Of a stretch of 64,000 nucleotides of DNA, positions 1 through 64,000 are shown in pieces; within the stretch, counting starts at the first letter, position 1; each line of letters opens with the position of its first letter. The translations under genes and the position numbers were made by a program. The notes beneath the pieces were generated by a model. The model searched no databases. It had not been told where the DNA came from and saw nothing but the letters and a program-made list of their open reading frames with translations. The DNA lies in assembly GCA_049700215.1 (NCBI GenBank), contig JBNAVT010000005.1, positions 26,542 through 90,541 of the forward strand, given 5' to 3'. The DNA is from Thermoproteota archaeon (lineage in GTDB: Archaea; Thermoproteota; EX4484-205; JAAOZP01).

Positions 1-132
1 AGCAGGAGGGACGTGGAGGAAGCGGTGAACGTTGCCTTGGAAAAAGGCTCGAGCGGAGTCTGCTTCTTCCTATATCCTTTGCAACATCCAGAGCTTAAAG
101 ATGCCGTTAAAGAAGCGTTTTCAAAGTTCTGA
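1..132 (+). CDS. 3' end of an unidentified protein-coding gene (partial, runs off the window start)
   Basis: Frame 1 is open from base 1 to a TGA stop at 130-132 (…GVCFFLYPLQHPELKDAVKEAFSKF*). No recognisable domain in the 43 aa that are visible. Confidence 0.3.
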   Translation, partial: SRRDVEEAVNVALEKGSSGVCFFLYPLQHPELKDAVKEAFSKF

Positions 133-220
133 ATACTTATCGATCGGCTTTTCAGAAGCAATGTCTAACGGTCGCCTAGCAGGTATCAAGTTAGATTAAA
201 ATAGGCTTCTCGCCTACGTT

Positions 221-1588
221 GTGAGGATGAAGCTGGAGGAGGCTATGCGGCTTAAACCATATGGGGATTTCGACGTAGTGGTGGCGGGGGGAGGTACTGC
301 TGGAGCCGTGGCCGCAATAGCGGCCGCGAGAAACGGTGTGAAAACCCTTGTTGTAGAGCAGTTCGGTTTCCTAGGGGGAAGCGGGTCAGCAGCCCTCGTC
401 ATGCCAATGATGCCGAACCATGTGGAGGGGAAACCCTTAGTCAGAGGGATAAGCCAAGAGATACAGAGTCGTCTTCTAGAACTGGGCTACGCAGCAACAG
501 ATAAAAACGGTAATGAGGGCTGGTTTAATCCAGAGGCCTTAAAATTCGTGTTGGAGGAAATGGTTTTAGAGGCTGGTGGGAAAATCCTCTATTTCACGCT
601 TGTCGAGGACGTCATAATGGAGGGTGAAGAGCTTAGGGGGATAGTTGTGGCCAATAAGTCGGGGAGGCAAGCGGTTTTCTCGAAAATCGTCATAGACTCG
701 ACTGGAGACGGGGATGTGGCTGCGCTAGCAGGAGTCCCGTTCGAATCAGGAAGAAAGGAGGACGGTGTTAGTCAACCGATGTCGTTAAGGTTCATGGCGG
801 GAAACGTTGACTTAGGCAAACTGGCTGATTTCCTGCTTGAAAACGACAGTAGGAGTTACGTCGACCCGCCGCTAATAGAGTTCGCAATGGTTCCGGGCGG
901 AGGCTGGCCTCTTGAAAAATTCTTCAGAGAAGGTGTTGAAGAGGGCCTTCTGAATGATTCCGACATAGTCTATTTTCAAGCGTTCAGTGTCCCTGGAATG
1001 CCCGGGGTCGTAGCGTTCAACTGTCCAAGAATAATAGGCAACTATAAGGGTTTCGACACGGATCATCTTACGGAAGCAGTGATACAGGGTAGGAGGAGAA
1101 TTAGTAGGCTTTTCAGTTTTCTCAGGAAGAAAATCCCTGGCTTCGAAGAATCTTACCTCGCCATGACTGCGCCGATGGTCGGTGTGAGGGAGTCGAGGAG
1201 GATAGTGGGCGAGTATGTTCTTTCTGCACAGGACTATTTCAACGCCAGAAAGTTTGAAGACGCTGTTTCTCGAAACAGGTATCCGATTGACATACATCTG
1301 CCAACCAGCCGCCTGCCAGGGGAAAGGAAACTAGGCCCCGGAGAGTATCATGAGATACCTTACAGGTCACTGATACCGGTTAAGGTTGAAAACCTGATCG
1401 TCGCATGCAGGGCTCTCTCAGCATCCTTCGAAGCTCATGGCGCGGTAAGAATCCAGCCGAACATGAGGGCAATAGGCCAGGCAGCGGGTGTTGCTGCCGC
1501 ACTCTGCGTTAAGAAGGGGGTTAGGCCAAGGCAGCTGGACGGAAAGGAGCTTAGGGAAACCCTGGTTCAACAGGGCGCCTACCTCTAG
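221..1588 (+). CDS. FAD-dependent oxidoreductase (FAD_oxidored/PF12831-like); likely true start at Met 245
   Basis: N-terminal dinucleotide-binding motif DVVVAGGGTAGAVAAIAAARNG...LVVEQ. Size is about 450 aa. This family commonly sits beside glycoside hydrolases. Confidence 0.75.
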   Translation: MRMKLEEAMRLKPYGDFDVVVAGGGTAGAVAAIAAARNGVKTLVVEQFGFLGGSGSAALVMPMMPNHVEGKPLVRGISQEIQSRLLELGYAATDKNGNEGWFNPEALKFVLEEMVLEAGGKILYFTLVEDVIMEGEELRGIVVANKSGRQAVFSKIVIDSTGDGDVAALAGVPFESGRKEDGVSQPMSLRFMAGNVDLGKLADFLLENDSRSYVDPPLIEFAMVPGGGWPLEKFFREGVEEGLLNDSDIVYFQAFSVPGMPGVVAFNCPRIIGNYKGFDTDHLTEAVIQGRRRISRLFSFLRKKIPGFEESYLAMTAPMVGVRESRRIVGEYVLSAQDYFNARKFEDAVSRNRYPIDIHLPTSRLPGERKLGPGEYHEIPYRSLIPVKVENLIVACRALSASFEAHGAVRIQPNMRAIGQAAGVAAALCVKKGVRPRQLDGKELRETLVQQGAYL

Positions 1589-1593
1589 CGGTA

Positions 1594-2754
1594 TTAGTCA
1601 CCCCACCCGCAATGCTTCTTTAAGAGCGTAACAAAGTACTTGTAGTTCTCAAGAGGCACGTCTGCAGGCACAGCGTGATCCACCCCGGGGAAATATCCTT
1701 TTCTCTTCACCAGCGGAGGAACTCTGTAACCAACCTCTTTTTCAACCGACTCCTTATCCTTTGCAAGCTCCCTCTTATCTATCCCGCCTATCATGATTAA
1801 ATCCGGATACTTCTCTCCAAGTTTTACCACGTCCATGCCTGCTGCCACTTCACACGGTATCACGCCGTTGAAGCCGAGCTTAAGCCAAATAGGTATCAGG
1901 AGCTCAATGTTTCCATCACTGTCTACAATCAAAACTTTTACGCCATGCTCCCTGAAGAACCCGGCTATCTCGCTGTACGCTTTACTCATGAACTCTTTAA
2001 CGGTTTCAGGCCCTATCATCGGCCCATTCTTGTAAGCCATGTCCTCGTTTAAGACCACGAAGTCCAGATCCAAATCGTCTACAGCCTTATGCAGAACCCG
2101 GGTTTGAAACTCTGCGCAGAAATCCATGATCTCTTTTATAAGGCCCGGGTTCCTATGGATTCCGAGAGCAATACCCTTTAAGCCAACCATGTCCCTAGTC
2201 CACCAGAATGGCCCCCTTATGGATACGCATAGTGGATAGTTTCTCTCCCGGTGTTTCTTAACCTGGGAATCCCAGCTCCCAGGGTATCTCCCAGTGTCAG
2301 TCGGGTCGTAACGCTTCTTAATCTTCAAGAAGTCTCCGCGGTTCTTAACCGGGAAGTCAATCCAGCTTCTCGTCGCGAAGCCGCTCCACCCGTTTTTCCA
2401 ATCGTCCTGAAATCCTACCTGCATTATTCCTAAGCTGTCCACCCAAACCCTGTGCCTCTCGTCTTCCCTTATTATCCGGTATTCGAACGCTGGCCTAGGT
2501 CCAAGGTCGATTAAGCCTGGGTCTGGTTTCCACTCGAATCCTTCACTCGGGTATGATGCTATGTTGACGGCTTCAACCTCGCAGCCCTTGACGCCAAGGT
2601 ATTCCGCTACCGCCGTGTTCTCCGGAAGCCCCTGCTTAACCCATTTTCTCAGCGTGGCTGGCCTAATGCTTCCGACGCCCCACAACGGTATTTTATCAGG
2701 GTTTTTAAATAAGGCTGCTTGGAGAAACCTTTCTCGAGGCGTTATCGACTCCAC
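1594..2754 (-). CDS. Uroporphyrinogen decarboxylase (URO-D)/MtaA-like family protein
   Basis: 386 aa. N-terminus M..ITPRERFLQAAL...DKIPLW resembles the URO-D/MtaA N-terminus. TIM-barrel-sized protein. Embedded in the sugar cluster. Confidence 0.6.
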   Translation of the reverse strand: MESITPRERFLQAALFKNPDKIPLWGVGSIRPATLRKWVKQGLPENTAVAEYLGVKGCEVEAVNIASYPSEGFEWKPDPGLIDLGPRPAFEYRIIREDERHRVWVDSLGIMQVGFQDDWKNGWSGFATRSWIDFPVKNRGDFLKIKKRYDPTDTGRYPGSWDSQVKKHRERNYPLCVSIRGPFWWTRDMVGLKGIALGIHRNPGLIKEIMDFCAEFQTRVLHKAVDDLDLDFVVLNEDMAYKNGPMIGPETVKEFMSKAYSEIAGFFREHGVKVLIVDSDGNIELLIPIWLKLGFNGVIPCEVAAGMDVVKLGEKYPDLIMIGGIDKRELAKDKESVEKEVGYRVPPLVKRKGYFPGVDHAVPADVPLENYKYFVTLLKKHCGWGD

Positions 2755-2825
2755 GGGTTTTCCTACGTTAATGATCCAGGGATAAAAAGCTTTTAGGGCT
2801 CTAAGCCGGGTTATCGTGAGGAAGC

Positions 2826-3590
2826 ATGAGCAGCTTTAAGGAGAGAATGGGAAGCGGGGAGGTTTTGATAGGCGCTATGATAGAGACTCCGGAGCCGGAT
2901 GTTGCGGAGCTCATGGGCACCCTGGGGTTCGACTGGTTCTGGATAGACATGGAGCATTGCCCGCTTGATTTCAAGGATGTTCAAACGATTCTTCAAGCCA
3001 TTGGAAGGTCTGAGGCAGCAACCCTGGTCAGGGTTCCTTGGAACGATCCTGTTTATATAAAGAGGGCTCTCGACCTAGGGCCTACGGGTGTTATTGTTCC
3101 TTGGGTCAACAGTAGGGATGAGGCTGTGAAGGCAGTTATGGCCTGCAAGTATCCTCCGGAGGGGATTAGGGGCTGTGGCCCAAGGAGGCCGGTTTGGTAC
3201 AAGGGTTTCACCGAGTATGTTAGGGGGGCTAATGAAAGCATGGTAGTGGTTGTTCAAATAGAAACTGGCGACGCTTTGAGAAACCTGGGTGAAATACTTT
3301 CTGTTCCAGGTGTGGACGGCACGATGGTGGGCCCTGCAGACTTGTCTGCTTCCCTGGGCTACTTGGGCTACCCTGATGAGCCTAGGGTTGTCGAGGCGAT
3401 AACGCATGTAGCTAATATGCATAAGGGGACGAAAGTGTGCCCGGGAATAGCCTCCAACCCCAAGGATGCTGAGAAACACATAGGACTGGGGTTCAGACTG
3501 TTGAACATTGGCAGTGACCTAGGCTTTATGAGGATGGCTGCCGCAGCGACCCTTAAGGAATTGAGAAAATGCTTACGGAGGGGTTGCTGA
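2826..3590 (+). CDS. HpcH/HpaI family aldolase (2-keto-3-deoxy-sugar-acid aldolase; candidate 2-keto-3-deoxy-L-rhamnonate aldolase)
   Basis: GAMIETPEP...FDWFWIDMEHCP...RVPWNDPVYIKRALDLGPTGVIVPWVNS matches the HpcH/HpaI aldolase fold. It is adjacent and divergent to the GH78 rhamnosidase. Confidence 0.8.
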   Translation: MSSFKERMGSGEVLIGAMIETPEPDVAELMGTLGFDWFWIDMEHCPLDFKDVQTILQAIGRSEAATLVRVPWNDPVYIKRALDLGPTGVIVPWVNSRDEAVKAVMACKYPPEGIRGCGPRRPVWYKGFTEYVRGANESMVVVVQIETGDALRNLGEILSVPGVDGTMVGPADLSASLGYLGYPDEPRVVEAITHVANMHKGTKVCPGIASNPKDAEKHIGLGFRLLNIGSDLGFMRMAAAATLKELRKCLRRGC

Positions 3591-3634
3591 AATATTTTCG
3601 AGGGTTTGAAAATGCTGGGGCCCGACGGTCAGCG

Positions 3635-6600
3635 TCACGCTACTGTGAAGCTGTAGCATCCTGATAGGACTCTATACACGACGCAACCCTTTTTCATACC
3701 GATTAGCTCCACGCCCTCGGATTTTTCAACCGGCTTCCCGTTTTCCCTCACCCTACCCGGCTCGGTTGCTGGAACATATACCAGTGCTGAAGTGTTAGCC
3801 GGGAGGATGAGCTGCAGGTGGAAAGCCTCGCTGGAGAACCACCATTCCACTGAAATCGTTCCACGAATCGACTCGTAGCTCGCGTGAACATGCCCTAGTT
3901 CCCTCCAAGGGTTGGGCTTGATAATGATGCGTTTAAAGCCAGCGTCTTCAGCATCTATTCCCGCGACGGTTGAGAAAAGCCATTCGCCCACGCTTCCGAA
4001 AGCGTAATGGTTGAAAGAGTTCATGCCTGGTTCGTGAATCCCCTCTTCAGTCATACTGTTCCACCGTTCCCAAATGGTTGTAGCTCCGAGTTTAACCGGG
4101 TAGAGCCATGATGGATAGGTTTCCTGCAGGAGAAGCCTGTAAGCCACATCAGTCCTGCCATACTTGGTTAGCGCCCGCATGAGGTGCAGCGTCCCTACGA
4201 ATCCTGTGGTGAGATGCCATCCGTGGTCCTCAACATCCTTAACCAAGTGTTCTAACGCTGTTCTCTCCATCTCCTCAGGGAGCAGTTTCGAATCAAGTGC
4301 CAGAGCGTAACACGTCTGCGTCTCGCCTTTTATCCGTCCATCTGGTTGAACATACTCTTTAAGGAATGCTGAGCGAACATTTTCGAATAGTTCTTCAAAG
4401 CGTTCCGCGTCACCAGTTTCCCCTATTTCCCTGGCCATTACAGCCATAAGCTTGGCAACGTATGCGAAATAGGCTGTTGCAAGCACGTCCCTCGGTGTTT
4501 CAGAGCCTGCTGGAACCCAGTCGCCATACCCTGTTTCCGGCCGGAGGAACCCTCTGCTGTTTTCCACAAGATAATTGATGTAGCGCCTCATTTTCTCGTA
4601 GTGAAGCCGGATCACGCGCGTATCTCCGCATGTCCGCCAAAGCACGTAGGGTATGATGATTCCAGCGTCCCCCCAGCATGGTGTTCCAAACCCTGCTCCG
4701 GTCGCGGGTGCGACGTCAGGGTAGGCTCCGTCTTCTCTCTGGCTATCGTTCAAGTCGATCAACCATTTAGTCATGAAGGCTGAGATGTCGGCGAAGTAGG
4801 CTGCGGTTCTCGCAAAGATCTGTGCATCCCCAGTCCAGCCCTGCCGCTCGTCGCGCTGAGGGCAATCCGTCGGCACCTCGAAATAGTTGCCGCGCAGGCT
4901 CCAAAGAATGTTTTCCACAAGCCTGTTTAAAAGCGGGTTTGAGCATCTGAAGCTTCCGGTTATCGGAATATCCGTGTGAATAACGATGCCTGTCACAGCA
5001 TCCATAGGCGGCTTACCAGGGTAGCCTGAGACCTCGACATACCTGAAGCCATGATATGTGAAACGAGGCTCGAAAAACTCCTCGCTACCGCCTTTGCAAA
5101 AATAGGTGTCTGTGGCCCTGGCCCCCCTAAGGTTTGCAGTGTGTATAGTACCGTCAGGATTAAGGACTTCGGCGAAACGCAGCTTGATCCTCGTGCCTGG
5201 TTCCGCGTTTCTAACCCGTAGCCTAACGACGCCAACCATGTTCCGGCCGAAATCGAATATGAAAACACCCGGGCTGATCTCTCTCGCCGACTGGGCTGGC
5301 AGCTCCATCGTTTTCCTAACGGGTTCACCCGGATGGGCTGTCAGCTGCAGGCTTAAATAATCCGTAGAAACGTTCCCCCAAGCATCGTCTTTAAACCAGG
5401 GCTCATCCCATCCATGGATCTCGCGTCTAGCATCATAGGTTTCACCCATGTAGTTGTCGGCTTCCAGAATCGGCCCGTATGCTGACTTCCAACTCTCATC
5501 GCTGACGACAAGCTGGCGCTCGCCATCGTCATACTCTATCTCCAGCTGCACGAGGAGGCGTGGGCCGCGTCCAAACTTGTTCAGCCTACCCCATCCTCCT
5601 TGATACCCGGAGTACCATTCGCTGTGTAGAATCACTCCTATCGCGTTTTCTCCCTGGTTAAGAAGACCCGTAGCCTCATAGGTGCGGTAGTACGCGCGCC
5701 TCCAGTAATCAGACCATCCTGGTATGAAATAATCCTCGGTGACGCGCTTACCGTTTAAGCGAAGCTCGCAGCTTCCTAAAGCGCTAACGTAGATTAGGGC
5801 CCGCCTAGGCTTTTTCTTGACTGTGAAACTTTTCCTAAAGAATGGTGGCGGCCGAACATACGGGGGCTTCGTTGGTAAAACTCCCCACGGGGCGATTCTG
5901 AAGTCGCCAAGCTCAAGCGCACCAATCCATCCGGCATCATCGTAGCCAGGCTTCTCCCACCCTTCTTCAGCATGCATGGAGGATCTCCAGGTTCCGTCAG
6001 TAACTAGAATCAGTGGCTCACTATTTTCAAGTTCAACCACCATTTTTCCAAGCAAGCCTGCATGGCCGCTGGTGTTAGTAGCCTTAATCGCTAAAACATT
6101 CAGGCCAGCATGCAGCAGGTCCGTGATTTCAACCGTCTGCGGACGCTGCCAAGCATAAGGCTTACCGTCGCTCCTGCCGGCTTCCCTACCGTTTACGAAA
6201 AGCACAAACTGGTCGTCAGCAGTAATCAGAATTACTCCCTTAAGTATTTTCCTGTCTGCCGGCAGGCTTATTGCCCGACGGAAATAACGGTCTGCTGCAG
6301 GAGCCTCTTTAACGGGTTCCCCCTCTTTAAACCATATCCACTTGCATCCTTTGAAACTAGGCTCCTCCCATTCAGCATATTCATCATACCCTATCCACTT
6401 CGCCTTCCAATCATCCGGCTCGAGCAGGCCCATTGTCCAGTAGGCGGGCTCGCTCCACTCAGAGGGTCTTCCCTGCTTATCCCAGACCCGTACTTTCCAC
6501 CAGCACTCCATCCTGGATGAAAGTGTTTTCCCAGCGTATGTGATTTGGCTCGTCTCCTCAGACTGGACTTTCCCACTGTCCCATAGGTCGCCAATATCTT

Positions 6601-6829
6601 TCTCCAAGTTTGCCCTAGTGCTTGAAACAATGATCTGAAAGGCTGTCTGAAACTGTCCTCTTTCGGATGACTCAACGATCCAGCTTAACCTTGGTTTTAA
6701 AACATCTACTCCAAGAGGGTTAACCCTGTACTCGCAACGCAGTTTTCCAGCCTTTAAAGCGGGTTTCTCACCTTCGTAACCAGGCTTAGGCAAGCCGGTT
6801 GTTGTCGAATCCCCTCCAGCCGACTCCAA
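3635..6829 (-). CDS. alpha-L-rhamnosidase, glycoside hydrolase family 78
   Basis: 1064 aa. LRCEYRVNPLGVDV motif near the N-terminus. Bac_rhamnosid-type beta-sandwich and (alpha/alpha)6 regions, e.g. ...EPWFKDDAWG..., ...GDAQIFARTAAY.... No obvious signal peptide. Confidence 0.85.
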   Translation of the reverse strand: MESAGGDSTTTGLPKPGYEGEKPALKAGKLRCEYRVNPLGVDVLKPRLSWIVESSERGQFQTAFQIIVSSTRANLEKDIGDLWDSGKVQSEETSQITYAGKTLSSRMECWWKVRVWDKQGRPSEWSEPAYWTMGLLEPDDWKAKWIGYDEYAEWEEPSFKGCKWIWFKEGEPVKEAPAADRYFRRAISLPADRKILKGVILITADDQFVLFVNGREAGRSDGKPYAWQRPQTVEITDLLHAGLNVLAIKATNTSGHAGLLGKMVVELENSEPLILVTDGTWRSSMHAEEGWEKPGYDDAGWIGALELGDFRIAPWGVLPTKPPYVRPPPFFRKSFTVKKKPRRALIYVSALGSCELRLNGKRVTEDYFIPGWSDYWRRAYYRTYEATGLLNQGENAIGVILHSEWYSGYQGGWGRLNKFGRGPRLLVQLEIEYDDGERQLVVSDESWKSAYGPILEADNYMGETYDARREIHGWDEPWFKDDAWGNVSTDYLSLQLTAHPGEPVRKTMELPAQSAREISPGVFIFDFGRNMVGVVRLRVRNAEPGTRIKLRFAEVLNPDGTIHTANLRGARATDTYFCKGGSEEFFEPRFTYHGFRYVEVSGYPGKPPMDAVTGIVIHTDIPITGSFRCSNPLLNRLVENILWSLRGNYFEVPTDCPQRDERQGWTGDAQIFARTAAYFADISAFMTKWLIDLNDSQREDGAYPDVAPATGAGFGTPCWGDAGIIIPYVLWRTCGDTRVIRLHYEKMRRYINYLVENSRGFLRPETGYGDWVPAGSETPRDVLATAYFAYVAKLMAVMAREIGETGDAERFEELFENVRSAFLKEYVQPDGRIKGETQTCYALALDSKLLPEEMERTALEHLVKDVEDHGWHLTTGFVGTLHLMRALTKYGRTDVAYRLLLQETYPSWLYPVKLGATTIWERWNSMTEEGIHEPGMNSFNHYAFGSVGEWLFSTVAGIDAEDAGFKRIIIKPNPWRELGHVHASYESIRGTISVEWWFSSEAFHLQLILPANTSALVYVPATEPGRVRENGKPVEKSEGVELIGMKKGCVVYRVLSGCYSFTVA

Positions 6830-6929
6830 TTCCCCCTTAACTCCCCAAGCGTTTACTTTAAGCTTTTACAGTTTCAGGGGAAGTTTAATAATAAGATGGC
6901 GGTCTCATTACTGATTACTTTAAGGCTTC

Positions 6930-7964
6930 TCATACTTTACAATACTCCCGGCATTTTTCCATTAATGACATCACTTTTCTAACGCTTTCAGGCGTAACGC
7001 TCAAGGGGGCTCCCTCGCGCAGAGTCTTATAGAGCTCCTCGTAAAACAAGATTTCGCCGCGCTTAACATTCTCGTCTAGAACCCACTCCTCCTCCTTCCA
7101 AGGGATCTCCTCCCAATTGTAGCTGCGGTCTGGAGTCGGCCTTGTTTCAACCTGTCTAGGAGGAAGATCCTTAGGGTCGAAATACTTCCACCTTATCGAG
7201 TTCCCGCCTCCAGCAAGGCCTCCCTGAGTCCCCATTATCAGCCAATAATTCTGAGGGTAGGCGCATGCGCGAGTAACCTCTATGTCAACCTTCGTCGAGC
7301 CCGGCTCCCCAAGAATTATCTTAACATGGTCCTCCGCATCACCAAGAGTCAGGGTTCTCTGCAGGTCGCAGAACAGTAGTTCAAGCCTCTCTCCAACGAG
7401 TTGAACAGCCTGGTCTATAAGGTGAGAAGCATTATTGTTAAGTTCCCCTCCTCCAAACTTTTTCAACGTCTGCCAATCCCAGCGTCTACCGAACGAATGC
7501 AGACATATTTTTACAAGGACTATGCGCCCCAGCTTTCCGGATCTAACTATCTCCTTAACCTTTAAGAAGTCTGGACTGTACCTCTTGTTTTGGAAAACAG
7601 TCAGTATCCTTCCGGACTCTTTTGCAGTCTTTATCATCTCTTCTGCTTCAGCCAGGCTTGTAGCCATAGGCTTCTCGCACACGACGTTTTTCCCGGATTT
7701 CAACGCTTCTATAGTTTGAGGAGCATGAAGGTGGCTCGGCGTAGCTACGACTACTAGTTCAACCTCTTCGTCTCTTATGAGCGAGTTGAAATCGGGGTAT
7801 GCTCTGCAACCGAACCTGTTCACAGCCTCTTTTCTTCTCTCCTCAAGCGGGTCGAAGACCGCAACCACGTTATACATGCTGGAGCATTTTTCAAGGGCGT
7901 TGGCATGAATATCCCACCCGCTTCTCCCAAGTCCAGAGATCCCAACGTTCACCCGGCTGCTCAT
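6930..7964 (-). CDS. Gfo/Idh/MocA family NAD(P)-dependent oxidoreductase
   Basis: N-terminal Rossmann segment VNVGISGLGRSGWDIHANAL, ...EKPMATSLAEAEEM..., and the C-terminal alpha/beta domain typical of the family. Confidence 0.85.
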   Translation of the reverse strand: MSSRVNVGISGLGRSGWDIHANALEKCSSMYNVVAVFDPLEERRKEAVNRFGCRAYPDFNSLIRDEEVELVVVATPSHLHAPQTIEALKSGKNVVCEKPMATSLAEAEEMIKTAKESGRILTVFQNKRYSPDFLKVKEIVRSGKLGRIVLVKICLHSFGRRWDWQTLKKFGGGELNNNASHLIDQAVQLVGERLELLFCDLQRTLTLGDAEDHVKIILGEPGSTKVDIEVTRACAYPQNYWLIMGTQGGLAGGGNSIRWKYFDPKDLPPRQVETRPTPDRSYNWEEIPWKEEEWVLDENVKRGEILFYEELYKTLREGAPLSVTPESVRKVMSLMEKCREYCKV

Positions 7965-7986
7965 TTAAGACTCCCTCCGCAACGGC

Positions 7987-8745
7987 TCAGAACAGCCTTA
8001 AAAGGTATCTTGCAAACTCGCGGACCCCCGTTTTAGGATCCTCCTTCTCCTCGTACTCGATCGAGATAAAACCGTTGTAATCCTTATCCTCCAGAATCCT
8101 CTTAACCTTCTCATAGTCCACCCTAATGTTTTCAGAGACACTTACCTTGCCATGAATATGCACGGCGTATGGGACTGTCTTAGCAATGTCTTTGTACGTA
8201 GACTCCCTATAGTTGCCGAGGTCTAGGTTAACCCTTAGCCATGGGGAACCCACACTCTCAACAATCCTAACCACGCTGTCCGCCCTAGCAGTTATGCCTC
8301 CGTGATTCTCCAAGGCTATTACAACACCGTTTTCATCAGCGTATTTTACGCATCTCCTCAAAGCTTCTATCGTCCACAGTATTGCCTGTTCCTCAGAATA
8401 CCCCTCGGGCACGTAGCCGCCGAAAACCCGTAGAGCGGGAGCACCCAGCTCACGGGCAATACTCACTCCTTCCTCCACAGCCTTTATCATCCTCTCCCTT
8501 TCCATAGGATCCGGGTTACAGAAGTTCGTCGAGATTCCGGCGCAGGAGATTGGTAGCCCCCGTGAAAGTGCAATCCTTTTCAAATTCCTGAAGTATTGCG
8601 GTTCCCTTGAGGGAAGCCAGTAGAGGGTCATCTCCACCCCGTCCAGCCCAATGCTATGAGCCTCCTCAATGAAATCCTCATAGCTCATTCTCCCATCCTT
8701 AAGATAATCCCTGTAAGAGTAAGCCGCGCAACCGATCTTTATCAT
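7987..8745 (-). CDS. sugar phosphate isomerase/epimerase (xylose isomerase-like TIM barrel, AP_endonuc_2)
   Basis: MIKIGCAAYSYRDY...GLDGVEM...ALENHGGIT...HIHGK pattern of the xylose-isomerase-like TIM-barrel family. Confidence 0.8.
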   Translation of the reverse strand: MIKIGCAAYSYRDYLKDGRMSYEDFIEEAHSIGLDGVEMTLYWLPSREPQYFRNLKRIALSRGLPISCAGISTNFCNPDPMERERMIKAVEEGVSIARELGAPALRVFGGYVPEGYSEEQAILWTIEALRRCVKYADENGVVIALENHGGITARADSVVRIVESVGSPWLRVNLDLGNYRESTYKDIAKTVPYAVHIHGKVSVSENIRVDYEKVKRILEDKDYNGFISIEYEEKEDPKTGVREFARYLLRLF

Positions 8746-9015
8746 TTCTCTCCGTGAGGCTGAAAAAGGCTATTTATGTTTTTTACTCTCCACGTCGTCT
8801 AGCACTGTAATGCCAGCCTTAGCACGTAGCGCGCGCGCTTATTTTCCTCCAAAAGGGCAAATTCCTCCGGTTCCTCCTCTGTTTTCAGCTCCTCCATGCC
8901 TTGCGGGATTGCAAGGGGTGCCTACCGCGCGCTTGGGATCATCATAATTGGGAAGGGTTACTGATGTGCCAACGAACATGTACTCCAAATCCCAGCGGGG
9001 TAGCGTGCACTACTT

Positions 9016-9768
9016 TCAGTCGAAACCGATTCTTCTCAAGTAACTCCTGCTCTCCAACATGCTTTTAAAAGGGCTCCCCGGGGTCCAGTCTTGTTCAACG
9101 ACAACCCACTTTACTCCAAGCCGCGTTGCGAAGCCAAGTATGGCTGGAAAATCTATGGAGCCCCATCCAAGCTCGGAGAACCTTCTGTTTTTCATATCCT
9201 CCTCAGTCCCGTCTTTCAGATGCAAGTACGCGATCCTCTCCTTATTAGCTTTGATGAACTGAAGCGGGTCTGCCCCGCCGAATTTAACCCAGTAAGTGTC
9301 AACGCATAGTCCAACTAACTCAGGCTCAGTGTTCTGAATGATTATTTTTATTCCCCTCTGATTATCAGCTATTTCATGCCCATGATTATGGTAGCAGGTT
9401 TTAACCCCGTGTTCCCTGGAGATTTTCCCAGCCTTGTTTAAAAACTCTGCGCAATTAAAATAGTCTTCCTCTAAGCCTTTTCCACCGGGACCGCTAAAAG
9501 TCAAATATTCTCCTTCAAGCATTTCTAAAAGCCTCGCCGCCTGTTCAACCTGCTCAATGTTTCCAACTCCCATGTGTAACGCGGCAAGCCTTAAACCGTT
9601 TTCCAGTAGAAGCCTCCTTTTCTCCATAGTGTCTGTAGAAAATATTTCGGGAGAGGCTTCTATGCCCTCATACCCGGCTTCCCTCACCTCGTCCAAAACT
9701 TCTTTAAGGTTTTCCCGCGGCTTTGTCCCCCAGATGATCAGTTGAGCACCAACCTTCAACCTGCCCAT
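9016..9768 (-). CDS. sugar phosphate isomerase/epimerase (xylose isomerase-like TIM barrel)
   Basis: ...GYEGIEAS...YHNHGHEIADN...LHLKDGTEED... A second paralog of the fold found at 7987-8745. Confidence 0.8.
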   Translation of the reverse strand: MGRLKVGAQLIIWGTKPRENLKEVLDEVREAGYEGIEASPEIFSTDTMEKRRLLLENGLRLAALHMGVGNIEQVEQAARLLEMLEGEYLTFSGPGGKGLEEDYFNCAEFLNKAGKISREHGVKTCYHNHGHEIADNQRGIKIIIQNTEPELVGLCVDTYWVKFGGADPLQFIKANKERIAYLHLKDGTEEDMKNRRFSELGWGSIDFPAILGFATRLGVKWVVVEQDWTPGSPFKSMLESRSYLRRIGFD

Positions 9769-9849
9769 GCTTTTTCGCCTAAGCTTAACGATATAAATCT
9801 TTCCAGGATTTTCATGAGAAAGCTTAAATAGTTTTCAAAAGGCTTTCCG

Positions 9850-10989
9850 TTGACTTTGAGCATTGATGTGGCAAAATGGATTAAGAAGGTGAGCTCACAT
9901 TTAGATCTTGAGAAGATCGATGAGGCGAGAAGCAGGATTGCTGCTGCATGGAATTTTAAACAAGTGGAAACGCCTCCTTTAATCATTAACTGTCCCCCTC
10001 CGGATCCTTGGCCCTCCTTCAAATATTATGAAACATACCGTGATGTGGATAAGATGCTTGTGTCTCAACTAGCCTCAGTATACTCTCACGCCCTCCTTCA
10101 GGATGACGGCATGCCATGTGTAAGGGCTAATTTCGGCGTAGGAATTATTCCGAACGGATTTGGAAGCGAGGTTATCGTACAGCATGATTCTGACCAGATG
10201 CCGTGGGTTAAGGAGCCGGTTTTAAAGGAGGATCCTCCAGACCTGGGAGAGTTGAAGGATCCTTTGTCTCGTCAAAGCTTGATGACCCGCGTCATTGAAA
10301 CTGAAGAGTATTTTGTTAAAATGCTCGACGGAACCGGGGTGAAAGTATATCTATGCGACACCCAGGGGCCTTTAGACGTCGCCTATCTCCTCAGGGGGCC
10401 AAAGCTCCTAAGCGATTTCTACCGTCACCCGGACTTTGCAAAGGAGCTCCTTAAAAGGGTTGCTGAAGTATACGTGGATTTCTCGGTTGAGCAGAAGAAA
10501 ATAGTGGGGGAGCCTCTTGACCAGGGTTTCCATGGGACGCCTAACGTGTGGATGGATAAAGGCGGTGTTAGACTATGCGAAGACGTGGCTGTCATGATGA
10601 ACCCGGCTCAATACAGAAAGTTCTGCATCCCGGTTAACGATTTTTCACTGAGACCGTTTAATGGAGGCATGGGTCACTTTTGCTGCAGCGAGGCTTCAGA
10701 CGGCAGACAGGTTCTTGAACCGATATTGTCAAGCGGAGCCTTTAAAGCGTTCTTTTTCGGAAGCCCAACCAAGTTCTACAGCCTAAGAGAAACCGTCGAA
10801 TTGTTTCAAAGGAAACGCGTATGCCTAGTGTGGACTGACGGCCCCCAGGGGGGTGAGAAACCCGAGTCCTGGGTTAAGAGGGTGTCGAATTCCCTTGAAG
10901 ATAAAACGGGGATCATATTCTCTATAAGCGTAGAAAGCTTTAACACTGCACGCGAGGTTCTTAAAGAATGGAAAAGAGCATTCGGATAG
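9850..10989 (+). CDS. URO-D/MtaA-like family protein (second paralog)
   Basis: Central block CDTQGPLDVAYLLRGPKLLSDFYRHPDFAKELLKRVAEV...MNPAQYRKFCIPVNDF matches the URO-D family core (tlqGPftlas.l.g...dP.l.h.ll.k.t; ...sP..f.ef..Py). Confidence 0.5.
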   Translation: MTLSIDVAKWIKKVSSHLDLEKIDEARSRIAAAWNFKQVETPPLIINCPPPDPWPSFKYYETYRDVDKMLVSQLASVYSHALLQDDGMPCVRANFGVGIIPNGFGSEVIVQHDSDQMPWVKEPVLKEDPPDLGELKDPLSRQSLMTRVIETEEYFVKMLDGTGVKVYLCDTQGPLDVAYLLRGPKLLSDFYRHPDFAKELLKRVAEVYVDFSVEQKKIVGEPLDQGFHGTPNVWMDKGGVRLCEDVAVMMNPAQYRKFCIPVNDFSLRPFNGGMGHFCCSEASDGRQVLEPILSSGAFKAFFFGSPTKFYSLRETVELFQRKRVCLVWTDGPQGGEKPESWVKRVSNSLEDKTGIIFSISVESFNTAREVLKEWKRAFG

Positions 10990-11035
10990 TTAAAGTCGTT
11001 GGAAAACAGAGTTTAACGTTTTACCATCAGTTTTC

Positions 11036-11371
11036 TCAAGTATTTCCCTCCAAACCAGTTTGTTGAGGAGGTAGCCCTATGCGTATCGGCCTGCCTTCGC
11101 TGAGGGCTTGAGCAGTCTTTCTCCTAGCGCTCTGCAAAAGCCTCCATACGGTTCCTCTTGAGACCCCCATCCTCTCCCCCGCTTCCTCCTGAGAAAGCCC
11201 CTCTAGGTCAACGAGCCTCACAGCCTCCAGTTCATCAGGCTCAAGGTAAACAGGATCCGGTTTCCCCTGTGTTCCAACGGGGTCTAGCCCGGTAATCGGC
11301 GGAATAGCCCCCAGCCATACTGGTTTAGGCATTCTTCCTCTTCGACCATGCCTGTGTCTTCTCCTATACAT
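11036..11371 (-). CDS. DUF134 (UPF0251) family small HTH protein, putative transcriptional regulator
   Basis: Basic N-terminus RRRHRHGRRGRMPKPVW..., then ...PDELEAVRLVDLEGLSQEEAGERMGVSRGTVWRLLQSARRK... This is the sigma-70 region-4-like HTH characteristic of DUF134. Confidence 0.75.
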   Translation of the reverse strand: MYRRRHRHGRRGRMPKPVWLGAIPPITGLDPVGTQGKPDPVYLEPDELEAVRLVDLEGLSQEEAGERMGVSRGTVWRLLQSARRKTAQALSEGRPIRIGLPPQQTGLEGNT

Positions 11372-11471
11372 TGCTCATCGGCTTCCGGGCCGCAATATTT
11401 ATATATTTGTGCACAGTCTCGTTATTCATGAAAAATGTGCATAATCACAAAAATGGAGGTGGGTTTGGAAA

Positions 11472-11729
11472 ATGAGGTATAGGCACAGGAATCTTTTCTA
11501 CCTAACCGGTCTCCCGGGGTGCGTCAGGCTCGGCTTCTCCCCAGGATGGTTTGGACCAGCTTCTGGAGGCACGCCGCCTGCACCGGTTCCACCTAGAATG
11601 CCCTTCCCGCCGGCTTATAGCAGGGAGCAGGAGCGAATGGTTCTTGAGCAGCAGATTAAGATCTTGGAGTCTCAGCTGGAAGCCGTTAGAAAACGGCTTG
11701 AGGAATTAAGCGGTAAAGGAAGTCAGTGA
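11472..11729 (+). CDS. small Gly/Pro-rich protein with C-terminal coiled coil, DUF5320-like
   Basis: GLPGCVRLGFSPGWFGPASGGTPPAPVPP... followed by REQERMVLEQQIKILESQLEAVRKRLEEL. A paralog lies immediately downstream. The start codon is uncertain. Confidence 0.5.
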   Translation: MRYRHRNLFYLTGLPGCVRLGFSPGWFGPASGGTPPAPVPPRMPFPPAYSREQERMVLEQQIKILESQLEAVRKRLEELSGKGSQ

Positions 11730-11746
11730 GCAGGGGGTGATGATTT

Positions 11747-11995
11747 ATGCCAAGCGGGTTCTGCTGGCTCTGGTGGCTGGCACCGCCCTACTGGCATCCT
11801 TATGCTCGGTGCTTCTTGAGGCCATACCCATGGTTTCCACGGGCTCCGTGGAGAGCATGGATGCACGGGCCGCTGCTGTTTACTTCACCCTCAGCGACTA
11901 GGGAGCAGGAGAGGCTTTTTCTTGAAGAACAGAGAAGACTTATCCAGGAGGAGCTCGATTACGTAAACAAGAGGCTTGAGGAGTTAAGGAAGTAA
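11747..11995 (+). CDS. small Trp/Pro/aromatic-rich protein with C-terminal coiled coil, DUF5320-like paralog
   Basis: ...WLWWLAPPYWHPYARCF...PWFPRAPWRAW... followed by REQERLFLEEQRRLIQEELDYVNKRLEEL. The C-terminal motif matches that of 11472-11729. Confidence 0.5.
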   Translation: MPSGFCWLWWLAPPYWHPYARCFLRPYPWFPRAPWRAWMHGPLLFTSPSATREQERLFLEEQRRLIQEELDYVNKRLEELRK

Positions 11996-12150
11996 TTGTC
12001 TAGGATAAGGGTTCCTTGAAAAAGGAGTAGAGGTGGTTCAAGACTGAGGTCTATAAAGAGTCCGGCAGGAGGGTTGGTGAAAACCCTAGGGGATGGTTGA
12101 TTAACAGCAAGACGTATATAGATGCAAGTATCCAGGCATGGTGATTCGGA

Positions 12151-12522
12151 ATGAGGATCGTAATACCTGTGGAGGAGGATCGTGACTTGGATTCACGCTT
12201 ATCCGAACACTTCGGCAGAGCACCCTTCTTCCTAGTCCTTGAGATGGATGACGAGGGGAGAGTTTTAAAACAGGAGACTTTGCGTAACGAGAGTCAACAC
12301 TTCGGGGGGATGGGTCGGCCTGCAGACCTTGTACTGCGGCTTAAGCCGGATGCAGTCATTGTATACGGGATGGGGCCTAGGGCGCTCGACATATTTCAAC
12401 AGGCTGGGACAGCTGTCTTGAAAGCTAATTCAAACATTGTCAGAAACTTGGTTTCATCCTATGCTAAAGATGAGCTTGAAGAGTTGACTGAAGGCTGTCG
12501 TCAAGCCCGTCATAAACATTAA
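12151..12522 (+). CDS. NifB/NifX/NafY-family dinitrogenase FeMo-cofactor-biosynthesis-like domain protein
   Basis: MRIVIPVEED...LSEHFGRAPFFLVLEMDDEGRV...GGMGRPADLVLRLKPDAVIVYGMGPRALDIFQQAGTAV. Canonical PF02579 pattern. Confidence 0.8.
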   Translation: MRIVIPVEEDRDLDSRLSEHFGRAPFFLVLEMDDEGRVLKQETLRNESQHFGGMGRPADLVLRLKPDAVIVYGMGPRALDIFQQAGTAVLKANSNIVRNLVSSYAKDELEELTEGCRQARHKH

Positions 12523-12578
12523 TCCGCGAGTCTTCTGCTAAGTTTATAAGTTGAAGCCGTAGGCTATGTTAAGCAGCA

Positions 12579-13154
12579 ATGCGGGATGACTATGCTTGGA
12601 ACCGTATTATTCTGGAGGCTTACGGTGTCTCTAGGGATCTAGGGGTTCCTGCGATAGAGATGTATGATGGCCACGTGCTTTTCTCAACGGCCTTTCTAAC
12701 GGCTATACGGTTTGGATGTTTGAAAGCCATGGACGCTGGTGCGGGCGTAGGTTTTTCAACGGTATGGATTGCTAAAGCTATTTTAGGGTCAGGGGTTGAT
12801 GGTAACGTCTACGCTGTTGAGAAGAATATTCGAAGATTCAGGAGGCTCAAGGAGCTTGTTGACAAGCATCGTTTAGAGCATCTAATCACGCCGGTTAACA
12901 GCGACGTGTTAGAATACTGCAGGAAAGTCGGTGAGCTGAATCTAGTCTTCATGGATATTGAAAAGGAGCAGTACTTAGAGTTTTTCAACCTGATTAAGAG
13001 CAAGATTCTTATAGGCGGAGTGATGCTTGCACACAACGTTAAACACCCGTATGGCACCGTAGAGGATTTTCTAAACGAGGCTTCTGGTGGAATGTGGAGA
13101 ACCGTTATAGTGCCTACTGGGGCAGGAGTCTCCATAAGCATTAAAATTGGTTAA
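12579..13154 (+). CDS. class I SAM-dependent O-methyltransferase (family 3/caffeoyl-CoA OMT-like)
   Basis: ...AMDAGAGVGFSTVWIAKA...DGNVYAVEKN...LVFMDIEKEQYLEFFNLIKSKILIGGVMLAHNV matches the OMT family 3 layout. Confidence 0.7.
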   Translation: MRDDYAWNRIILEAYGVSRDLGVPAIEMYDGHVLFSTAFLTAIRFGCLKAMDAGAGVGFSTVWIAKAILGSGVDGNVYAVEKNIRRFRRLKELVDKHRLEHLITPVNSDVLEYCRKVGELNLVFMDIEKEQYLEFFNLIKSKILIGGVMLAHNVKHPYGTVEDFLNEASGGMWRTVIVPTGAGVSISIKIG

Positions 13155-14098
13155 GACTGTAAGACCGGTTTTCTGGATGATTCCCTAATGCTTTCCTCAA
13201 TCGCTTTAACGATGGCTACTGGCTCAAGCATCTCTTCTCCTGAAAGTATCCACTGCTTGTTGTCAAGCATCTCCTTAATCCTCATCATCCCCCTCTTATA
13301 GCAGTCCTTGGAGTCAACCTTGGCTGAGAAATAGGTTTTCTTAGTCAGTCCCTCAACAGAGAAGACATAGGGCATTTCAGGAGCGATCTTTACTGTTCCA
13401 ATCAGTTTATCGTGAACCAGTGTCGCAACTATGTTTTTATTCTTCACGGTTGCATAGATCTCTCTCACCCCGTTCCCAGCTATCTCGTTGAAAATTTCCG
13501 CACAATGCACCCCGTAGAAGATTAATCCGCCATACTCGCTTTCAAGGTCTCCTGGGCCTAGGACGCTCAGGAAAATCGGCTCCTCGTTCTTAAAAATTTT
13601 TTTAAGCTCTTGCACGGCGTCCGTAAACCTCAGGGTCGAAAAGCTCGTTAAAAGGGTTTGTTTCTCCTTCGCTAACTCGATGATTTTTTCAGCGTCTGCT
13701 ACCGTGGCTGCTAGAGGCTTATCCACGAAAACCGGAATCCTGTTTTCTATGAATGGCTTAGCGTATTTCAGGTGCAGCCCGCCGTGTCTAAACTCCACGA
13801 ACGCGACATCAATGTTTCCAATCATCTCGTTTACATCTGAAACAATGTTTTCAATACTGCCTTTCTCTGCAACCTCTCTATTCCTTGCTTCGTCGAACCC
13901 GAAGAGGTGGGTTGCTTTGAAACCCGGTACGTAATTTTCCCTGTCTATGCCGTTCGCGATCTGTGAAAAAGTTATTGCATGAGAATTGTCTGACCCAACT
14001 ATTCCTATCCTGTAAACCATGTGGGCGGGTGAGTGGAACGACTTTATAAGTTTTTTCAGAATCACTGTTTTTTCAGCTTGAACAGGAAGTGGCAGCAT
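13151..14098 (-). CDS. Gfo/Idh/MocA family oxidoreductase
   Basis: YRIGIVGSDNSHAITF... N-terminal Rossmann segment, ...PVFVDKPLAATVADAEKIIELAKEK.... The gene is convergent with the OMT and their stops overlap by 4 nt. Confidence 0.8.
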   Translation of the reverse strand: MLPLPVQAEKTVILKKLIKSFHSPAHMVYRIGIVGSDNSHAITFSQIANGIDRENYVPGFKATHLFGFDEARNREVAEKGSIENIVSDVNEMIGNIDVAFVEFRHGGLHLKYAKPFIENRIPVFVDKPLAATVADAEKIIELAKEKQTLLTSFSTLRFTDAVQELKKIFKNEEPIFLSVLGPGDLESEYGGLIFYGVHCAEIFNEIAGNGVREIYATVKNKNIVATLVHDKLIGTVKIAPEMPYVFSVEGLTKKTYFSAKVDSKDCYKRGMMRIKEMLDNKQWILSGEEMLEPVAIVKAIEESIRESSRKPVLQS

Positions 14099-14496
14099 TC
14101 ATCTCCTCTCATTAAAAGCTTGTCTCTAACCAGTTCTATCCCATGGTCAAATCCTTTCACAACATAGTGGTCGCCGCTGCAGATCACTTTTTCACCCACG
14201 TCGGATGCGTTGAACTTTTTAAAGATTTCAGCGTGGACGCACTTCTTAACAATAACCTCCAAGGCCTCTTCGCTCTCCTCCAAAACTTCGAATTCATGAG
14301 CCTCCCTACTGAACAATGTTAGAAAGTATCTGGGAGTTTTATCCCTCGCCTCTATGCCTCTCTTCCTCCATTCCTCCTCAATCCTTCTATTCCTCCAGTC
14401 CACCAAAACGTCCAGCGCCTCTTTCCCAAACTCTTTCTCAAGAATCCGACTCATCATAATTAAAGAAAAATCTCTATAATATCTTAATTCGCTCAT
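14062..14496 (-). CDS. hypothetical protein, possibly ATC-hydrolase-like (PF14196)
   Basis: 144 aa, acidic. Cys-rich C-terminus ...KVICSGDHYVVKGFDHG...GDECCHF. The family assignment is from memory only. Confidence 0.4.
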   Translation of the reverse strand: MSELRYYRDFSLIMMSRILEKEFGKEALDVLVDWRNRRIEEEWRKRGIEARDKTPRYFLTLFSREAHEFEVLEESEEALEVIVKKCVHAEIFKKFNASDVGEKVICSGDHYVVKGFDHGIELVRDKLLMRGDECCHFLFKLKKQ

Positions 14497-14659
14497 TTCT
14501 AAACCTAAACGGCTCTTCTCACTATTAAATCTTTCCTAAAGTAAGCATGATTCCTGCGCAATATTTCTTAAGGATGTTTCCTGGAAACCCTGCGAAACTT
14601 GTTCAATCGCCTTATGCAGAAGAATTAAATAGTTTTTCTCTCCCAATAGACGTGGATTC

Positions 14660-15394
14660 GTGATGGGAGCTGGAAGCATGGTTGTAGTCGAAAACCTGGT
14701 TAAACGCTTCGGGGATCTGGCGGCTGTCGACGGGGTTTCGTTAAGAATTGAGAAGGGTGCAGTATTCGGGTTAATAGGTCCGAACGGTGCTGGCAAGACT
14801 ACCATTCTAAGAATAATGGCGACACTCCTCCTGCCCACAAGCGGCTACGTCAACATACTTGGGTATGATGCTGTTAAGGAGGCTGGTAAAATCAGGCCTT
14901 TCATCTCATACTTGGCTGAGGACGCTGGGACATATAGAAACCTGAGCGGCCGTGAATACTTGTCTATAGTGGCCAGGATATACTTTGATTCGGATACTGA
15001 GGCGTCTAAAGCTGTTGAGGATGCGGTAAGAATCTCAGGGCTGGGTGATAGGGTGGATGATAAGATGAAGACTTACAGCAAGGGGATGAAGAGGAGGCTC
15101 CAGATAGCGAGAGCATTAATGACTAAGCCGAGGCTAGCGATATTAGACGAGCCTACTGCAGGCCTAGACGTTTTTCACGCGAAACACATAAGGGAGGTTG
15201 TGAGCAGACATGTCAAGGAAGGTGGAACAGTGGTTCTTTCAAGCCACAATATGCTTGAGGTCGAATACTTGTGTACTAGAGTTGCTTTCATACACCGTGG
15301 GCATGTCCTTTTTGAAGGAGCGCCGGAGGAGATTAAAAATGAACTCAGAGTTTCGAATCTCGAAGAGGCATTCATCGAGGTGACCAGTAGATGA
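14660..15394 (+). CDS. ABC transporter ATP-binding protein (ABC-2 type exporter)
   Basis: Walker A GPNGAGKTT, ABC signature YSKGMKRRLQIARAL, Walker B ILDEPTAGLD, H-loop SSHNM. The stop overlaps the start of the permease gene. Confidence 0.9.
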   Translation: MMGAGSMVVVENLVKRFGDLAAVDGVSLRIEKGAVFGLIGPNGAGKTTILRIMATLLLPTSGYVNILGYDAVKEAGKIRPFISYLAEDAGTYRNLSGREYLSIVARIYFDSDTEASKAVEDAVRISGLGDRVDDKMKTYSKGMKRRLQIARALMTKPRLAILDEPTAGLDVFHAKHIREVVSRHVKEGGTVVLSSHNMLEVEYLCTRVAFIHRGHVLFEGAPEEIKNELRVSNLEEAFIEVTSR

Positions 15395-16722
15395 GGAAGC
15401 TTGTTTCACTGGTTGAGAAGGAGGTTAAGGATCTTCTAAGAGACCCCAGGATATACATTGGCCTGGTTGTTCCCGTGGTGCTGATGCCCTTACTGGGTTT
15501 TCTAATGTCCACATCGATGAGCAGCTCTATTGAAGCCGGGGCTAAGGGTTTGAAAATAGCTGTACTCGACTACGATAAGACCGTTTTAAGCAACGCCTTT
15601 CTAAACCTTTCTAGGAGCCTAGGGGCGGATGTTAAGAGTATTGATGTTGCTGACGTTGAAACCGCGGTCAGTGAAGCGAGAAACCTCGGTTCAACCGCTT
15701 TAATAGTTATAGGGAGAGGGTTTGAGGATGATCTGGTTAACTTCAGGAGGGCAAGAGTTGAAGTATACGTCGTAATGGAGACCATGAGCCTAGGCTCAAT
15801 AGGCGCATACTCTGCCGTTGAAGGATTATTGAGTGTGTCCTCGAAGATTTTCAGCAACATGTTGATCTCTAAGCTTAACTCAAACATCTCTCCCGATGTT
15901 GTTCGAGAACCGTTTAACATTTCGACGCGCTCAATACTCAAGGATAAAATAATCGAGGTTCCTCCTCAAGTACTTTTCAACCAACTCTTAATGGGGTACA
16001 GCATTATGATTCCGCTGCTGCTTTTAATGCTGTCTATTACTGTCGTCCAGTTTGCTGCTACTGCAACCGCGGTTGAGAATGAGGAGAAAACCCTGGAGAC
16101 TCTCTTGACTTTCCCGGTGACGCGCTACGACATCCTGCTGGCTAAGCTGCTGGGCTCATCCATCCTGGCTGTAATCGGGAGCATCCTGTTTACTGGAGGG
16201 TTCATCCTATACTTTAACAACATGCTCACCATGTCTGGTTTCAATTTTCCCGTGGGAGACGTTTCTCAACTGCTTCCCTCACCCCCGCCTGAGAGCTTCA
16301 TTCTTCTCGCTGTCAGCCTGATTCTTGCAATACTTTTCGTAACGTCTCTCGGAGTGGCGATCGGAGCATTAAGCAGCGACGTCAGGATGGCGAACTCCCT
16401 CCTCGGAGTGGTAATAGTTCCGATAATGGTGCCCTCGCTACTCATGATGTATGGGGACCTCAGCACACTGCCCTTAACCCTTAAACTTCTAGTGTACGCT
16501 CTGCCCACATCCTACCCCATAATGATCGCTAAAGACATGGTTATGACGCCAATATCCTTTGAAGCCATTCTCGGAATCCCGTATTCTGCAGCCCTAACGG
16601 TTCTCGTCCTCTACGCTACGAGCATGCTACTGGCGCCGGAGAAACTCTTAACGATTCAATACAGGCTGAGGCTCAGGGGTTCTAAGAGACGGCAGATCAA
16701 GGAGCTTGAAACCAGTCTATAG
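15391..16722 (+). CDS. ABC-2 family transporter permease
   Basis: 443 aa. N-terminal TM helix, then a large extracytoplasmic domain, then about 5 C-terminal TM helices (ABC2_membrane-like). Translationally coupled to the ATPase. Confidence 0.8.
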   Translation: MRKLVSLVEKEVKDLLRDPRIYIGLVVPVVLMPLLGFLMSTSMSSSIEAGAKGLKIAVLDYDKTVLSNAFLNLSRSLGADVKSIDVADVETAVSEARNLGSTALIVIGRGFEDDLVNFRRARVEVYVVMETMSLGSIGAYSAVEGLLSVSSKIFSNMLISKLNSNISPDVVREPFNISTRSILKDKIIEVPPQVLFNQLLMGYSIMIPLLLLMLSITVVQFAATATAVENEEKTLETLLTFPVTRYDILLAKLLGSSILAVIGSILFTGGFILYFNNMLTMSGFNFPVGDVSQLLPSPPPESFILLAVSLILAILFVTSLGVAIGALSSDVRMANSLLGVVIVPIMVPSLLMMYGDLSTLPLTLKLLVYALPTSYPIMIAKDMVMTPISFEAILGIPYSAALTVLVLYATSMLLAPEKLLTIQYRLRLRGSKRRQIKELETSL

Positions 16723-16835
16723 TGACTTTTCAATCGCCCTTTCCTCCAGCATTTTTCCAAGTAACACGTGGGAAACCGGTGGTTAGCGTCTCGATGCACA
16801 GATAATCTTAAATCGGTGTTTGCAAAGCGCCAAAT

Positions 16836-17289
16836 GTGGGAAAACCAAGCATAGTCAAGCTCGGCACTATTGACTGTGATATGGTGGAGACGACGCCGAT
16901 AGTCTTTCAGAATAGGCTTTACCGCTTCGAATATGTGCGCTCAAACTACAAACCGAATAAAACAGGCATCCCGTTAGCGCGCGCGCACATTGTCCGCTCG
17001 AAAAACCTTGCTGACTGGCAGAGCAGTTCTTTTAATCCAGTAATGCGTCCCTCAGCCGAAGATAAGAAGATTGCTAATGAAAATCTATGAAAATCTTACA
17101 GTTTGGCAGAGGAACAGGATTCTTAACGCTGTTAACATAAATAATTCGGATGTGGATTTTTGCGAGTTCAACGGGAAAACAGTTATCTACTATAGTTGGG
17201 GAGACCAGAAAGGCACCGAGTTCTTGGCTGAGGCTGTTTACAACGGTAAGTTGGAAAGCTTCTTGAAATCATTCTTCGAAGATAGTTGA
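16836..17289 (+). pseudogene. frameshifted C-terminal remnant of a gene, possibly a beta-propeller glycosidase-like gene
   Basis: Two overlapping ORFs, 16836-17090 and 17071-17289, in frames 0 and +1 that read as one continuous polypeptide. No N-terminal domain upstream. Low-GC 700-bp gap between flanking genes. Confidence 0.4.
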
Positions 17290-17420
17290 AGACCAGTCTC
17301 GTTTTCTCCGAGAAACCCTTTCGAAACATAGGGAAAAAAGCGTAACCTGGTGGCAGTGAATGTTCCGCAAGCTTAATAAGCATCGTTCAGAGAAACGCTG
17401 CTGGCAGGGCGGTTCACGGC

Positions 17421-18686
17421 ATGAAGGTTGGTTATGCGAAAAGAGACGTGACTCCTCCAACAGGGATAAGACTAGGTGGTTATGGAGGTAGGTTTGGCAA
17501 GCCTTCTCAAACCGTCCATGATCCTCTTCTGACGAGCACCATTCATATCGGATCGCGTGATGAAGACGTGCTTCTAATACACTGCGATGTGCTCGGTGTC
17601 TATAGAAGCTTCGCAGATGATGTTAAAAAGGCTCTTCAAGCTAAGACCGGGATCGATTCGAGCCGAATATTTTTAACCACAACCCATACTCACTCCGGGC
17701 CTGAGACAATCGTCCCAATGTGGCCCAACACATTTCCATACAGTAGTGAGGAGAAAAAGGTTTTCAGCCGATGGGAGAAATTCTTCAGGGGAAGCATCAT
17801 CGAAGCCTCGGTAGAAGCGTATGAGAAGTCTTCGCCTGCCTCGGTTAGATTCGGAACAACCCGGGTTCCAGGCCTGACTTATAATAGAACGTATAAGAAT
17901 GGTGTTATCGATGAGCGTATGCCCTTTATGCTAATCAGGAATAGGGATTCAAGCATCGTTCTGACTAATTATTGTTGCCACCCTGTTTGCAACACTGATT
18001 TCGGCATCTCCGCAGACTACCCGGGGGAGCTCTATGCTAACATGCTGAGAAACGGTCTTGAAGTCTTCTTTACGACCGGCTCAGCGGGGGATATTGATCC
18101 GCTTGAGAAAGGCAGAGGCTTCATATCGAAAATGGGTTTAGAAATGCAGCTTGCATTGAAAGACGCTGTGAAAGATTCGATCGAACTGGCCAACGGGAGA
18201 ATAAATGTTCAGAATAGAAGGGTCAGGCTGAAGCTTAGAGACCCGCCTCCTCTAAAGGAGGCGAGGAGGAGATTCGTCGAACAGTATGAGCTTTACAGGA
18301 GTAAACTGGGAGACCAGGAGTATGTTGTCGACCTCCTTTACGCGGATGAGGAATATGAAGTCGCCAAAGAGGGTAAAACATCTGTTGAAACACTGATTCA
18401 GACGCTGACCCTAGGAAGTGGGGTCGCATTCATATCTGTTCCCGGGGAACTGTTCGTCGAATTCGGGTTGAAGATAAATGAGGGAGCGAATACAATGGGA
18501 TACAGGTCTACACTAATCTCCACGTACTCGGAGGATTATATTGGTTACATTCCTGATAGGGCGGCTTTTGAAAAAGGGTCTTATGAAACTAGGCTTGCAC
18601 GCTGGAGCAGAGTAACGCCGGATGCTGGAGACCAGATATTTCAAGCAATTCTGGACTGCCTTAGATCATTGAAGGAGAGCCTGTGA
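17421..18686 (+). CDS. neutral/alkaline ceramidase N-terminal-domain-like hydrolase family protein
   Basis: MKVGYAKRDVTPPTGIRLGGYGGRFG...VHDPLLTSTIHIG...LLIHCDVLGV...TTTHTHSGP matches the neutral ceramidase N-terminal domain pattern (PF04734-like). Confidence 0.65.
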   Translation: MKVGYAKRDVTPPTGIRLGGYGGRFGKPSQTVHDPLLTSTIHIGSRDEDVLLIHCDVLGVYRSFADDVKKALQAKTGIDSSRIFLTTTHTHSGPETIVPMWPNTFPYSSEEKKVFSRWEKFFRGSIIEASVEAYEKSSPASVRFGTTRVPGLTYNRTYKNGVIDERMPFMLIRNRDSSIVLTNYCCHPVCNTDFGISADYPGELYANMLRNGLEVFFTTGSAGDIDPLEKGRGFISKMGLEMQLALKDAVKDSIELANGRINVQNRRVRLKLRDPPPLKEARRRFVEQYELYRSKLGDQEYVVDLLYADEEYEVAKEGKTSVETLIQTLTLGSGVAFISVPGELFVEFGLKINEGANTMGYRSTLISTYSEDYIGYIPDRAAFEKGSYETRLARWSRVTPDAGDQIFQAILDCLRSLKESL

Positions 18687-18717
18687 TCAGTCTGTTTCAG
18701 GGCAGCAGTCTCAACCG

Positions 18718-20082
18718 TCAAGCCATACTGTTGGAACCTGTTCTCCTCAGGTTATTAAGGTTAATCTTAGCTAGTTTACCGTAGTATTCCCTGTCGAATC
18801 TTTCCAATTCACCTAGTGTTTTAGACCATGCTTGCGCCGTTCGCCATATCCGAACATGGTTTCTAAGGGCTGCATCAATATCATCAGAGGTGGGAACAAC
18901 ATTATGATATCCGGGTAATCCCATTGAACCATAGTAACACCAGAGGCCTACAGCATTATGAATCTGATAACCGCTGACCGTGTAGCGAAGGAATTCTTCA
19001 CGCTCCAAACCTTCGCGTCCAGCTTCCCCTCTCAACACATAGTCTGCATAAGCATGGACAAACGGCAAGTATACGCGGCAGGTGCCGAATGGCTCAGTGC
19101 TTGAATGCAGATAGAGTAGCCGGTCGCCAAGGATGGATCGAGCTCTTCGAATCAAGTAATATCCTGGGCGGAAATCCTTCCTGTGGCCACACCATCCGTC
19201 GAAGTAAAGACCATCTACCCTATACTCCTTCAAAATCCTTCTCATCTCCGAGAACAAGTCTGGAGCGTTCGAGTAATACGGGCTGAAATAAACTAGAAAC
19301 TTCATACCGTTTCTCCGGGCTTCCTCCCTGACTCTTGCAAACTCCGTCGGATCCGCTGGCACAGGATGATCGGTTTCCCACGGCTTAGGATGCTTGTAAT
19401 CCGAGCCAGGTGGATCCTCAGCCCATTCAGGAGCATCAGCAGCCCAGCCCTCATGTATAGTGAACACTCTGCAATATTTCGCGTCGCTTCTAATAATCTC
19501 GTCAGAAGGATATGGCTCCTCCAAGGTTCCTTCATGAGCCAATGATTCCGAAAGCTTTTTCAAATCGATTTCTCTGGGTGGGCATATTGAGACCCAGAGT
19601 TCATCCCACCTGGCTAAATGCGTCTGCACCATCCACGACTCAGATCCTAGACCTGTTGCCTCTGTCTTCCGTGTCGGAATGCTGAAAAAACCGCATCCAC
19701 CTAAGGAGTCTAAAAGGAGTCTATTACCGTTAATTTCTTGGGCGTAGTATGGGGGAAAATGACCTTCAAAAGTAAGCTTAAGATGCTGCTTTGGAGAAAA
19801 TATGATTAAAGAATCACCCTGTACAGTCAGCTCGAGGCCCTTTCCTTCGAAAGTACATCTGAACTTGGTTTTTCTGGAGACCCTCCATGGAGACAGGTGA
19901 TCCGGCAGCTTACAGCTTAACACCCTGCGTTCAACACCGATACGTTGCTCAACTTTAAGCCGGCCCCCATCCTCCAGCGTTAGACGCATTCCTGGAGTTA
20001 ATACTTCAAACCCTCCACAGGTACTTTGTACACTCTGAATACTCATCCCCATAAGAACCTCGTCCCCCGCATCGAAATCCAT
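18718..20082 (-). CDS. hypothetical protein, putative TIM-barrel glycoside-hydrolase-like domain
   Basis: 454 aa. ...FLVYFSPYYS...YRVDGLYFDGW... resembles glycosyl-hydrolase-like TIM-barrel families. No confident assignment. Confidence 0.45.
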   Translation of the reverse strand: MDFDAGDEVLMGMSIQSVQSTCGGFEVLTPGMRLTLEDGGRLKVEQRIGVERRVLSCKLPDHLSPWRVSRKTKFRCTFEGKGLELTVQGDSLIIFSPKQHLKLTFEGHFPPYYAQEINGNRLLLDSLGGCGFFSIPTRKTEATGLGSESWMVQTHLARWDELWVSICPPREIDLKKLSESLAHEGTLEEPYPSDEIIRSDAKYCRVFTIHEGWAADAPEWAEDPPGSDYKHPKPWETDHPVPADPTEFARVREEARRNGMKFLVYFSPYYSNAPDLFSEMRRILKEYRVDGLYFDGWCGHRKDFRPGYYLIRRARSILGDRLLYLHSSTEPFGTCRVYLPFVHAYADYVLRGEAGREGLEREEFLRYTVSGYQIHNAVGLWCYYGSMGLPGYHNVVPTSDDIDAALRNHVRIWRTAQAWSKTLGELERFDREYYGKLAKINLNNLRRTGSNSMA

Positions 20083-20221
20083 GACTGTTTTCCTCGCAGT
20101 CTTTAATTAAAGGTTGCTCACGGCAAACATGCAACGGCTTCTGACGGAAGCCTTCGCACGGGTTGAAGCAGACCCTCATGCTTCAACAGTGCGTCAAGTG
20201 TTTTAATCGTCTCCCGGCTAC

Positions 20222-21469
20222 TCAGGCTCCAGGCAACCCTTTCTCCATCTTCTGCTCAAGCTCATCCCAGAGATACGTGATTTTTCCACGCTTGCCGAGG
20301 GCTACTTCAATAGCTTGCCGTATATCCGGGTCGTAGGCTGGACAATAGTCGACGAAGACCCCTTTGTCCCTGTAATCTTGAAGACACCTGCCTATGATAA
20401 CGTTTATCCTGCCCTCTACGGGTTTAGCACCCCTGCCGATAACAATCGCCATCTTAGGTCCTTTCGCAATCTCCCTCACGCCAATCTTTTTTATCGCAAT
20501 GGATAGCTTTTTCTCGCAGCCTGAGCAAACATCCCCCTGGACTAGCTTAACGTTCCTAGCCTGTTTAAGAAGCCTTGCGGGTTTCGCGAGCGGCATCACA
20601 AATATTTTTCTCGCGGCTTTTCCGTCTTTAACAAGCTGGTCGAGAGTTGTTCCAACAAGCTCTATTTTCTTCGGATCTATCTCTCCCAAGCCGAGTTCGT
20701 GGGCATATCGAATATGCTCGATACTCGTCGGGTTGAAACCCATTCTGAGGCAGGCTATGGCGTCTGTGGCAACAGGGTCATCACCAGCTATTATAAGCCC
20801 CAGTGGGAAAGCATCGCTGTATCCGACGCCTATTAAACCCTCTATAATAGTTAGCCTCACGCGTAGAATTCTGTTTAGTTCAGCAAGAGTCCAATTCAGG
20901 CTGTTTAGGTGGCCGAGCCGTCGCTGCGTAGGCCCTATGACACCCCACATGTTTTTCAATCCCAGTGTAACGTTGCACAGCCCATGATGCTTCATGACTG
21001 GAAGGCTTATGATAAGATCAGCCTCCATGACTGTCTTAGCAACCCTTAGCGTAGGACAGCCTCTCGCATTCGGGACCTCTACTGTTACCTGCTCGTCCCT
21101 ACGGAAGTCGACGAACCTGGCTCCAGCTTTCTCAACAACCTCTCTTATCCGCATCTTCTCGAAAACCTCACTAGACCTTGTTCCGACTAGAGGGTTCTCG
21201 CCGACGATAACGTCGCACCCAATATCCCTGAATATTTTCGAAACCGCGTATATTACTCGTGGGTCAGTGGCTTCAACATCCGTTACGTTCAGAATATTCG
21301 GCTTCACAACCACCTTGTCACCCTGCTTCGCGAAGGACTCCGGGCCGCCGAGCAGCTCTATGCTGCGCTTGACGCCGTTGAAAACATCCTCGTCGAAGCA
21401 TTTTCGCGGAACCTTTACAACAGAGACTTTCGCCAAGGTCAGCACCCTGCTGGACATAGGCTTCGCCAA
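20222..21469 (-). CDS. DUF362 domain protein with C-terminal Cys-containing extension
   Basis: ...GDKVVVKPNILNVTDVEATDPRVIYAVSKIF...VIVGENP...SLPVMKHHGLCNVTLGLKNMWGVI... is the DUF362 core. The C-terminal approx. 150 aa contains CSGCE. Confidence 0.75.
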   Translation of the reverse strand: MAKPMSSRVLTLAKVSVVKVPRKCFDEDVFNGVKRSIELLGGPESFAKQGDKVVVKPNILNVTDVEATDPRVIYAVSKIFRDIGCDVIVGENPLVGTRSSEVFEKMRIREVVEKAGARFVDFRRDEQVTVEVPNARGCPTLRVAKTVMEADLIISLPVMKHHGLCNVTLGLKNMWGVIGPTQRRLGHLNSLNWTLAELNRILRVRLTIIEGLIGVGYSDAFPLGLIIAGDDPVATDAIACLRMGFNPTSIEHIRYAHELGLGEIDPKKIELVGTTLDQLVKDGKAARKIFVMPLAKPARLLKQARNVKLVQGDVCSGCEKKLSIAIKKIGVREIAKGPKMAIVIGRGAKPVEGRINVIIGRCLQDYRDKGVFVDYCPAYDPDIRQAIEVALGKRGKITYLWDELEQKMEKGLPGA

Positions 21470-22088
21470 GCTTATTTAAAGATTCATCGCTGTTTCGAGT
21501 AAGCCTTAATACTGAATGGGCTCCCTTCTGATTAAATGTCGTCGGGGAAGCTTGATGTCTGGAGGCTGATGAGTGAGAGTTTTGACGAGAAACTTCCTAG
21601 GCGCACCGCCATCCTTGTGAAGGAGGATGATTTTTCCCTTTCATTTGCATACCCTTCTGAATTCGGCGCTATCGGATGGCTCGCTGGATACTAGGATAGG
21701 TGTGGAAGGCTTTTCCCGTTTGCATACGGGCTGGTTGATTCGGAGAAGGCTCGACAAGCTAGGAAGAATTTTCTCAGGCTGATCGGCGACTACGGGTTTT
21801 TACTCTTGCTCCTGGTCAGCCTGGTTTTGAGGAAGGAGTTTACTGGAGGGATCCAGCATGGGCGAAATCATGCTCTCTAGCAATGGCTGCAGCGTTCAAC
21901 TACTATCCTGATCTCTTAAAGGCGGTGAGAGATTCGATACTAAGGTTTCTTCTGAAGTATCCGAGCATCTGGGAGTGCATGAGTGCTGCAAAAGGAAATA
22001 CTGCTCGTGGGGGTGTTGGAATAATTGCTACGCCTGCCGTCTCTTCGAACGTGGGGGCCGGTGAAGCCATAGTCGCTCTTCTAACATA

Positions 22089-22892
22089 CTACGGGAAGAA
22101 CATGTTTTCAATAGAGCCTAAACGAGGTTCTCTTTGATCTAAGCCTAGGAGGCTGCACGCATTCCCCCATAGTATTTTCTCAACAGTTTCCTCCGGCTTC
22201 TTAATAAGCTTGGTTTTTAAGATGGCACTTTGCAAGTATTTCAATGGAAACCCGGATCCGAAAACCACCCTGGAATCACCAACCTGTTCAATCAACCTGT
22301 CAATCTCACCGAAAGCAGCATCCATCCTGGATATTTCGAAATACACGTTGGAATAATTGGTTAACGGGGAGTCGACGATCCCCCTTGCTTCTAGAACCAC
22401 TATCTTCGCTTCCGGAGATTTCTCCACAAGCTGTTTCAACTCGTCTAGACTGATATCTCTCGCCGAATCCATCCAGTGCCGTCCCCTACCGTCTCTAAGC
22501 CTAACCGGTATTGAGATGACAAGATTCTTCTCGGAGGCTTTTTTAACAAGCCTTAAACAATCTTCATCCGTTAACGAATAGTTATGGTACTGCGGGTATA
22601 GCCTCAACCCTCTGAAACCGTGGCTGATGCATTCCTCTAAGTCACTCTCCCAACTCGGGTATTTTGGGTTGAGAACAGCGAGCGGAACAAATCTTTCACC
22701 GTATTGTTCAACTTCCTCTAAGAGTTCACAATTCCCGTCGTGTGAATCCATGTAGAGCACAGAGTTGAGAGACGAGACTACTGCAATGTTTATCCTGTTC
22801 TTATCCATCCACCTTAGGGCTTCAAACGCTGTTCTAGCGCAAGGCCTTCTGAATGGCCACTGTCCTAGGTACATGTTGAAATCTATAATCAT
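22089..22892 (-). CDS. amidohydrolase-2 family (PF04909) metal-dependent hydrolase
   Basis: MIIDFNMYLGQWPF... opening is typical of Amidohydro_2. TIM-barrel size. Start overlaps the stop of the upstream paralog (ATGA). Confidence 0.75.
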   Translation of the reverse strand: MIIDFNMYLGQWPFRRPCARTAFEALRWMDKNRINIAVVSSLNSVLYMDSHDGNCELLEEVEQYGERFVPLAVLNPKYPSWESDLEECISHGFRGLRLYPQYHNYSLTDEDCLRLVKKASEKNLVISIPVRLRDGRGRHWMDSARDISLDELKQLVEKSPEAKIVVLEARGIVDSPLTNYSNVYFEISRMDAAFGEIDRLIEQVGDSRVVFGSGFPLKYLQSAILKTKLIKKPEETVEKILWGNACSLLGLDQREPRLGSIENMFFP

Positions 22893-23659
22893 CTGAACCT
22901 TGCCTCCAGGATCCGCCGCATGTTTTCCCCAAATATGAGGCTCCTGTCATGCTCACTTATTTCGGCGTCCATTATTTTACCGACTCCTTCCTCCATGCTT
23001 AAATCAGTGCCGAACAATAGTCTTTCTGCACCCAGGAGTTTAACTGCTTTCTCTATCATTCCACAATCTATTACACTGCCGCTCGTGTCAACGTAAACGC
23101 TACGAGTGTTTCTCAAAATCTTCAAAGCCCACTCCCAGTCTCCTCCCCCACCAAGATGAGCCTCTATTATCATTGCTTCCGGAAATAGAGAGGCCAAGTA
23201 TGAGATGTCGCGGGCATTGGAAATATTCGGCTGCCTAGCGGCTTCAGTAGGATCTGTAAGGTACCCTGCATGCTGTAGGATTGGAACCTTAAGCTCTACA
23301 GCCTTCTTAACAACCGGGAAAACAACCGGATCGGAACATTTATACTGGTTGTATAGTTTTACACCGATCAACCCGTCTTCAAGAACCCTCTTCTCAACCT
23401 CTTCAACGGATTCGTGTTGATAACCGGGGTTAACGAAACAGTAGCCGAGAATCTTATCAGGATATTCCTTTATCGCCTTAACCACCTCGTCATTACAGGT
23501 TTTAAACTCGCTGGGTGTAGGCATGCCTTCAACAAAGGGTATTGAGCAGCACAGTTTATCAATACCCAGTTTATCAGCAGCCTCTACGAGATTTTTCAAC
23601 GTTACTCCCCATTTAAAGAACCTGCCGCTAATGTGGGAATGACAATCTATCTTCAACAT
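22889..23659 (-). CDS. amidohydrolase-2 family (PF04909) metal-dependent hydrolase
   Basis: MLKIDCHSHISG..., ...VDTSGS..., EAHLGGG. Second paralog, tandem with 22089-22892. Confidence 0.75.
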   Translation of the reverse strand: MLKIDCHSHISGRFFKWGVTLKNLVEAADKLGIDKLCCSIPFVEGMPTPSEFKTCNDEVVKAIKEYPDKILGYCFVNPGYQHESVEEVEKRVLEDGLIGVKLYNQYKCSDPVVFPVVKKAVELKVPILQHAGYLTDPTEAARQPNISNARDISYLASLFPEAMIIEAHLGGGGDWEWALKILRNTRSVYVDTSGSVIDCGMIEKAVKLLGAERLLFGTDLSMEEGVGKIMDAEISEHDRSLIFGENMRRILEARFR

Positions 23660-23756
23660 TTAGCCCGCTTACTCTCTGCTTAATGGGTTTAAAAAAATTT
23701 AGCGTGTTTTCGCCAGCCGGGAAAAACATTTATGCTCGACAACTGTTTGAAGAAGC

Positions 23757-25946
23757 ATGGTTTCCTCAAATGAGGAAAAGGAGGATCATGATCTAATTCT
23801 AAGCAACAGTAAGGTTAAGGTGGTGTTCAACCCTGAAAGCGGGGGGATAAGACAGATCTTGAACAAAACGGTTTCAACTACATATCTGAAACATTCCACC
23901 GACCAGCTGGTTTACATTTGGCTCCTCCAGAGGGGAAAGAAATCCCCAGTCTACGCGAATGACGACGAGCCGTTTAGAGTTGTTTCATCGGGACCTGAGA
24001 CCCTGAGGGGAATCCGTTTAAGCAAGGATGGTTCATGTTCTTTCGTAGAGGTTCTCCATAGGATTGAGTCAGTGGATGTTAAATGCAGGTTTATGCTTGA
24101 AGGCGAAAGTCAGCTTCTGAGCTGTGATGTTGAAGTGGACAATACTCTCAATCCAGACTGCTCAGAGGATGTTGTTGGAGTAGGCTTTCCACAGTTGAAA
24201 GGAATATGCATAGGTGATACTAGTGAAGACGATATACTGGTTAGGCCAAATCGTTTCGGAGAGAAAATCAAGAATCCTGTCGGGAAATGTGGGACCTACC
24301 ATAGAACGTTGCTTTACGGCGGCTTTGCTTCAATGATGTGGATGGATATTTACGATGAGAAAGCGGGTCTCTATATTGCTAGTTATGATAAGGAGCTGAT
24401 ACTTACTGCTTTAGAGTCAATACCTGACTGCTTCAGGGGAGCGATGAACCTCGGCATGAGGAAGTACGCATACGTTCCTGCTGGAAGCTCTTGGAGGTCA
24501 AGCCCGTTTGTAATCGGGGTGCATGAAGGAGATTGGCACTGGGCTGCTGACAGATATAGGGAATGGGCTGAGTCTTGGATGGTGAAGCCCAATATTCCTG
24601 AAAAGCTGAAATGGAGCGACGGATGGTATGGTGTGCATTTTAAGGTTGGGGGAGAGATAAAGTTCAGATTCAAGGATATTGAAGACCTTTTCGAGGATGC
24701 TCAGTATCTTGGTCTAAACCATGTTCAGCTATGGGGCCAGATGGTTGGAGACGGATGTTGCTACAGGTTCTACTATCCTGATCCGAGGCTGGGGACTATT
24801 GAAGAGCTTAAGAAAGCAATATCCTCAGTTAAAAGTAAAGGCGGTAGAGTAGGCTTCTACTTCAACATTCAAGCATTCTCGCCGTTTGTAAAAGAATACC
24901 TTTCTGCGAGAGGCATCAGGATTCCCGAATCCGAGAAGATCCCGGACTGGATGGGCGAGTTCAGGAATTACGCTCAAACTAACTTCGACGGGTCGGCGAC
25001 CGTGCAGTACCCTGGAAGAGAGTTTGAAAACGATGGTTTCAGGATAATGTGCACGTATTCTGAGGGATGGCAGAAATACTTGGTTCACTGGGTTGTGGAA
25101 AAATACTTGAAAGGATATGGTGCAGACTTCGCCTATATAGATCAAACTTTTTCCCCGCCGGTTTCCTACTGTTTCAACTTTACGCATGGTCATAAGCATC
25201 ATGGTTGTTCAGCCCAAGGAAGAGTTAAAACGATACGGAGGCTCTTAGAGGAGGGTCGGAAGCTTAACCAAGAATTCGCCCTGTGCATCGAGGGAAACGG
25301 GGATTCCGTGGGACAATATTGCAGCCTCCATCTGTATACTAGTTTCTCAAGCCAGACTATGCATCCTGCTCCGGAAGTTTTTGCATACACTTTCCCAGAC
25401 TATATTATAATCGACGGCTTCGCTAACCCTCCTGTCGAATGGATAGGCAGATGCTACTACCCGGATATGGATAGTGAAGCAGGCTTGGAAGACCTTGTTA
25501 ACAGGGTCTACCTGCTCGGGTTCAGGTTTGACGTTACACCGCTTCCACTAGGGTCGAGGATTAAGAAGGATGAACCATTAACTGAGCACATAAGAAGACT
25601 GATAGCTCTCAGAAAGAGGGTGAAACAACTACAGTATGATTCAAGATTCATGGATGACCTAGGCTTGAAGTGCGACTCTGAGAAAGTTGTTGCAAAAGCT
25701 TTTAAGGGTTTAAACGGGAGAAAGGTTTTGATCAACCTGATCGACTACAGGTCTGAGAAAAGCAGGTTTCTGATCGAGGTTGATGCTGTTCCCTATGATC
25801 TTGCGGGCGAGGTGGCATGTAGACTCTACGGGGTTGATGGTCAGGAGGCTGGGCTCAAGGCTAAGTGGAATCGTGGGAAGCTGCTAGTTGAAATCCCGCC
25901 TTTCAGGGGTAAGGTTGCAAGCATTATTATTGAAAGCCTTCAATAA
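23757..25946 (+). CDS. hypothetical 729-aa protein, possibly glycoside-hydrolase-like
   Basis: Long ORF with good codon usage. Internal block ...HVQLWGQMVGDGCCYRFYYPDPRLGTIEELKKAI...GGRVGFYFNIQAF reminiscent of TIM-barrel GH catalytic regions. No signal peptide. Confidence 0.55.
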   Translation: MVSSNEEKEDHDLILSNSKVKVVFNPESGGIRQILNKTVSTTYLKHSTDQLVYIWLLQRGKKSPVYANDDEPFRVVSSGPETLRGIRLSKDGSCSFVEVLHRIESVDVKCRFMLEGESQLLSCDVEVDNTLNPDCSEDVVGVGFPQLKGICIGDTSEDDILVRPNRFGEKIKNPVGKCGTYHRTLLYGGFASMMWMDIYDEKAGLYIASYDKELILTALESIPDCFRGAMNLGMRKYAYVPAGSSWRSSPFVIGVHEGDWHWAADRYREWAESWMVKPNIPEKLKWSDGWYGVHFKVGGEIKFRFKDIEDLFEDAQYLGLNHVQLWGQMVGDGCCYRFYYPDPRLGTIEELKKAISSVKSKGGRVGFYFNIQAFSPFVKEYLSARGIRIPESEKIPDWMGEFRNYAQTNFDGSATVQYPGREFENDGFRIMCTYSEGWQKYLVHWVVEKYLKGYGADFAYIDQTFSPPVSYCFNFTHGHKHHGCSAQGRVKTIRRLLEEGRKLNQEFALCIEGNGDSVGQYCSLHLYTSFSSQTMHPAPEVFAYTFPDYIIIDGFANPPVEWIGRCYYPDMDSEAGLEDLVNRVYLLGFRFDVTPLPLGSRIKKDEPLTEHIRRLIALRKRVKQLQYDSRFMDDLGLKCDSEKVVAKAFKGLNGRKVLINLIDYRSEKSRFLIEVDAVPYDLAGEVACRLYGVDGQEAGLKAKWNRGKLLVEIPPFRGKVASIIIESLQ

Positions 25947-25970
25947 TCATCAAGCAGATTAGTATTTTGC

Positions 25971-27404
25971 TTAAACATGTTCGCTTACCCTCTGTATGCC
26001 AAGATGGTTTGCAACATTTCTTATAGCATCATCCATGTTAATGTACTTGAACTCGGCGAATCTTCCAATCGGCTCAACACCAATCCTGCTGAAGAATCCT
26101 ATTATTCTCTCCGCACACTCCTCGTAGTGTGAATCCAGAATGGGGTATGCATACCTGTTTTTGAAGACATTTCTATAGATAACCTTGTCCTTAGAAAGTA
26201 TTTTAAGCCTATCCAGTTCCTCAACCACCATGTTTGCAATCTCCTCGCTGCTCATCCTTAGGAGAGGGTCGTCAGGCTTAACAGTTATCTCTGCGAGTAT
26301 GGATGACTTGCCTCTAGGAGCGTTTTCCGGACTGAAGTTAGAGGGGAAGCTTACCCTATGCGGGTGAATATCCCTATCCGGAATATACAGCCAGCTTAAA
26401 CCTTTGACGTTAAGCTCCTCCAGCCCTATTGCAACCGTGACCAGAGAGTTAAACCTAAGCTTCTCAACGTCATTCTTCACATCTTGGGATGCGTCAAATA
26501 CTCTGACAGCATCATGCAAAGGCATTGTTGAGACAATCCTGTCAAAGACTTTCTCCACAGAACCGTTTGAAACAACCCATTCGCCGGATTCTTTTCTAGC
26601 ATGCTTGACTTCGAAGCCTGTTAACACTTCGCCCAGCATCTTAGCCCATAAAGAGTTTACGAGCGCCTGAATCCCTCCCTTCCTAGGGTAGTGGAAGAAA
26701 AGCTGGTGGACATATCCTTCAGAGCCTATTCCTAGAGAAGCCTTAACAACGTCAATCACTCTCGGATTGGGAATCCTGCCGACGAAACCAAGAGACATGT
26801 CTTCAATACTCATCTTCCAAATCTTCTCATTATAGGGGATCAAGTATTTCTCTGAAATAGCGCTTCCAAGAGAACTATAGAAGAACTCTCTGAGGTTCCT
26901 TGGCTCACGCTTTCTCCCTATTCTAGCGTAGAGGAAATGGAGCAGACATGAAAAGTTCTCCAGCAACGGCAGGCTGGACAAGCCGTTTTCAAAAGGGTAT
27001 TTCACAAGCCTACCTTTATAAAGGATCGCGGTATTCCTCCTGTTCCCAACACTATTATTCTCTAAAAGGCTGAGCATGAAGCTCAGGACATCAGCATCCT
27101 TAGAGAAAATCACATGGGAACCGCCAACGTCGAAAGTGAACCCTTCTTCAACAATACTCCTCATCAAACCCCCGGGAACATGGTCTTTTTCAAGAACCGT
27201 TACGTTGAAACCCATCCTGGAGGAAAAATAAGCATAAGCCATCCCGGAGAGTCCGCCGCCTAGAACACCAATTCTCGCGCCTCCATGTTTCACAGTCCTA
27301 AAGATCATCTCCTCCATTCCACAATGCTTGTTAAACGTAGTAGCCTGAGTGAAGCTCCCTACGCTGGCTCGGCTGAGGCGGGTACTGATCCTTGATCTCT
27401 CCAA
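25971..27404 (-). CDS. FAD/NAD(P)-binding oxidoreductase (amine-oxidase/UDP-galactopyranose-mutase-like); real start probably Met at approx. 27317
   Basis: Rossmann motif RIGVLGGGLSGMAYAYF begins about 35 aa into the ORF. Using the internal Met (MEEMIFRTVKHGG) removes the 74-nt overlap with the upstream DUF3467 gene. Confidence 0.7.
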   Translation of the reverse strand: MERSRISTRLSRASVGSFTQATTFNKHCGMEEMIFRTVKHGGARIGVLGGGLSGMAYAYFSSRMGFNVTVLEKDHVPGGLMRSIVEEGFTFDVGGSHVIFSKDADVLSFMLSLLENNSVGNRRNTAILYKGRLVKYPFENGLSSLPLLENFSCLLHFLYARIGRKREPRNLREFFYSSLGSAISEKYLIPYNEKIWKMSIEDMSLGFVGRIPNPRVIDVVKASLGIGSEGYVHQLFFHYPRKGGIQALVNSLWAKMLGEVLTGFEVKHARKESGEWVVSNGSVEKVFDRIVSTMPLHDAVRVFDASQDVKNDVEKLRFNSLVTVAIGLEELNVKGLSWLYIPDRDIHPHRVSFPSNFSPENAPRGKSSILAEITVKPDDPLLRMSSEEIANMVVEELDRLKILSKDKVIYRNVFKNRYAYPILDSHYEECAERIIGFFSRIGVEPIGRFAEFKYINMDDAIRNVANHLGIQRVSEHV

Positions 27405-27663
27405 TCATCTTCTCAAGCTCCGCTACGTGTTGGTTCAACCATTTAGTAAGCTGCTTTAATGCGACTGGCGTAAGGATTACTTCAACCTTGATCTCCCTAC
27501 TGACGGTGGGAGGCTGGGTCGGCTCCTCAGGATGATTCACAACATCGTTGAAGAAGGCGATTCTGAAATCAAATCCGTTGAAGCCTCCTATCGCGCCCGT
27601 AGCATATATTCTTACAAAGTCCTCGGCATACTTGATCTTAACCGGTATTCTTATTTCGGCCAT
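27331..27663 (-). CDS. DUF3467 family small protein
   Basis: MAEIRIPVKIKYAEDFVRIYATGAIGGFNGFDFRIAFFND... The family assignment is from memory. Confidence 0.55.
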   Translation of the reverse strand: MAEIRIPVKIKYAEDFVRIYATGAIGGFNGFDFRIAFFNDVVNHPEEPTQPPTVSREIKVEVILTPVALKQLTKWLNQHVAELEKMIGEIKDQYPPQPSQRRELHSGYYV

Positions 27664-27807
27664 ACTAACCGTTTTCCCATTCCGAGCCGCTCTTAATAAG
27701 AATTTGCTAAAAAGTTTTCCCCAAATTCCTGATGTTTATCGCGTAGAATGGACAGGGCTTCCATAATGCTTAAATTAGAGAACTCTGAATACTAAAAACG
27801 ATGTAAA

Positions 27808-28959
27808 ATGAGTGCACCTCGCAAAATAGGGGTTGCATTACTGGGTTATGCGTTTATGGGTAAGGCGCATTCTCATGGTTTCAAAAGCATGCCTCACTTC
27901 TTCTATCCTCCGCCAGCAATACCCGAGCTGGTCGTGATATACGGTAGGACTGGGGAAAAGGTTAGGGAGGCTGCGGCGAACTATGGGTTTAAGAAATACG
28001 TTACTGACTGGAGGAAGGCTGTTGAAGACCCTGAAGTAGAGGTGGTTGACAACTGTCTTCCGAACAACATGCATGTGGAGCCAACGGTTGAGGCTATCGA
28101 GAAGGGTAAGCACGTTTTGTGTGAAAAGCCTCTCGCGAGGAATAGTGAGGAGGCGAGGATTCTAAGGGATGCTGCTAACAAGGCTAGGGTTAAAACAATG
28201 GTTGCTTTCAACTATAGGTTTGTCCCGGCGGTTCAGCTTGCTAGGCACATAGTTAAATCAGGCATGCTTGGGAGAATATATCACTTCAGGGCGAGGTATC
28301 TGCAGGACTGGATTGTTGACCCAAACTTCCCGTTGGCTTGGAGGCTTAGGAGTGAAGTAGCCGGGAGCGGTCCCCTAGGCGACCTTGGGAGCCACATAAT
28401 AGACCTTGGAAGGTTTATTGTTGGAGAATTTAAGTCAGTAATAGGCATTGTTAAGACGTTCATCGAAGAGAGGCCGCTTCCCGAGGACCCGAGTAGGAAG
28501 GGCAGGGTAACGGTTGACGATGCCTTCGAGGCTGTTATAGAGCTTGATAATGGGGCAATAGGCACGCTTGAGGCATCTAGGTTTGCAACTGGCAGGAAGA
28601 ACTATAACAACTTCGAGATTAATGGGGAGAAGGGTTCCATAGAGTTCAACCTGGAGCGGCTGAACGAGTTGAAACTATACCTGAAAGAATGGGAGGATAA
28701 GGCGATAGGCGGCTGGAACACTATTCTGGTTACTGAGAAGACTCAGCCCTACATAGAAAGATACTGGCCATCAGGCCATATCATAGGATGGGAGCACACC
28801 TTCGTAAACGAAATATACCACTTCATCAAGTCGGTGGTTAAAGATGAAGATATTGCTCCTCTTGGAGCGACTTTCGAAGACGGTTATAGGAACAACGTGA
28901 TCATGGACGCCATATTGAAGTCGGCTGAAGCAGGTAGAAAGATAGAAGTCTCGTTCTAA
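27808..28959 (+). CDS. Gfo/Idh/MocA family oxidoreductase
   Basis: RKIGVALLGYAFMGKAHSHG...VLCEKPLARNSEEA...MVAFNYRF... Full two-domain architecture. Confidence 0.85.
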   Translation: MSAPRKIGVALLGYAFMGKAHSHGFKSMPHFFYPPPAIPELVVIYGRTGEKVREAAANYGFKKYVTDWRKAVEDPEVEVVDNCLPNNMHVEPTVEAIEKGKHVLCEKPLARNSEEARILRDAANKARVKTMVAFNYRFVPAVQLARHIVKSGMLGRIYHFRARYLQDWIVDPNFPLAWRLRSEVAGSGPLGDLGSHIIDLGRFIVGEFKSVIGIVKTFIEERPLPEDPSRKGRVTVDDAFEAVIELDNGAIGTLEASRFATGRKNYNNFEINGEKGSIEFNLERLNELKLYLKEWEDKAIGGWNTILVTEKTQPYIERYWPSGHIIGWEHTFVNEIYHFIKSVVKDEDIAPLGATFEDGYRNNVIMDAILKSAEAGRKIEVSF

Positions 28960-29003
28960 TACGAGTTATTTTTCCTGGCTTTCTCCATTCTATTATTTCC
29001 CTT
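28960..29003 (+). terminator. oligo-T-rich tract downstream of the Gfo/Idh/MocA gene (archaeal-type terminator candidate)
   Basis: taatacgagttatttttcctggctttctccattctattatttcccttttg contains several T4-T5 runs immediately after the stop codon. Confidence 0.25.
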
Positions 29004-30398
29004 TTGAATCAATCATCATGCTTGGAAACACTCTGTTCGAAAAACTGTACAGCATGCTCTTTCTTTAAGACATCTGTTCTAAAAAGTCGAACAACACGAT
29101 GTTTAACTAATATCACCAGGAGTTTTCTGTCAGCAATGGACAGAGGAAGATTATGGATAATTGGAGTAGCGCTCCTCGTTATTACTATGGTGCCACTCGC
29201 GGCGATGTTCTTTCCCTACCCGTATTCTCCAACTCAATCTCCCCAGGCAAACGAGGCTGGCTCAACGCCGCAGGGGATTCTGGAGGTCGTGAGGGCTAAT
29301 AATCAATTCGCCTTCAAGCTTTATTCCGAGTTAGTTAAAACCGAAATAGGTAATGTTTTCTACTCTCCTTACAGCATCTTCTCTGCTCTGGCAATGACGT
29401 ATGAGGGTGCTAGGGGAAAAACCGCGGATGAGATGGAAAACGTGTTCAACTTCCCAGAAAGCAGTGTGTTGAGGCCGAACTTTGCAGCGTTCTATAACCG
29501 TATTAATAGCGCTGTTGGAGAATATGAGTTGAGGACTGGAAACGCACTCTGGATTCAGAAGGACTACCCTTTTCTCGAGGAATATTTGAAGACTGTTGAA
29601 AAATACTACGGTGGGAGGGCTGCAGCCTTAGACTTTATTCATGGGGCTGAGAAGTCGCGTGAAACAATCAACGCCTTCATAGAGGAACAGACGAATCATA
29701 GGATTAAAGACTTGATCCCGCCTGGGGTTCTTGACAAGCTTACGCGGCTTGTTCTGACCAATGCTATCTACTTCAAAGGCGACTGGAAGATAGCGTTCAA
29801 CGAATCCCTAACCGTGGAAGAGGATTTCTGGATAACTCCTGACATAAGCGTAAAGGTTCAAATGATGCATATGCGTCCAAATGAAACAGTAAGGTTCAAC
29901 TACGCTGAGACGGGGGATTTGCGAATCCTAGAGCTGCCGTACAAGGGTGGGAATGTCTCGATGCTGATAATACTGCCGGAAAACATTGAGGCGGCAGAGG
30001 CATCGTTAACGGTGGAGAAGCTTGAAGAATATAAGGCTCGAATGAAGGAGGAGAGGCTGGACGAGATCTGCCTGCCGAAATTCGAGGTTGAAACCAAATA
30101 CTTTATGCGGGAGACTTTAAGCAACCTGGGAATGCCCACCGCGTTCACCAGGGAGGCGGATTTCTCAGGGATGACTGGCGGAAGAGACTTGTTTATCAGC
30201 CAGGTTATTCACCAAGCTTACGTTAAAGTTGATGAGAAGGGGGCTGAGGCTGCAGCCGCAACCGCTGTAGTCATGAAGCTAACCGCTGTACCGGAGGCTA
30301 AAGTCTTTAGGGCAGACCGCCCGTTCATCTTCATAATTCAGGATAAGGAAACAGGAGCCGTTCTCTTCATGGGAAGGATCAGCAATCCCACAGTGTGA
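29004..30398 (+). CDS. serpin (serine/cysteine protease inhibitor) with N-terminal membrane anchor; probable start at Met 29136
   Basis: Hydrophobic helix WIIGVALLVITMVPLAAMFF. Serpin core. Hinge and reactive-centre loop EKGAEAAAATAVVMKLTAVPEAKVFRADRPFIFII at approx. 30238-30330, with the conserved P17 E, P15 G and poly-Ala P12-P9. Confidence 0.85.
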   Translation: MNQSSCLETLCSKNCTACSFFKTSVLKSRTTRCLTNITRSFLSAMDRGRLWIIGVALLVITMVPLAAMFFPYPYSPTQSPQANEAGSTPQGILEVVRANNQFAFKLYSELVKTEIGNVFYSPYSIFSALAMTYEGARGKTADEMENVFNFPESSVLRPNFAAFYNRINSAVGEYELRTGNALWIQKDYPFLEEYLKTVEKYYGGRAAALDFIHGAEKSRETINAFIEEQTNHRIKDLIPPGVLDKLTRLVLTNAIYFKGDWKIAFNESLTVEEDFWITPDISVKVQMMHMRPNETVRFNYAETGDLRILELPYKGGNVSMLIILPENIEAAEASLTVEKLEEYKARMKEERLDEICLPKFEVETKYFMRETLSNLGMPTAFTREADFSGMTGGRDLFISQVIHQAYVKVDEKGAEAAAATAVVMKLTAVPEAKVFRADRPFIFIIQDKETGAVLFMGRISNPTV

Positions 30399-30432
30399 AA
30401 CCTAGGAAACCCGCTTTTTAAACTGTTCTAAA
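30399..30432 (+). terminator. oligo-T tract downstream of the serpin gene
   Basis: ...aacccgctttttaaactgttc... A T5 run sits 20 nt after the serpin stop. Confidence 0.25.
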
Positions 30433-30551
30433 TCTAGTGTGCCGAGCTGCACTGGCCAAAGTAGAGTGCCGTTTGGACTTGATTCTTCTCTAACTCTCTC
30501 GCCTTAATAGAGATTAAAGCTTTTCAACAGCCTCAAGCATATAGAGGGGGT

Positions 30552-31058
30552 TTGGGAAGACGAGGGAAGCATCTTTTAATACTGCTGGCGTCCGCTCCGG
30601 TTTTACTCTGGTTTCTAGCATCCTTTCTCAATAATGCTGGTTCAAGGGTTACTAAAGAGTTTCAAAAGATGGGTACTGCAAAAATCAGGATTGTTAACGA
30701 TGAGAACCAGGTTCTGGAGCTTGAGGTTAAGGTTGCGGATGAGCCTGACGAGCGTGCAGCAGGCTTCCAGAACATCAGCAGAAGTATCTTGGAGCAGACT
30801 CTGATACTTTTCGTTTTCCCCTATGAGGTTAAAGGATTGTTCCATATGCGTAATGTTGAGGCAAGCCTAGACATAGCTTTCATCAAGGCGGATGGAACAA
30901 TAGTGGGGGTCGTGCGCATGGATCCAAGCCCGACAAAGCTATATGGTGTGGATGAAAGCTTCAAATATGCTGTTGAAGCTCGTGCAGGGTTCTTTGAGGA
31001 GAAAGGAATAACACCCTGGAAATCCCGGCTGATCGTTGAATCAGTCCCAACAGGCTGA
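30552..31058 (+). CDS. DUF192 (COG1430) family protein with N-terminal signal/anchor
   Basis: ...KIRIVNDENQVLELEVKVADEPDERAAGFQNISRSIL...GMLFVF-like core ...LILFVFPYEVKGLFHMRNV...DIAFIKADGTIVGV matches DUF192. Confidence 0.65.
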   Translation: MGRRGKHLLILLASAPVLLWFLASFLNNAGSRVTKEFQKMGTAKIRIVNDENQVLELEVKVADEPDERAAGFQNISRSILEQTLILFVFPYEVKGLFHMRNVEASLDIAFIKADGTIVGVVRMDPSPTKLYGVDESFKYAVEARAGFFEEKGITPWKSRLIVESVPTG

Positions 31059-31183
31059 TCTGAAGAAAACCAGATATCTAATCAGAGGGAGTCAAACTAG
31101 CGTTATATGCTGTTTGGTTACTTCGTTTATAAACATTTTTCCAAGTCAATCCGGGCTGGATGTGATGTCTTTAAGCAATTTTA

Positions 31184-34100
31184 ATGAAAAAATTTTATAT
31201 GCGTCTGCCAACCATAGAAGAAGGAAGAAAATTGTTAAACAGGTATGTGAGAAATAAGGGGCTACTTGCCGCTCTAATTCTGCTCACACTCTGCTTTCCA
31301 GCTGTTTCTTCCTTGAGAAGAATGCCTACCATAATGGTTTCGGGAGCACAATATGGCGAAATAGAATTAAACATCGGTTGCGACAGCCCAAGCATAACGT
31401 ATCATCAGAAATACGTGGAGGTTAAACTGGATGGTTTTTATACTTCAGGAGAACCCGGTAACCCGGAGCTCCCCTGCAGGTTTTTAGACGTTTTGCTTCC
31501 GCCCGATGTGAACACGAGCTCTATCGATATAGATGTTCAACTGGATGAGAGCTATGAGATAAACGTGACGGCGGAAGTAATGCCGGCCCCGCCTTTAGCG
31601 AGCGATGAGACGGTGGAATGGGGTGCTGGCAAGGAAATACGTGGCGATAAGAATCATCTCGTATACGGTAGGGGAGAATATTACCCGGATAAGGTTGTGG
31701 AGATTTACCGGGTTTCCAATAGAGGAATATATGTTTTTGCAAGAATACGCTATAACCCAATACAATACAATCCGTTGAAAGGGGTGCTAAAGATACATGG
31801 GAATGTAGTATTCAAGATCACTTATAGGCTTACGGGTAAGCGGGCAGCCATTGTTAGAAACACGATGGTTGAAAAAATCGCTGAGAATCAATTTGTAAAC
31901 TGGAATAGTGCGAAAGAATGGTATTCACCGTCTTTTCAGGCATCGGGCTCCCAATACGATTACATCATAGTTACTACGAACGCGATAAAAACAGGGAGTG
32001 GCGAGCTGGACAATTACGTGAATTATCTTCAGAACACTAGGGGTTTCCGGGTGAAGGTTGTTACAGAGGATGACTACGGGTCTGCAGCCGGCCAGCAGAG
32101 GGCTGTAAACATTAGAAACTGGTTGAGGAACAATTATCTAGTAATGGGAGTAAAATACGTGCTTCTCATTGGTAACCCTGATCCTGACGACCCGAGCAAT
32201 CTGTCTGACTATTACGGTGATGTTCCGATGATGATGTGCTGGCCAAGGGTTCAGGGTTATAACGATGCTCCTACGGACTACTTTTACGCAGACCTTACCG
32301 GAAACTGGGATACTGACGGGGACGGTTACTACGGGGAGTATGGCCAAGATACGGGAGTGGACTTCACGCCGGAAGTGTATGTTGGAAGAATACCTGTTTA
32401 CGATAATGATTACGCTACGTTAGACAGGGTTCTTCGAAAGATGATGAGCTACGCGTTTTCAGGAACGGGTTGGAGAAGCAGGATAATGCTTCCGGTAGCC
32501 ATAAGCAACTATGCGAATGAGGATGGCAATGGCTGGCAAAGAACAGATGGGTTGGACCTGCCTAAAAATATTGTTGAAAATATTCTTCCACTAGGCTGGT
32601 CTCACTACGTGCTTTACGAGAGGGCTGGTCGAGACCCAGTGCCTGAGACCGCGCCCTACTATTCTGCACCACTGACAAGGGACAACGTGTTTAACGAGTG
32701 GAGGAAGAGCTACGGGGTAGTATTTTGGTTTGGCCATGGGGGCAACCAAGGAGCCTACAGAAAGTATTGGGGTTTCGATGATGGTGATAACGTACCCGAG
32801 TCCAGCGAGATGAGTTGGGCGTCATTCTTCAGCTCTTCCGACGCCCCTGGACTCAACGATTCCACCCCATCATTCACGTTTCAATGCTCCTGCAACAACG
32901 GATATCCGGAGGATGAGAATAATCTTGGCTATGCCCTGCTTAAAAACGGCGCGATAGCAACGGTTTCATCCTCAAGAGTAAGCTGGTACATAATTGGCTA
33001 CTGGAGGCCTAGAATGCTTGCGGACAATATTGAAATAGGTTATCGCTACGTTGAGAAATTGTTAAAGAGTAAGCTTAGCGCTGGTGTAGCTCTCTACGAA
33101 GCCAAGGGGATGCTGCCTCATAATGACAGTGTCTGGTGGATGAACATGTTCGACTTCAATCTTTACGGTGACCCAAGCATCTCGCTGTTCGATTCAATGT
33201 CGGCAATCATCTTAGACTCGGAACCGCAGGGATCGGGCTTAGTGAGGGTTGACGGTCAGCCTGTTACTACGCCTACTCTTTTCACCTGGGAAGTGGGCTC
33301 AACCCATTTGTTGGAGGCGGCTTCAACAATCGATTTTGGGAATGGTGTGAGGTGTGCTTGGTATAACTGGAGTGATGGAGGACCTCAGAACCGTAATTAC
33401 ACTGTTCCCGGCTGTAACACTACCTTGAAAGCCTTCTTCAAAAAACAGTATAACGTTACCTTTAACGTTACGCCACTGGGCTCTGGCACTGTTACACCCT
33501 CTTGTTCAGGCTGGTATGACGAGGGTTCAACAATACAAATATCTGCAACCCCGGGTCCTGACAGCGTCTTCAGAAACTGGTTCTCAGACACTTCGAAGAT
33601 AACCATAGCTGACCCCGGTTCGCCGGATACCACAGCTACTATAAACGGCCCAGGCACGGTGACGGCCAACTTCACTGTAACGGTTACAAGCCTAACGTTA
33701 AGAATGATAAACAGCACAGTTCAAGCGGGAGTGGTCAATCTAACCGTTAAAATAATATCGCCCAACAACATTACAGGTGCAGAGTATGCTGTCGACGACA
33801 CTAATTCTCCAACTCCTATACCTTCTCCAGTAGACGGCGAATGGGATTCGAGTATAGAGTTCATCAAGATAGGCTTAAACGGTTCAACTTATGCTGACGG
33901 GTACCATATTATCTACATAAGGGCTAATGACGGTGAAAGTACGAGTGATTGGTTTGCAATACGTTTTCATGTCAGGAGTTTGGTAAAGAGGTATAACCTT
34001 ATAGCCTTACTACTGACTCCGCCACCTGATTATTCTGCAAAGGAAGTTGCTGAAGCTATAGGACTAAACACGGTACTTGTTTCTAAATGGAATGCGGCCA

Positions 34101-34228
34101 GACAAAACTTCATAAATTACTTGACTAGCAGGCCCCGTCCTGAGGATGACTTTAATGTAGAACTGGGTTTTGGATATTTCGTCTATTTGGCATCTGATCA
34201 AAAGTTTGTGGAGGTTGAATGGAAATGA
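31184..34228 (+). CDS. large secreted gingipain-like (Peptidase_C25, clan CD) cysteine peptidase homolog with C-terminal Ig-like domains
   Basis: Signal/TM LLAALILLTLCFPAVSS. C25-type start YDYIIVTTNAIKTGSGELDNYVNYL. DYFYADLTGNWDTDGDGYYGE...PEVYVGRIPV. His-Gly VVFWFGHGG (His518, nt 32735-32737). Cys FTFQCSCNNG (Cys568, nt 32885-32887). Then GYALLKNGAIATVSSSRVS. Confidence 0.7.
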   Translation: MKKFYMRLPTIEEGRKLLNRYVRNKGLLAALILLTLCFPAVSSLRRMPTIMVSGAQYGEIELNIGCDSPSITYHQKYVEVKLDGFYTSGEPGNPELPCRFLDVLLPPDVNTSSIDIDVQLDESYEINVTAEVMPAPPLASDETVEWGAGKEIRGDKNHLVYGRGEYYPDKVVEIYRVSNRGIYVFARIRYNPIQYNPLKGVLKIHGNVVFKITYRLTGKRAAIVRNTMVEKIAENQFVNWNSAKEWYSPSFQASGSQYDYIIVTTNAIKTGSGELDNYVNYLQNTRGFRVKVVTEDDYGSAAGQQRAVNIRNWLRNNYLVMGVKYVLLIGNPDPDDPSNLSDYYGDVPMMMCWPRVQGYNDAPTDYFYADLTGNWDTDGDGYYGEYGQDTGVDFTPEVYVGRIPVYDNDYATLDRVLRKMMSYAFSGTGWRSRIMLPVAISNYANEDGNGWQRTDGLDLPKNIVENILPLGWSHYVLYERAGRDPVPETAPYYSAPLTRDNVFNEWRKSYGVVFWFGHGGNQGAYRKYWGFDDGDNVPESSEMSWASFFSSSDAPGLNDSTPSFTFQCSCNNGYPEDENNLGYALLKNGAIATVSSSRVSWYIIGYWRPRMLADNIEIGYRYVEKLLKSKLSAGVALYEAKGMLPHNDSVWWMNMFDFNLYGDPSISLFDSMSAIILDSEPQGSGLVRVDGQPVTTPTLFTWEVGSTHLLEAASTIDFGNGVRCAWYNWSDGGPQNRNYTVPGCNTTLKAFFKKQYNVTFNVTPLGSGTVTPSCSGWYDEGSTIQISATPGPDSVFRNWFSDTSKITIADPGSPDTTATINGPGTVTANFTVTVTSLTLRMINSTVQAGVVNLTVKIISPNNITGAEYAVDDTNSPTPIPSPVDGEWDSSIEFIKIGLNGSTYADGYHIIYIRANDGESTSDWFAIRFHVRSLVKRYNLIALLLTPPPDYSAKEVAEAIGLNTVLVSKWNAARQNFINYLTSRPRPEDDFNVELGFGYFVYLASDQKFVEVEWK

Positions 34229-36078
34229 AAAGGTTTTCTATTAAGCGTTTTACTTCGCTAGCCATCTTTCTAGTATTAATCGTCACAAGTGTAAATCTCT
34301 ATATTAGAGCTCAAGTTCCATTGGTCGTAGACGGGTACATTACCATGCCAGACGGGTCCCCGGCCGCAGGAGCCTCTGTAACCGTAATTGTTTCAGGCGG
34401 ACCTTCAGACTCCACCAGTTCTGGGGGTGATGGTTATTACCGGGTTGATCTTGTGGTTTCACCAGGAACCCACACCGTTACAGTTAGTGCATCAAAAGAC
34501 AGTTATTCTGGTTCAAATACAGGTTCTGGCGAGGCACATATTCAAGTGAACGTACGTCTTTCAGCAGCGCCCCCACCCCCACCTCCTCCACCTCCCCCAC
34601 CACCTTCGAGAAAGCAGGTCAGCATTCAGCTTACTGTTCCAAGCGAGGCTGCCGTTAACGCTAGTGTTAGGATGATTGGAAAAGTTAATCCGAGGGTTTC
34701 CTCGGTATACTTGAAGGTTAGGAATCCGAAAAATATTCTGGATGAATATCAGTTGCCGGTTGCCTCTAACGGAAGCTTTTCATTCGATTTGACGCCTACG
34801 CTTTTGGGCATTTACAAGGTTTCAGCGTATTTTCCTGGTGACTCGGAGTATGAGCCTGCTTCAACACCCGAGTACTCTCTCCGGGTGAAAGCAAGGTCGA
34901 TTCTTAATCTGACGATAAGCCCGACTGTGGTGGTTGCGGGAGCCGAGAACATCAGTATAAGTGGAGGCCTTTATCCTCCTAGTGCTCAAAACGTTTCACT
35001 ATACTATTCTTTAGACAACGCCTCCTGGATTCTTTTCGCCGAGCTGAATGCCACAACAGGGGTCTTCTCACTAGTTTGGGAGCCGAGGGTCTTCGGAGAT
35101 GTTTTCATAAAGGCGGAGTGGGCTGGCAATGAGACTTACACGGACTCCGTTGCATATGGAAGGTTTCAAACAGTGTTGCCAAGCGTATGCGCATTGCAAG
35201 CATGGGTTGAGAAGTCTCCGATTAAGATTGGAGAAGAAATACGTGTTAGCGGGGTTCTTATTGGTGCTACGGATCCTGAAACCGCTGTGTTGACGATGCT
35301 TGTCTACGAGAATGGGGAGGAGGTTGAAACCATTACTCTAAGGCCCTCGCAGGATGGGGGTTTCACCGCGTCCTTTAGGCCCGGGTCGCCGGGAGTGTAT
35401 GTGCTTCTTCTCGAAGCTAGCGGAGTAAAACTGTTGAAAGCCATCAACATTGTTACAGTGACAGTCCTAGGGGAGGTGGTGTTTAAAGCGGTTAATTCAA
35501 CGGGTGGCCTGCTGGATGAAGCAGTGGTAGAGTTGAAGCATAATGGTGAGGCAAGTTCAGAATCCGGAGAGTTGAGGGCCATCCTGAGTTTTGGAGAGTA
35601 CAGGGTCATAGTCAAGAAGCTTGGGGTTGAGGTGTTCAACGGTTCCCTAAGCCTGGCGAGTAACGGTGCTTTCCTGGGTTTCCAAGGCCAGAATGCAAGG
35701 TTTCCGCTCCCCCTATCTAGTGAGCCGTTAGTAATTGAATTAAAGACTAAAACCTATTCTCTAAGTGTTCATGTGGTTGATGAATTCGGCGATCCGATGG
35801 GAAACATCGAGGTCAAGATGGCTTCTCCGGTTTTTCAAGCCTCAGGGGTAACAGGTGCTGACGGCCGGGTTGTTTTCTCAAACATTCCCGCAGGAAACTA
35901 CACTGTCGACACTCGGTTTGAAAGCAGGAATTTGAACCTTATTAGAAACGAATCCATAACATTGAAAGGATCAGGGTTGAGCTTGAAGATCGTGCTCATT
36001 CTTCTTGCGGTTGCCCTACTAGTCTTAAGCTTGGCTGTTCTCCACTTTGCTGGAAAAAGGCTTTTTGCAAAGAAGTAG
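34219..36078 (+). CDS. cell-surface protein with CarboxypepD_reg-like/Ig-like beta-sandwich repeats, poly-Pro linker and C-terminal TM anchor
   Basis: N-terminal signal LAIFLVLIVTSVNLY. GYITMPDGSPAAGASVTVIV...GGDGYYRV. 12-residue PPPPPPPPPPPP run. C-terminus LKIVLILLAVALLVLSLAVLHFAGKRLFAKK (TM plus basic tail). The start overlaps the stop of the C25 gene. Confidence 0.65.
   Translation: MEMKRFSIKRFTSLAIFLVLIVTSVNLYIRAQVPLVVDGYITMPDGSPAAGASVTVIVSGGPSDSTSSGGDGYYRVDLVVSPGTHTVTVSASKDSYSGSNTGSGEAHIQVNVRLSAAPPPPPPPPPPPPSRKQVSIQLTVPSEAAVNASVRMIGKVNPRVSSVYLKVRNPKNILDEYQLPVASNGSFSFDLTPTLLGIYKVSAYFPGDSEYEPASTPEYSLRVKARSILNLTISPTVVVAGAENISISGGLYPPSAQNVSLYYSLDNASWILFAELNATTGVFSLVWEPRVFGDVFIKAEWAGNETYTDSVAYGRFQTVLPSVCALQAWVEKSPIKIGEEIRVSGVLIGATDPETAVLTMLVYENGEEVETITLRPSQDGGFTASFRPGSPGVYVLLLEASGVKLLKAINIVTVTVLGEVVFKAVNSTGGLLDEAVVELKHNGEASSESGELRAILSFGEYRVIVKKLGVEVFNGSLSLASNGAFLGFQGQNARFPLPLSSEPLVIELKTKTYSLSVHVVDEFGDPMGNIEVKMASPVFQASGVTGADGRVVFSNIPAGNYTVDTRFESRNLNLIRNESITLKGSGLSLKIVLILLAVALLVLSLAVLHFAGKRLFAKK
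34567..34608 (+). repeat. CCN codon tract encoding a poly-proline linker
   Basis: gcgcccccacccccacctcctccacctcccccaccaccttcg encodes APPPPPPPPPPPPS inside CDS 34219-36078. Confidence 0.9.
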
Positions 36079-36099
36079 GAAACAATTAAATCACAGCTG

Positions 36100-36486
36100 A
36101 TGCTGAATCTTTTAGTGGTGTGGATGAGGAGGGAAGGTAGCCTGTGGCTTGGCGCGTTCCTAGGGTTCATAATAAACTCTATCTTAGGCGCGTACTTTCC
36201 TGTTTTCGGCCCTTTTATCGGCGGCTTAATCGCCGGCTTAATAGCGGGGGGCGGGCCTGGTAGAGGTGCTCTCGCCGGGTTTCTAGCAGGAATATTCGGC
36301 GGAATAATCGCAACCATGCTTCTGATCATCGGTTTCGTCGGCGTCGGTGGGCTCCTCGCAGGGGCTCTCGGCGGATTGCTGGGTCTTATAGGAGGCCTGA
36401 TAGCTGGCGGTGCAATCATAGTTTCACTGGCATTCGGATCAATAATGTCGGTAATCGGGGGGGCTATTGGCGGGGTAGTAAGCTAG
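36100..36486 (+). CDS. small glycine-zipper-rich integral membrane protein
   Basis: 128 aa made almost entirely of GxxxG/GGxGG hydrophobic repeats (GGLIAGLIAGGGPGRGALAGFLAGIFGGIIATMLL...). About 4 TM segments. Only 22 nt downstream of the surface-protein gene. Confidence 0.5.
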   Translation: MLNLLVVWMRREGSLWLGAFLGFIINSILGAYFPVFGPFIGGLIAGLIAGGGPGRGALAGFLAGIFGGIIATMLLIIGFVGVGGLLAGALGGLLGLIGGLIAGGAIIVSLAFGSIMSVIGGAIGGVVS

Positions 36487-36530
36487 GATCACCAATGTTT
36501 TAATGAGTCTGGCCCAGGATTGAAAAAGTC

Positions 36531-38078
36531 TCAGTGCTCGCTTTCACGCCTGCTCTGCGGGCTTATCTCAATGTTCATGTTTATTCTCTTCGCAAACCTG
36601 TTAAGCTTCTTATTATACTTCTTGACAAGTATGGGTACGTCCTCCTTGTTCGCATAGAGAATAAGCCTGTCTCCTTCAATCCTGATGTCGAAGTCTGAGA
36701 TCTGGTTGCGCACTATTGCCTGTACTTCCTCCTTAAGCTTCTCCTCGTACCCTGTCTTCTTCTTGCGAACCGGGACTATGAAGGTTTGCTCTCCGAAGAC
36801 GTAGAGCTCGTACTCCGCCTCCCCTGTAAGGAAGTTTTTCACGACTATCGTCGGCCTAGCTAGGTCAGCGTTCCTCATCCCCTTAGGTATTTTCACGACC
36901 GTTTCAAGCGTGTATATTTTCGAAACCTCTCCCTCCTTCATAAATATGACTGTGTCAATGATAGATGGTATGAGGCCAAGGTCAGTCCTGCCGGTGAAGC
37001 GTTGAATAGCATCCATAGGTGTCGTAGCATGTATGACGCCAACCATCCCTATGCCCGCGAGCCTAAGGTCTATGAAAATGTTGAAGTCGTTAGTGTCTCT
37101 AAGCTCATCGTATATCGTGTAGTCCGGCCTGCTCAACAGTAGAACATCATGAAGCTCACTAGGCTCAGCCGCGGTCTTAGAATACTGCGTGACGTCAGGC
37201 GGGAGCTGAAGGTCTCTCGGGCTCTCTATCGTCTTAACAACCTTATTCATCGACCTGTAGAACTCTGCTAGAGCCTGGGCGAAAGTGGATTTCCCCATTC
37301 CCGGGGCCCCGGCTATGAGTATTCCTTCAGCTTGGGTTCTAAGCCTCTCGACAAGCTTGTCAGCCAAATAATACTCCTCCAGGCTTCTCTTAATGAGCGG
37401 TTTAACAGCGGTGATTTCAAGCCCGTCGGAGAAGGGTGGTCTAGTTATGACTATCCTGAGGTCTTTAAGCTGTATTATTGTCGAGCCCGACTTATCTATC
37501 TCTACGAATCCCTGGTTTGTAAGCTGAACTCTCTCCATCACGTCAGCTATTATGGATTCGAGCTCAGGCTTGCTGATGGGTTTCTCGCCCACATCCCTGT
37601 AAACCCATTTGCCGGGAACACCCTCCTTAGCCTTCGGTATCACATTCTCCTTAAGGTGTATCGACATTATGCCTGGTTTAAAGAACTCTTCAAGCTTAGC
37701 TCTTCCAACTGGGCTGAGGTAGATTGCTTCAATCCCCATTGCTGTCGCCGTCTTAGTTAAAACCGGGTCGCATGAGACAAGAGTGCCGCCAGTGCTCATC
37801 GCCAGGTCCCTCAGAACCGTTGAAACCTCTTCCGGAGTGTTTGAAGAGCCTATGAACTCGACTTCAAGCCCCCTCGCCGATGCTGCATCCTTAAGCGATT
37901 TTAAGCCGTTTAACCCTGTTTCATCCCCAAATCTTGCTTTTCTCTCAAACTCCGACACAATTGCCTTATGCACTATTATTCTTCCCGAAACCTCTCCTTT
38001 TTCAACCGCCCTGGTAGCTACTCCGGTAAGTATTGAAGCGGGGTCTAGAACATAGACTTTAACTGCATTATTACTCAT
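36531..38078 (-). CDS. PIN-domain + PhoH-like P-loop ATPase + KH-domain protein (conserved archaeal COG1855-type)
   Basis: N-terminal PIN ([12 protein letters not shown]...). Walker [12 protein letters not shown]-terminal KH-like ...[23 protein letters not shown].... Confidence 0.8.
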
Positions 38079-38297
38079 AATTATCTCTTCTCGGCTCTCC
38101 GAGATTCTTTCTCAAACGCATTTATAAACTTTTCTAACGCTCTCCGACCTGGCCCCGCTCCTAGCCCTTACGAGCTCGTTCCGCAGGGTTCAAGGCTGCG
38201 TCAGGGAAGCCCCGCGAGCGCACGCTAACTCTCATCAGCGCGTGCTTAAGCAGATTTCAAGCCTTTAAAATATTCCTGTAAATCCTGCCCTGGATGC

Positions 38298-39083
38298 TCA
38301 GCCGCAGATTTCCCTGAGTTTCTGTATGCAGGATAATGCTGCCAGGTAGCTTGTCCTAGGATTATCAGGGTGAGGTGTATTCTCAACCTGTATCCTGAGG
38401 TTGGAAACCTTGGATTCAACATCTATCTCATGCATTATGTCTTTCCTAGTCGGGTCAGCTATTATTCTAACGAGGACGCCTGATTTAGAGTATAAGGCTA
38501 GTGCTGCTGCAACATTCACGCTTCTGGGGAAATGCATTAAAGCGTCTTCAACAGGCCCCTCGTAGACGAGCGTCGGCTCCCTGATTTTATCCAATTCAAT
38601 CCTCTTCTCCTTTAAATAGTCGGAGTAGGCTAATGCTTCAGGAGGCTTCCTCGTGGTTAAAACAACCCTGTCCACGCCCACTAGGCTTATGGCTTGAACA
38701 GCATCAAGTCCAGCGATTGCTCCTGCTGGAACATGTATTCTGCTCGCGTTTTCCTCATATATCTTCCTAGTCTCGGGGAAAAGGAGTCCTCCTATGCTCA
38801 TCACAAGCACCTCCTTTCCGGCTTCAATAATGGGTTTAAGATATTCTAGCACAGCCTCGTCGCTCGCAGCCTCGACAATGATACTAAGCCTCCTGTCTCT
38901 CAACATTTCCTCTATCCCCTCCAGAATCTTCGGCTTGCTCCTAAGCTTCTCAACCAGCTTCAAAGCAGCCTCCCTGCGTGAATCATAGACATAGACGAGT
39001 TTCGCGTTAATCTTGCCCTCGTCCACAGCCTCAGCTATGAGGGAGCCTATTGCACCACACCCTATCAAGCCGATCCTTTTCAT
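38298..39083 (-). CDS. nadX: L-aspartate dehydrogenase
   Basis: MKRIGLIGCGAIGSLIAEAV...AKLVYVYD..., ...SIGGLLF...VPAGAIAGLDAV.... Last gene of the nadA-nadC-nadX operon. The start overlaps the nadC stop. Confidence 0.8.
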   Translation of the reverse strand: MKRIGLIGCGAIGSLIAEAVDEGKINAKLVYVYDSRREAALKLVEKLRSKPKILEGIEEMLRDRRLSIIVEAASDEAVLEYLKPIIEAGKEVLVMSIGGLLFPETRKIYEENASRIHVPAGAIAGLDAVQAISLVGVDRVVLTTRKPPEALAYSDYLKEKRIELDKIREPTLVYEGPVEDALMHFPRSVNVAAALALYSKSGVLVRIIADPTRKDIMHEIDVESKVSNLRIQVENTPHPDNPRTSYLAALSCIQKLREICG

Positions 39084-39934
39084 TTTCCCACCCTCGTGAC
39101 TTCGAGCGATATGTCTATTGCTTTCGCTGAATGCGTCAGCTCCCCTGAGCTTATTATGTCAGGTTCAGCCTCCACGTACTCTTCAAGGTTTTCAAGCTTA
39201 ACTCCACCGGAAACCTCTACTAGAACCTTGCTCCTCAATCCCTTTTTCCTAAGCATTTCAATAGTCTTCCTCGCTCTTTCAGGTGTGCAATTGTCAAGCA
39301 TGATTATGTCCGCCCCTGCCTCAGCAGCCTCCACAGCATCCTCAGCCTCAGCTACCTCAACCTCTATCTTCTTGCTGAAGCTTGCTAGTTCCCTAGCCTT
39401 CTTAACAGCCTCACCAACCGAGTTGAAATACTTTAGATGATTCTCCTTGATAAGAATCATGTCTGACAGGTTTAGTCTGTGAGTGTCGCCGCCCGCGGCT
39501 GCAATAGCCTTCTTCTCGAAATACTGGAATCCAGGTTTAACCTTTCTAGTTGCAGCTATCTTCACGTTCGGGTTTATTCTCCGGGCTTTTTCAACGAAGG
39601 CCTTGGTTAATGTTGCCACTCCAAAGGTTTGCGAGAGAATGTTCAACAATAGTCTTTCAATCTCCATGAGTCTACGCATATTGCCTTTAATCCACATTAT
39701 TTTATCCCCTTTTCTGAATGCTTCACCACTCTTCTTCAAAACCCTGACCGTGAAACCCATTTTTTCAAGTATTGGGGCAACATCCTCGCAGCAGGCTGCA
39801 ACACCGTCCTCCTTAGCCATTACTACTGCCTCGCACGTAGCCTGTGGAGGTATGATCTCGGAGGTTAAGTCCCAGTAGGGTATGTCTTCAGAGAGCCACT
39901 CGAGGAATTTTCTATAAATCACTTCCTCGACCAT
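39080..39934 (-). CDS. nadC: nicotinate-nucleotide pyrophosphorylase (carboxylating), quinolinate phosphoribosyltransferase
   Basis: ...IPYWDLTSEIIP...ATRKVKPGFQYFEKKAIAAAGGDTHRLNLSDMILIKENHL... Canonical QPRTase motifs. Confidence 0.9.
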   Translation of the reverse strand: MVEEVIYRKFLEWLSEDIPYWDLTSEIIPPQATCEAVVMAKEDGVAACCEDVAPILEKMGFTVRVLKKSGEAFRKGDKIMWIKGNMRRLMEIERLLLNILSQTFGVATLTKAFVEKARRINPNVKIAATRKVKPGFQYFEKKAIAAAGGDTHRLNLSDMILIKENHLKYFNSVGEAVKKARELASFSKKIEVEVAEAEDAVEAAEAGADIIMLDNCTPERARKTIEMLRKKGLRSKVLVEVSGGVKLENLEEYVEAEPDIISSGELTHSAKAIDISLEVTRVGK

Positions 39935-40854
39935 GGTGTTTCAACCCCTAGGAGAGCAAAGCTTCTTTCAAGAACTTTCCTCGCCTTCTCAGCAAGCTTC
40001 TCATCGATTTTCACAACGGTCTCGCCGCTATCAAGGCTCCTGTACACTTTTTCAAGCGTGATCTTCTTCATGTTGGGGCATATCGTGTCTTTACTCACAG
40101 GATAAGCCTCCTTACCAGGGTAAAGCTTAGAGATTCTGTGAACTACCCCGTTCTCGGTGCCTATTATGAAACGCTTTGCATCAATCTCTCCAGCTGCCCT
40201 TATTATTTGGCTTGTGCTGCCCACGAAATCAGCCAGCCTCCTTGTTTCAGGCGGGCACTCGGGGTGTACAAGCACCTTCGCATCCGGCATCTTTTCCTTA
40301 ACGGATGTTATTCTACCTGCTGTGATCCCTATGTGAACCGGGCAGTAGCTGTTAAGGGGAACGGCAATAACCTCCTTCCCGGTTGTTTCAGCAACGTATG
40401 ACGCTAGGTTCCTATCCGGCCCGAAAAGGATTTTCTCCTCGTCAAGCTTAGAAACCAGCTTGGAAGCGCTGCTGCTGGTAACCACGTAGTCTGCCATAGA
40501 CTTGACTTCGACGAAGGAATTCACGTAAACCACTAGAGGCGCATCCGGGTGTTTTCTACGGTATTCGTCAACCACAGGAGGGTCGAGCTGCCACGCCATC
40601 GGGCAGATTGACCTCGGCTCAGGCGTTAGTATTGTCTTAGCGGGGTTCAGCACAGCCGCCTGCTCAACCATGAAGTCTACGCCTGCAAAAACTATCGTCT
40701 TAGCATCGGTCTCCATAGCCTTGATGGATAGTTCTAGGCTGTCGCCGACGAAATCAGCAACATCCTGCACCTCGGGCCTCTGGTAGTTGTGCGCTAGCAC
40801 TATGGCTCCCATGTCCCTCGCTTTCTCGCGTATTTTACGGCTAAGGTCTTCCAT
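39919..40854 (-). CDS. nadA: quinolinate synthase A
   Basis: ...AIVLAHNYQRPEVQDVADFVGDSLELS..., CPMA and the second/third repeat motifs. First gene of the operon. Confidence 0.9.
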   Translation of the reverse strand: MEDLSRKIREKARDMGAIVLAHNYQRPEVQDVADFVGDSLELSIKAMETDAKTIVFAGVDFMVEQAAVLNPAKTILTPEPRSICPMAWQLDPPVVDEYRRKHPDAPLVVYVNSFVEVKSMADYVVTSSSASKLVSKLDEEKILFGPDRNLASYVAETTGKEVIAVPLNSYCPVHIGITAGRITSVKEKMPDAKVLVHPECPPETRRLADFVGSTSQIIRAAGEIDAKRFIIGTENGVVHRISKLYPGKEAYPVSKDTICPNMKKITLEKVYRSLDSGETVVKIDEKLAEKARKVLERSFALLGVETPWSRK

Positions 40855-40867
40855 CAGCTTCTTTTGA

Positions 40868-40900
40868 AGGCTTAACCCCCATTATTTAAGGGGTTCTATT
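40868..40900 (-). promoter_or_regulatory. nadA promoter: TATA-like box (TTAAATAAT on the minus strand) flanked by inverted repeat AACCCC/GGGGTT
   Basis: Plus strand ttAACCCCcattatttaaGGGGTTc at 40871-40895. The AT-rich core is about 27 nt upstream of the nadA start codon (40852-40854), the leaderless-type spacing. Confidence 0.35.
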
Positions 40901-40950
40901 CAGGCAATAATTGCATAAATGCTTCGTTAAGAGGCAAAATAGAACTGCAA

Positions 40951-40982
40951 AGTTTTTAAACCGTTGAAAACAATAAATAGCC
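40951..40982 (+). promoter_or_regulatory. putative promoter of the NAD kinase gene (TATA-like AATAAATA / TTTTTAAA)
   Basis: AATAAATA at 40973-40980 lies 26-33 nt upstream of the TTG start at 41006. A second AT box is at 40951-40962. Confidence 0.3.
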
Positions 40983-41005
40983 CTCCAATCCACTACTGAA
41001 CCTAG

Positions 41006-42004
41006 TTGAACATAGTGCTAGCCCCAGCGAAGTCCGACCGTGGCCTGCTTAAGGAATGCTTGAGAACAGTCAGCCGCATCGGGGTGGAGGTTACACGCGT
41101 CAAGAGTCTTGAAGAGCTTGAGAAGATTAACGAGGGTCTTCTACTCGTGTTAGGCGAGGATAAGGATGTTTTGAAAGCCCTTCACTACGTGAAATCTAGG
41201 GATGTACTTATTCTGGGGGTTAGCAAGACAGAGAATAACAGTTTCCTCATGGAGACAACGCTTGAGAGGCTTGAAGACGCTTTAAGGGCTTTCCTGAGAA
41301 GAGAGTACAGCGTGGAGTATTCCTCGAGGCTTAAGGCTGTTGTAGACAATGCTGAAACACCGTGCGCGCTTAACGAGCTCGCAATATTCCCGAGGAAAAG
41401 CGCTACAGTGCTCGAGTATAGCCTTTATATCGACGGCGAATTCGTCTGGAGAGATATAGGTGATGGCTTGATAGTTTCCACACCAATAGGCTCAACAGCC
41501 TACGCTCTCTCAACAGGGGGGCCAATAATACATCCCCAAGCCAGGGTGGTGAGCATAGTCCCTGTTAACTCTTTAAACCTTACTAGAAGACCCTTGGTAA
41601 CCCCTCTTGAAAGCCTTATAGAAATCAGAGAAATAGTCAGTAACTCCGCATGTGAAGTCATCGTCGACGGTGGATATAGGATGAGGATAGCTGAGAAGGT
41701 TATTGTTAAAAGGGGTGAGGACGTTGGCTTCGTAAGGCTTAGCGAAGCGCTTCTGGCGAGAAGACTTGAGAAGAAGGCTAGAATGTCGCTTGACATAAGC
41801 AGTCTGCCTCCCAGCGCGAAACTGATTTTGAAGGTTCTTGAGTACGAGGGGGCTTTAACTCAGAGGGACATTGTTAAGAAGACGATGCTGCCAGCTAGGA
41901 CCGTGCGACACGCTCTCGCAATACTTGTCGGGAACAATTTCGTCAAGAAACGGCCTTTAATAAGGGATCCGAGGCAGGATCTCTACTATATTGAGTCCAA
42001 GTGA
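41006..42004 (+). CDS. nadK: NAD(+) kinase fused to a C-terminal winged-helix DNA-binding domain
   Basis: NAD-kinase core ...GDGLIVSTPIGSTAYALSTGGPIIHP...VVSIVPVNSLNLTRRPLV.... C-terminal approx. 70 aa ...AKLILKVLEYEGALTQRDIVKKTMLPARTVRHALAILVGNNFVKKRPLIRDPR... is a wHTH. TTG start. Confidence 0.8.
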   Translation: MNIVLAPAKSDRGLLKECLRTVSRIGVEVTRVKSLEELEKINEGLLLVLGEDKDVLKALHYVKSRDVLILGVSKTENNSFLMETTLERLEDALRAFLRREYSVEYSSRLKAVVDNAETPCALNELAIFPRKSATVLEYSLYIDGEFVWRDIGDGLIVSTPIGSTAYALSTGGPIIHPQARVVSIVPVNSLNLTRRPLVTPLESLIEIREIVSNSACEVIVDGGYRMRIAEKVIVKRGEDVGFVRLSEALLARRLEKKARMSLDISSLPPSAKLILKVLEYEGALTQRDIVKKTMLPARTVRHALAILVGNNFVKKRPLIRDPRQDLYYIESK

Positions 42005-42039
42005 TTAAGGGCTAAGTTTTTAAGAGTATTGTTTTAGGA

Positions 42040-43167
42040 GTGCCCATGGGAAGCGAGATAAGGGTTGCTGACTCGGCGAGGTCGCATAGAGTTGAGCTTC
42101 TTCTGGGTGAGCTGGGAGGGTCGCCGGTTAGCTGGCTCATCATTAACGATCTTGAAGTAAAGGTTGGGAAAGCATTCTTGAAAATGGGCGGGGTAGGCGG
42201 GGTTGGGACGCTCGAGGAGCACAGGATGAAGGGGTATTCGAGAAAGGTTATGGAGTTTTCAATCGAATACATGGTTAGGAACGGGTATGATGTTTCAATG
42301 CTTTTCGGCATACCTGATTACTATGTTAAATGGGGTTATGCTTCAACGCTTCCCAACTGCAAGATTACTATGCCTCTTAGGAATGCTGAGAGGGCTAGGC
42401 CTGGGCTTAAAGCTCGCCCAATGGTTAAGGAGGATGCTGGAGTTATCCTGGATATTTACGAGTTGGCTAATGAGCATAGGACAGGTCCCCTTAAGAGGCA
42501 TAGGGGTGAATGGTTCAGATTTAGAAAGGGAAGCTGGTGGGGGATACCTGCTGATGGGACAGTCTTTGAAGATGAGTCTGGAAGAATAGTTGCCTACTGC
42601 GCTTCTGACCGCTGGCCGAGGGTGATGAGGATAACTGAGGTGGGCGCTGTAGACGTTGCTCTCTATGAGCATGTGCTCCGCTATGCGTGCGACGTTGCTT
42701 TCCAGAAGAAGGCTACTGAACTTGAAATATATGTCCCGTTTGACCATCCATTCGCCGAGCTCTGTAAAAGCCTCGGCTGCACGGTTAGTATTGACTATCC
42801 GTATGCTTCCGACGGCATGGGGAGAATCGTCAATATCAAGTCAACCTTCGAGAAGCTTGTTCCAGTGTTTAAGGATCGTTTAGAAAAGGCCTGTGTGAAA
42901 GAGCTGCCTTCGCAAATATCTTTTAAAACTGACATAGGTCTTATTACGCTTGAAATCTCTGACTCTGGCGTGTCTATTTCAGAAGCTGTGTCGACGAACT
43001 GGATTGAGCTCCCACAATGGGTGTTAATGCAACTTATTCTTGGATATAGGGATCCGAAGAGCGTGGTGGTGGATCAGGCTGTGAAACATGAAGGGAGGGT
43101 TGAAAAAGCTTTAGAGACACTGTTTCCATCGGGGAATCCCCATATCTGGCATTCAGACTGGTTCTAG
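42040..43167 (+). CDS. GNAT family N-acetyltransferase, Eis-like (GNAT + SCP2-like C-terminal domain)
   Basis: GNAT motif A ...GGVGGVGTLEEHRMKGYSRKVM.... Eis-like C-terminus ...TNWIELPQWVLMQLILGYRDP.... GTG start. Confidence 0.6.
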   Translation: MPMGSEIRVADSARSHRVELLLGELGGSPVSWLIINDLEVKVGKAFLKMGGVGGVGTLEEHRMKGYSRKVMEFSIEYMVRNGYDVSMLFGIPDYYVKWGYASTLPNCKITMPLRNAERARPGLKARPMVKEDAGVILDIYELANEHRTGPLKRHRGEWFRFRKGSWWGIPADGTVFEDESGRIVAYCASDRWPRVMRITEVGAVDVALYEHVLRYACDVAFQKKATELEIYVPFDHPFAELCKSLGCTVSIDYPYASDGMGRIVNIKSTFEKLVPVFKDRLEKACVKELPSQISFKTDIGLITLEISDSGVSISEAVSTNWIELPQWVLMQLILGYRDPKSVVVDQAVKHEGRVEKALETLFPSGNPHIWHSDWF

Positions 43168-43195
43168 CACGCCAGTTTTAAACCGGCATTCCCTA

Positions 43196-43987
43196 CTACC
43201 CGTAGGCTCTTTTATAGAAATCGTCAAGTATCAATGGAACCTTCTCATCCTGTTTAATTCTTCTTATCGCGTCCGCTACGAAATCGACAATCCTCTCAAC
43301 CAGTATTTTACCCTTCTCCTTCGTCGCCAGCCTTGGGTCGCCGAGATAAAGCTGGACTGCGTAAGCCTGCCAGTCGACAGGCGTCTCTATTCCGGGGAGA
43401 TTCGTCCCCCCTGTCTTCGCCTCCTGCTTAACATTCTCCATCTTAATCAGGTTTTCAAACAAGTATAGCCCCATGCTGGTTTCACGCTCGCAAGCATGAC
43501 CTGTTACCCTGCTTTCACATATTTTCTCAGCAATCTCCTCTATCGAGGACCATGGCTCGATTAACGCGTAAATAACGTAATCCCTCTTCCTGTGCAAGCT
43601 TTCCCTTAGGAAAACCCTTAGAAGATTATTGTTTCCCCCGTGACCGTTGACAATGAGGATTTTTTTAAAACCGTTTCTCGCAACCTCTTCGCATATTTCC
43701 TCGAGAATATTAAGTATTGTTCTCGCGCTCAGCGATATGGTTCCCGGGAAATGCCGGTTCTCAGGCACATAAACATAGTAGAGTGTCGGCAGCACTACTG
43801 CAGGTTCTTTTTCAGCAGCCATCCTAGTTATTTCACGAATAGTTATGGAGTCTGTTCCAGTCGGCATATGAAGCCCATGTATTTCGATCGAGCCTACTGG
43901 TAGGACTGCAACAAGGTTTTTCTCAGCCGCCTCCTTTACATCAGGGCTTGTTAAACATTCCCAAAGCATTTCTAACCGTCTCCTCAC
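43196..43987 (-). CDS. creatininase family amidohydrolase (creatinine amidohydrolase/ArfB-like)
   Basis: ...VLPVGSIEIHGLHMPTGTDSI...ILIVNGHGGNNNLL... The metal-binding His/Asp/Glu pattern of PF02633. Confidence 0.8.
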   Translation of the reverse strand: MRRRLEMLWECLTSPDVKEAAEKNLVAVLPVGSIEIHGLHMPTGTDSITIREITRMAAEKEPAVVLPTLYYVYVPENRHFPGTISLSARTILNILEEICEEVARNGFKKILIVNGHGGNNNLLRVFLRESLHRKRDYVIYALIEPWSSIEEIAEKICESRVTGHACERETSMGLYLFENLIKMENVKQEAKTGGTNLPGIETPVDWQAYAVQLYLGDPRLATKEKGKILVERIVDFVADAIRRIKQDEKVPLILDDFYKRAYG

Positions 43988-44815
43988 ATTTTGTAAAGCT
44001 TATAACTTTTTCGCTGGAGTGTTAAATGTTTCCTGTTTCTCAGAAGGTTAAAATTAGTTGGGCGCGTTTCTAACAGGATTTTGAATGAGAATGATGCGGC
44101 TCTATTTGTTTAAATGAATCTTTAAGGATAAGTATCCGAATTATGTTTATGATGCAAGGAGTCCATGGGAGAAACCTCCAGGATTCTGGGAAAAGCGGTT
44201 GAACTCTAAAGGGTATTGCTGCCGGCTCCATCCGTACATACGGTATGTTAAAGAACATCTGGCTGAAATGATAGCTCGCAGGTTCTAAAAGGTTCCTACC
44301 TGTATTATGTTAAAAGTAGCCTAGAAAAAGCCCTACTATAAACGAGTGAAACATATGGGTAGCTGAAGTGATAAAGACCAAAAAGCAGCGACGAGAGGAC
44401 GATTGAAACCGTAACTCCATACATCTTGAAAAAGCCTCGCAACGTGCAGCCGCGGAAAACACCCTCCTCAGAGACACATTAGCAGATAGGCTAGAAAATA
44501 AACGGGCAAATGAATATAATAGGCGATATGAATCCGCGGAGCGTGCGCTCCCGACTTGTTTATAAGCATTTTCCCATGAGATGCATATTCATTCTTAACA
44601 ATAGCTGAGCACGCTGTTTTCCATCGAGAGAAAAACTCATTCTTTAGAAGTGGAATAAGCTATCAGTGGACGTCAATACGTTTCTTCCATAAAGCTCTGA
44701 ACCCTGTACAGTGTGTCCACGATCATGACGAGCCGAAATCCTGCTGGCTTTCGCCGTAGGAGTGTCAAGATTCTAGCTAAAAGTTTATCACTGGTGGATA
44801 AAATGTTTAAAGGGG

Positions 44816-45988
44816 TTGAACAATATCGTTGTAGGGACGTCGGGCTGGAGCTACAAGGATTGGCTGAACGTGTTCTACACGAGTAGTGAGAAAATGTTTC
44901 AGCAGTATGCGAGTATCTTTAAAACGGTTGAAGTAGATTCCTCCTTCTATAGACAGCCTAATCCGGGCTTCATTCGTACTATTGCTAGATCCTCGCCTAA
45001 AGGCTTCGTTTTCTCCCTCAAGATTCCTAAAACAGTGACCCATGTTAAACTAATGGATCTGGAGAAAGGGGCTATGAGGGATTTAAAACTCTTCCTAAGC
45101 GTGCTCACCCCTCTCAAGGAAGGCGGGAAGCTTGGGCCGCTGCTTTTCCAGCTTCCGCCAAAGCCTGCCGAAGCCTTTAAAGGCTTCCACGAGTTTCTGA
45201 AGAGTCTTCCAGAGGGCTACGATTTTGCTGTTGAGTTCAGGCATCCGACTTGGATGAATGATGATGCTTTCAGAGTTCTCTCGGAGAATAATGTGGGGTA
45301 CTGCATTGTCGACGAGCCTCTTCTGCCTGCGTTGCTGAAGGTTACTGGAGGTTTCTCCTACGTAAGGTTTCACGGTAGGGGTAAAAGACCATGGTACTAT
45401 TACGATTACAGGGTTGACGAGCTTGAGGAGTGGAAGGGGAGGCTTGAGGAGCTTTCCTCCAGGGCTAAGAAGGTTTACGTTTACTTTAACAACCACTTCA
45501 GAGGGTATGCGGTGAAGAACGCGCTTCAAATGATGAAGATCGTTGGGACCGCTGAGAAGCCTCAGGAGGAGGCTTTGAACAAGATTCTCAGCTACTTCGG
45601 GGAAGAGGGCTTAAGGAGGACGGTTAGCAGGTTTGAAGCAGCGCTTTCTTCCGGCGAGAAGGATGTTGAGAAACTGGTCTCAGCCTTCCTAGAGGGCGGT
45701 AGGCTGGAGAGGGCAAGGGAACTGGCTGGAAGAGTGGTTATTGAGGAGGCTGGAGAAGGGAGTGTTAAAGCCAGGGTCAAGGAGTATACTGTTGTAGTAA
45801 GTCTTTCTGAAAGGAGGCTGAAGCATTACTGTGAGGACTGGGTTAAAAGGATTAGTCAAAAACAGTTCTGCAAGCATGTTGCCGCGCTTTTTCTCGCCAT
45901 GAAACCGGAGGAGTCTGCGCGAATACTTACGCTAATTTGTAGAAACCTTGATAACTGGGTCTTCGAAGCCGAAGCAGGTAGGGCTTAA
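44816..45988 (+). CDS. DUF72 (UPF0759) domain protein fused to C-terminal SWIM-type zinc finger
   Basis: VGTSGWSYKDWLNVFY... DUF72 N-terminus (approx. 250 aa). C-terminal ...HYCEDWVKRISQKQFCKHVAALF... gives the CxC...CxH SWIM signature. Start likely a few codons into the ORF. Confidence 0.7.
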   Translation: MNNIVVGTSGWSYKDWLNVFYTSSEKMFQQYASIFKTVEVDSSFYRQPNPGFIRTIARSSPKGFVFSLKIPKTVTHVKLMDLEKGAMRDLKLFLSVLTPLKEGGKLGPLLFQLPPKPAEAFKGFHEFLKSLPEGYDFAVEFRHPTWMNDDAFRVLSENNVGYCIVDEPLLPALLKVTGGFSYVRFHGRGKRPWYYYDYRVDELEEWKGRLEELSSRAKKVYVYFNNHFRGYAVKNALQMMKIVGTAEKPQEEALNKILSYFGEEGLRRTVSRFEAALSSGEKDVEKLVSAFLEGGRLERARELAGRVVIEEAGEGSVKARVKEYTVVVSLSERRLKHYCEDWVKRISQKQFCKHVAALFLAMKPEESARILTLICRNLDNWVFEAEAGRA

Positions 45989-46117
45989 AAACTTTCTAAT
46001 TTGCAAATCCCGGTTGCCACTTCCTCTCGTTACTAGAATTCTGTCGTTATAATGAGTCCTCCAGACCATAGTAAACCATATTAAGATGTTTCATTAAATC
46101 TTCCCAGGTGTTTAAAG

Positions 46118-46633
46118 GTGGATGTGATGGAGGCGATTAAAACTAGGCGGAGCATTAGAAAGTATAAGTCGACGCCGGTGGAGGATGAGAAGATAATTGA
46201 GTGTCTTGAAGCCGCCAGATGGGCCCCCTCAGCCAACAACTCTCAGCCATGGGAGTTCTTGGTGGTGAAGAACCCGGAGACCAGGAGGAAGCTTGCGGAG
46301 ATACATAGGTACGGGAGGTTTATGGCTGACAGTCCTGTCGTAGTGGTTTTCATAGCTGACCCCGGGAGGAGCAGCAACTGGTATCACGGGGATGTTGCTG
46401 TTTCCGTGCAAAACTTCCTTCTCGCGGCCCACTCTATGGGGCTTGGGACATGCTGGATGGGTGTGTTGAACACTCCCTTCGAAGAACCTATAAAGAAGCT
46501 GCTTGGAATACCTGAGGGGCTTAGAGTTCTATGTACTGTTTCAGTCGGCTATCCTGATGAAAAGCCCAGTAGAAACAGGAGACCGCTTGAAGAAGTGACG
46601 CATTGGGAAAAATATGGGCTAAGATCAAAATAG
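46118..46633 (+). CDS. nitroreductase family protein
   Basis: MDVMEAIKTRRSIRKYK...LEAARWAPSANNSQPWEFLVV.... FMN-dependent nitroreductase fold. Confidence 0.8.
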   Translation: MDVMEAIKTRRSIRKYKSTPVEDEKIIECLEAARWAPSANNSQPWEFLVVKNPETRRKLAEIHRYGRFMADSPVVVVFIADPGRSSNWYHGDVAVSVQNFLLAAHSMGLGTCWMGVLNTPFEEPIKKLLGIPEGLRVLCTVSVGYPDEKPSRNRRPLEEVTHWEKYGLRSK

Positions 46634-46778
46634 CCACGTGTCAAGCAAGCTATATGTTTTTCTAAATTAAACTTTCACGCTTGATTCCACGAAATGTTTT
46701 GCACAACTGGCTTTGATAGAGTTGCCTTAACGGTTATCTCGATAAGATTTATTAATACCCTGTTGTTAGCATGACCAA

Positions 46779-47669
46779 ATGTACGTCGCAGTTAGGGATT
46801 TCACGGTAATATGGGTTGGTTATGAGGATTTGGTGAAGGGGCTAAAGGATTTAGGTTTAAATAGGTATGAAATGTACGTAAATAAAACATTAACTCAAGA
46901 CACGTATGAAGATATGGGCCACGTGGTGAAGCTAGGTTTTAACTTGAGAGACGTTCATGAGAGAAAAGAATTTTTAGAATTTTCTAAAAACACAGGTGTA
47001 AAACCGTGCACTATATTGTTGGAAAATGATTTTGCAAGTGAAAATCTAGAGGGGGAGCTGGATTATATTAAAAAGGCGACACAGCTTGCGGATGAAATCG
47101 GCGTTGAAGTGATACGGATAAACTCGCATATGCAGATAAGGGAAGAGAAACCGGTTGAAGAGTATGCTAAGCATTTTGTTGAAATAATGAGACGCCTCTT
47201 AAGGGAAACAAAGGGTAGCAGCGTAGCTTATGCCGTTGAAAATCATGGCTATGTTAGCAACGATGAGCGGTTTCTAGACTACGCCTTTAAAGAGATAAAT
47301 GATGAAAGAGTAGGCTTAACATTGGATACTGGAAACTTCTACTGGTATGGTTATCCGTTGAGCAAGGTTCATGAGCTCATAGAGAAGTATGCAAAACTAG
47401 TTAAACATACTCATCTTAAAAATCTGAAGTATCCCGTGGCTAAAAGGGAAAAGAAGAGGCCTCCCGGGGAAGATTTTCCCCAGGTTGGAGCACCCCTGTA
47501 CGAAGGAGATATTGACTTTAGAAGAGTGGTTCAGGTTTTAAGAAAAGCAGGGTATACTGGCGATTTAACTATTGAAGACGAATCTCTAGGGAAATATAGT
47601 CGAGAGGAAAGAAAAGCAGTGTTGAAAAAAGATGTGGAATTTATCAAGAAGCTAATATCTGAAACCTAA
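46779..47669 (+). CDS. sugar phosphate isomerase/epimerase (xylose isomerase-like TIM barrel)
   Basis: ...YAVENHGYVSN..., ...LDTGNFYWYGYP..., HTHLKN. Fourth member of this fold in the window. Confidence 0.7.
   Translation: MYVAVRDFTVIWVGYEDLVKGLKDLGLNRYEMYVNKTLTQDTYEDMGHVVKLGFNLRDVHERKEFLEFSKNTGVKPCTILLENDFASENLEGELDYIKKATQLADEIGVEVIRINSHMQIREEKPVEEYAKHFVEIMRRLLRETKGSSVAYAVENHGYVSNDERFLDYAFKEINDERVGLTLDTGNFYWYGYPLSKVHELIEKYAKLVKHTHLKNLKYPVAKREKKRPPGEDFPQVGAPLYEGDIDFRRVVQVLRKAGYTGDLTIEDESLGKYSREERKAVLKKDVEFIKKLISET

Positions 47670-64000: not shown

Follow-up and report, generated by a model that had tools for sequence, protein, structure and literature searches.

The locus at positions 11036 to 13154 of the window (the whole 64,000-nucleotide stretch of DNA that we analyzed, from a Bathyarchaeia-like Thermoproteota MAG) appears to be a reduced archaeal ORP-like (orange-protein-complex-like) metallocluster-carrier module that would be repressed by a DUF134 protein and use DUF5320 coiled-coil proteins as adaptors, with a methyltransferase as an unrelated neighbor; we give this reading about an even chance of being correct. 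ORF calling recovered all five ORFs that the original prediction had placed here. A DUF134 (UPF0251) helix-turn-helix (HTH) protein of 111 aa is encoded on the minus strand (positions 11036 to 11371), divergent from a plus-strand operon that encodes a type-A DUF5320 protein, mini1 (85 aa; positions 11472 to 11729), a type-C DUF5320-like protein, mini2 (82 aa; positions 11747 to 11995), and an alpha-subtype NifX-like "Di-Nase" domain protein (123 aa; positions 12151 to 12522). A class I SAM-dependent methyltransferase of 191 aa is encoded on the plus strand at positions 12579 to 13154. HMM scans of the whole 64-kb window found no Mrp/MinD ATPase gene, in agreement with the earlier statement that no Mrp ATPase is present, and no radical-SAM gene or additional NifX or DUF5320 gene. 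The ORFs around the locus include none of the nif-like genes nifHDK, nifEN, and nifB, and no tRNA was found in the window. Rfam also had no match there, and on that ground we rejected riboswitches and other structured RNAs as an explanation of the spacers.

The family assignments of the original prediction were upheld for DUF134, Nitro_FeMo-Co, and the class I methyltransferase, while for DUF5320 mini1 scores above the Pfam threshold and mini2 slightly below it. The NifX-like protein matches PF02579 (Nitro_FeMo-Co) at 58.5 bits (GA threshold, 26.3; E = 8.6e-16), has one Cys and four His residues, and carries the alpha-subtype signature MRIVIPVEEDRG..SEHFGRAP..HFGG..ELTEGC..ARH. It is 62 to 65% identical to the alpha copies of two related archaeal loci, L007 and L020, compared with 25 to 28% identity to beta and gamma types. 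Its best match in the PDB is TM1290 (1T3V/1O13; E = 6e-13), and MTH1175 (1EO1) and PH0822 (2YX6) are also matched. Together with TM1816 (1RDU) and MJ0327 (2QTD; PMC2954228), these are COG1433 proteins of the same single-domain family, which match the window protein with E values of 6e-13 to 4e-6, have the SEHFGRAP motif in common with it, and likewise lie outside nif operons. However, the COG1433 structural-genomics proteins are isolated structures without a defined ligand or partner, whereas the window protein has the C-terminal TEGC..ARH tail that is typical of the alpha subtype, which in full clusters adjoins MinD/ferredoxin ATPases, usually just upstream.

NifX, NafY, and the C-terminal domain of NifB are carriers of FeMo-cofactor precursors in nitrogenase assembly. 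The window protein resembles them in its PF02579 domain and in the broad concept of small carriers for noncovalently bound metalloclusters, but it differs from NifX and NafY proper in that there are no nif genes in the 64 kb and its sequence is nearer to the non-nif COG1433 and Orp proteins. A role in nitrogenase function is not supported. We presume that the NifX-like protein binds a metallocluster or another cofactor, and handling of such a cofactor is the most reasonable reading of what the module does.

The original prediction, that DUF134, NifX-like, and DUF5320 genes co-occur, often with Mrp/MinD-type ATPases, is supported by a census of 76 loci, all from other archaea and each with a type-A DUF5320 gene. 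The 3 kb around type A include a NifX-like gene in 88% of these loci; for DUF134 the share is 63%, and for a MinD/ferredoxin ATPase it is 62%. (Iterative HMMs for A, B, C, and NifX became cross-contaminated via NifX-DUF5320 fusions, and genes were instead labeled by motif and domain.) In 30 of the 76 loci (39%), the DUF5320 heptad helix is fused to a NifX domain, as in the L020 protein encoded at positions 4782 to 5405, in which PF02579 matches residues 13 to 102 and PF17253 matches residues 106 to 189. Conservation of the core cluster extends over lineages ranging from Bathyarchaeia to Asgard archaea and Euryarchaeota, which answers the question of whether the neighborhood recurs among archaeal loci. 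Type A always comes first in the gene order of Bathyarchaeia and Asgard archaea, where it is divergent from DUF134; in Euryarchaeota it is downstream of NifX, and an ATPase gene separates it from DUF134. A radical-SAM gene is found within 3 kb in 14 of the 76 loci; its product is weakly similar to the MoaA, W-cofactor maturase, and TatD-linked families and matches no SPASM or RiPP family. The cluster is specific to anaerobes and widespread in them, and the window copy is an ordinary, reduced example of it.

The closest characterized relative of this arrangement is the ORP (orange protein) complex gene cluster of Desulfovibrio vulgaris Hildenborough, which includes Orp3/Orp4, Orp5/Orp8, and Orp9 (MrpORP) (PMC6345978). 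Small NifX-like Di-Nase (PF02579) proteins are the core of both clusters, which belong to anaerobes, and the ATPases of the full archaeal clusters are MinD-type proteins with inserted 2x[4Fe-4S] ferredoxin domains, as are Orp3/Orp4 (PMC6345978). The window has a stand-alone NifX-like protein of the Orp5/Orp8 type (positions 12151 to 12522). However, Orp3/Orp4-type ATPases with ferredoxin insertions, found in the 62% of related loci noted above, are missing from the 64 kb. There is also neither an Mrp/NBP35 protein nor a fusion of Mrp/NBP35 with Di-Nase like that in MrpORP (Orp9): the NifX-like protein matches only the C-terminal domain of NCBIfam MrpORP (positions 265 to 364; E = 7e-9), at 35.4 bits against a cutoff of 450, and it has one Cys compared with three in the MrpORP Di-Nase domain. 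The ORP system is associated with sigma-54, OrpR, and IHF, whereas the locus described here is archaeal, with a DUF134 HTH protein and putative dyad operators. It also has DUF5320 mini-proteins, which the Orp papers that we searched do not mention, and DVU2107 appears a single time in the literature that we searched, in a paper on the sigma-54 regulon (PMC4641369). To our knowledge, ORP-like clusters with NifX-like proteins and MinD/ferredoxin ATPases are widespread in anaerobes and have been studied only in Desulfovibrio.

The DUF134 protein matches PF02001 at 70.9 bits (GA threshold, 27; E = 1.4e-19) and is 79% identical to its L007 counterpart. It has an Arg-rich N terminus, no cysteine, and, in its C-terminal half, a sigma-70 region-4-like HTH at residues 43 to 85 that is matched by Pfam Sigma70_r4/r4_2. 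Its score against the NCBIfam equivalog PRK04217 is 90.6 bits (cutoff, 115), which places it as a family member and not as that equivalog. It is a predicted cluster-specific transcription factor. For DUF134 and DUF5320 the PDB contains no structures, the weak matches being to designed coiled coils and sigma-factor region 4. The literature that we searched holds passing mentions of the two families, such as a G-quadruplex motif scan (PMC7565180), but no experiment on any DUF5320 or DUF134 protein, and searches for COG1342, COG1149, and UPF0251 returned nothing relevant. The family descriptions that we found for DUF5320 (PF17253) and DUF134 (PF02001, UPF0251, COG1342) do not include the A, B, and C subtypes, the NifX fusions, or the operators.

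The 100-bp spacer between the divergent genes contains an archaeal TATA box, TTTATATA, at positions 11398 to 11405, to which no strand is assigned and which probably works in both directions. It is kept across 24 aligned promoters from Bathyarchaeia and Thorarchaeota, and next to it is a conserved CCGCAA (positions 11390 to 11395) that resembles a BRE (TFB-recognition element). The DUF134 ATG is ~25 nt from the shared TATA box with no Shine-Dalgarno sequence ahead of it, and the DUF134 mRNA is probably leaderless. On the other side, two TGTGCAT(A/T)ATCACA dyads come after the TATA box in the 24 promoters, ahead of the type-A gene. Site 1 of the window (TGTGCACAGTCTCG; positions 11408 to 11421, plus strand), which follows the TATA box and precedes the expected transcription start, is a degenerate form of the consensus TGTGCATTATCACA, with the left half-site retained and the right half-site gone; the promoter alignment shows an intermediate form, TGTGCATAGTCTCACA, in L007. 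Site 2 (TGTGCATAATCACA; positions 11436 to 11449, plus strand) matches the clade-wide dyad TGTG-N6-CACA perfectly and is just 3' of the expected transcription start and 5' of the Shine-Dalgarno sequence GGAGGTG (positions 11455 to 11461). This exact 14-mer occurs once in the 64 kb, and it was found in 22 fetched loci, always within ~100 bp upstream of the type-A gene. Euryarchaeal clusters have an analogous yet different palindrome, TGAATATATATTCA, of which 48 of 51 copies are directly upstream of a DUF134 gene or a gene for NifX or a NifX-coiled-coil protein. Based on this association in two lineages, we predict that the DUF134 protein binds DNA and that the dyads are its operators.

The match of mini1 to PF17253 (DUF5320) is 31.3 bits (GA threshold, 27; E = 4.8e-7) and covers profile positions 44 to 99 alone, while that of mini2 is 25.2 bits. 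Despite this subthreshold score, homology of mini2 to DUF5320 is supported by comparison with mini1 (37% identity across 67 aa, E = 4e-11 by BLASTP, chiefly in the C-terminal heptad helix), and a protein identical to mini2, P0076, is named DUF5320 by NCBI. Both have the heptad a/d pattern in the same register, as read from the sequence. The C-terminal motif that the original prediction described as shared is correct except for one spacing, (I/L)....L, which has four intervening residues and not three. The N-terminal linear motif of mini1, YRHRNLFYLTGLPGCVRLGFSPGW, leads through a Pro-rich linker into a C-terminal helix of ~3.5 heptads (residues ~55 to 79). mini1 lacks the TAQWL..QYLQ segment that is present in orthologues of 105 to 130 aa and has a Trp-to-Cys change in the TGLPGW motif; it is an internally deleted type A that has lost ~30 to 40 residues, including two short predicted helices. 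mini2, which is preceded by the Shine-Dalgarno sequence GGGGGTGAT, joins a Trp/Pro/Tyr/Arg-rich head, a degenerate form of the WRCRWFPWLPRWWWTGIYGP motif, to the same C-terminal heptad helix. In the AlphaFold model of a full-length type-A orthologue, the C-terminal helix has a pLDDT of 70 to 82, compared with <50 for the N-terminal motif and a mean of 57, which suggests that the helix is the only ordered part of type A.

The two mini-proteins had been thought to be a local duplication with divergent N termini. They turn out instead to be orthologues of old, separately conserved subtypes, A and C, of other Bathyarchaeia. Type A has a YLTGLPGW head and type C a Trp/Pro/Arg-rich head; a third subtype, B, also with a Trp/Pro/Arg-rich head, is missing from the window. 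A single C-terminal heptad helix is common to all of the coiled-coil-bearing forms. Full-length orthologues of mini2 are encoded in L007 at positions 6611 to 6865 (57% identical, E = 3e-35) and by the type-C gene of L020 (50% identical). mini1 has 75 database homologues and 229 genomic relatives, and mini2 has only 17, many of which are truncated, in a set of 1.84 billion representative proteins.

The methyltransferase, in contrast to its treatment in the original prediction as part of the module, is probably an adjacent gene outside it. It matches PF13578 (Methyltransf_24) at 36.8 bits (GA threshold, 26.3), consistent with a class I fold, and PF01596 (O-methyltransferase) marginally, at 23.9 bits (GA threshold, 22); matches to TRM5/TYW2 and CbiT are under their own thresholds but have comparable or better E values. 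The gene is present in L004, L091, and L093, in which the whole neighborhood is syntenic, and in none of the 76 loci outside this genus-level clade of the window. A TTTATAA box at positions 12546 to 12552, ~30 nt 5' of the gene, suggests that it probably has its own promoter.

It is established that archaeal transcription is repressed by factors whose binding sites overlap the TATA box or the start site or lie farther downstream. Given that the dyads follow the TATA box and precede the Shine-Dalgarno sequence, the DUF134 protein, which may bind them as a dimer, would repress the operon for the mini-proteins and NifX, probably along with its own leaderless gene, until a signal relieves repression. 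mini1 and mini2 could assemble via their common coiled coil, with the disordered aromatic/Pro-rich heads serving as short docking motifs, and would in this way be the adaptors or scaffolds of the NifX-like carrier, while the methyltransferase would be an unrelated neighbor. Relative to full clusters such as L020, this lineage would have lost type B, the beta and gamma NifX proteins, the MinD/ferredoxin ATPases, and the radical-SAM gene, as well as the middle of type A. These losses would therefore leave the window locus as a minimal module, possibly one under weakened selection.

A broader proposal, which we hold tentatively and consider rather doubtful, is that DUF5320 proteins are modular adaptors in which TGLPGW, Trp/Pro/Arg-rich, or NifX heads co-assemble on the common helix as a scaffold for metallocluster carriers, under a DUF134 repressor acting at 14-bp dyads that vary by lineage. 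If true, this would be a new, small-protein-based organization of cofactor trafficking in anaerobic archaea, would give two DUF families a first function, and would reveal a previously unrecognized DUF134 repressor/operator system. Testable handles are the predicted DUF134 operator, with its unique perfect site at positions 11436 to 11449; the classification of the mini-proteins as A, B, and C on one common coiled coil; and the NifX-DUF5320 fusions, which physically tie the mini-proteins to the carrier domain. The window copy, being reduced, is a less than ideal choice for work on the cluster.

An unlikely alternative to a functional minimal module is a decaying remnant, the residue after loss of the ATPases, type B, the other NifX genes, and the radical-SAM gene, with little or no function and drifting toward pseudogenes. 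Reduction is stepwise from L020 through L007, which keeps just a 70-aa ATPase stub, to the window, and the internal deletion and Trp-to-Cys change of mini1 and the degenerate site 1 are as expected from decay. mini1 and mini2 also evolve fast, with dN/dS values of 0.28 to 0.55 and 0.55 to 1.6, respectively, compared with 0.05 to 0.24 for neighboring genes, and with no substitution excess at third codon positions. In addition, L003/L004 carry frameshifts in DUF134, NifX, and the methyltransferase (5 frameshifting indels in 1,284 bp, compared with 0 across 3,171 bp of flanking genes), L091 has a frameshifted DUF134 gene, and the NifX gene of L092 is split. However, the frameshifts lie in short homopolymer runs, the MAG accessions suggest a single project, and one identical deletion is present in MAGs of two species but not in an independent Logan assembly, so that some may be sequencing errors. 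For this reason we gave less weight to pseudogenization in a sister species as evidence that the methyltransferase was lost together with the module. All five ORFs are intact in both the window and L093, and NifX (dN/dS of 0.10 to 0.16) and DUF134 (0.14, compared with L093) are under purifying selection, the values with the methyltransferase included being within 0.10 to 0.24. The coiled-coil and N-terminal motifs of type A are kept within the clade, the A-C region is 80 to 87% identical between species compared with 49 to 60% in noncoding spacer, and the TATA box and site 2 are perfectly retained, all of which argues against decay.

The leading place of type A, divergent from DUF134, in Bathyarchaeia and Asgard archaea could also mean that the DUF5320 mini-proteins are not NifX adaptors but work with DUF134 in regulation, as its anti-repressor or co-repressor, in loose analogy with an anti-sigma factor acting on its sigma-region-4-like HTH. 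The DUF134 protein lacks cysteine and an obvious sensor domain and would therefore need a partner for sensing, and the type-A N-terminal motif is very strongly conserved yet predicted to be disordered, as for a docking peptide. We consider this quite improbable, since DUF5320 tails are fused to NifX domains and not to DUF134, type A is near NifX more often than near DUF134, and in Euryarchaeota it lies downstream of NifX with the ATPase gene intervening. Still less probable, and in our judgment very improbable, is that these small, aromatic-rich ORFs encode RiPP-like modified-peptide precursors tailored by the adjoining methyltransferase here and by the radical-SAM enzyme within 3 kb in 14 of the 76 loci. 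The radical-SAM protein has no SPASM or RiPP-maturase signature, and its gene is absent from 82% of the loci; the module has no maturase, protease, or exporter and so does not qualify as such a cluster; the methyltransferase is limited to the window clade; and the peptides bear a conserved C-terminal coiled coil that is elsewhere fused to a folded NifX domain.

The reading of the mini-ORFs as spurious frames that happen to be open within a long spacer is effectively refuted, despite their shortness and low complexity, the score of mini2 under the Pfam threshold, and the lack of an excess of third-position substitutions. The search for homologues, on which the original prediction had made these ORFs depend, found real ones for both (the 75 for mini1 and the 50 to 57% identical orthologues of mini2). 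With genomic relatives they number in the hundreds, share conserved motifs, and extend across archaeal phyla; the Shine-Dalgarno sequences are correctly spaced, and the position in the cluster is conserved. The annotated frame is the sole one that is stop-free across orthologues, while the five alternative frames average 3 to 7 stops, which eliminates overlapping or antisense coding as the source of the odd codon-position pattern of mini1 and mini2. A hydrophobic alternative-frame ORF at positions 11737 to 11901, which elsewhere contains stops or has no start codon, is a compositional shadow of TGG/CCN-rich codons.

The original prediction placed all five ORFs of the module exactly where ORF calling finds them. 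The DUF134 gene (11036-11371, minus strand; 111 aa; PF02001, 70.9 bits) encodes a sigma-70 region-4-like HTH protein. The plus-strand genes are mini1 (11472-11729; 85 aa), which matches PF17253 (DUF5320) at 31.3 bits over profile positions 44 to 99 only; mini2 (11747-11995; 82 aa), which at 25.2 bits is just under the PF17253 gathering threshold (GA) of 27 bits; the NifX-like gene (12151-12522; 123 aa; PF02579, 58.5 bits); and the methyltransferase (12579-13154; 191 aa), which matches Methyltransf_24 at 36.8 bits and PF01596 (O-methyltransferase) at only 23.9 bits (GA, 22). The NifX-like protein has a single Cys and matches the C-terminal "Di-Nase" domain of MrpORP in NCBIfam. mini1 and mini2 are 37% identical over 67 aa (E=4e-11), and the coiled-coil motif described for both is correct overall, with one spacing wrong. 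A scan of the window finds no Mrp ATPase, as had been predicted, and no further NifX, DUF5320, MinD/Mrp or radical-SAM genes, Rfam families or tRNAs. The window sequence is that of a contig in a Thermoproteota MAG (GCA_049969395.1), and its TTTATATA boxes and GGTGA-type Shine-Dalgarno sequences are consistent with an archaeon. The surroundings of the module (7987-10989 and 13151-16722; 1485-4679 in locus L001) resemble a sugar-utilisation neighbourhood, with two AP_endonuc_2/xylose-isomerase-like TIM-barrel genes, GFO/IDH/MocA oxidoreductases and, just outside, a rhamnosidase. The same neighbourhood holds an ABC-2 exporter, a gene of the ATC_hydrolase family and a divergent URO-D/MtaA-like gene, and no gene in it is evidently linked to metallocluster handling.

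The mini-ORFs, which might have been spurious, have homologues: mini1 has 75 in the protein database, most with the DUF5320 Pfam domain and, where the source is named, from Bathyarchaeota, Thorarchaeota or Thermoproteota. Scanning a single genome per species gives 229 relatives. The annotated frame is the sole open frame across the mini-ORF orthologues. We kept 80 loci, from Bathyarchaeia, Asgard archaea, ANME-1/Methanophagales, Methanosarcinales, Methanocellales, Thermoplasmata, Thermococci and one Desulfobacteria bin, and labelled the ORFs in all fetched loci with domain HMMs and motifs. These loci carry a regular series of three mini-protein types. Type A (105 to 130 aa) starts with MGYRHRYMYYLTGLPGWxRFGFSPGWLGRSPTGLPPTAQWLMQSGLLPQFMQYLQ, followed by a Pro/Thr/Ala linker and a C-terminal heptad helix (KEQEKQMLEQQVKMLESQLEALRKRLEELSK). 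Type B (62 to 86 aa; MPRG..GWGRGFGNPYPFCRWFPWLPRWWWAYP..) has no coiled coil, and type C (77 to 95 aa; MPRGFGFWLWWLTAPYW..RCRWFPWLPRWWWTGIYGP..) ends in the same heptad helix as type A. mini1 belongs to type A; it has lost the internal TAQWL..QYLQ segment, and the Trp of TGLPGW, nearly invariant in this type, is replaced by Cys. mini2 belongs to type C. Since mini2 is 57% identical over its full length (E=3e-35) to the type C protein of L007 (6611-6865), the closest full-length relative, and 37% identical to mini1 over the helix, the duplication originally proposed is not a recent tandem event. The heptad a/d register is identical in the two proteins, with Arg63 of mini2 at the position of Ile62 in mini1. 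In an AlphaFold model of one full-length type A protein, only the C-terminal helix is confident; the conserved N-terminal motif is predicted to be disordered, as would be expected of a docking peptide.

Type B is absent from the window and present in 25 loci, from Bathyarchaeia to Thorarchaeota (e.g., L007 6376-6588, L010 6363-6623 and L020 4255-4476). It has no Pfam or NCBIfam match and is not called as a gene in either of the loci that have gene calls, and it may represent an unannotated small-protein family. mini2 has only 17 relatives among 1.84 billion representative proteins, many of them truncated, which is consistent with under-calling of such ORFs. A 54-aa ORF that overlaps the head of mini2 in an alternative frame (11737-11901, plus strand; L092 797-961; L007 6592-6756) would encode a peptide resembling a hydrophobic helix (..RVLLALVAGTALLASLCSVLLEAIPMV..). 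Three species have this frame open, but other orthologues have stops or no start codon, and the ORF is probably a shadow of the TGG/CCN-rich codon composition.

In the 76 loci outside the window's own clade, a NifX-like gene lies within 3 kb of type A in 88%, DUF134 in 63%, a MinD-type ATPase in 62%, a B or C mini-protein in 43%, a NifX-DUF5320 fusion in 39% and a radical-SAM gene in 18%. Restricting the count to the 33 loci that extend 3 kb or more to either side gives 91% for NifX, 70% for DUF134 and 73% for the ATPase. The neighbourhood is thus conserved, and the expected co-occurrence of DUF134, NifX-like and DUF5320 proteins, often with Mrp/MinD-type ATPases, is borne out. The methyltransferase, which had been counted as part of the module, is found in 0% of the 76 loci and has its own TATA-like box (TTTATAA, 12546-12552); it is only a lineage-specific neighbor. 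Gene order in Bathyarchaeia and Asgard archaea is divergent DUF134, then A, B, (C), (NifX-coiled-coil) and NifX; in Euryarchaeota it is DUF134, ATPase, NifX(-coiled-coil), A, NifX, ATPase, ATPase, all in one direction. The window NifX-like protein is of the alpha subtype (62 to 65% identity to the alpha copies of L007 and L020 versus 25 to 28% to the other two subtypes), which in full clusters adjoins the ATPases, usually just upstream.

Alignment of the spacers upstream of type A in 24 loci gives the promoter consensus CCGCAAnnTTTATATAg-TTTTTGTGCATtATCACATAATTG-ATAATGTGCATAATCACAAAAAgaGGTGa...ATG, in which a TATA box precedes a pair of 14-bp dyads (TGTG-N6-CACA) about 30 bp apart. In the window, these are the TATA box (11398-11405), candidate operator site 1 (11408-11421), which has lost its right half, and candidate operator site 2 (11436-11449), a perfect match to the consensus dyad; a Shine-Dalgarno sequence follows (11455-11461). 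The exact 14-mer of site 2 occurs once in the 64-kb window and in 22 loci, always within about 100 bp upstream of a type A gene. On the opposite side, about 25 nt separate this TATA box from the ATG of DUF134, which has no Shine-Dalgarno sequence, so its mRNA is probably leaderless. In Euryarchaeota, the clusters carry two copies each of another dyad, the perfect palindrome TGAATATATATTCA (L040 to L090; e.g., L047 3778-3789 and 5081-5092). Of 51 copies of its 12-nt core in 34 loci, 20 immediately precede DUF134 and 28 a NifX or NifX-coiled-coil gene (48/51 together). DUF134 is the sole DNA-binding protein in the cluster, and a dedicated dimeric regulator co-evolving with its operator would be expected to leave different dyads at the same cluster promoters in two lineages, as seen here. 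Given how archaeal transcription works in general, dyads placed downstream of the TATA box would probably serve for repression.

Based on these comparisons, we conclude that the locus is a reduced form of a conserved DUF134/DUF5320/NifX-like cluster, with a conserved promoter-operator. The main rival reading treats the window copy as a decaying remnant. The ATPase of L007 is already reduced to a stub, so the window seems to stand last in a series of reductions that leads from L020 through L007. The stub (7726-7938; 70 aa), 3' of the alpha-type NifX gene, retains Walker A and looks like an intermediate stage of the ATPase loss that is complete in the window. The whole neighborhood is syntenic in four species-level relatives (the window, L093, L091/L092 and L003 to L006), among which dN/dS is 0.10 to 0.16 for NifX, 0.14 for DUF134, 0.15 to 0.24 for the methyltransferase and 0.05 to 0.22 for flanking genes. 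It is 0.28 to 0.55 for type A (mini1) and 0.55 to 1.6 for type C (mini2), whose substitutions are even over the three codon positions, while flanking genes have the usual third-position excess. The A-C region is 80 to 87% identical between species versus 49 to 60% for non-coding spacer, and the type A coiled coil and N-terminal motif are kept across the clade. mini1 and mini2 (11472-11995) also have low dS (0.06 to 0.29) compared with most neighboring genes, and their overall nucleotide identity equals that of flanking genes. Relaxed protein constraint on the disordered heads, RNA-level constraint, or both could lie behind this and the even codon-position pattern.

L003/L004 have five frameshifting indels in 1,284 bp of DUF134, NifX and methyltransferase, whereas 3,171 bp of their flanking genes contain none. 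DUF134 of L091 is frameshifted at the equivalent of window position 11175, and NifX of L092 is split (1213-1581); flanking genes are intact in these MAGs. The indels lie in short homopolymer runs, and one is common to MAGs of two species and missing from an independent assembly, so that they may be real decay or sequencing error. The region concerned is 5570-7688 in L004; L003 is 100% identical over the compared part, and the L006 gene calls are equivalent.

For the reduced but conserved cluster, we propose that DUF134 would repress the operon via the dyads and that the mini-proteins would assemble through their shared heptad helix, their disordered heads docking so that they act as adaptors for the NifX-like carrier. 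By analogy with Orp proteins and the MrpORP Di-Nase domain, which hold an Fe-S or heterometal-sulfide cluster (PMC6345978), the carrier, which has only one Cys, may hold such a cluster. Two lesser alternatives are that the mini-proteins are regulatory partners of DUF134 or that they have a RiPP-like peptide role; the latter is poorly supported because the radical-SAM protein lacks a RiPP-maturase signature and its gene is usually absent. That protein (311 to 343 aa, 16 loci; e.g., L020 2369-3367 and L007 7957-8967) matches a winged helix weakly in its C-terminal region, belongs to no specific NCBIfam family, and shows only weak similarity to TatD-linked radical-SAM proteins, W-cofactor maturase and MoaA.

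The nearest studied system is the Desulfovibrio ORP complex, which shares NifX-like proteins with the window locus and ferredoxin-containing MinD ATPases with the full archaeal clusters. The cluster ATPases carry inserted 2x[4Fe-4S] ferredoxin domains by Pfam, as Orp3/Orp4 do (PMC6345978). In contrast, Desulfovibrio ORP is regulated by sigma-54/OrpR, and the window locus has DUF5320 mini-proteins and no ATPase or Mrp protein; it therefore falls outside the ORP complex proper. We found no literature or structures for DUF5320 or DUF134. The general interpretation in the original prediction holds and the finding is real, but the locus is a reduced example of a cluster type that is known and uncharacterised. 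It is of value for a testable prediction of the operator and for the A/B/C/fusion logic that comparison brings out. The fusions (32 ORFs, 177 to 214 aa; e.g., L020 4782-5405, with PF02579 at residues 13 to 102 and PF17253 at 106 to 189, L015 4396-4989 on the minus strand, and L053 5102-5746) join a NifX domain to a DUF5320 coiled coil through a Gly/Met/Arg-rich linker (GMGRGMGMGRG...). This linker, being rich in Met and Arg, might bind metal or anionic clusters on its own.

Follow-up and report, generated by a model that had tools for sequence, protein, structure and literature searches.

A gingipain-type C25 peptidase of a Thermoproteota archaeon with a C-terminal module from an uncatalogued family and a candidate membrane anchor encoded next to it

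The C25 peptidase encoded in the 64 000-nucleotide stretch of Thermoproteota DNA analysed here (the window) ends in a module that belongs to a large and uncatalogued domain family, and its gene is followed directly by one for a predicted membrane-anchored protein. The pairing of tail and anchor recurs in other archaea and, judged from sequence, suggests a new way of tethering archaeal proteases to the cell surface. In sediments and hot springs, protein remineralisation is believed to be driven by the extracellular peptidases of uncultured archaea, and to our knowledge little is known of how such enzymes are kept at the cell that makes them beyond the single example of STABLE and tetrabrachion. 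A conserved cassette of cargo module plus anchor would, if real, represent a general and testable retention mechanism that benefits the producer; it would also improve the assignment of enzymes as ‘extracellular versus cell-bound’ in metagenomic surveys and might provide enzyme display with a thermostable pair of docking partners.

Results

The C25 gene and the layout of its product

The ORF and all the motifs listed for it in a preliminary description were present as described (Table 1), and residue numbers throughout are, as there, those of the 1014-aa ORF: YDYIIVTT lies at 258–265, PEVYVGRI at 396–403, FGHGG at 516–520 (a PEVYVGRI-to-FGHGG spacing of 113 residues), QCSC at 567–570 and RYNLIALL at 936–943. 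Naming of the protein as a C25 family member is already known, an identical MAG protein (P0001) being listed at NCBI as ‘MAG: C25 family cysteine peptidase [Thermoproteota archaeon]’. Translation of residues 1–16 is doubtful and the start probably lies downstream: five orthologous loci (L001, L002, L007, L011 and L012) have in-frame stops upstream of codon 17, and L012 (protein P0003) has an ATG at the codon homologous to the TTG at 31232, so that the precursor is likely to be of 998 aa. A near-identical copy of the TATA-like element upstream of the gene is found in the same place in loci L002, L007, L009, L012 and L013. The putative signal segment consists of a basic n-region (NRYVRNK), an h-region (GLLAALILLTLCFPAV) and then SS-L. 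Residues 24–45 were the sole hydrophobic segment in a full-length hydropathy scan, which found no C-terminal transmembrane segment, as had been claimed from first inspection.

Table 1. Positions of features of the C25 gene and of the downstream partner gene in the window.
Feature	Residues	Position	Strand	Basis or remark
TATA-like element TTTATAAACATTTTTCC, putative promoter		31126..31142	+	Conserved in orthologs; upstream of C25 gene
C25 peptidase ORF	1–1014	31184..34228	+	1014 aa plus stop; ORF list and Pfam
Candidate true start codon, TTG	17	31232..31234	+	Preceded by purine-rich GAAGGAAG; ortholog stops and L012/P0003 ATG
Predicted signal peptide or N-terminal hydrophobic segment	17–44	31232..31315	+	Hydropathy; conserved in orthologs
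Gingipain-type prodomain	~50–245	31331..31918	+	PF08126, PDB profile matches, Foldseek
Peptidase_C25 catalytic domain	260–668	31961..33187	+	PF01364
His518 codon (CAT), predicted catalytic His in W-F-G-H-G	518	32735..32737	+	His in 119/121 homologs
Cys568 codon, variable neighbour	568	32885..32887	+	Cys in 63/121 homologs
Cys570 codon (TGC), predicted nucleophile	570	32891..32893	+	Cys in 119/121 homologs
Beta domain 1, all-beta	~672–757	33197..33454	+	Full-length model, pLDDT 76–91
Flg_new_2 / divergent InlB B-repeat domain	759–831	33458..33676	+	PF18998, E 1.9e-9
Ig-like beta-sandwich domain	~835–930	33686..33973	+	All-beta, pLDDT 80–93; no Pfam match
C-terminal alpha/beta module	932–1014	33977..34225	+	Family search and AF2 model
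Partner gene	1–619	34219..36078	+	619 aa; overlaps C25 stop
Partner head domain, CarboxypepD_reg-like	32–114	34312..34560	+	PF13620; (Pro)12 linker next
Partner C-terminal transmembrane helix, predicted	582–613	35962..36057	+	Hydropathy 3.03; basic tail GKRLFAKK after

In the layout of the protein a signal peptide and a gingipain-type prodomain stand ahead of the catalytic domain, behind which come three beta domains and, at the C-terminus, a module of 83 residues. Pfam domain positions bear out the canonical order of prodomain and catalytic domain proposed earlier, and because Propeptide_C25, Peptidase_C25 and Flg_new_2 are all matched this conventional order is far beyond chance. The catalytic domain matches PF01364 over the whole profile (1–374 of 374; 135.2 bits against a cutoff of 23, E 4.3e-39), while PF08126 is matched at 89–241 with 22.9 bits against a cutoff of 22, or 26.8 bits when the N-terminus is searched in isolation. 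Homology of the prodomain to those of the gingipains was also found in the PDB, where a profile search matched the Kgp prodomain (5mun, E 1.9e-8) and the RgpB prodomain (4ief, E 3.4e-8) and Foldseek with the predicted model returned 4ief (E 1.2e-7, prob 1.00). Beta domain 1 was likened to InlB B-repeats by eye and has no Pfam match at E ≤ 10, and no NCBIfam model matched when the whole protein was searched. In a full-length AF2 model built with 13 orthologs the catalytic domain has pLDDT below 50, and apart from the prodomain Foldseek with this model found nothing but generic Ig domains.

A large family of C-terminal modules

The tail had been described as an unrecognised module of about 80 residues and it is indeed absent from the profile databases, the last ~85 residues having no match in Pfam even at E ≤ 10 and none in NCBIfam. 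Searches of the same databases found no T9SS C-terminal sorting domain on the tail, and the host is an archaeon. The AF2 model of the module (pLDDT 92.4) has a beta-alpha-beta3-4 fold with a helix at module residues 20–27, and Foldseek found no neighbours for it in the PDB or BFVD. Although word-indexed searches for homologs of the module by itself gave no more than one and five short proteins, an exhaustive HMMER search recovered at least 1263 protein clusters (50% identity) at E ≤ 1e-3, which would add an uncatalogued family to the domain databases. The module consensus is ..RYNLIAL..P....AsDlA.AiG.....i.kW....Q.F..Y.PG.s.pe.dF.ie.G.GYFvYL.....lvEV; its Y-N-L-I and G-x-G-Y-F motifs are invariant. 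In these clusters the module lies nearly always 0–9 residues from the C-terminus of secreted multidomain proteins (C25, S8, PcRGLX-like and CARDB/PKD/beta-helix), and we read it, from this distribution, as a probable mobile terminal domain.

Pairing of single-module proteins with an anchor-like partner

Description of the tail simply as a soluble C-terminus holds in so far as it has no transmembrane segment, but falls short in that the module forms one side, that of the cargo, of a conserved cassette of two genes. A homolog of the partner gene lies directly downstream of the single-module cargo gene in seven of the eight contigs looked up, with its start −10 to +2 nt from the cargo stop; cargoes with a partner are the window protein, a 59% identical ortholog, a Thermoprotei C25 protein in an unrelated neighbourhood, two S8 subtilases, a 3029-aa C25 protein and one protein without a Pfam domain. 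A locus search with a close module alignment returned only orthologs of the same gene cluster. In an independent metagenome scan with a hand-made degenerate DNA pattern, a partner was found in 15 of 20 dereplicated single-module clusters and in none of 12 tandem-module clusters (Fisher p = 3e-5), although such pairing counts are not phylogenetically independent since the hosts of the cassettes are related Thermoproteota of hot springs. P0018 and P0021, which are C25 homologs without the module, are also without the partner. One cassette adjoins an S_layer_C gene. A serpin was also weighed as belonging functionally with the protease. It was left out of the system because its synteny goes no further than the Brockarchaeota lineage, in which the neighbourhood is conserved as a whole, and neither the locus of the 59% ortholog nor any other cassette has it.

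The partners are mutually homologous (BLASTP E 1e-11 to 1e-146) and have the layout of a signal peptide, a conserved beta-sandwich head, a stalk and a C-terminal transmembrane anchor. In an alignment of seven partners 18 of the 24 invariant columns fall within the head domain, and the C-terminal transmembrane helix is common to all seven. The window partner is hydrophobic at residues 11–31, has CarboxypepD_reg/Big_3_5/Big_1 domains and has an alternative ATG at 34225, with GAGGT just upstream, that would give an ATGA overlap. Its stalk is made of Ig repeats, while several other partners appear from sequence to have a coiled coil instead (Glu/Lys/Leu-rich heptad-like stretches were read by eye in L014_420, L016_533 and L020_429). 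A profile search of the PDB gave weak coiled-coil matches and otherwise generic beta-sandwich proteins only.

From gene adjacency we infer that the module binds the partner. The tail could instead be a substrate-, glycan- or S-layer-binding module (CBM- or SLH-like) that acts independently of the partner, the two genes being co-transcribed since both products are envelope proteins. Such modules are often tandem, and many members of the family bear two to eight copies; moreover, no adjacent partner is seen for any of the tandem-copy proteins or for three PcRGLX-like cargo lineages that carry the same single module, and the S_layer_C gene beside one cassette would fit this idea too. It leaves unexplained, however, why homologous partners with a conserved head stand behind single-module proteases of two unrelated classes, and why the pairing recurs with overlapping stop and start codons in unrelated neighbourhoods, so that we consider it unlikely, if the most serious of the alternatives.

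More doubtful still is a transient role, in which the tail would resemble a PPC (pre-peptidase C-terminal) domain that aids export or folding and is then cleaved off to release the enzyme free. Its place at the very end of secreted proteases would suit such a role, and true PPC domains (PF04151) occupy the same slot in the C25 homologs P0113 and P0120. However, similarity of the module to PF04151 is absent even at E ≤ 10, its predicted fold is alpha/beta where that of PPC is a beta-sandwich, it occurs on non-protease cargo as well as in internal or N-terminal tandem arrays, and the partner would be left without a role. Of the 98 nearest C25 homologs that lack the module, at least 19 have a transmembrane or PGF-CTERM-like anchor at their C-terminus; others bear a dockerin (PF00404) in the C-terminal slot.

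Catalytic residues and relatives

Two candidate cysteines in an unusual context, reminiscent of the caspase QACxG motif, had been proposed for the active site, with the proviso that an unconserved His/Cys pair would mark a pseudo-peptidase. In an alignment of the window protein with its 120 nearest homologs (121 sequences) the context proved to be the norm, Q-x-[SA]-C-x-N-G-x-P-E being the consensus of these homologs, which form a large archaeal clade (Q567 is kept in 110, S569 in 113, C570 in 119, N572 in 117, G573 in 120, P575 in 121 and E576 in 117). Residue 568 is variable (C 63, S 30, A 14, V 8, I 3, G 2, N 1). His518, like Cys570, is kept in 119, and in the two exceptions, P0017 and P0019, both residues of this dyad have gone together (H→Y and C→G) and Cys568 is retained. 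Because C570 and H518 are conserved and lost together and residue 568 varies, Cys570 and not Cys568 is the predicted nucleophile, and there is effectively one candidate; the original question about the nucleophile thus ends in a clear prediction. The pair also follows the rule for clan CD of a His then Cys dyad, each residue ending a hydrophobic beta-strand, as for the His and Cys244 of RgpB (PMC4357240): hydrophobic strands precede both residues (VVFWF-G-H and FTFQ-C-S-C) and are seen at 512–516 and 564–568 in the low-confidence model of the catalytic domain. Searches of the PDB gave no residue-level alignment of the catalytic domain with that of a gingipain: phmmer of the window protein matched the Kgp prodomain alone, the best that a profile of 24 sequences achieved with RgpB was E 0.073 over 55 N-terminal residues, and a profile of the His/Cys half gave no matches.

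Participation of Cys568 or of a caspase-like Gln-Cys arrangement in catalysis, to which the spacing of the two cysteines two positions apart and the conservation of Gln567 might point, is highly improbable and is rejected on the conservation seen in the 121 homologs, since 48% of those that keep the dyad have Ser, Ala, Val, Ile or Gly at position 568, Cys568 survives in both of those without it, and the Gln is out of register (at −3 from the conserved Cys rather than −2 as in QACxG). The same alignment disposes of an equally improbable catalytically dead, structural surface protein, as dead relatives are present in the clade but His518, Gly519, Cys570 and the invariant surrounding motif are kept in the window protein and all its orthologs.

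The second C25 protein in the window (1565 aa) had been taken with this one as evidence of a lineage-specific expansion. The two can be aligned over 116 residues only, at 26% identity (E 0.028), Cys570 aligning with the Cys of FVFSMGCNTG, whereas homologs from Methanophagales, Asgard and Thermococcus are 40–54% identical to the window protein; the two in-window proteins are therefore barely related and a recent expansion is excluded.

Discussion

The explanation that we favour, and hold to be somewhat better than evens as a whole, is as follows. In a hot-spring archaeon of the Brockarchaeota lineage the gene encodes a cysteine endopeptidase of clan CD and family C25, which would be exported as a zymogen by way of a Sec-type signal peptide and held latent by the gingipain-type N-terminal prodomain until this is removed. 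Catalysis would be by His518 and Cys570 (in Q-C-S-C-N-N-G-Y-P-E), with Cys568 as a bystander. The three beta-sandwich domains would act as spacers ahead of the module, which lacks an anchor of its own and may be a docking domain that associates non-covalently with the product of the translationally coupled gene (34219–36078), a putative type-I membrane protein in which a conserved CarboxypepD_reg-like head is followed by a Pro-rich linker, Ig-like repeats and a C-terminal transmembrane helix. The protease would in this way sit at the cell surface on a stalk and might supply peptides to the cell. Of this scheme the analysis shows the membership of the family, the homology of the prodomain, how the dyad is conserved, that the module family exists and how far it spreads, and the pairing of the genes; export, activation of the zymogen, binding of the module to the partner and the nutritional role are proposals.

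The broader proposal, on which we are more tentative and which we put at slightly under an even chance, is that this is one case of an undescribed ‘protease display’ cassette widespread in Thermoproteota, slaAB-like in arrangement but with a C25 or S8 protease replacing the lattice protein, in which an ~85-residue domain of new fold would plug into the head of a SlaB-like stalk. If so, the cassette would be a functional analogue of both cohesin–dockerin and tetrabrachion–STABLE, built from unrelated parts.

The known systems share some of these features and differ in others. Gingipains proper have an Arg- or Lys-specific S1 pocket (Asp163 in RgpB). With RgpB and Kgp of Porphyromonas gingivalis (MEROPS C25, clan CD) the window protein shares the Pfam C25 domain, a homologous prodomain, the His-then-Cys dyad after hydrophobic strands, beta-sandwich domains behind the catalytic domain and a (predicted) secreted and surface-associated location. 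Unlike them it has an archaeal host, a Q-x-S-C-x-N-G-x-P-E motif and a catalytic domain too diverged for HMMER alignment with RgpB, and it lacks both the T9SS C-terminal domain and the haemagglutinin/adhesin domains. That T9SS domain, found on cargo proteins of Bacteroidota including the gingipains, is likewise about 80 residues long and sits at the very C-terminus of secreted proteases from several classes, but it is restricted to Bacteroidota and is an Ig-like beta-sandwich cleaved off by PorU, whereas the module contains a helix, forms tandem arrays and pairs with a gene for a non-enzymatic anchor. Closer by descent are the ‘gingipain-like’ extracellular C25 peptidases of sediment archaea (Thermoprofundales/MBG-D and others), which are transcribed in situ (PMC6461988); these belong to the same clade of archaeal C25 genes and are predicted to be extracellular, and neither the C-terminal module nor the partner gene appears to be described in published accounts of them.

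The STABLE protease of Staphylothermus marinus is bound to the tetrabrachion stalk (PMC5744192), also a case of a Thermoproteota extracellular protease held non-covalently on a long, membrane-anchored envelope stalk, although the likeness is one of description and tetrabrachion itself forms the S-layer lattice; S8 proteases are among the cassette cargo. The partner resembles SlaB of the two-component SlaA/SlaB S-layer of Sulfolobales (PMC6911244) in layout, in having a Sec signal, two to three beta-sandwich domains and a single C-terminal transmembrane helix; several partners also have what appears to be a coiled coil, in place of which the window partner has Ig repeats. The gene order, a large soluble secreted protein and then a smaller anchor, is also the same, but the upstream cassette protein is a protease and not a lattice protein. 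Finally, as with cohesin–dockerin in the cellulosome, secreted hydrolases of different kinds have a short C-terminal module in common, for which insertion into an anchored scaffold is proposed; the parts are different, in that the module has no PF00404 match at E ≤ 10, no cohesin model matches the partner, and the predicted beta-alpha-beta3-4 fold stands in place of the duplicated Ca-binding helix pair of dockerin.

The C25 peptidase and its predicted catalytic dyad

The ORF 31184..34228 (+) was confirmed to encode 1014 aa (the numbering used here), and the motifs listed in the preliminary description are all present as stated (YDYIIVTT 258-265, PEVYVGRI 396-403, FGHGG 516-520, QCSC 567-570 and RYNLIALL 936-943). 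The product belongs to family C25 by its Pfam domains (see table); the identical protein in NCBI is entered as 'MAG: C25 family cysteine peptidase [Thermoproteota archaeon]', and Brockarchaeota and Thermoproteota MAGs hold relatives with 58-77% identity. The precursor is probably 998 aa long, the 1014-aa mechanical ORF beginning 16 codons too early, as the equivalent of residues 1-16 contains in-frame stops in five orthologous loci, one of which has ATG at the codon matching TTG 31232. This TTG is preceded by a purine-rich GAAGGAAG, and the 998-aa precursor would open with a signal peptide of typical build, in which basic NRYVRNK is followed by hydrophobic GLLAALILLTLCFPAV and by SS-L. The NCBI gene model (968 aa, start Met47) would omit this conserved signal peptide (window 31184-31324). 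Residues 24-45 are the sole hydrophobic segment in a hydropathy scan, which bears out the reported lack of a TM anchor at the C-terminus.

Features in the window and domains of the C25 protein
Feature	Position	Strand	Remarks
Serpin	window 29004-30398	+	PF00079, E 7e-120; two genes upstream of protease
DUF192 protein	window 30552-31058	+	PF02643; between serpin and protease
Propeptide_C25	residues 89-241		Pfam; 26.8 bits for N-terminus alone
Peptidase_C25	residues 260-668		Pfam; 135.2 bits (cutoff 23), whole profile covered
Divergent InlB B-repeat	residues 759-831		Pfam
Partner gene	window 34219-36078		overlaps C25 stop codon; 619 aa
Small ORF	window 36100-36486	+	128 aa, Gly-rich, very hydrophobic; directly after partner gene
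1565-aa C25 protein	window 51132-55829	-	domains CARDB, Big_7, FG-GAP

The N-terminal region, previously called propeptide-like, is a genuine gingipain-type prodomain, since a clade profile of 24 sequences matches the solved structures of the Kgp (5mun, E 1.9e-8) and RgpB (4ief, E 3.4e-8) prodomains and Foldseek recovered the same structures with the full-length model (E 1.2e-7, prob 1.00). The catalytic domain was too diverged from RgpB, whose dyad is His/Cys244 (PMC4357240), for HMMER alignment, and its AF2 model was poor. Among 121 homologs His518 and Cys570 are each conserved in 119, whereas position 568 varies (Cys 63, Ser 30, Ala 14, Val 8), so that of the two cysteines proposed as candidates Cys570 is the predicted nucleophile and Cys568 falls away. 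The surrounding residues are also kept (Gln567 in 110, Ser569 in 113, Asn572 in 117, Gly573 in 120, Pro575 in 121 and Glu576 in 117), giving the clade-wide motif Q-x-S-C-x-N-G-x-P-E; the cysteine context thought unusual is therefore ordinary for the clade, and the suggested likeness to caspase QACxG fails because Gln lies at -3 here rather than -2. This conservation of the dyad makes a pseudo-peptidase reading of the window protein very unlikely. The two exceptions, P0017 and P0019 (C25 homologs about 40% identical), have lost both residues together (H to Y and C to G) while retaining Cys568 and the rest of the motif, and are likely pseudo-peptidases within the clade.

The second C25 protein of the window aligns with the first over only 116 residues (26% identity, E 0.028), the Cys of its MGCNTG matching Cys570, whereas the studied protein shares 40-54% identity with its homologs from Methanophagales, Asgard archaea and Thermococcus. 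By these identities the two genes represent old, separate lineages of the family and not the lineage-specific expansion that had been suggested. The C25 profile match of the 1565-aa protein is split in two, the best piece being profile 229-371 at residues 1428-1561.

An uncatalogued C-terminal module

The C-terminal module (83 residues, ~932-1014) that had gone unrecognised has no Pfam match at E<=10, nor does the full-length protein match any NCBIfam model. Exhaustive HMMER searching of 1.84 billion representatives with a profile of the orthologs' tails gave 1263 module clusters at E<=1e-3, of which 216 reached E<=1e-10. The module lies 0-9 residues from the C-terminus as one copy or a tandem pair; proteins with 4-8 copies, or with arrays placed internally or at the N-terminus, are rare. 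In 83 module-bearing proteins scanned with Pfam no family covered the module itself, and the co-occurring domains (CarboxypepD_reg, Big, MG2, PKD, CARDB, FG-GAP, beta-helix/NosD, Peptidase_C25 and Peptidase_S8) are typical of secreted or surface proteins. Single-copy hosts include several C25 architectures, S8 subtilases and PcRGLX-like proteins, all with signal-peptide-like N-termini.

The module is present in 22 of the 120 nearest C25 homologs. At least 19 of the other 98 end in a hydrophobic helix and basic tail, in several preceded by a P-G-F motif, which we take to be the PGF-CTERM signature, and for some others dockerin (PF00404) or PPC (PF04151) appears among the precomputed Pfam domains. 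These varied ends suggest that the C-terminus in this clade is a site where surface-retention devices are frequently swapped. Dockerin, PPC, plain TM or PGF-CTERM-like ends occupy the module's slot in the homologs P0028, P0051, P0056, P0113, P0120 and others.

The module is paired with an anchor gene

In the partner a signal peptide is followed by a CarboxypepD_reg-like head, then by a (Pro)12 linker and Ig-like domains, and the protein ends in a TM helix and a basic tail. Within Brockarchaeota synteny extends over the whole neighbourhood, which taken alone is weak evidence, but the pairing outlasts the loss of this synteny. It is retained in P0016, the 59% ortholog (partner 625 aa, overlap 4 nt), and further partners stand behind a Thermoprotei C25 peptidase whose neighbours are DNA-replication and tRNA genes (partner of 420 aa), behind two S8 subtilases (partners of 533 and 395 aa), behind a 3029-aa C25/CARDB protein (839 aa) and behind a 1123-aa protein without a Pfam domain (429 aa). 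At the loci looked up it was absent from one PcRGLX-like host and one tandem-copy protein, and two C25 homologs without the module had no partner gene either. Homology links the seven partners to one another (E 1e-11 to 1e-146), and they have a common layout; 18 of their 24 invariant alignment columns fall in the head (QVP-x-x-V-x-GY-x-x-MPDGSPA-x-GA-x-V...), and several carry a Glu/Lys/Leu-rich coiled-coil-like stretch ahead of the TM helix.

A degenerate DNA pattern encoding DF-x4-G-x-G-Y-F-[VI]-Y-L, run over the metagenome collection, gave 58 loci; in HMM searches of their ORFs, C-terminal modules were present in single copy 36 times and in tandem 25 times. After dereplication at 70% identity, with at least 400 nt downstream required, a partner head domain started -3 to +15 nt from the cargo stop in 15 of 20 single-copy clusters and in none of 12 tandem-copy clusters (Fisher p = 3e-5), counts that are phylogenetically non-independent because the samples are mostly from related hot-spring communities. 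The five single-copy exceptions were three fragments (<110 aa) and two PcRGLX-like proteins; partner-positive cargo comprised at least three C25 peptidase architectures and one S8 subtilase. The module is thus statistically paired, across lineages, with a homologous anchor gene, and the tandem-copy subfamily seems to differ in genomic habit. One tandem-copy locus (L024:1-12907, +) has five successive same-strand genes (254+, 961, 918, 623 and 722 aa), each ending in a tandem module pair and none with a partner gene beside it.

Neighbouring genes

Serpin orthologs are 420-421 aa long, so translation probably begins at Met45, leaving an N-terminal hydrophobic anchor (RLWIIGVALLVITMVPLAAMFF); a hand count from the hinge would make Thr the P1 residue of the reactive loop. 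Serpin-DUF192-C25 synteny was found in the Brockarchaeota lineage only, being absent from the 59% ortholog and the other cassettes. The DUF192 protein has a hydrophobic N-terminus and is conserved only within the same lineage. Conservation of the small ORF is limited to its first ~35 residues, and genes of 113-120 aa are called there in orthologous loci. At L022:4001-10280, an envelope and protease gene cluster, an S8-protease and partner cassette is immediately followed by an S_layer_C (PF05124) protein and a second S8 peptidase (1265 aa).

Discussion

The best-supported reading is that of a secreted C25 endopeptidase, held latent by its prodomain until activation, whose C-terminal module would dock it, without a covalent bond, onto the stalk protein that is co-translated with it and anchored in the membrane; the displayed protease may have a nutritional role. 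Less probably, the tail would be a binding module that works on its own, or a PPC-like domain that is only transient; neither alternative gives any account of the partner. Of the preliminary description, the unusual cysteine and the expansion proved ordinary or partly mistaken, and the unrecognised module is what remains of moderate interest, a testable case in which a domain family not yet catalogued is coupled with a SlaB-like anchor gene. Module and anchor plausibly form a general Thermoproteota protease-display system. A limited, literal literature search turned up no account of either module or cassette, while archaeal 'gingipain-like' extracellular peptidases are familiar from genome surveys (PMC6461988) and extracellular peptidases have been noted in Brockarchaeota (PMC8065059). 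The partner resembles SlaB in having a signal sequence, beta-sandwich domains and a TM helix at the C-terminus; SlaB also has a coiled coil (PMC6911244), in whose place the window's partner has Ig repeats. SlaB-related, Ig-rich, C-terminally anchored stalk proteins have been reported across Thermoproteota (bioRxiv 10.64898/2026.08.21.746120). A functional precedent for a protease held on a surface stalk is the one experimentally known surface-bound archaeal protease, the S8 enzyme STABLE on the tetrabrachion stalk (PMC5744192).

Follow-up and report, generated by a model that had tools for sequence, protein, structure and literature searches.

The locus raises the question whether an NAD kinase that carries a DNA-binding domain may control the NAD synthesis genes next to it. 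The window, i.e. the whole 64-kb stretch of DNA that we analysed, contains a nadK-wHTH gene (41006–42004, + strand) that starts with TTG and encodes 332 aa, as supported by the open reading frame and its translation, by Pfam and NCBIfam matches and by an AlphaFold2 (AF2) model. The TTG start is unvaried in an alignment of eight orthologous loci from Brockarchaeota, the lineage of the window, and the peptide LTQRDIVKKTMLPARTVRHALAILVGNNFVKKRPL, quoted in an earlier note on this DNA, is part of this reading frame. Head-to-head with it, across an intergenic region of 151 bp, lie nadA (quinolinate synthase, 39919–40854, − strand; Pfam NadA, E = 2.9e-106), nadC (quinolinate phosphoribosyltransferase, 39080–39934, − strand; Pfam QRPTase_N and QRPTase_C) and nadX (L-aspartate dehydrogenase, aspDH, 38298–39083, − strand; Pfam Asp_DH_C and NAD_binding_3), with nadA being the first gene of the presumed target operon. 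The earlier note had described a fusion of NadK with a winged helix-turn-helix (wHTH), transcribed divergently from nadA-nadC-nadX. Both statements hold: Pfam NAD_kinase_C is followed by a C-terminal winged helix in the AF2 model, and the two transcription units face away from each other. Enzyme domain and DNA-binding domain are thus found on one polypeptide, as in a trigger enzyme. From the sequence we consider it somewhat more probable than improbable that the protein is indeed a trigger enzyme, i.e. that this NAD-kinase-fold protein acts via its wHTH as the transcription factor of an NAD regulon.

Residues 1–248 (41006–41749, + strand) form an NAD-kinase fold, as judged from a Foldseek comparison with the PDB and from the columns that are unvaried among 86 family members. 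The top 50 Foldseek matches were all NAD(H) kinase entries (one of them labelled putative kinase only), with a TM-score of about 0.8 on the target. Pfam NAD_kinase_C (PF20143) matched residues 122–234 (E = 3.7e-27, 95 bits vs a cut-off of 23.7), and the C-terminal beta-sandwich domain of NadK with its NE and GSTAY/GGP motifs is present. The motifs for NAD binding and catalysis, NE (N123) and DG..TP.GSTAY..S.GGP (153–173), are retained, and N123, D153-G154, T159, G162-S163, Y166, S169 and G171-G172 do not vary in the 86 sequences. Canonical NadKs such as those of A. fulgidus (1SUW), M. tuberculosis (1U0T) and P. aeruginosa (7QVS) have the same two-domain fold, the same NE and GSTAY/GGP motifs and the same catalytic Asp as the window protein. 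These enzymes differ in that they have no DNA-binding extension and possess a GGDG(T) loop, for which the fusion family has the pattern G-x-D-[R/K]-x. The window protein reads G50-E51-D52-K53-D54 at this position (41153–41167, + strand). Within the loop the G and the D are found in 86/86 aligned sequences each, while the fourth position is R or K in 71 and G in 7 of them.

Such a systematically altered loop would be expected if the fusion protein were a catalytically dead NadK-like sensor, comparable to the Nudix domain of NrtR, with a separate canonical NadK making NADP. The profile searches fit this reading as well: the Pfam model of the N-terminal NadK domain (PF01513) gave no match in the window protein, although the fold is present (TM about 0.8), and the NCBIfam NAD kinase models matched residues 19–264 with at most 137 bits, far below equivalog cut-offs of at least 211 bits. 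In addition, Metallosphaera has a fused copy, while the NadK proteins of Sulfolobales are unfused and about 249 aa long. The fold nevertheless superposes on active NadKs, and neither the catalytic Asp nor any of the NAD-site motifs varies in 86 sequences across phyla, so that the kinase domain is probably still catalytic, its non-canonical GGDG loop notwithstanding. Nor is a second NadK found within the 64-kb window, and a survey of 23 archaeal species reported one nadK in each (PMC6675116); for haloarchaea the literature gives two. In the archaeal regulator RbkR, moreover, the fused kinase is the sole one in most genomes, and it is active. A dead sensor thus appears possible but doubtful.

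A linker helix joins the kinase fold to a MarR-like wHTH at residues 266–332 (41801–42001, + strand), which we assigned from the AF2 model, Foldseek, a profile search against the PDB and unvaried columns. The AF2 models reached a pLDDT of 88 for the full protein and of 89.6 for the C-terminal domain, the latter with the topology H-H-H-E-E, and Pfam places a winged helix of the HTH_9/MarR_2 type at residues 267–323. Among the top 50 Foldseek matches listed for the C-terminal domain (E from 1e-4 to about 1e-3) nearly all were MarR-family regulators, several of them with operator DNA. The profile search matched MarR and Lrp-type HTH proteins, with MarR 3g3z aligning to the D-x-R of the wing. Recognition helix (297–309) and Arg-bearing wing (R320-D321-x-R323) are both present. 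In the helix R298 and T299 are unvaried and R301 nearly so, and throughout the family PPSAK, R298-T299 and R320-D321-x-R323 vary little or not at all. The fold and the Arg/Asp pattern of recognition helix and wing are those of MarR-family proteins, the dimers of which bind short palindromes. We speak of a MarR-like wHTH rather than of a MarR-family protein because the Pfam scores stayed below the gathering thresholds (18.6 bits for MarR_2, cut-off 27; 16.6 bits for MarR, cut-off 24.6) and because the flanking N- and C-terminal dimerisation helices are missing; the domain stops 9 residues past the wing, with no C-terminal helices. Dimerisation would therefore have to come from the NadK body. 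Since many small stand-alone proteins, about 90 aa long, show the same wHTH signature, its conservation alone implies no single shared operator.

Alignments with solved NadK structures end near residue 260, so that the C-terminal extension is missing from these structures. The extension had been called atypical, which is true in comparison with bacterial, euryarchaeal and structurally solved NadKs, but not among TACK and Asgard archaea, in which the fusion is frequent. At least 120 proteins, each about 330 aa long, belong to the family, and the fusion is present in Brockarchaeota, Thermofilaceae, Caldarchaeales, Nitrososphaerales, Korarchaeota, Metallosphaera, Thorarchaeota and Njordarchaeota. 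A homologue search returned fused relatives and bacterial NadKs only, and of 574 confirmed matches in GTDB species genomes the best 80 all have alignments that extend through the wHTH. NadK orthologues with a wHTH, for which the earlier note had suggested looking, are hence widespread among related archaea. It had also allowed for a common archaeal domain that does not bind DNA: common the domain is in TACK and Asgard archaea, and we saw no sign of non-binding. The gene neighbourhood recurs as well, in many lineages distant from each other. nad genes adjoin the fusion gene in loci L001–L004, L006–L008, L019, L021, L031, L047, L072 and L074 and further in L081, L162, L163, L166, L167 and L169, and in 11 loci an AAHS/NiaP-like MFS transporter gene is its neighbour.

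The intergenic region of the window contains no terminator and no sigma-70-type promoter, and we discarded the idea of an RNA element there, with no relevant Rfam match in 38000–44000. The nadA TATA box TTAAATAA (40882–40889, − strand) lies about 27 nt 5′ of the nadA ATG and is unvaried in the eight orthologous loci; the TATA-like element ATTATTTAA reported at 40881–40889 is indeed found there. The BRE position of this promoter is taken by a C-rich element, AGAACCCC (40890–40897, − strand), which is unvaried in Brockarchaeota and contains GGGGTT (40890–40895). Similar C-runs are seen in the Thermofilaceae/Thermofilum loci L072, L081 and L162, and CCCTTWAAWA occurs a single time within the 64-kb window. 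For nadK-wHTH a probable TATA box, AATAAATA (40972–40979, + strand), lies 26 nt 5′ of the TTG start. It belongs to an A/T-rich block that is partly kept in Brockarchaeota, with AAATAGCCC in the clade of the window and ATATAACCC in L006–L008. The nadK-wHTH transcript is probably leaderless.

According to the earlier note the wHTH would bind an inverted repeat, AACCCC…GGGGTT, around the nadA TATA box and repress by occlusion of TBP/TFB. The repeat exists, is perfectly complementary and brackets the TATA box, its left arm lying however at 40874–40879, one position away from where it had been placed, and its right arm at 40890–40895. TATA box and right arm are unvaried in the Brockarchaeota promoters, and in Thermofilaceae a similar C-run precedes the TATA box. 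The left arm, located between TATA box and nadA start, in contrast decays in the orthologous promoters: it reads AGCCCC in L002 and AACCCT in L003 and L004, corresponding to 5/6 identical bases in relatives the protein of which is 92–93% identical, and ACGAGC, GCAAGC and ACAAGC in L006–L008, where 2–3 of 6 bases remain. The same 151 bp hold six 6-nt inverted-repeat pairs, so that AACCCC/GGGGTT represents no more than chance. With an unconserved left arm, which the earlier note itself had named as grounds for refutation, and such repeats being frequent in the region, we rejected it as operator. An 8-nt inverted repeat, GTTCTATT/AATAGAAC (40893–40900 / 40938–40945), which flanks both of the candidate sites described below, was rejected as well, its right arm being unconserved in Brockarchaeota. 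The nad promoters of other lineages have no equivalent of the AACCCC/GGGGTT repeat; instead GGCAA-N3-TTGCC is found upstream of the TATA box. The conserved site sits upstream of BRE/TATA and not across it, an arrangement that speaks against a simple occlusion of TBP/TFB and is encountered more typically with archaeal activators. The occlusion model is thus highly improbable.

In the window the GGCAA-N3-TTGCC palindrome is represented by site 1, GGCAATAATTGCA (40903–40915), a 13-bp candidate operator with one mismatch. On the nadA strand its TTGCC-type end is located 13 nt upstream of the nadA TATA box. Site 1 is nearly unvaried in the eight Brockarchaeota loci, with one position differing in each of L006–L008. 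A second candidate site, the half-site GGCAAAATAGAAC (40933–40945), follows at 30 bp, measured start to start. Sites 1 and 2 share AGGCAA as a direct repeat with a spacing of 30, and GGCAAAA is unvaried in Brockarchaeota. The window by itself gives the palindrome no statistical weight, and we dismissed this as a line of evidence: with at most one mismatch 1 match was found in the 64 kb vs 2.3 expected.

Equivalents of the palindrome were found in loci of Thorarchaeota, Caldarchaeales-like archaea, Methylarchaceae, Thermoprotei and a 'Thermoplasmata' MAG. In distant lineages paired sites recur at the promoters of nad operons, of NiaP-like transporter genes and of the fusion gene itself. The spacing within the pairs peaks at 29–31 bp, i.e. 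three helical turns, with the second site being full or half. Altogether 17 promoters share a common layout, in which a distal site, N16–18 and a proximal site ending in TTGCC are followed after 12–13 nt by the TATA box of a nad or transporter gene. Motif matches numbered 13 in 29.8 kb of upstream windows vs 48 in 941 kb elsewhere, and 17/20 intergenic matches with a PWM score of at least 14 flank the fusion gene; these counts overstate independence, because many of the loci are related to each other. Among held-out loci with NAD-gene neighbours 6/12 scored at least 11, compared to 6/59 controls with an unfused, mostly bacterial NadK (p = 0.004). Held-out pfkB-nadK operons of Nitrososphaera carry a site at a fixed position, with no conserved small ORF found between this site and pfkB. 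Among the loci reached through NadA, L167 has a perfect site, GGCAATTATTGCC, at a distance of 13 nt from the TATA box, while the full paired architecture is present in L166. Only a half-site was present in L169 and only a weak site in L163. Used as a single-site detector the PWM lacks specificity and was abandoned for this purpose, as about 10% of the control upstream regions score at least 11. Composite matches with 2–3 mismatches also turn up at random, and the matches at 58529 of the window and at 15656 of L074 lie inside coding sequence. In several lineages a conserved candidate operator hence precedes genes that belong to the pathway of the enzyme, as for RbkR-type regulators. This comparative evidence, i.e. 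fold, neighbours and palindrome, backs the general idea of an NAD-homeostasis circuit that the earlier note had put forward, though not with the repeat and the mechanism it had proposed.

The distribution of the sites bears on whether it is the fusion protein that binds them. The sites track the promoters of NAD genes and not the fusion gene as such: in 15 metagenomic loci, most of them of ammonia-oxidiser types, and in Terraquivivens-type loci no strong site was found immediately upstream of the fusion gene. Autoregulation was discarded as a universal trait, since most loci without NAD-gene neighbours have no site directly upstream. Adjacency of nadK and nad genes could result from shared metabolism alone, with a different factor on the palindrome. 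The protein would then be an ordinary NAD kinase, the wHTH of which serves, for example, oligomer assembly, non-specific nucleic-acid binding or protein docking. The absence of sites upstream of fusion genes that have no adjacent NAD gene agrees with this reading, as do the functional tie of NadK to NAD synthesis and the occurrence of this wHTH type in many unrelated small proteins. It does not account for the MarR hallmarks of DNA contact (R-T-x-R in the helix, R-D-x-R in the wing), which are unvaried or nearly so in 86 sequences. Moreover, several lineages (L019, L031, L015/16/20, L017 and L168) have palindromes that overlap the start of the fusion gene, as is typical of autoregulation, while no site is found at three Desulfurococcales nad operons that have no fusion gene next to them. 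In the fusion-gene loci examined no other conserved regulator gene was seen. Taken together, we regard an ordinary kinase as unlikely.

For the trigger-enzyme reading we propose the following mechanism. Since NAD kinases form dimers or tetramers, two pairs of wHTH domains would be available, and an oligomer could occupy both 13-bp sites. Bound just upstream of BRE/TATA it would recruit TFB/TBP and switch on nadA-nadC-aspDH. Judging from this geometry we lean towards activation rather than repression by crowding of the BRE, the latter being a serious contender. In lineages where a full palindrome overlaps the start of the fusion gene the protein would repress itself. NAD(H) or NADP(H) in the kinase site would weaken DNA binding, such that a full pool would lower synthesis and uptake, comparable to the effect of FMN on RbkR. 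Binding of the palindrome by the fusion protein, the proposed effector and the sign of regulation are all inferred from comparison. In its most complete form the proposal is a tentative one, which we hold for slightly less probable than not: a still-active kinase would sense the NAD(P)(H) pool through its active site, sit as a dimer of dimers on two sites three turns apart and 12–13 nt upstream of the TATA box, activate nadA-nadC-aspDH and niacin uptake, repress itself where a site overlaps its start, and thereby be the master NAD(P) regulator across TACK and Asgard archaea.

The closest known parallel is RbkR (PMC5397151), which likewise combines an archaeal cofactor-pathway kinase with a MarR-type wHTH in a single polypeptide and occurs in Crenarchaeota, Thaumarchaeota and further phyla. 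For both proteins comparative genomics predicts control of the biosynthesis and uptake genes of their own cofactor, from palindromic sites a few nt upstream of BRE/TATA and with a likely activator, the DNA affinity of which is controlled by a metabolite. RbkR sites lie 1–12 nt upstream of the promoter elements, and RbkR is likely an activator that is released by FMN (Rodionova et al. 2017, PMC5397151). The two proteins differ in the kinase, which in RbkR has a CTP-dependent RibK fold unrelated to NadK, in the position of the wHTH (N-terminal in RbkR, C-terminal in the NadK fusion) and in operator and regulon. RbkR has furthermore been confirmed experimentally, by EMSA, by kinetics and by a co-crystal with DNA, whereas the NadK fusion is known from sequence and models.

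The bacterial NAD regulators NadR, NiaR and NrtR are related to the fusion by functional analogy only, and their families gave no Pfam or NCBIfam match in the window protein. NadR of enterobacteria combines an HTH with NMN adenylyltransferase and ribosylnicotinamide kinase and is a repressor with NAD as corepressor. Similar to the proposed role of the fusion, it joins NAD-pathway enzyme and DNA-binding domain and controls nadA/nadB as well as salvage and transport according to the NAD pool; it differs in being bacterial, in its N-terminal Xre-type HTH and in its enzyme domains. NrtR and NiaR (PMC2330246, PMC2330245) control de novo NAD synthesis and NiaP and were likewise found by genome context and motif analysis, and NrtR in particular has an enzyme-like Nudix sensor and a C-terminal wHTH. 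Both are bacterial, however, with Nudix and 3H domains as sensors, ADP-ribose and niacin as effectors and other operators, and the Nudix domain of NrtR is usually inactive, whereas the NadK fusion keeps its active-site residues.

Full-text searches of openly accessible papers turned up neither a NadK-wHTH regulator nor any factor for an NAD regulon in archaea, in line with the earlier note, whose author knew of none. To our knowledge the control of NAD synthesis in archaea is essentially unknown, NadR, NiaR and NrtR being bacterial, and we know of no archaeal riboswitches corresponding to those of bacterial NAD control. If the trigger-enzyme reading is true, the branch point between NAD and NADP would be coupled directly to gene expression for de novo synthesis and for the uptake of niacin. 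The fusion would then be another archaeal cofactor regulator made of an enzyme-like and a DNA-binding domain, beside RbkR and ThiR, and hundreds of genes now annotated as 'NAD kinase', 'sugar kinase', 'MarR family regulator' or 'N-acetylmuramoyl-L-alanine amidase' would be re-annotated. The candidate operator is specified to the single-base level, and hence the prediction is open to direct test. Carriers of the fusion seem to include cultured or tractable organisms, namely Metallosphaera javensis and, judged from MAG/metagenome records, Thermofilum and Nitrososphaera.

The window comes from a Brockarchaeota-type archaeon. In its best genomic match the kinase protein is 97% identical, the neighbouring genes are 88-98% identical and the gene order is kept. 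The genes for aspartate dehydrogenase (38298-39083), nadC (39080-39934) and nadA (39919-40854) lie on the reverse strand. At a distance of 151 bp from nadA an ORF of 332 codons with a TTG start (41006-42004, forward strand) encodes the NadK-wHTH fusion. Pfam NAD_kinase_C matches residues 122-234 of this protein, and winged-helix profiles (HTH_9, MarR_2) match residues 267-323. In a confident AlphaFold model (pLDDT 88, from 86 homologues) the NadK fold extends to residue 244 and is followed by a linker helix (249-265) and a classical wHTH (266-332). The kinase body superposes on solved NAD kinases. Modelled in isolation, the C-terminal domain reached a pLDDT of 89.6 and found almost only MarR-family regulators among PDB structures, including several determined in complex with operator DNA. 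Its sequence profile leads to MarR and Lrp-type HTH proteins. The fusion protein belongs to the NadK fold family, and its DNA-binding domain resembles, but does not belong to, the MarR family. Pfam, the AlphaFold model, the PDB comparisons and the gene order thus bear out the earlier note in that a NadK-wHTH fusion is divergent from the de novo NAD operon. A GNAT gene (Acetyltransf_9, 375 aa, 42040-43167, forward strand) starts 35 nt past the nadK-wHTH stop codon. Its position is kept in every Brockarchaeota locus reaching that far, and it may be co-transcribed with the fusion gene.

A protein search returned at least 120 relatives of the fusion protein, almost all of 320-370 aa, with precomputed MarR-type domain matches in most of the relatives listed. 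A scan of one genome per species gave at least 574 confirmed matches, and in all of the best 80 of these loci the alignment extends through the wHTH. Among the named carriers are Brockarchaeota, Thermofilaceae, Caldarchaeales (Terraquivivens, Calditenuaceae), Geoarchaeota, Methanodesulfokora, Metallosphaera javensis, Nitrososphaera, Nitrosocaldus, Nitrosopumilales, Thorarchaeota and Njordarchaeia, as well as some MAGs labelled Thermoplasmata. The extension had been considered unusual for NadK, which holds in comparison with bacterial and euryarchaeal NadKs and with the solved NAD kinases, none of which has it, but not within TACK and Asgard archaea, where the fusion is common. Public annotations of family members are inconsistent (e.g. 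P0388 and P0389, both Thermoprotei MAG proteins, P0016 and P0416) and include ‘N-acetylmuramoyl-L-alanine amidase’, ‘sugar kinase’, ‘MarR family transcriptional regulator’ and ‘NAD(+)/NADH kinase’.

Within the fusion protein, conservation is highest in the wHTH, where PPSAK, L295, R298-T299, L307 and R320-D321-x-R323 are invariant or nearly so in 86 sequences. In the kinase part the catalytic Asp and all NAD-site motifs are kept, which argues for retained kinase activity. The GGDG loop is systematically G-x-D-[R/K]-x in the fusion family (GEDKD in the window). This altered loop, together with NadK family scores below threshold, leaves room for the NadK-like domain being a sensor-only paralogue, a reading that the invariant catalytic Asp and NAD-site motifs speak against. 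Many stand-alone proteins of ~90 aa, apparently haloarchaeal or euryarchaeal (P0156, P0164, P0172, P0173, P0185, P0186, P0190), are likewise defined by the wHTH signature (PPSAK..L.YEG.LTQ..L...T.LP.RTVRYAL..L......R....DARQ..Y), which is also found fused to a viral GP88 domain, within a protein of 684 aa and in tandem (P0149; P0169; P0253). Curated families cover the signature only through weak MarR_2/HTH_24 matches.

For the nadA promoter, an inverted repeat AACCCC/GGGGTT had been proposed as operator. Its arms (40874-40879 and 40890-40895) do bracket the TATA-like ATTATTTAA, but the left arm decays from 5/6 to 2-3/6 matches across eight orthologous Brockarchaeota promoters, in which the TATA box and the right arm are invariant. 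Moreover, the same 151 bp contain six 6-nt inverted repeats. The repeat was therefore rejected as an operator. The right arm occupies the BRE position of the nadA promoter and belongs to a C-rich stretch, AGAACCCC (40890-40897, reverse strand), that lies just upstream of the TATA box and is invariant in Brockarchaeota. Similar C-runs are found in Thermofilaceae/Thermofilum nadA promoters (L072, L081, L162). With a single match to CCCTTWAAWA in the 64-kb window, the C-rich stretch is no general promoter feature of this genome.

The Brockarchaeota alignment revealed two further conserved blocks: GGCAATAATTG (40903-40913), part of a palindrome GCAAT-A-ATTGC and invariant bar one position in one locus (L007), and, exactly 30 bp downstream, GGCAAAA (40933-40939). 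The same element, with the consensus GGCAA-N3-TTGCC, occurs in intergenic regions of very distant lineages in which the fusion gene lies beside nad genes: GGCAACATTTGCC and GGCAAACATTGTC in a Thorarchaeote (L074), GGTAACAATTGCC and GGCAAACGTTGAC in L047, AGCAATTGTTGCC in L019 and AGTAATTATTGCC in the Methylarchaceae locus L021. Eleven further loci have, in place of a nad operon, a neighbouring gene for an MFS transporter of the aromatic-acid/H+ symporter type that secondarily resembles SV2/organic-cation transporters. This profile fits the NiaP niacin transporters, nicotinate being an aromatic acid. The palindrome precedes the transporter gene as GGCAATAATTGCC (L017), GGCAAGAATTGCC (L032) and GGCACATATTGCC (L038). 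L019 and L031 carry separate copies in front of nadA, the first gene of the cluster, the transporter gene and the fusion gene.

Paired sites are spaced by 29-31 bp, start to start. Read on the target-gene strand, 17 promoters share a common plan of a distal site, 16-18 nt, a proximal ..TTGCC, 12-13 nt and the TATA box. The nadA promoter of the window follows this plan (TGCAATTATTGCC, 13 nt, TTAAATAA), its distal element being a half-site. Loci obtained later and independently also fit: L081 and L162 (Thermofilum type), L166 with the full paired architecture and L167 with a perfect GGCAATTATTGCC, 13 nt and TATA.

Allowing up to one mismatch, 13 motif matches fell within the upstream windows (29.8 kb in total) and 48 within 941 kb elsewhere. 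Of 20 intergenic matches with a PWM score of at least 14 in ~1 Mb, 17 flank the fusion gene. At a PWM score of at least 11, sites were present in 6/12 held-out loci with NAD-gene neighbours versus 6/59 controls (p=0.004), and at a threshold of 8.5 in 10/12 versus 10/59 (p=2e-5). The controls were 61 unfused, mostly bacterial NadK loci, 59 of them with scorable upstream regions. As many loci are phylogenetically related, these counts overstate independence. The matrix is not specific by itself, and in the 64-kb window alone the palindrome has one match, no more than chance. In Nitrososphaera, whose loci were left out of matrix building, a site is kept at a fixed position upstream of the pfkB-nadK operon in an otherwise diverging spacer. 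Most loci that lack NAD-gene neighbours have no motif directly upstream of the fusion gene, and neither do 15 metagenomic loci, mostly of ammonia-oxidiser type; L169 has a half-site only. Three Desulfurococcales nad operons without an adjacent fusion gene (Pyrodictium, Stetteria, Ignisphaera) have no site, which would fit a co-occurrence of motif and fusion. In two such operons nadA is instead preceded by a small gene, encoding a 135-aa HTH protein in Stetteria (L164:3448-3855) and a 123-aa acidic protein without family match in Pyrodictium (L161:4532-4903); these may be alternative regulators.

From architecture, distribution, gene context and cis-element we infer that the fusion protein would bind GGCAA-N3-TTGCC. 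NAD kinases are dimers or tetramers, so that a dimer of dimers could bring two pairs of winged helices to the paired sites, which are separated by three helical turns. In archaea a fixed site just upstream of BRE/TATA usually represents an activation geometry, and because of this position we favour activation of nadA-nadC-aspDH; repression by crowding of the BRE comes as a close second. Activation was likewise inferred for the archaeal riboflavin kinase/regulator RbkR, whose sites precede promoter elements by 1-12 nt (PMC5397151). Autorepression is likely in those lineages in which the full palindrome and the start of the fusion gene overlap (L015/16/20, L017, L019, L031, Metallosphaera L168). 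By analogy with RbkR, which FMN releases from DNA and whose binding CTP promotes (PMC5397151), a nicotinamide dinucleotide occupying the kinase site would weaken DNA binding.

RbkR is the closest known system: like the fusion it joins an archaeal cofactor kinase to a MarR-type wHTH, and the genes under its control serve to make and take up that same cofactor. Enzyme-regulator fusions also include ThiR, BirA and enterobacterial NadR. The bacterial NAD regulators NrtR and NiaR also control NiaP (PMC2330246, PMC2330245). None of the sensor domains of these proteins is shared by the NadK-wHTH fusion. Full-text searches gave no description of a NadK-wHTH fusion regulator or of any archaeal NAD-regulon factor; the RbkR study included DNA from upstream of an archaeal niacin-transporter gene, but only as negative control (PMC5397151). 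The prediction is directly testable and bears on archaeal transcription and the regulation of cofactors. A cultured member of the Sulfolobales, Metallosphaera javensis (GCA_022064045.1), may be a good experimental entry point. Its fusion gene (L168:5001-6002) is divergent from an amino-acid-permease-family gene, and a copy of the palindrome, GGCAAAAAATGCC, overlaps what is probably the true start codon.

Elsewhere in the window, a 619-aa predicted secreted or surface protein with a run of 13 prolines (34219-36486, forward strand) is followed by an extremely Gly-rich membrane protein of 128 aa. In Nitrososphaerales/Nitrosopumilales a PfkB-family kinase gene lies directly upstream of the fusion gene on the same strand (a subset of L040-L080, e.g. 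L060:6922-7836, and L083-L096), and both genes probably form an operon. Between the conserved site, which is followed after 7 nt by TTATAGCT, and the pfkB promoter, Nitrososphaera loci carry a conserved hairpin of ~55 nt (e.g. L060:6790-6900; alignment A5 of L041, L049, L052, L055, L060, L043, L056, L061, L053 and L054). Two clades can be told apart by the stem, GCGCTGCCC/GGGCGCGC versus GCGCTAGYCC/GGGCTGCGC, with two pairs being compensatory, and the loop contains an invariant CCGCCATCCCA. Neither an Rfam match nor a conserved small ORF was found for the hairpin, which could represent a small RNA or a leader subject to the same control.
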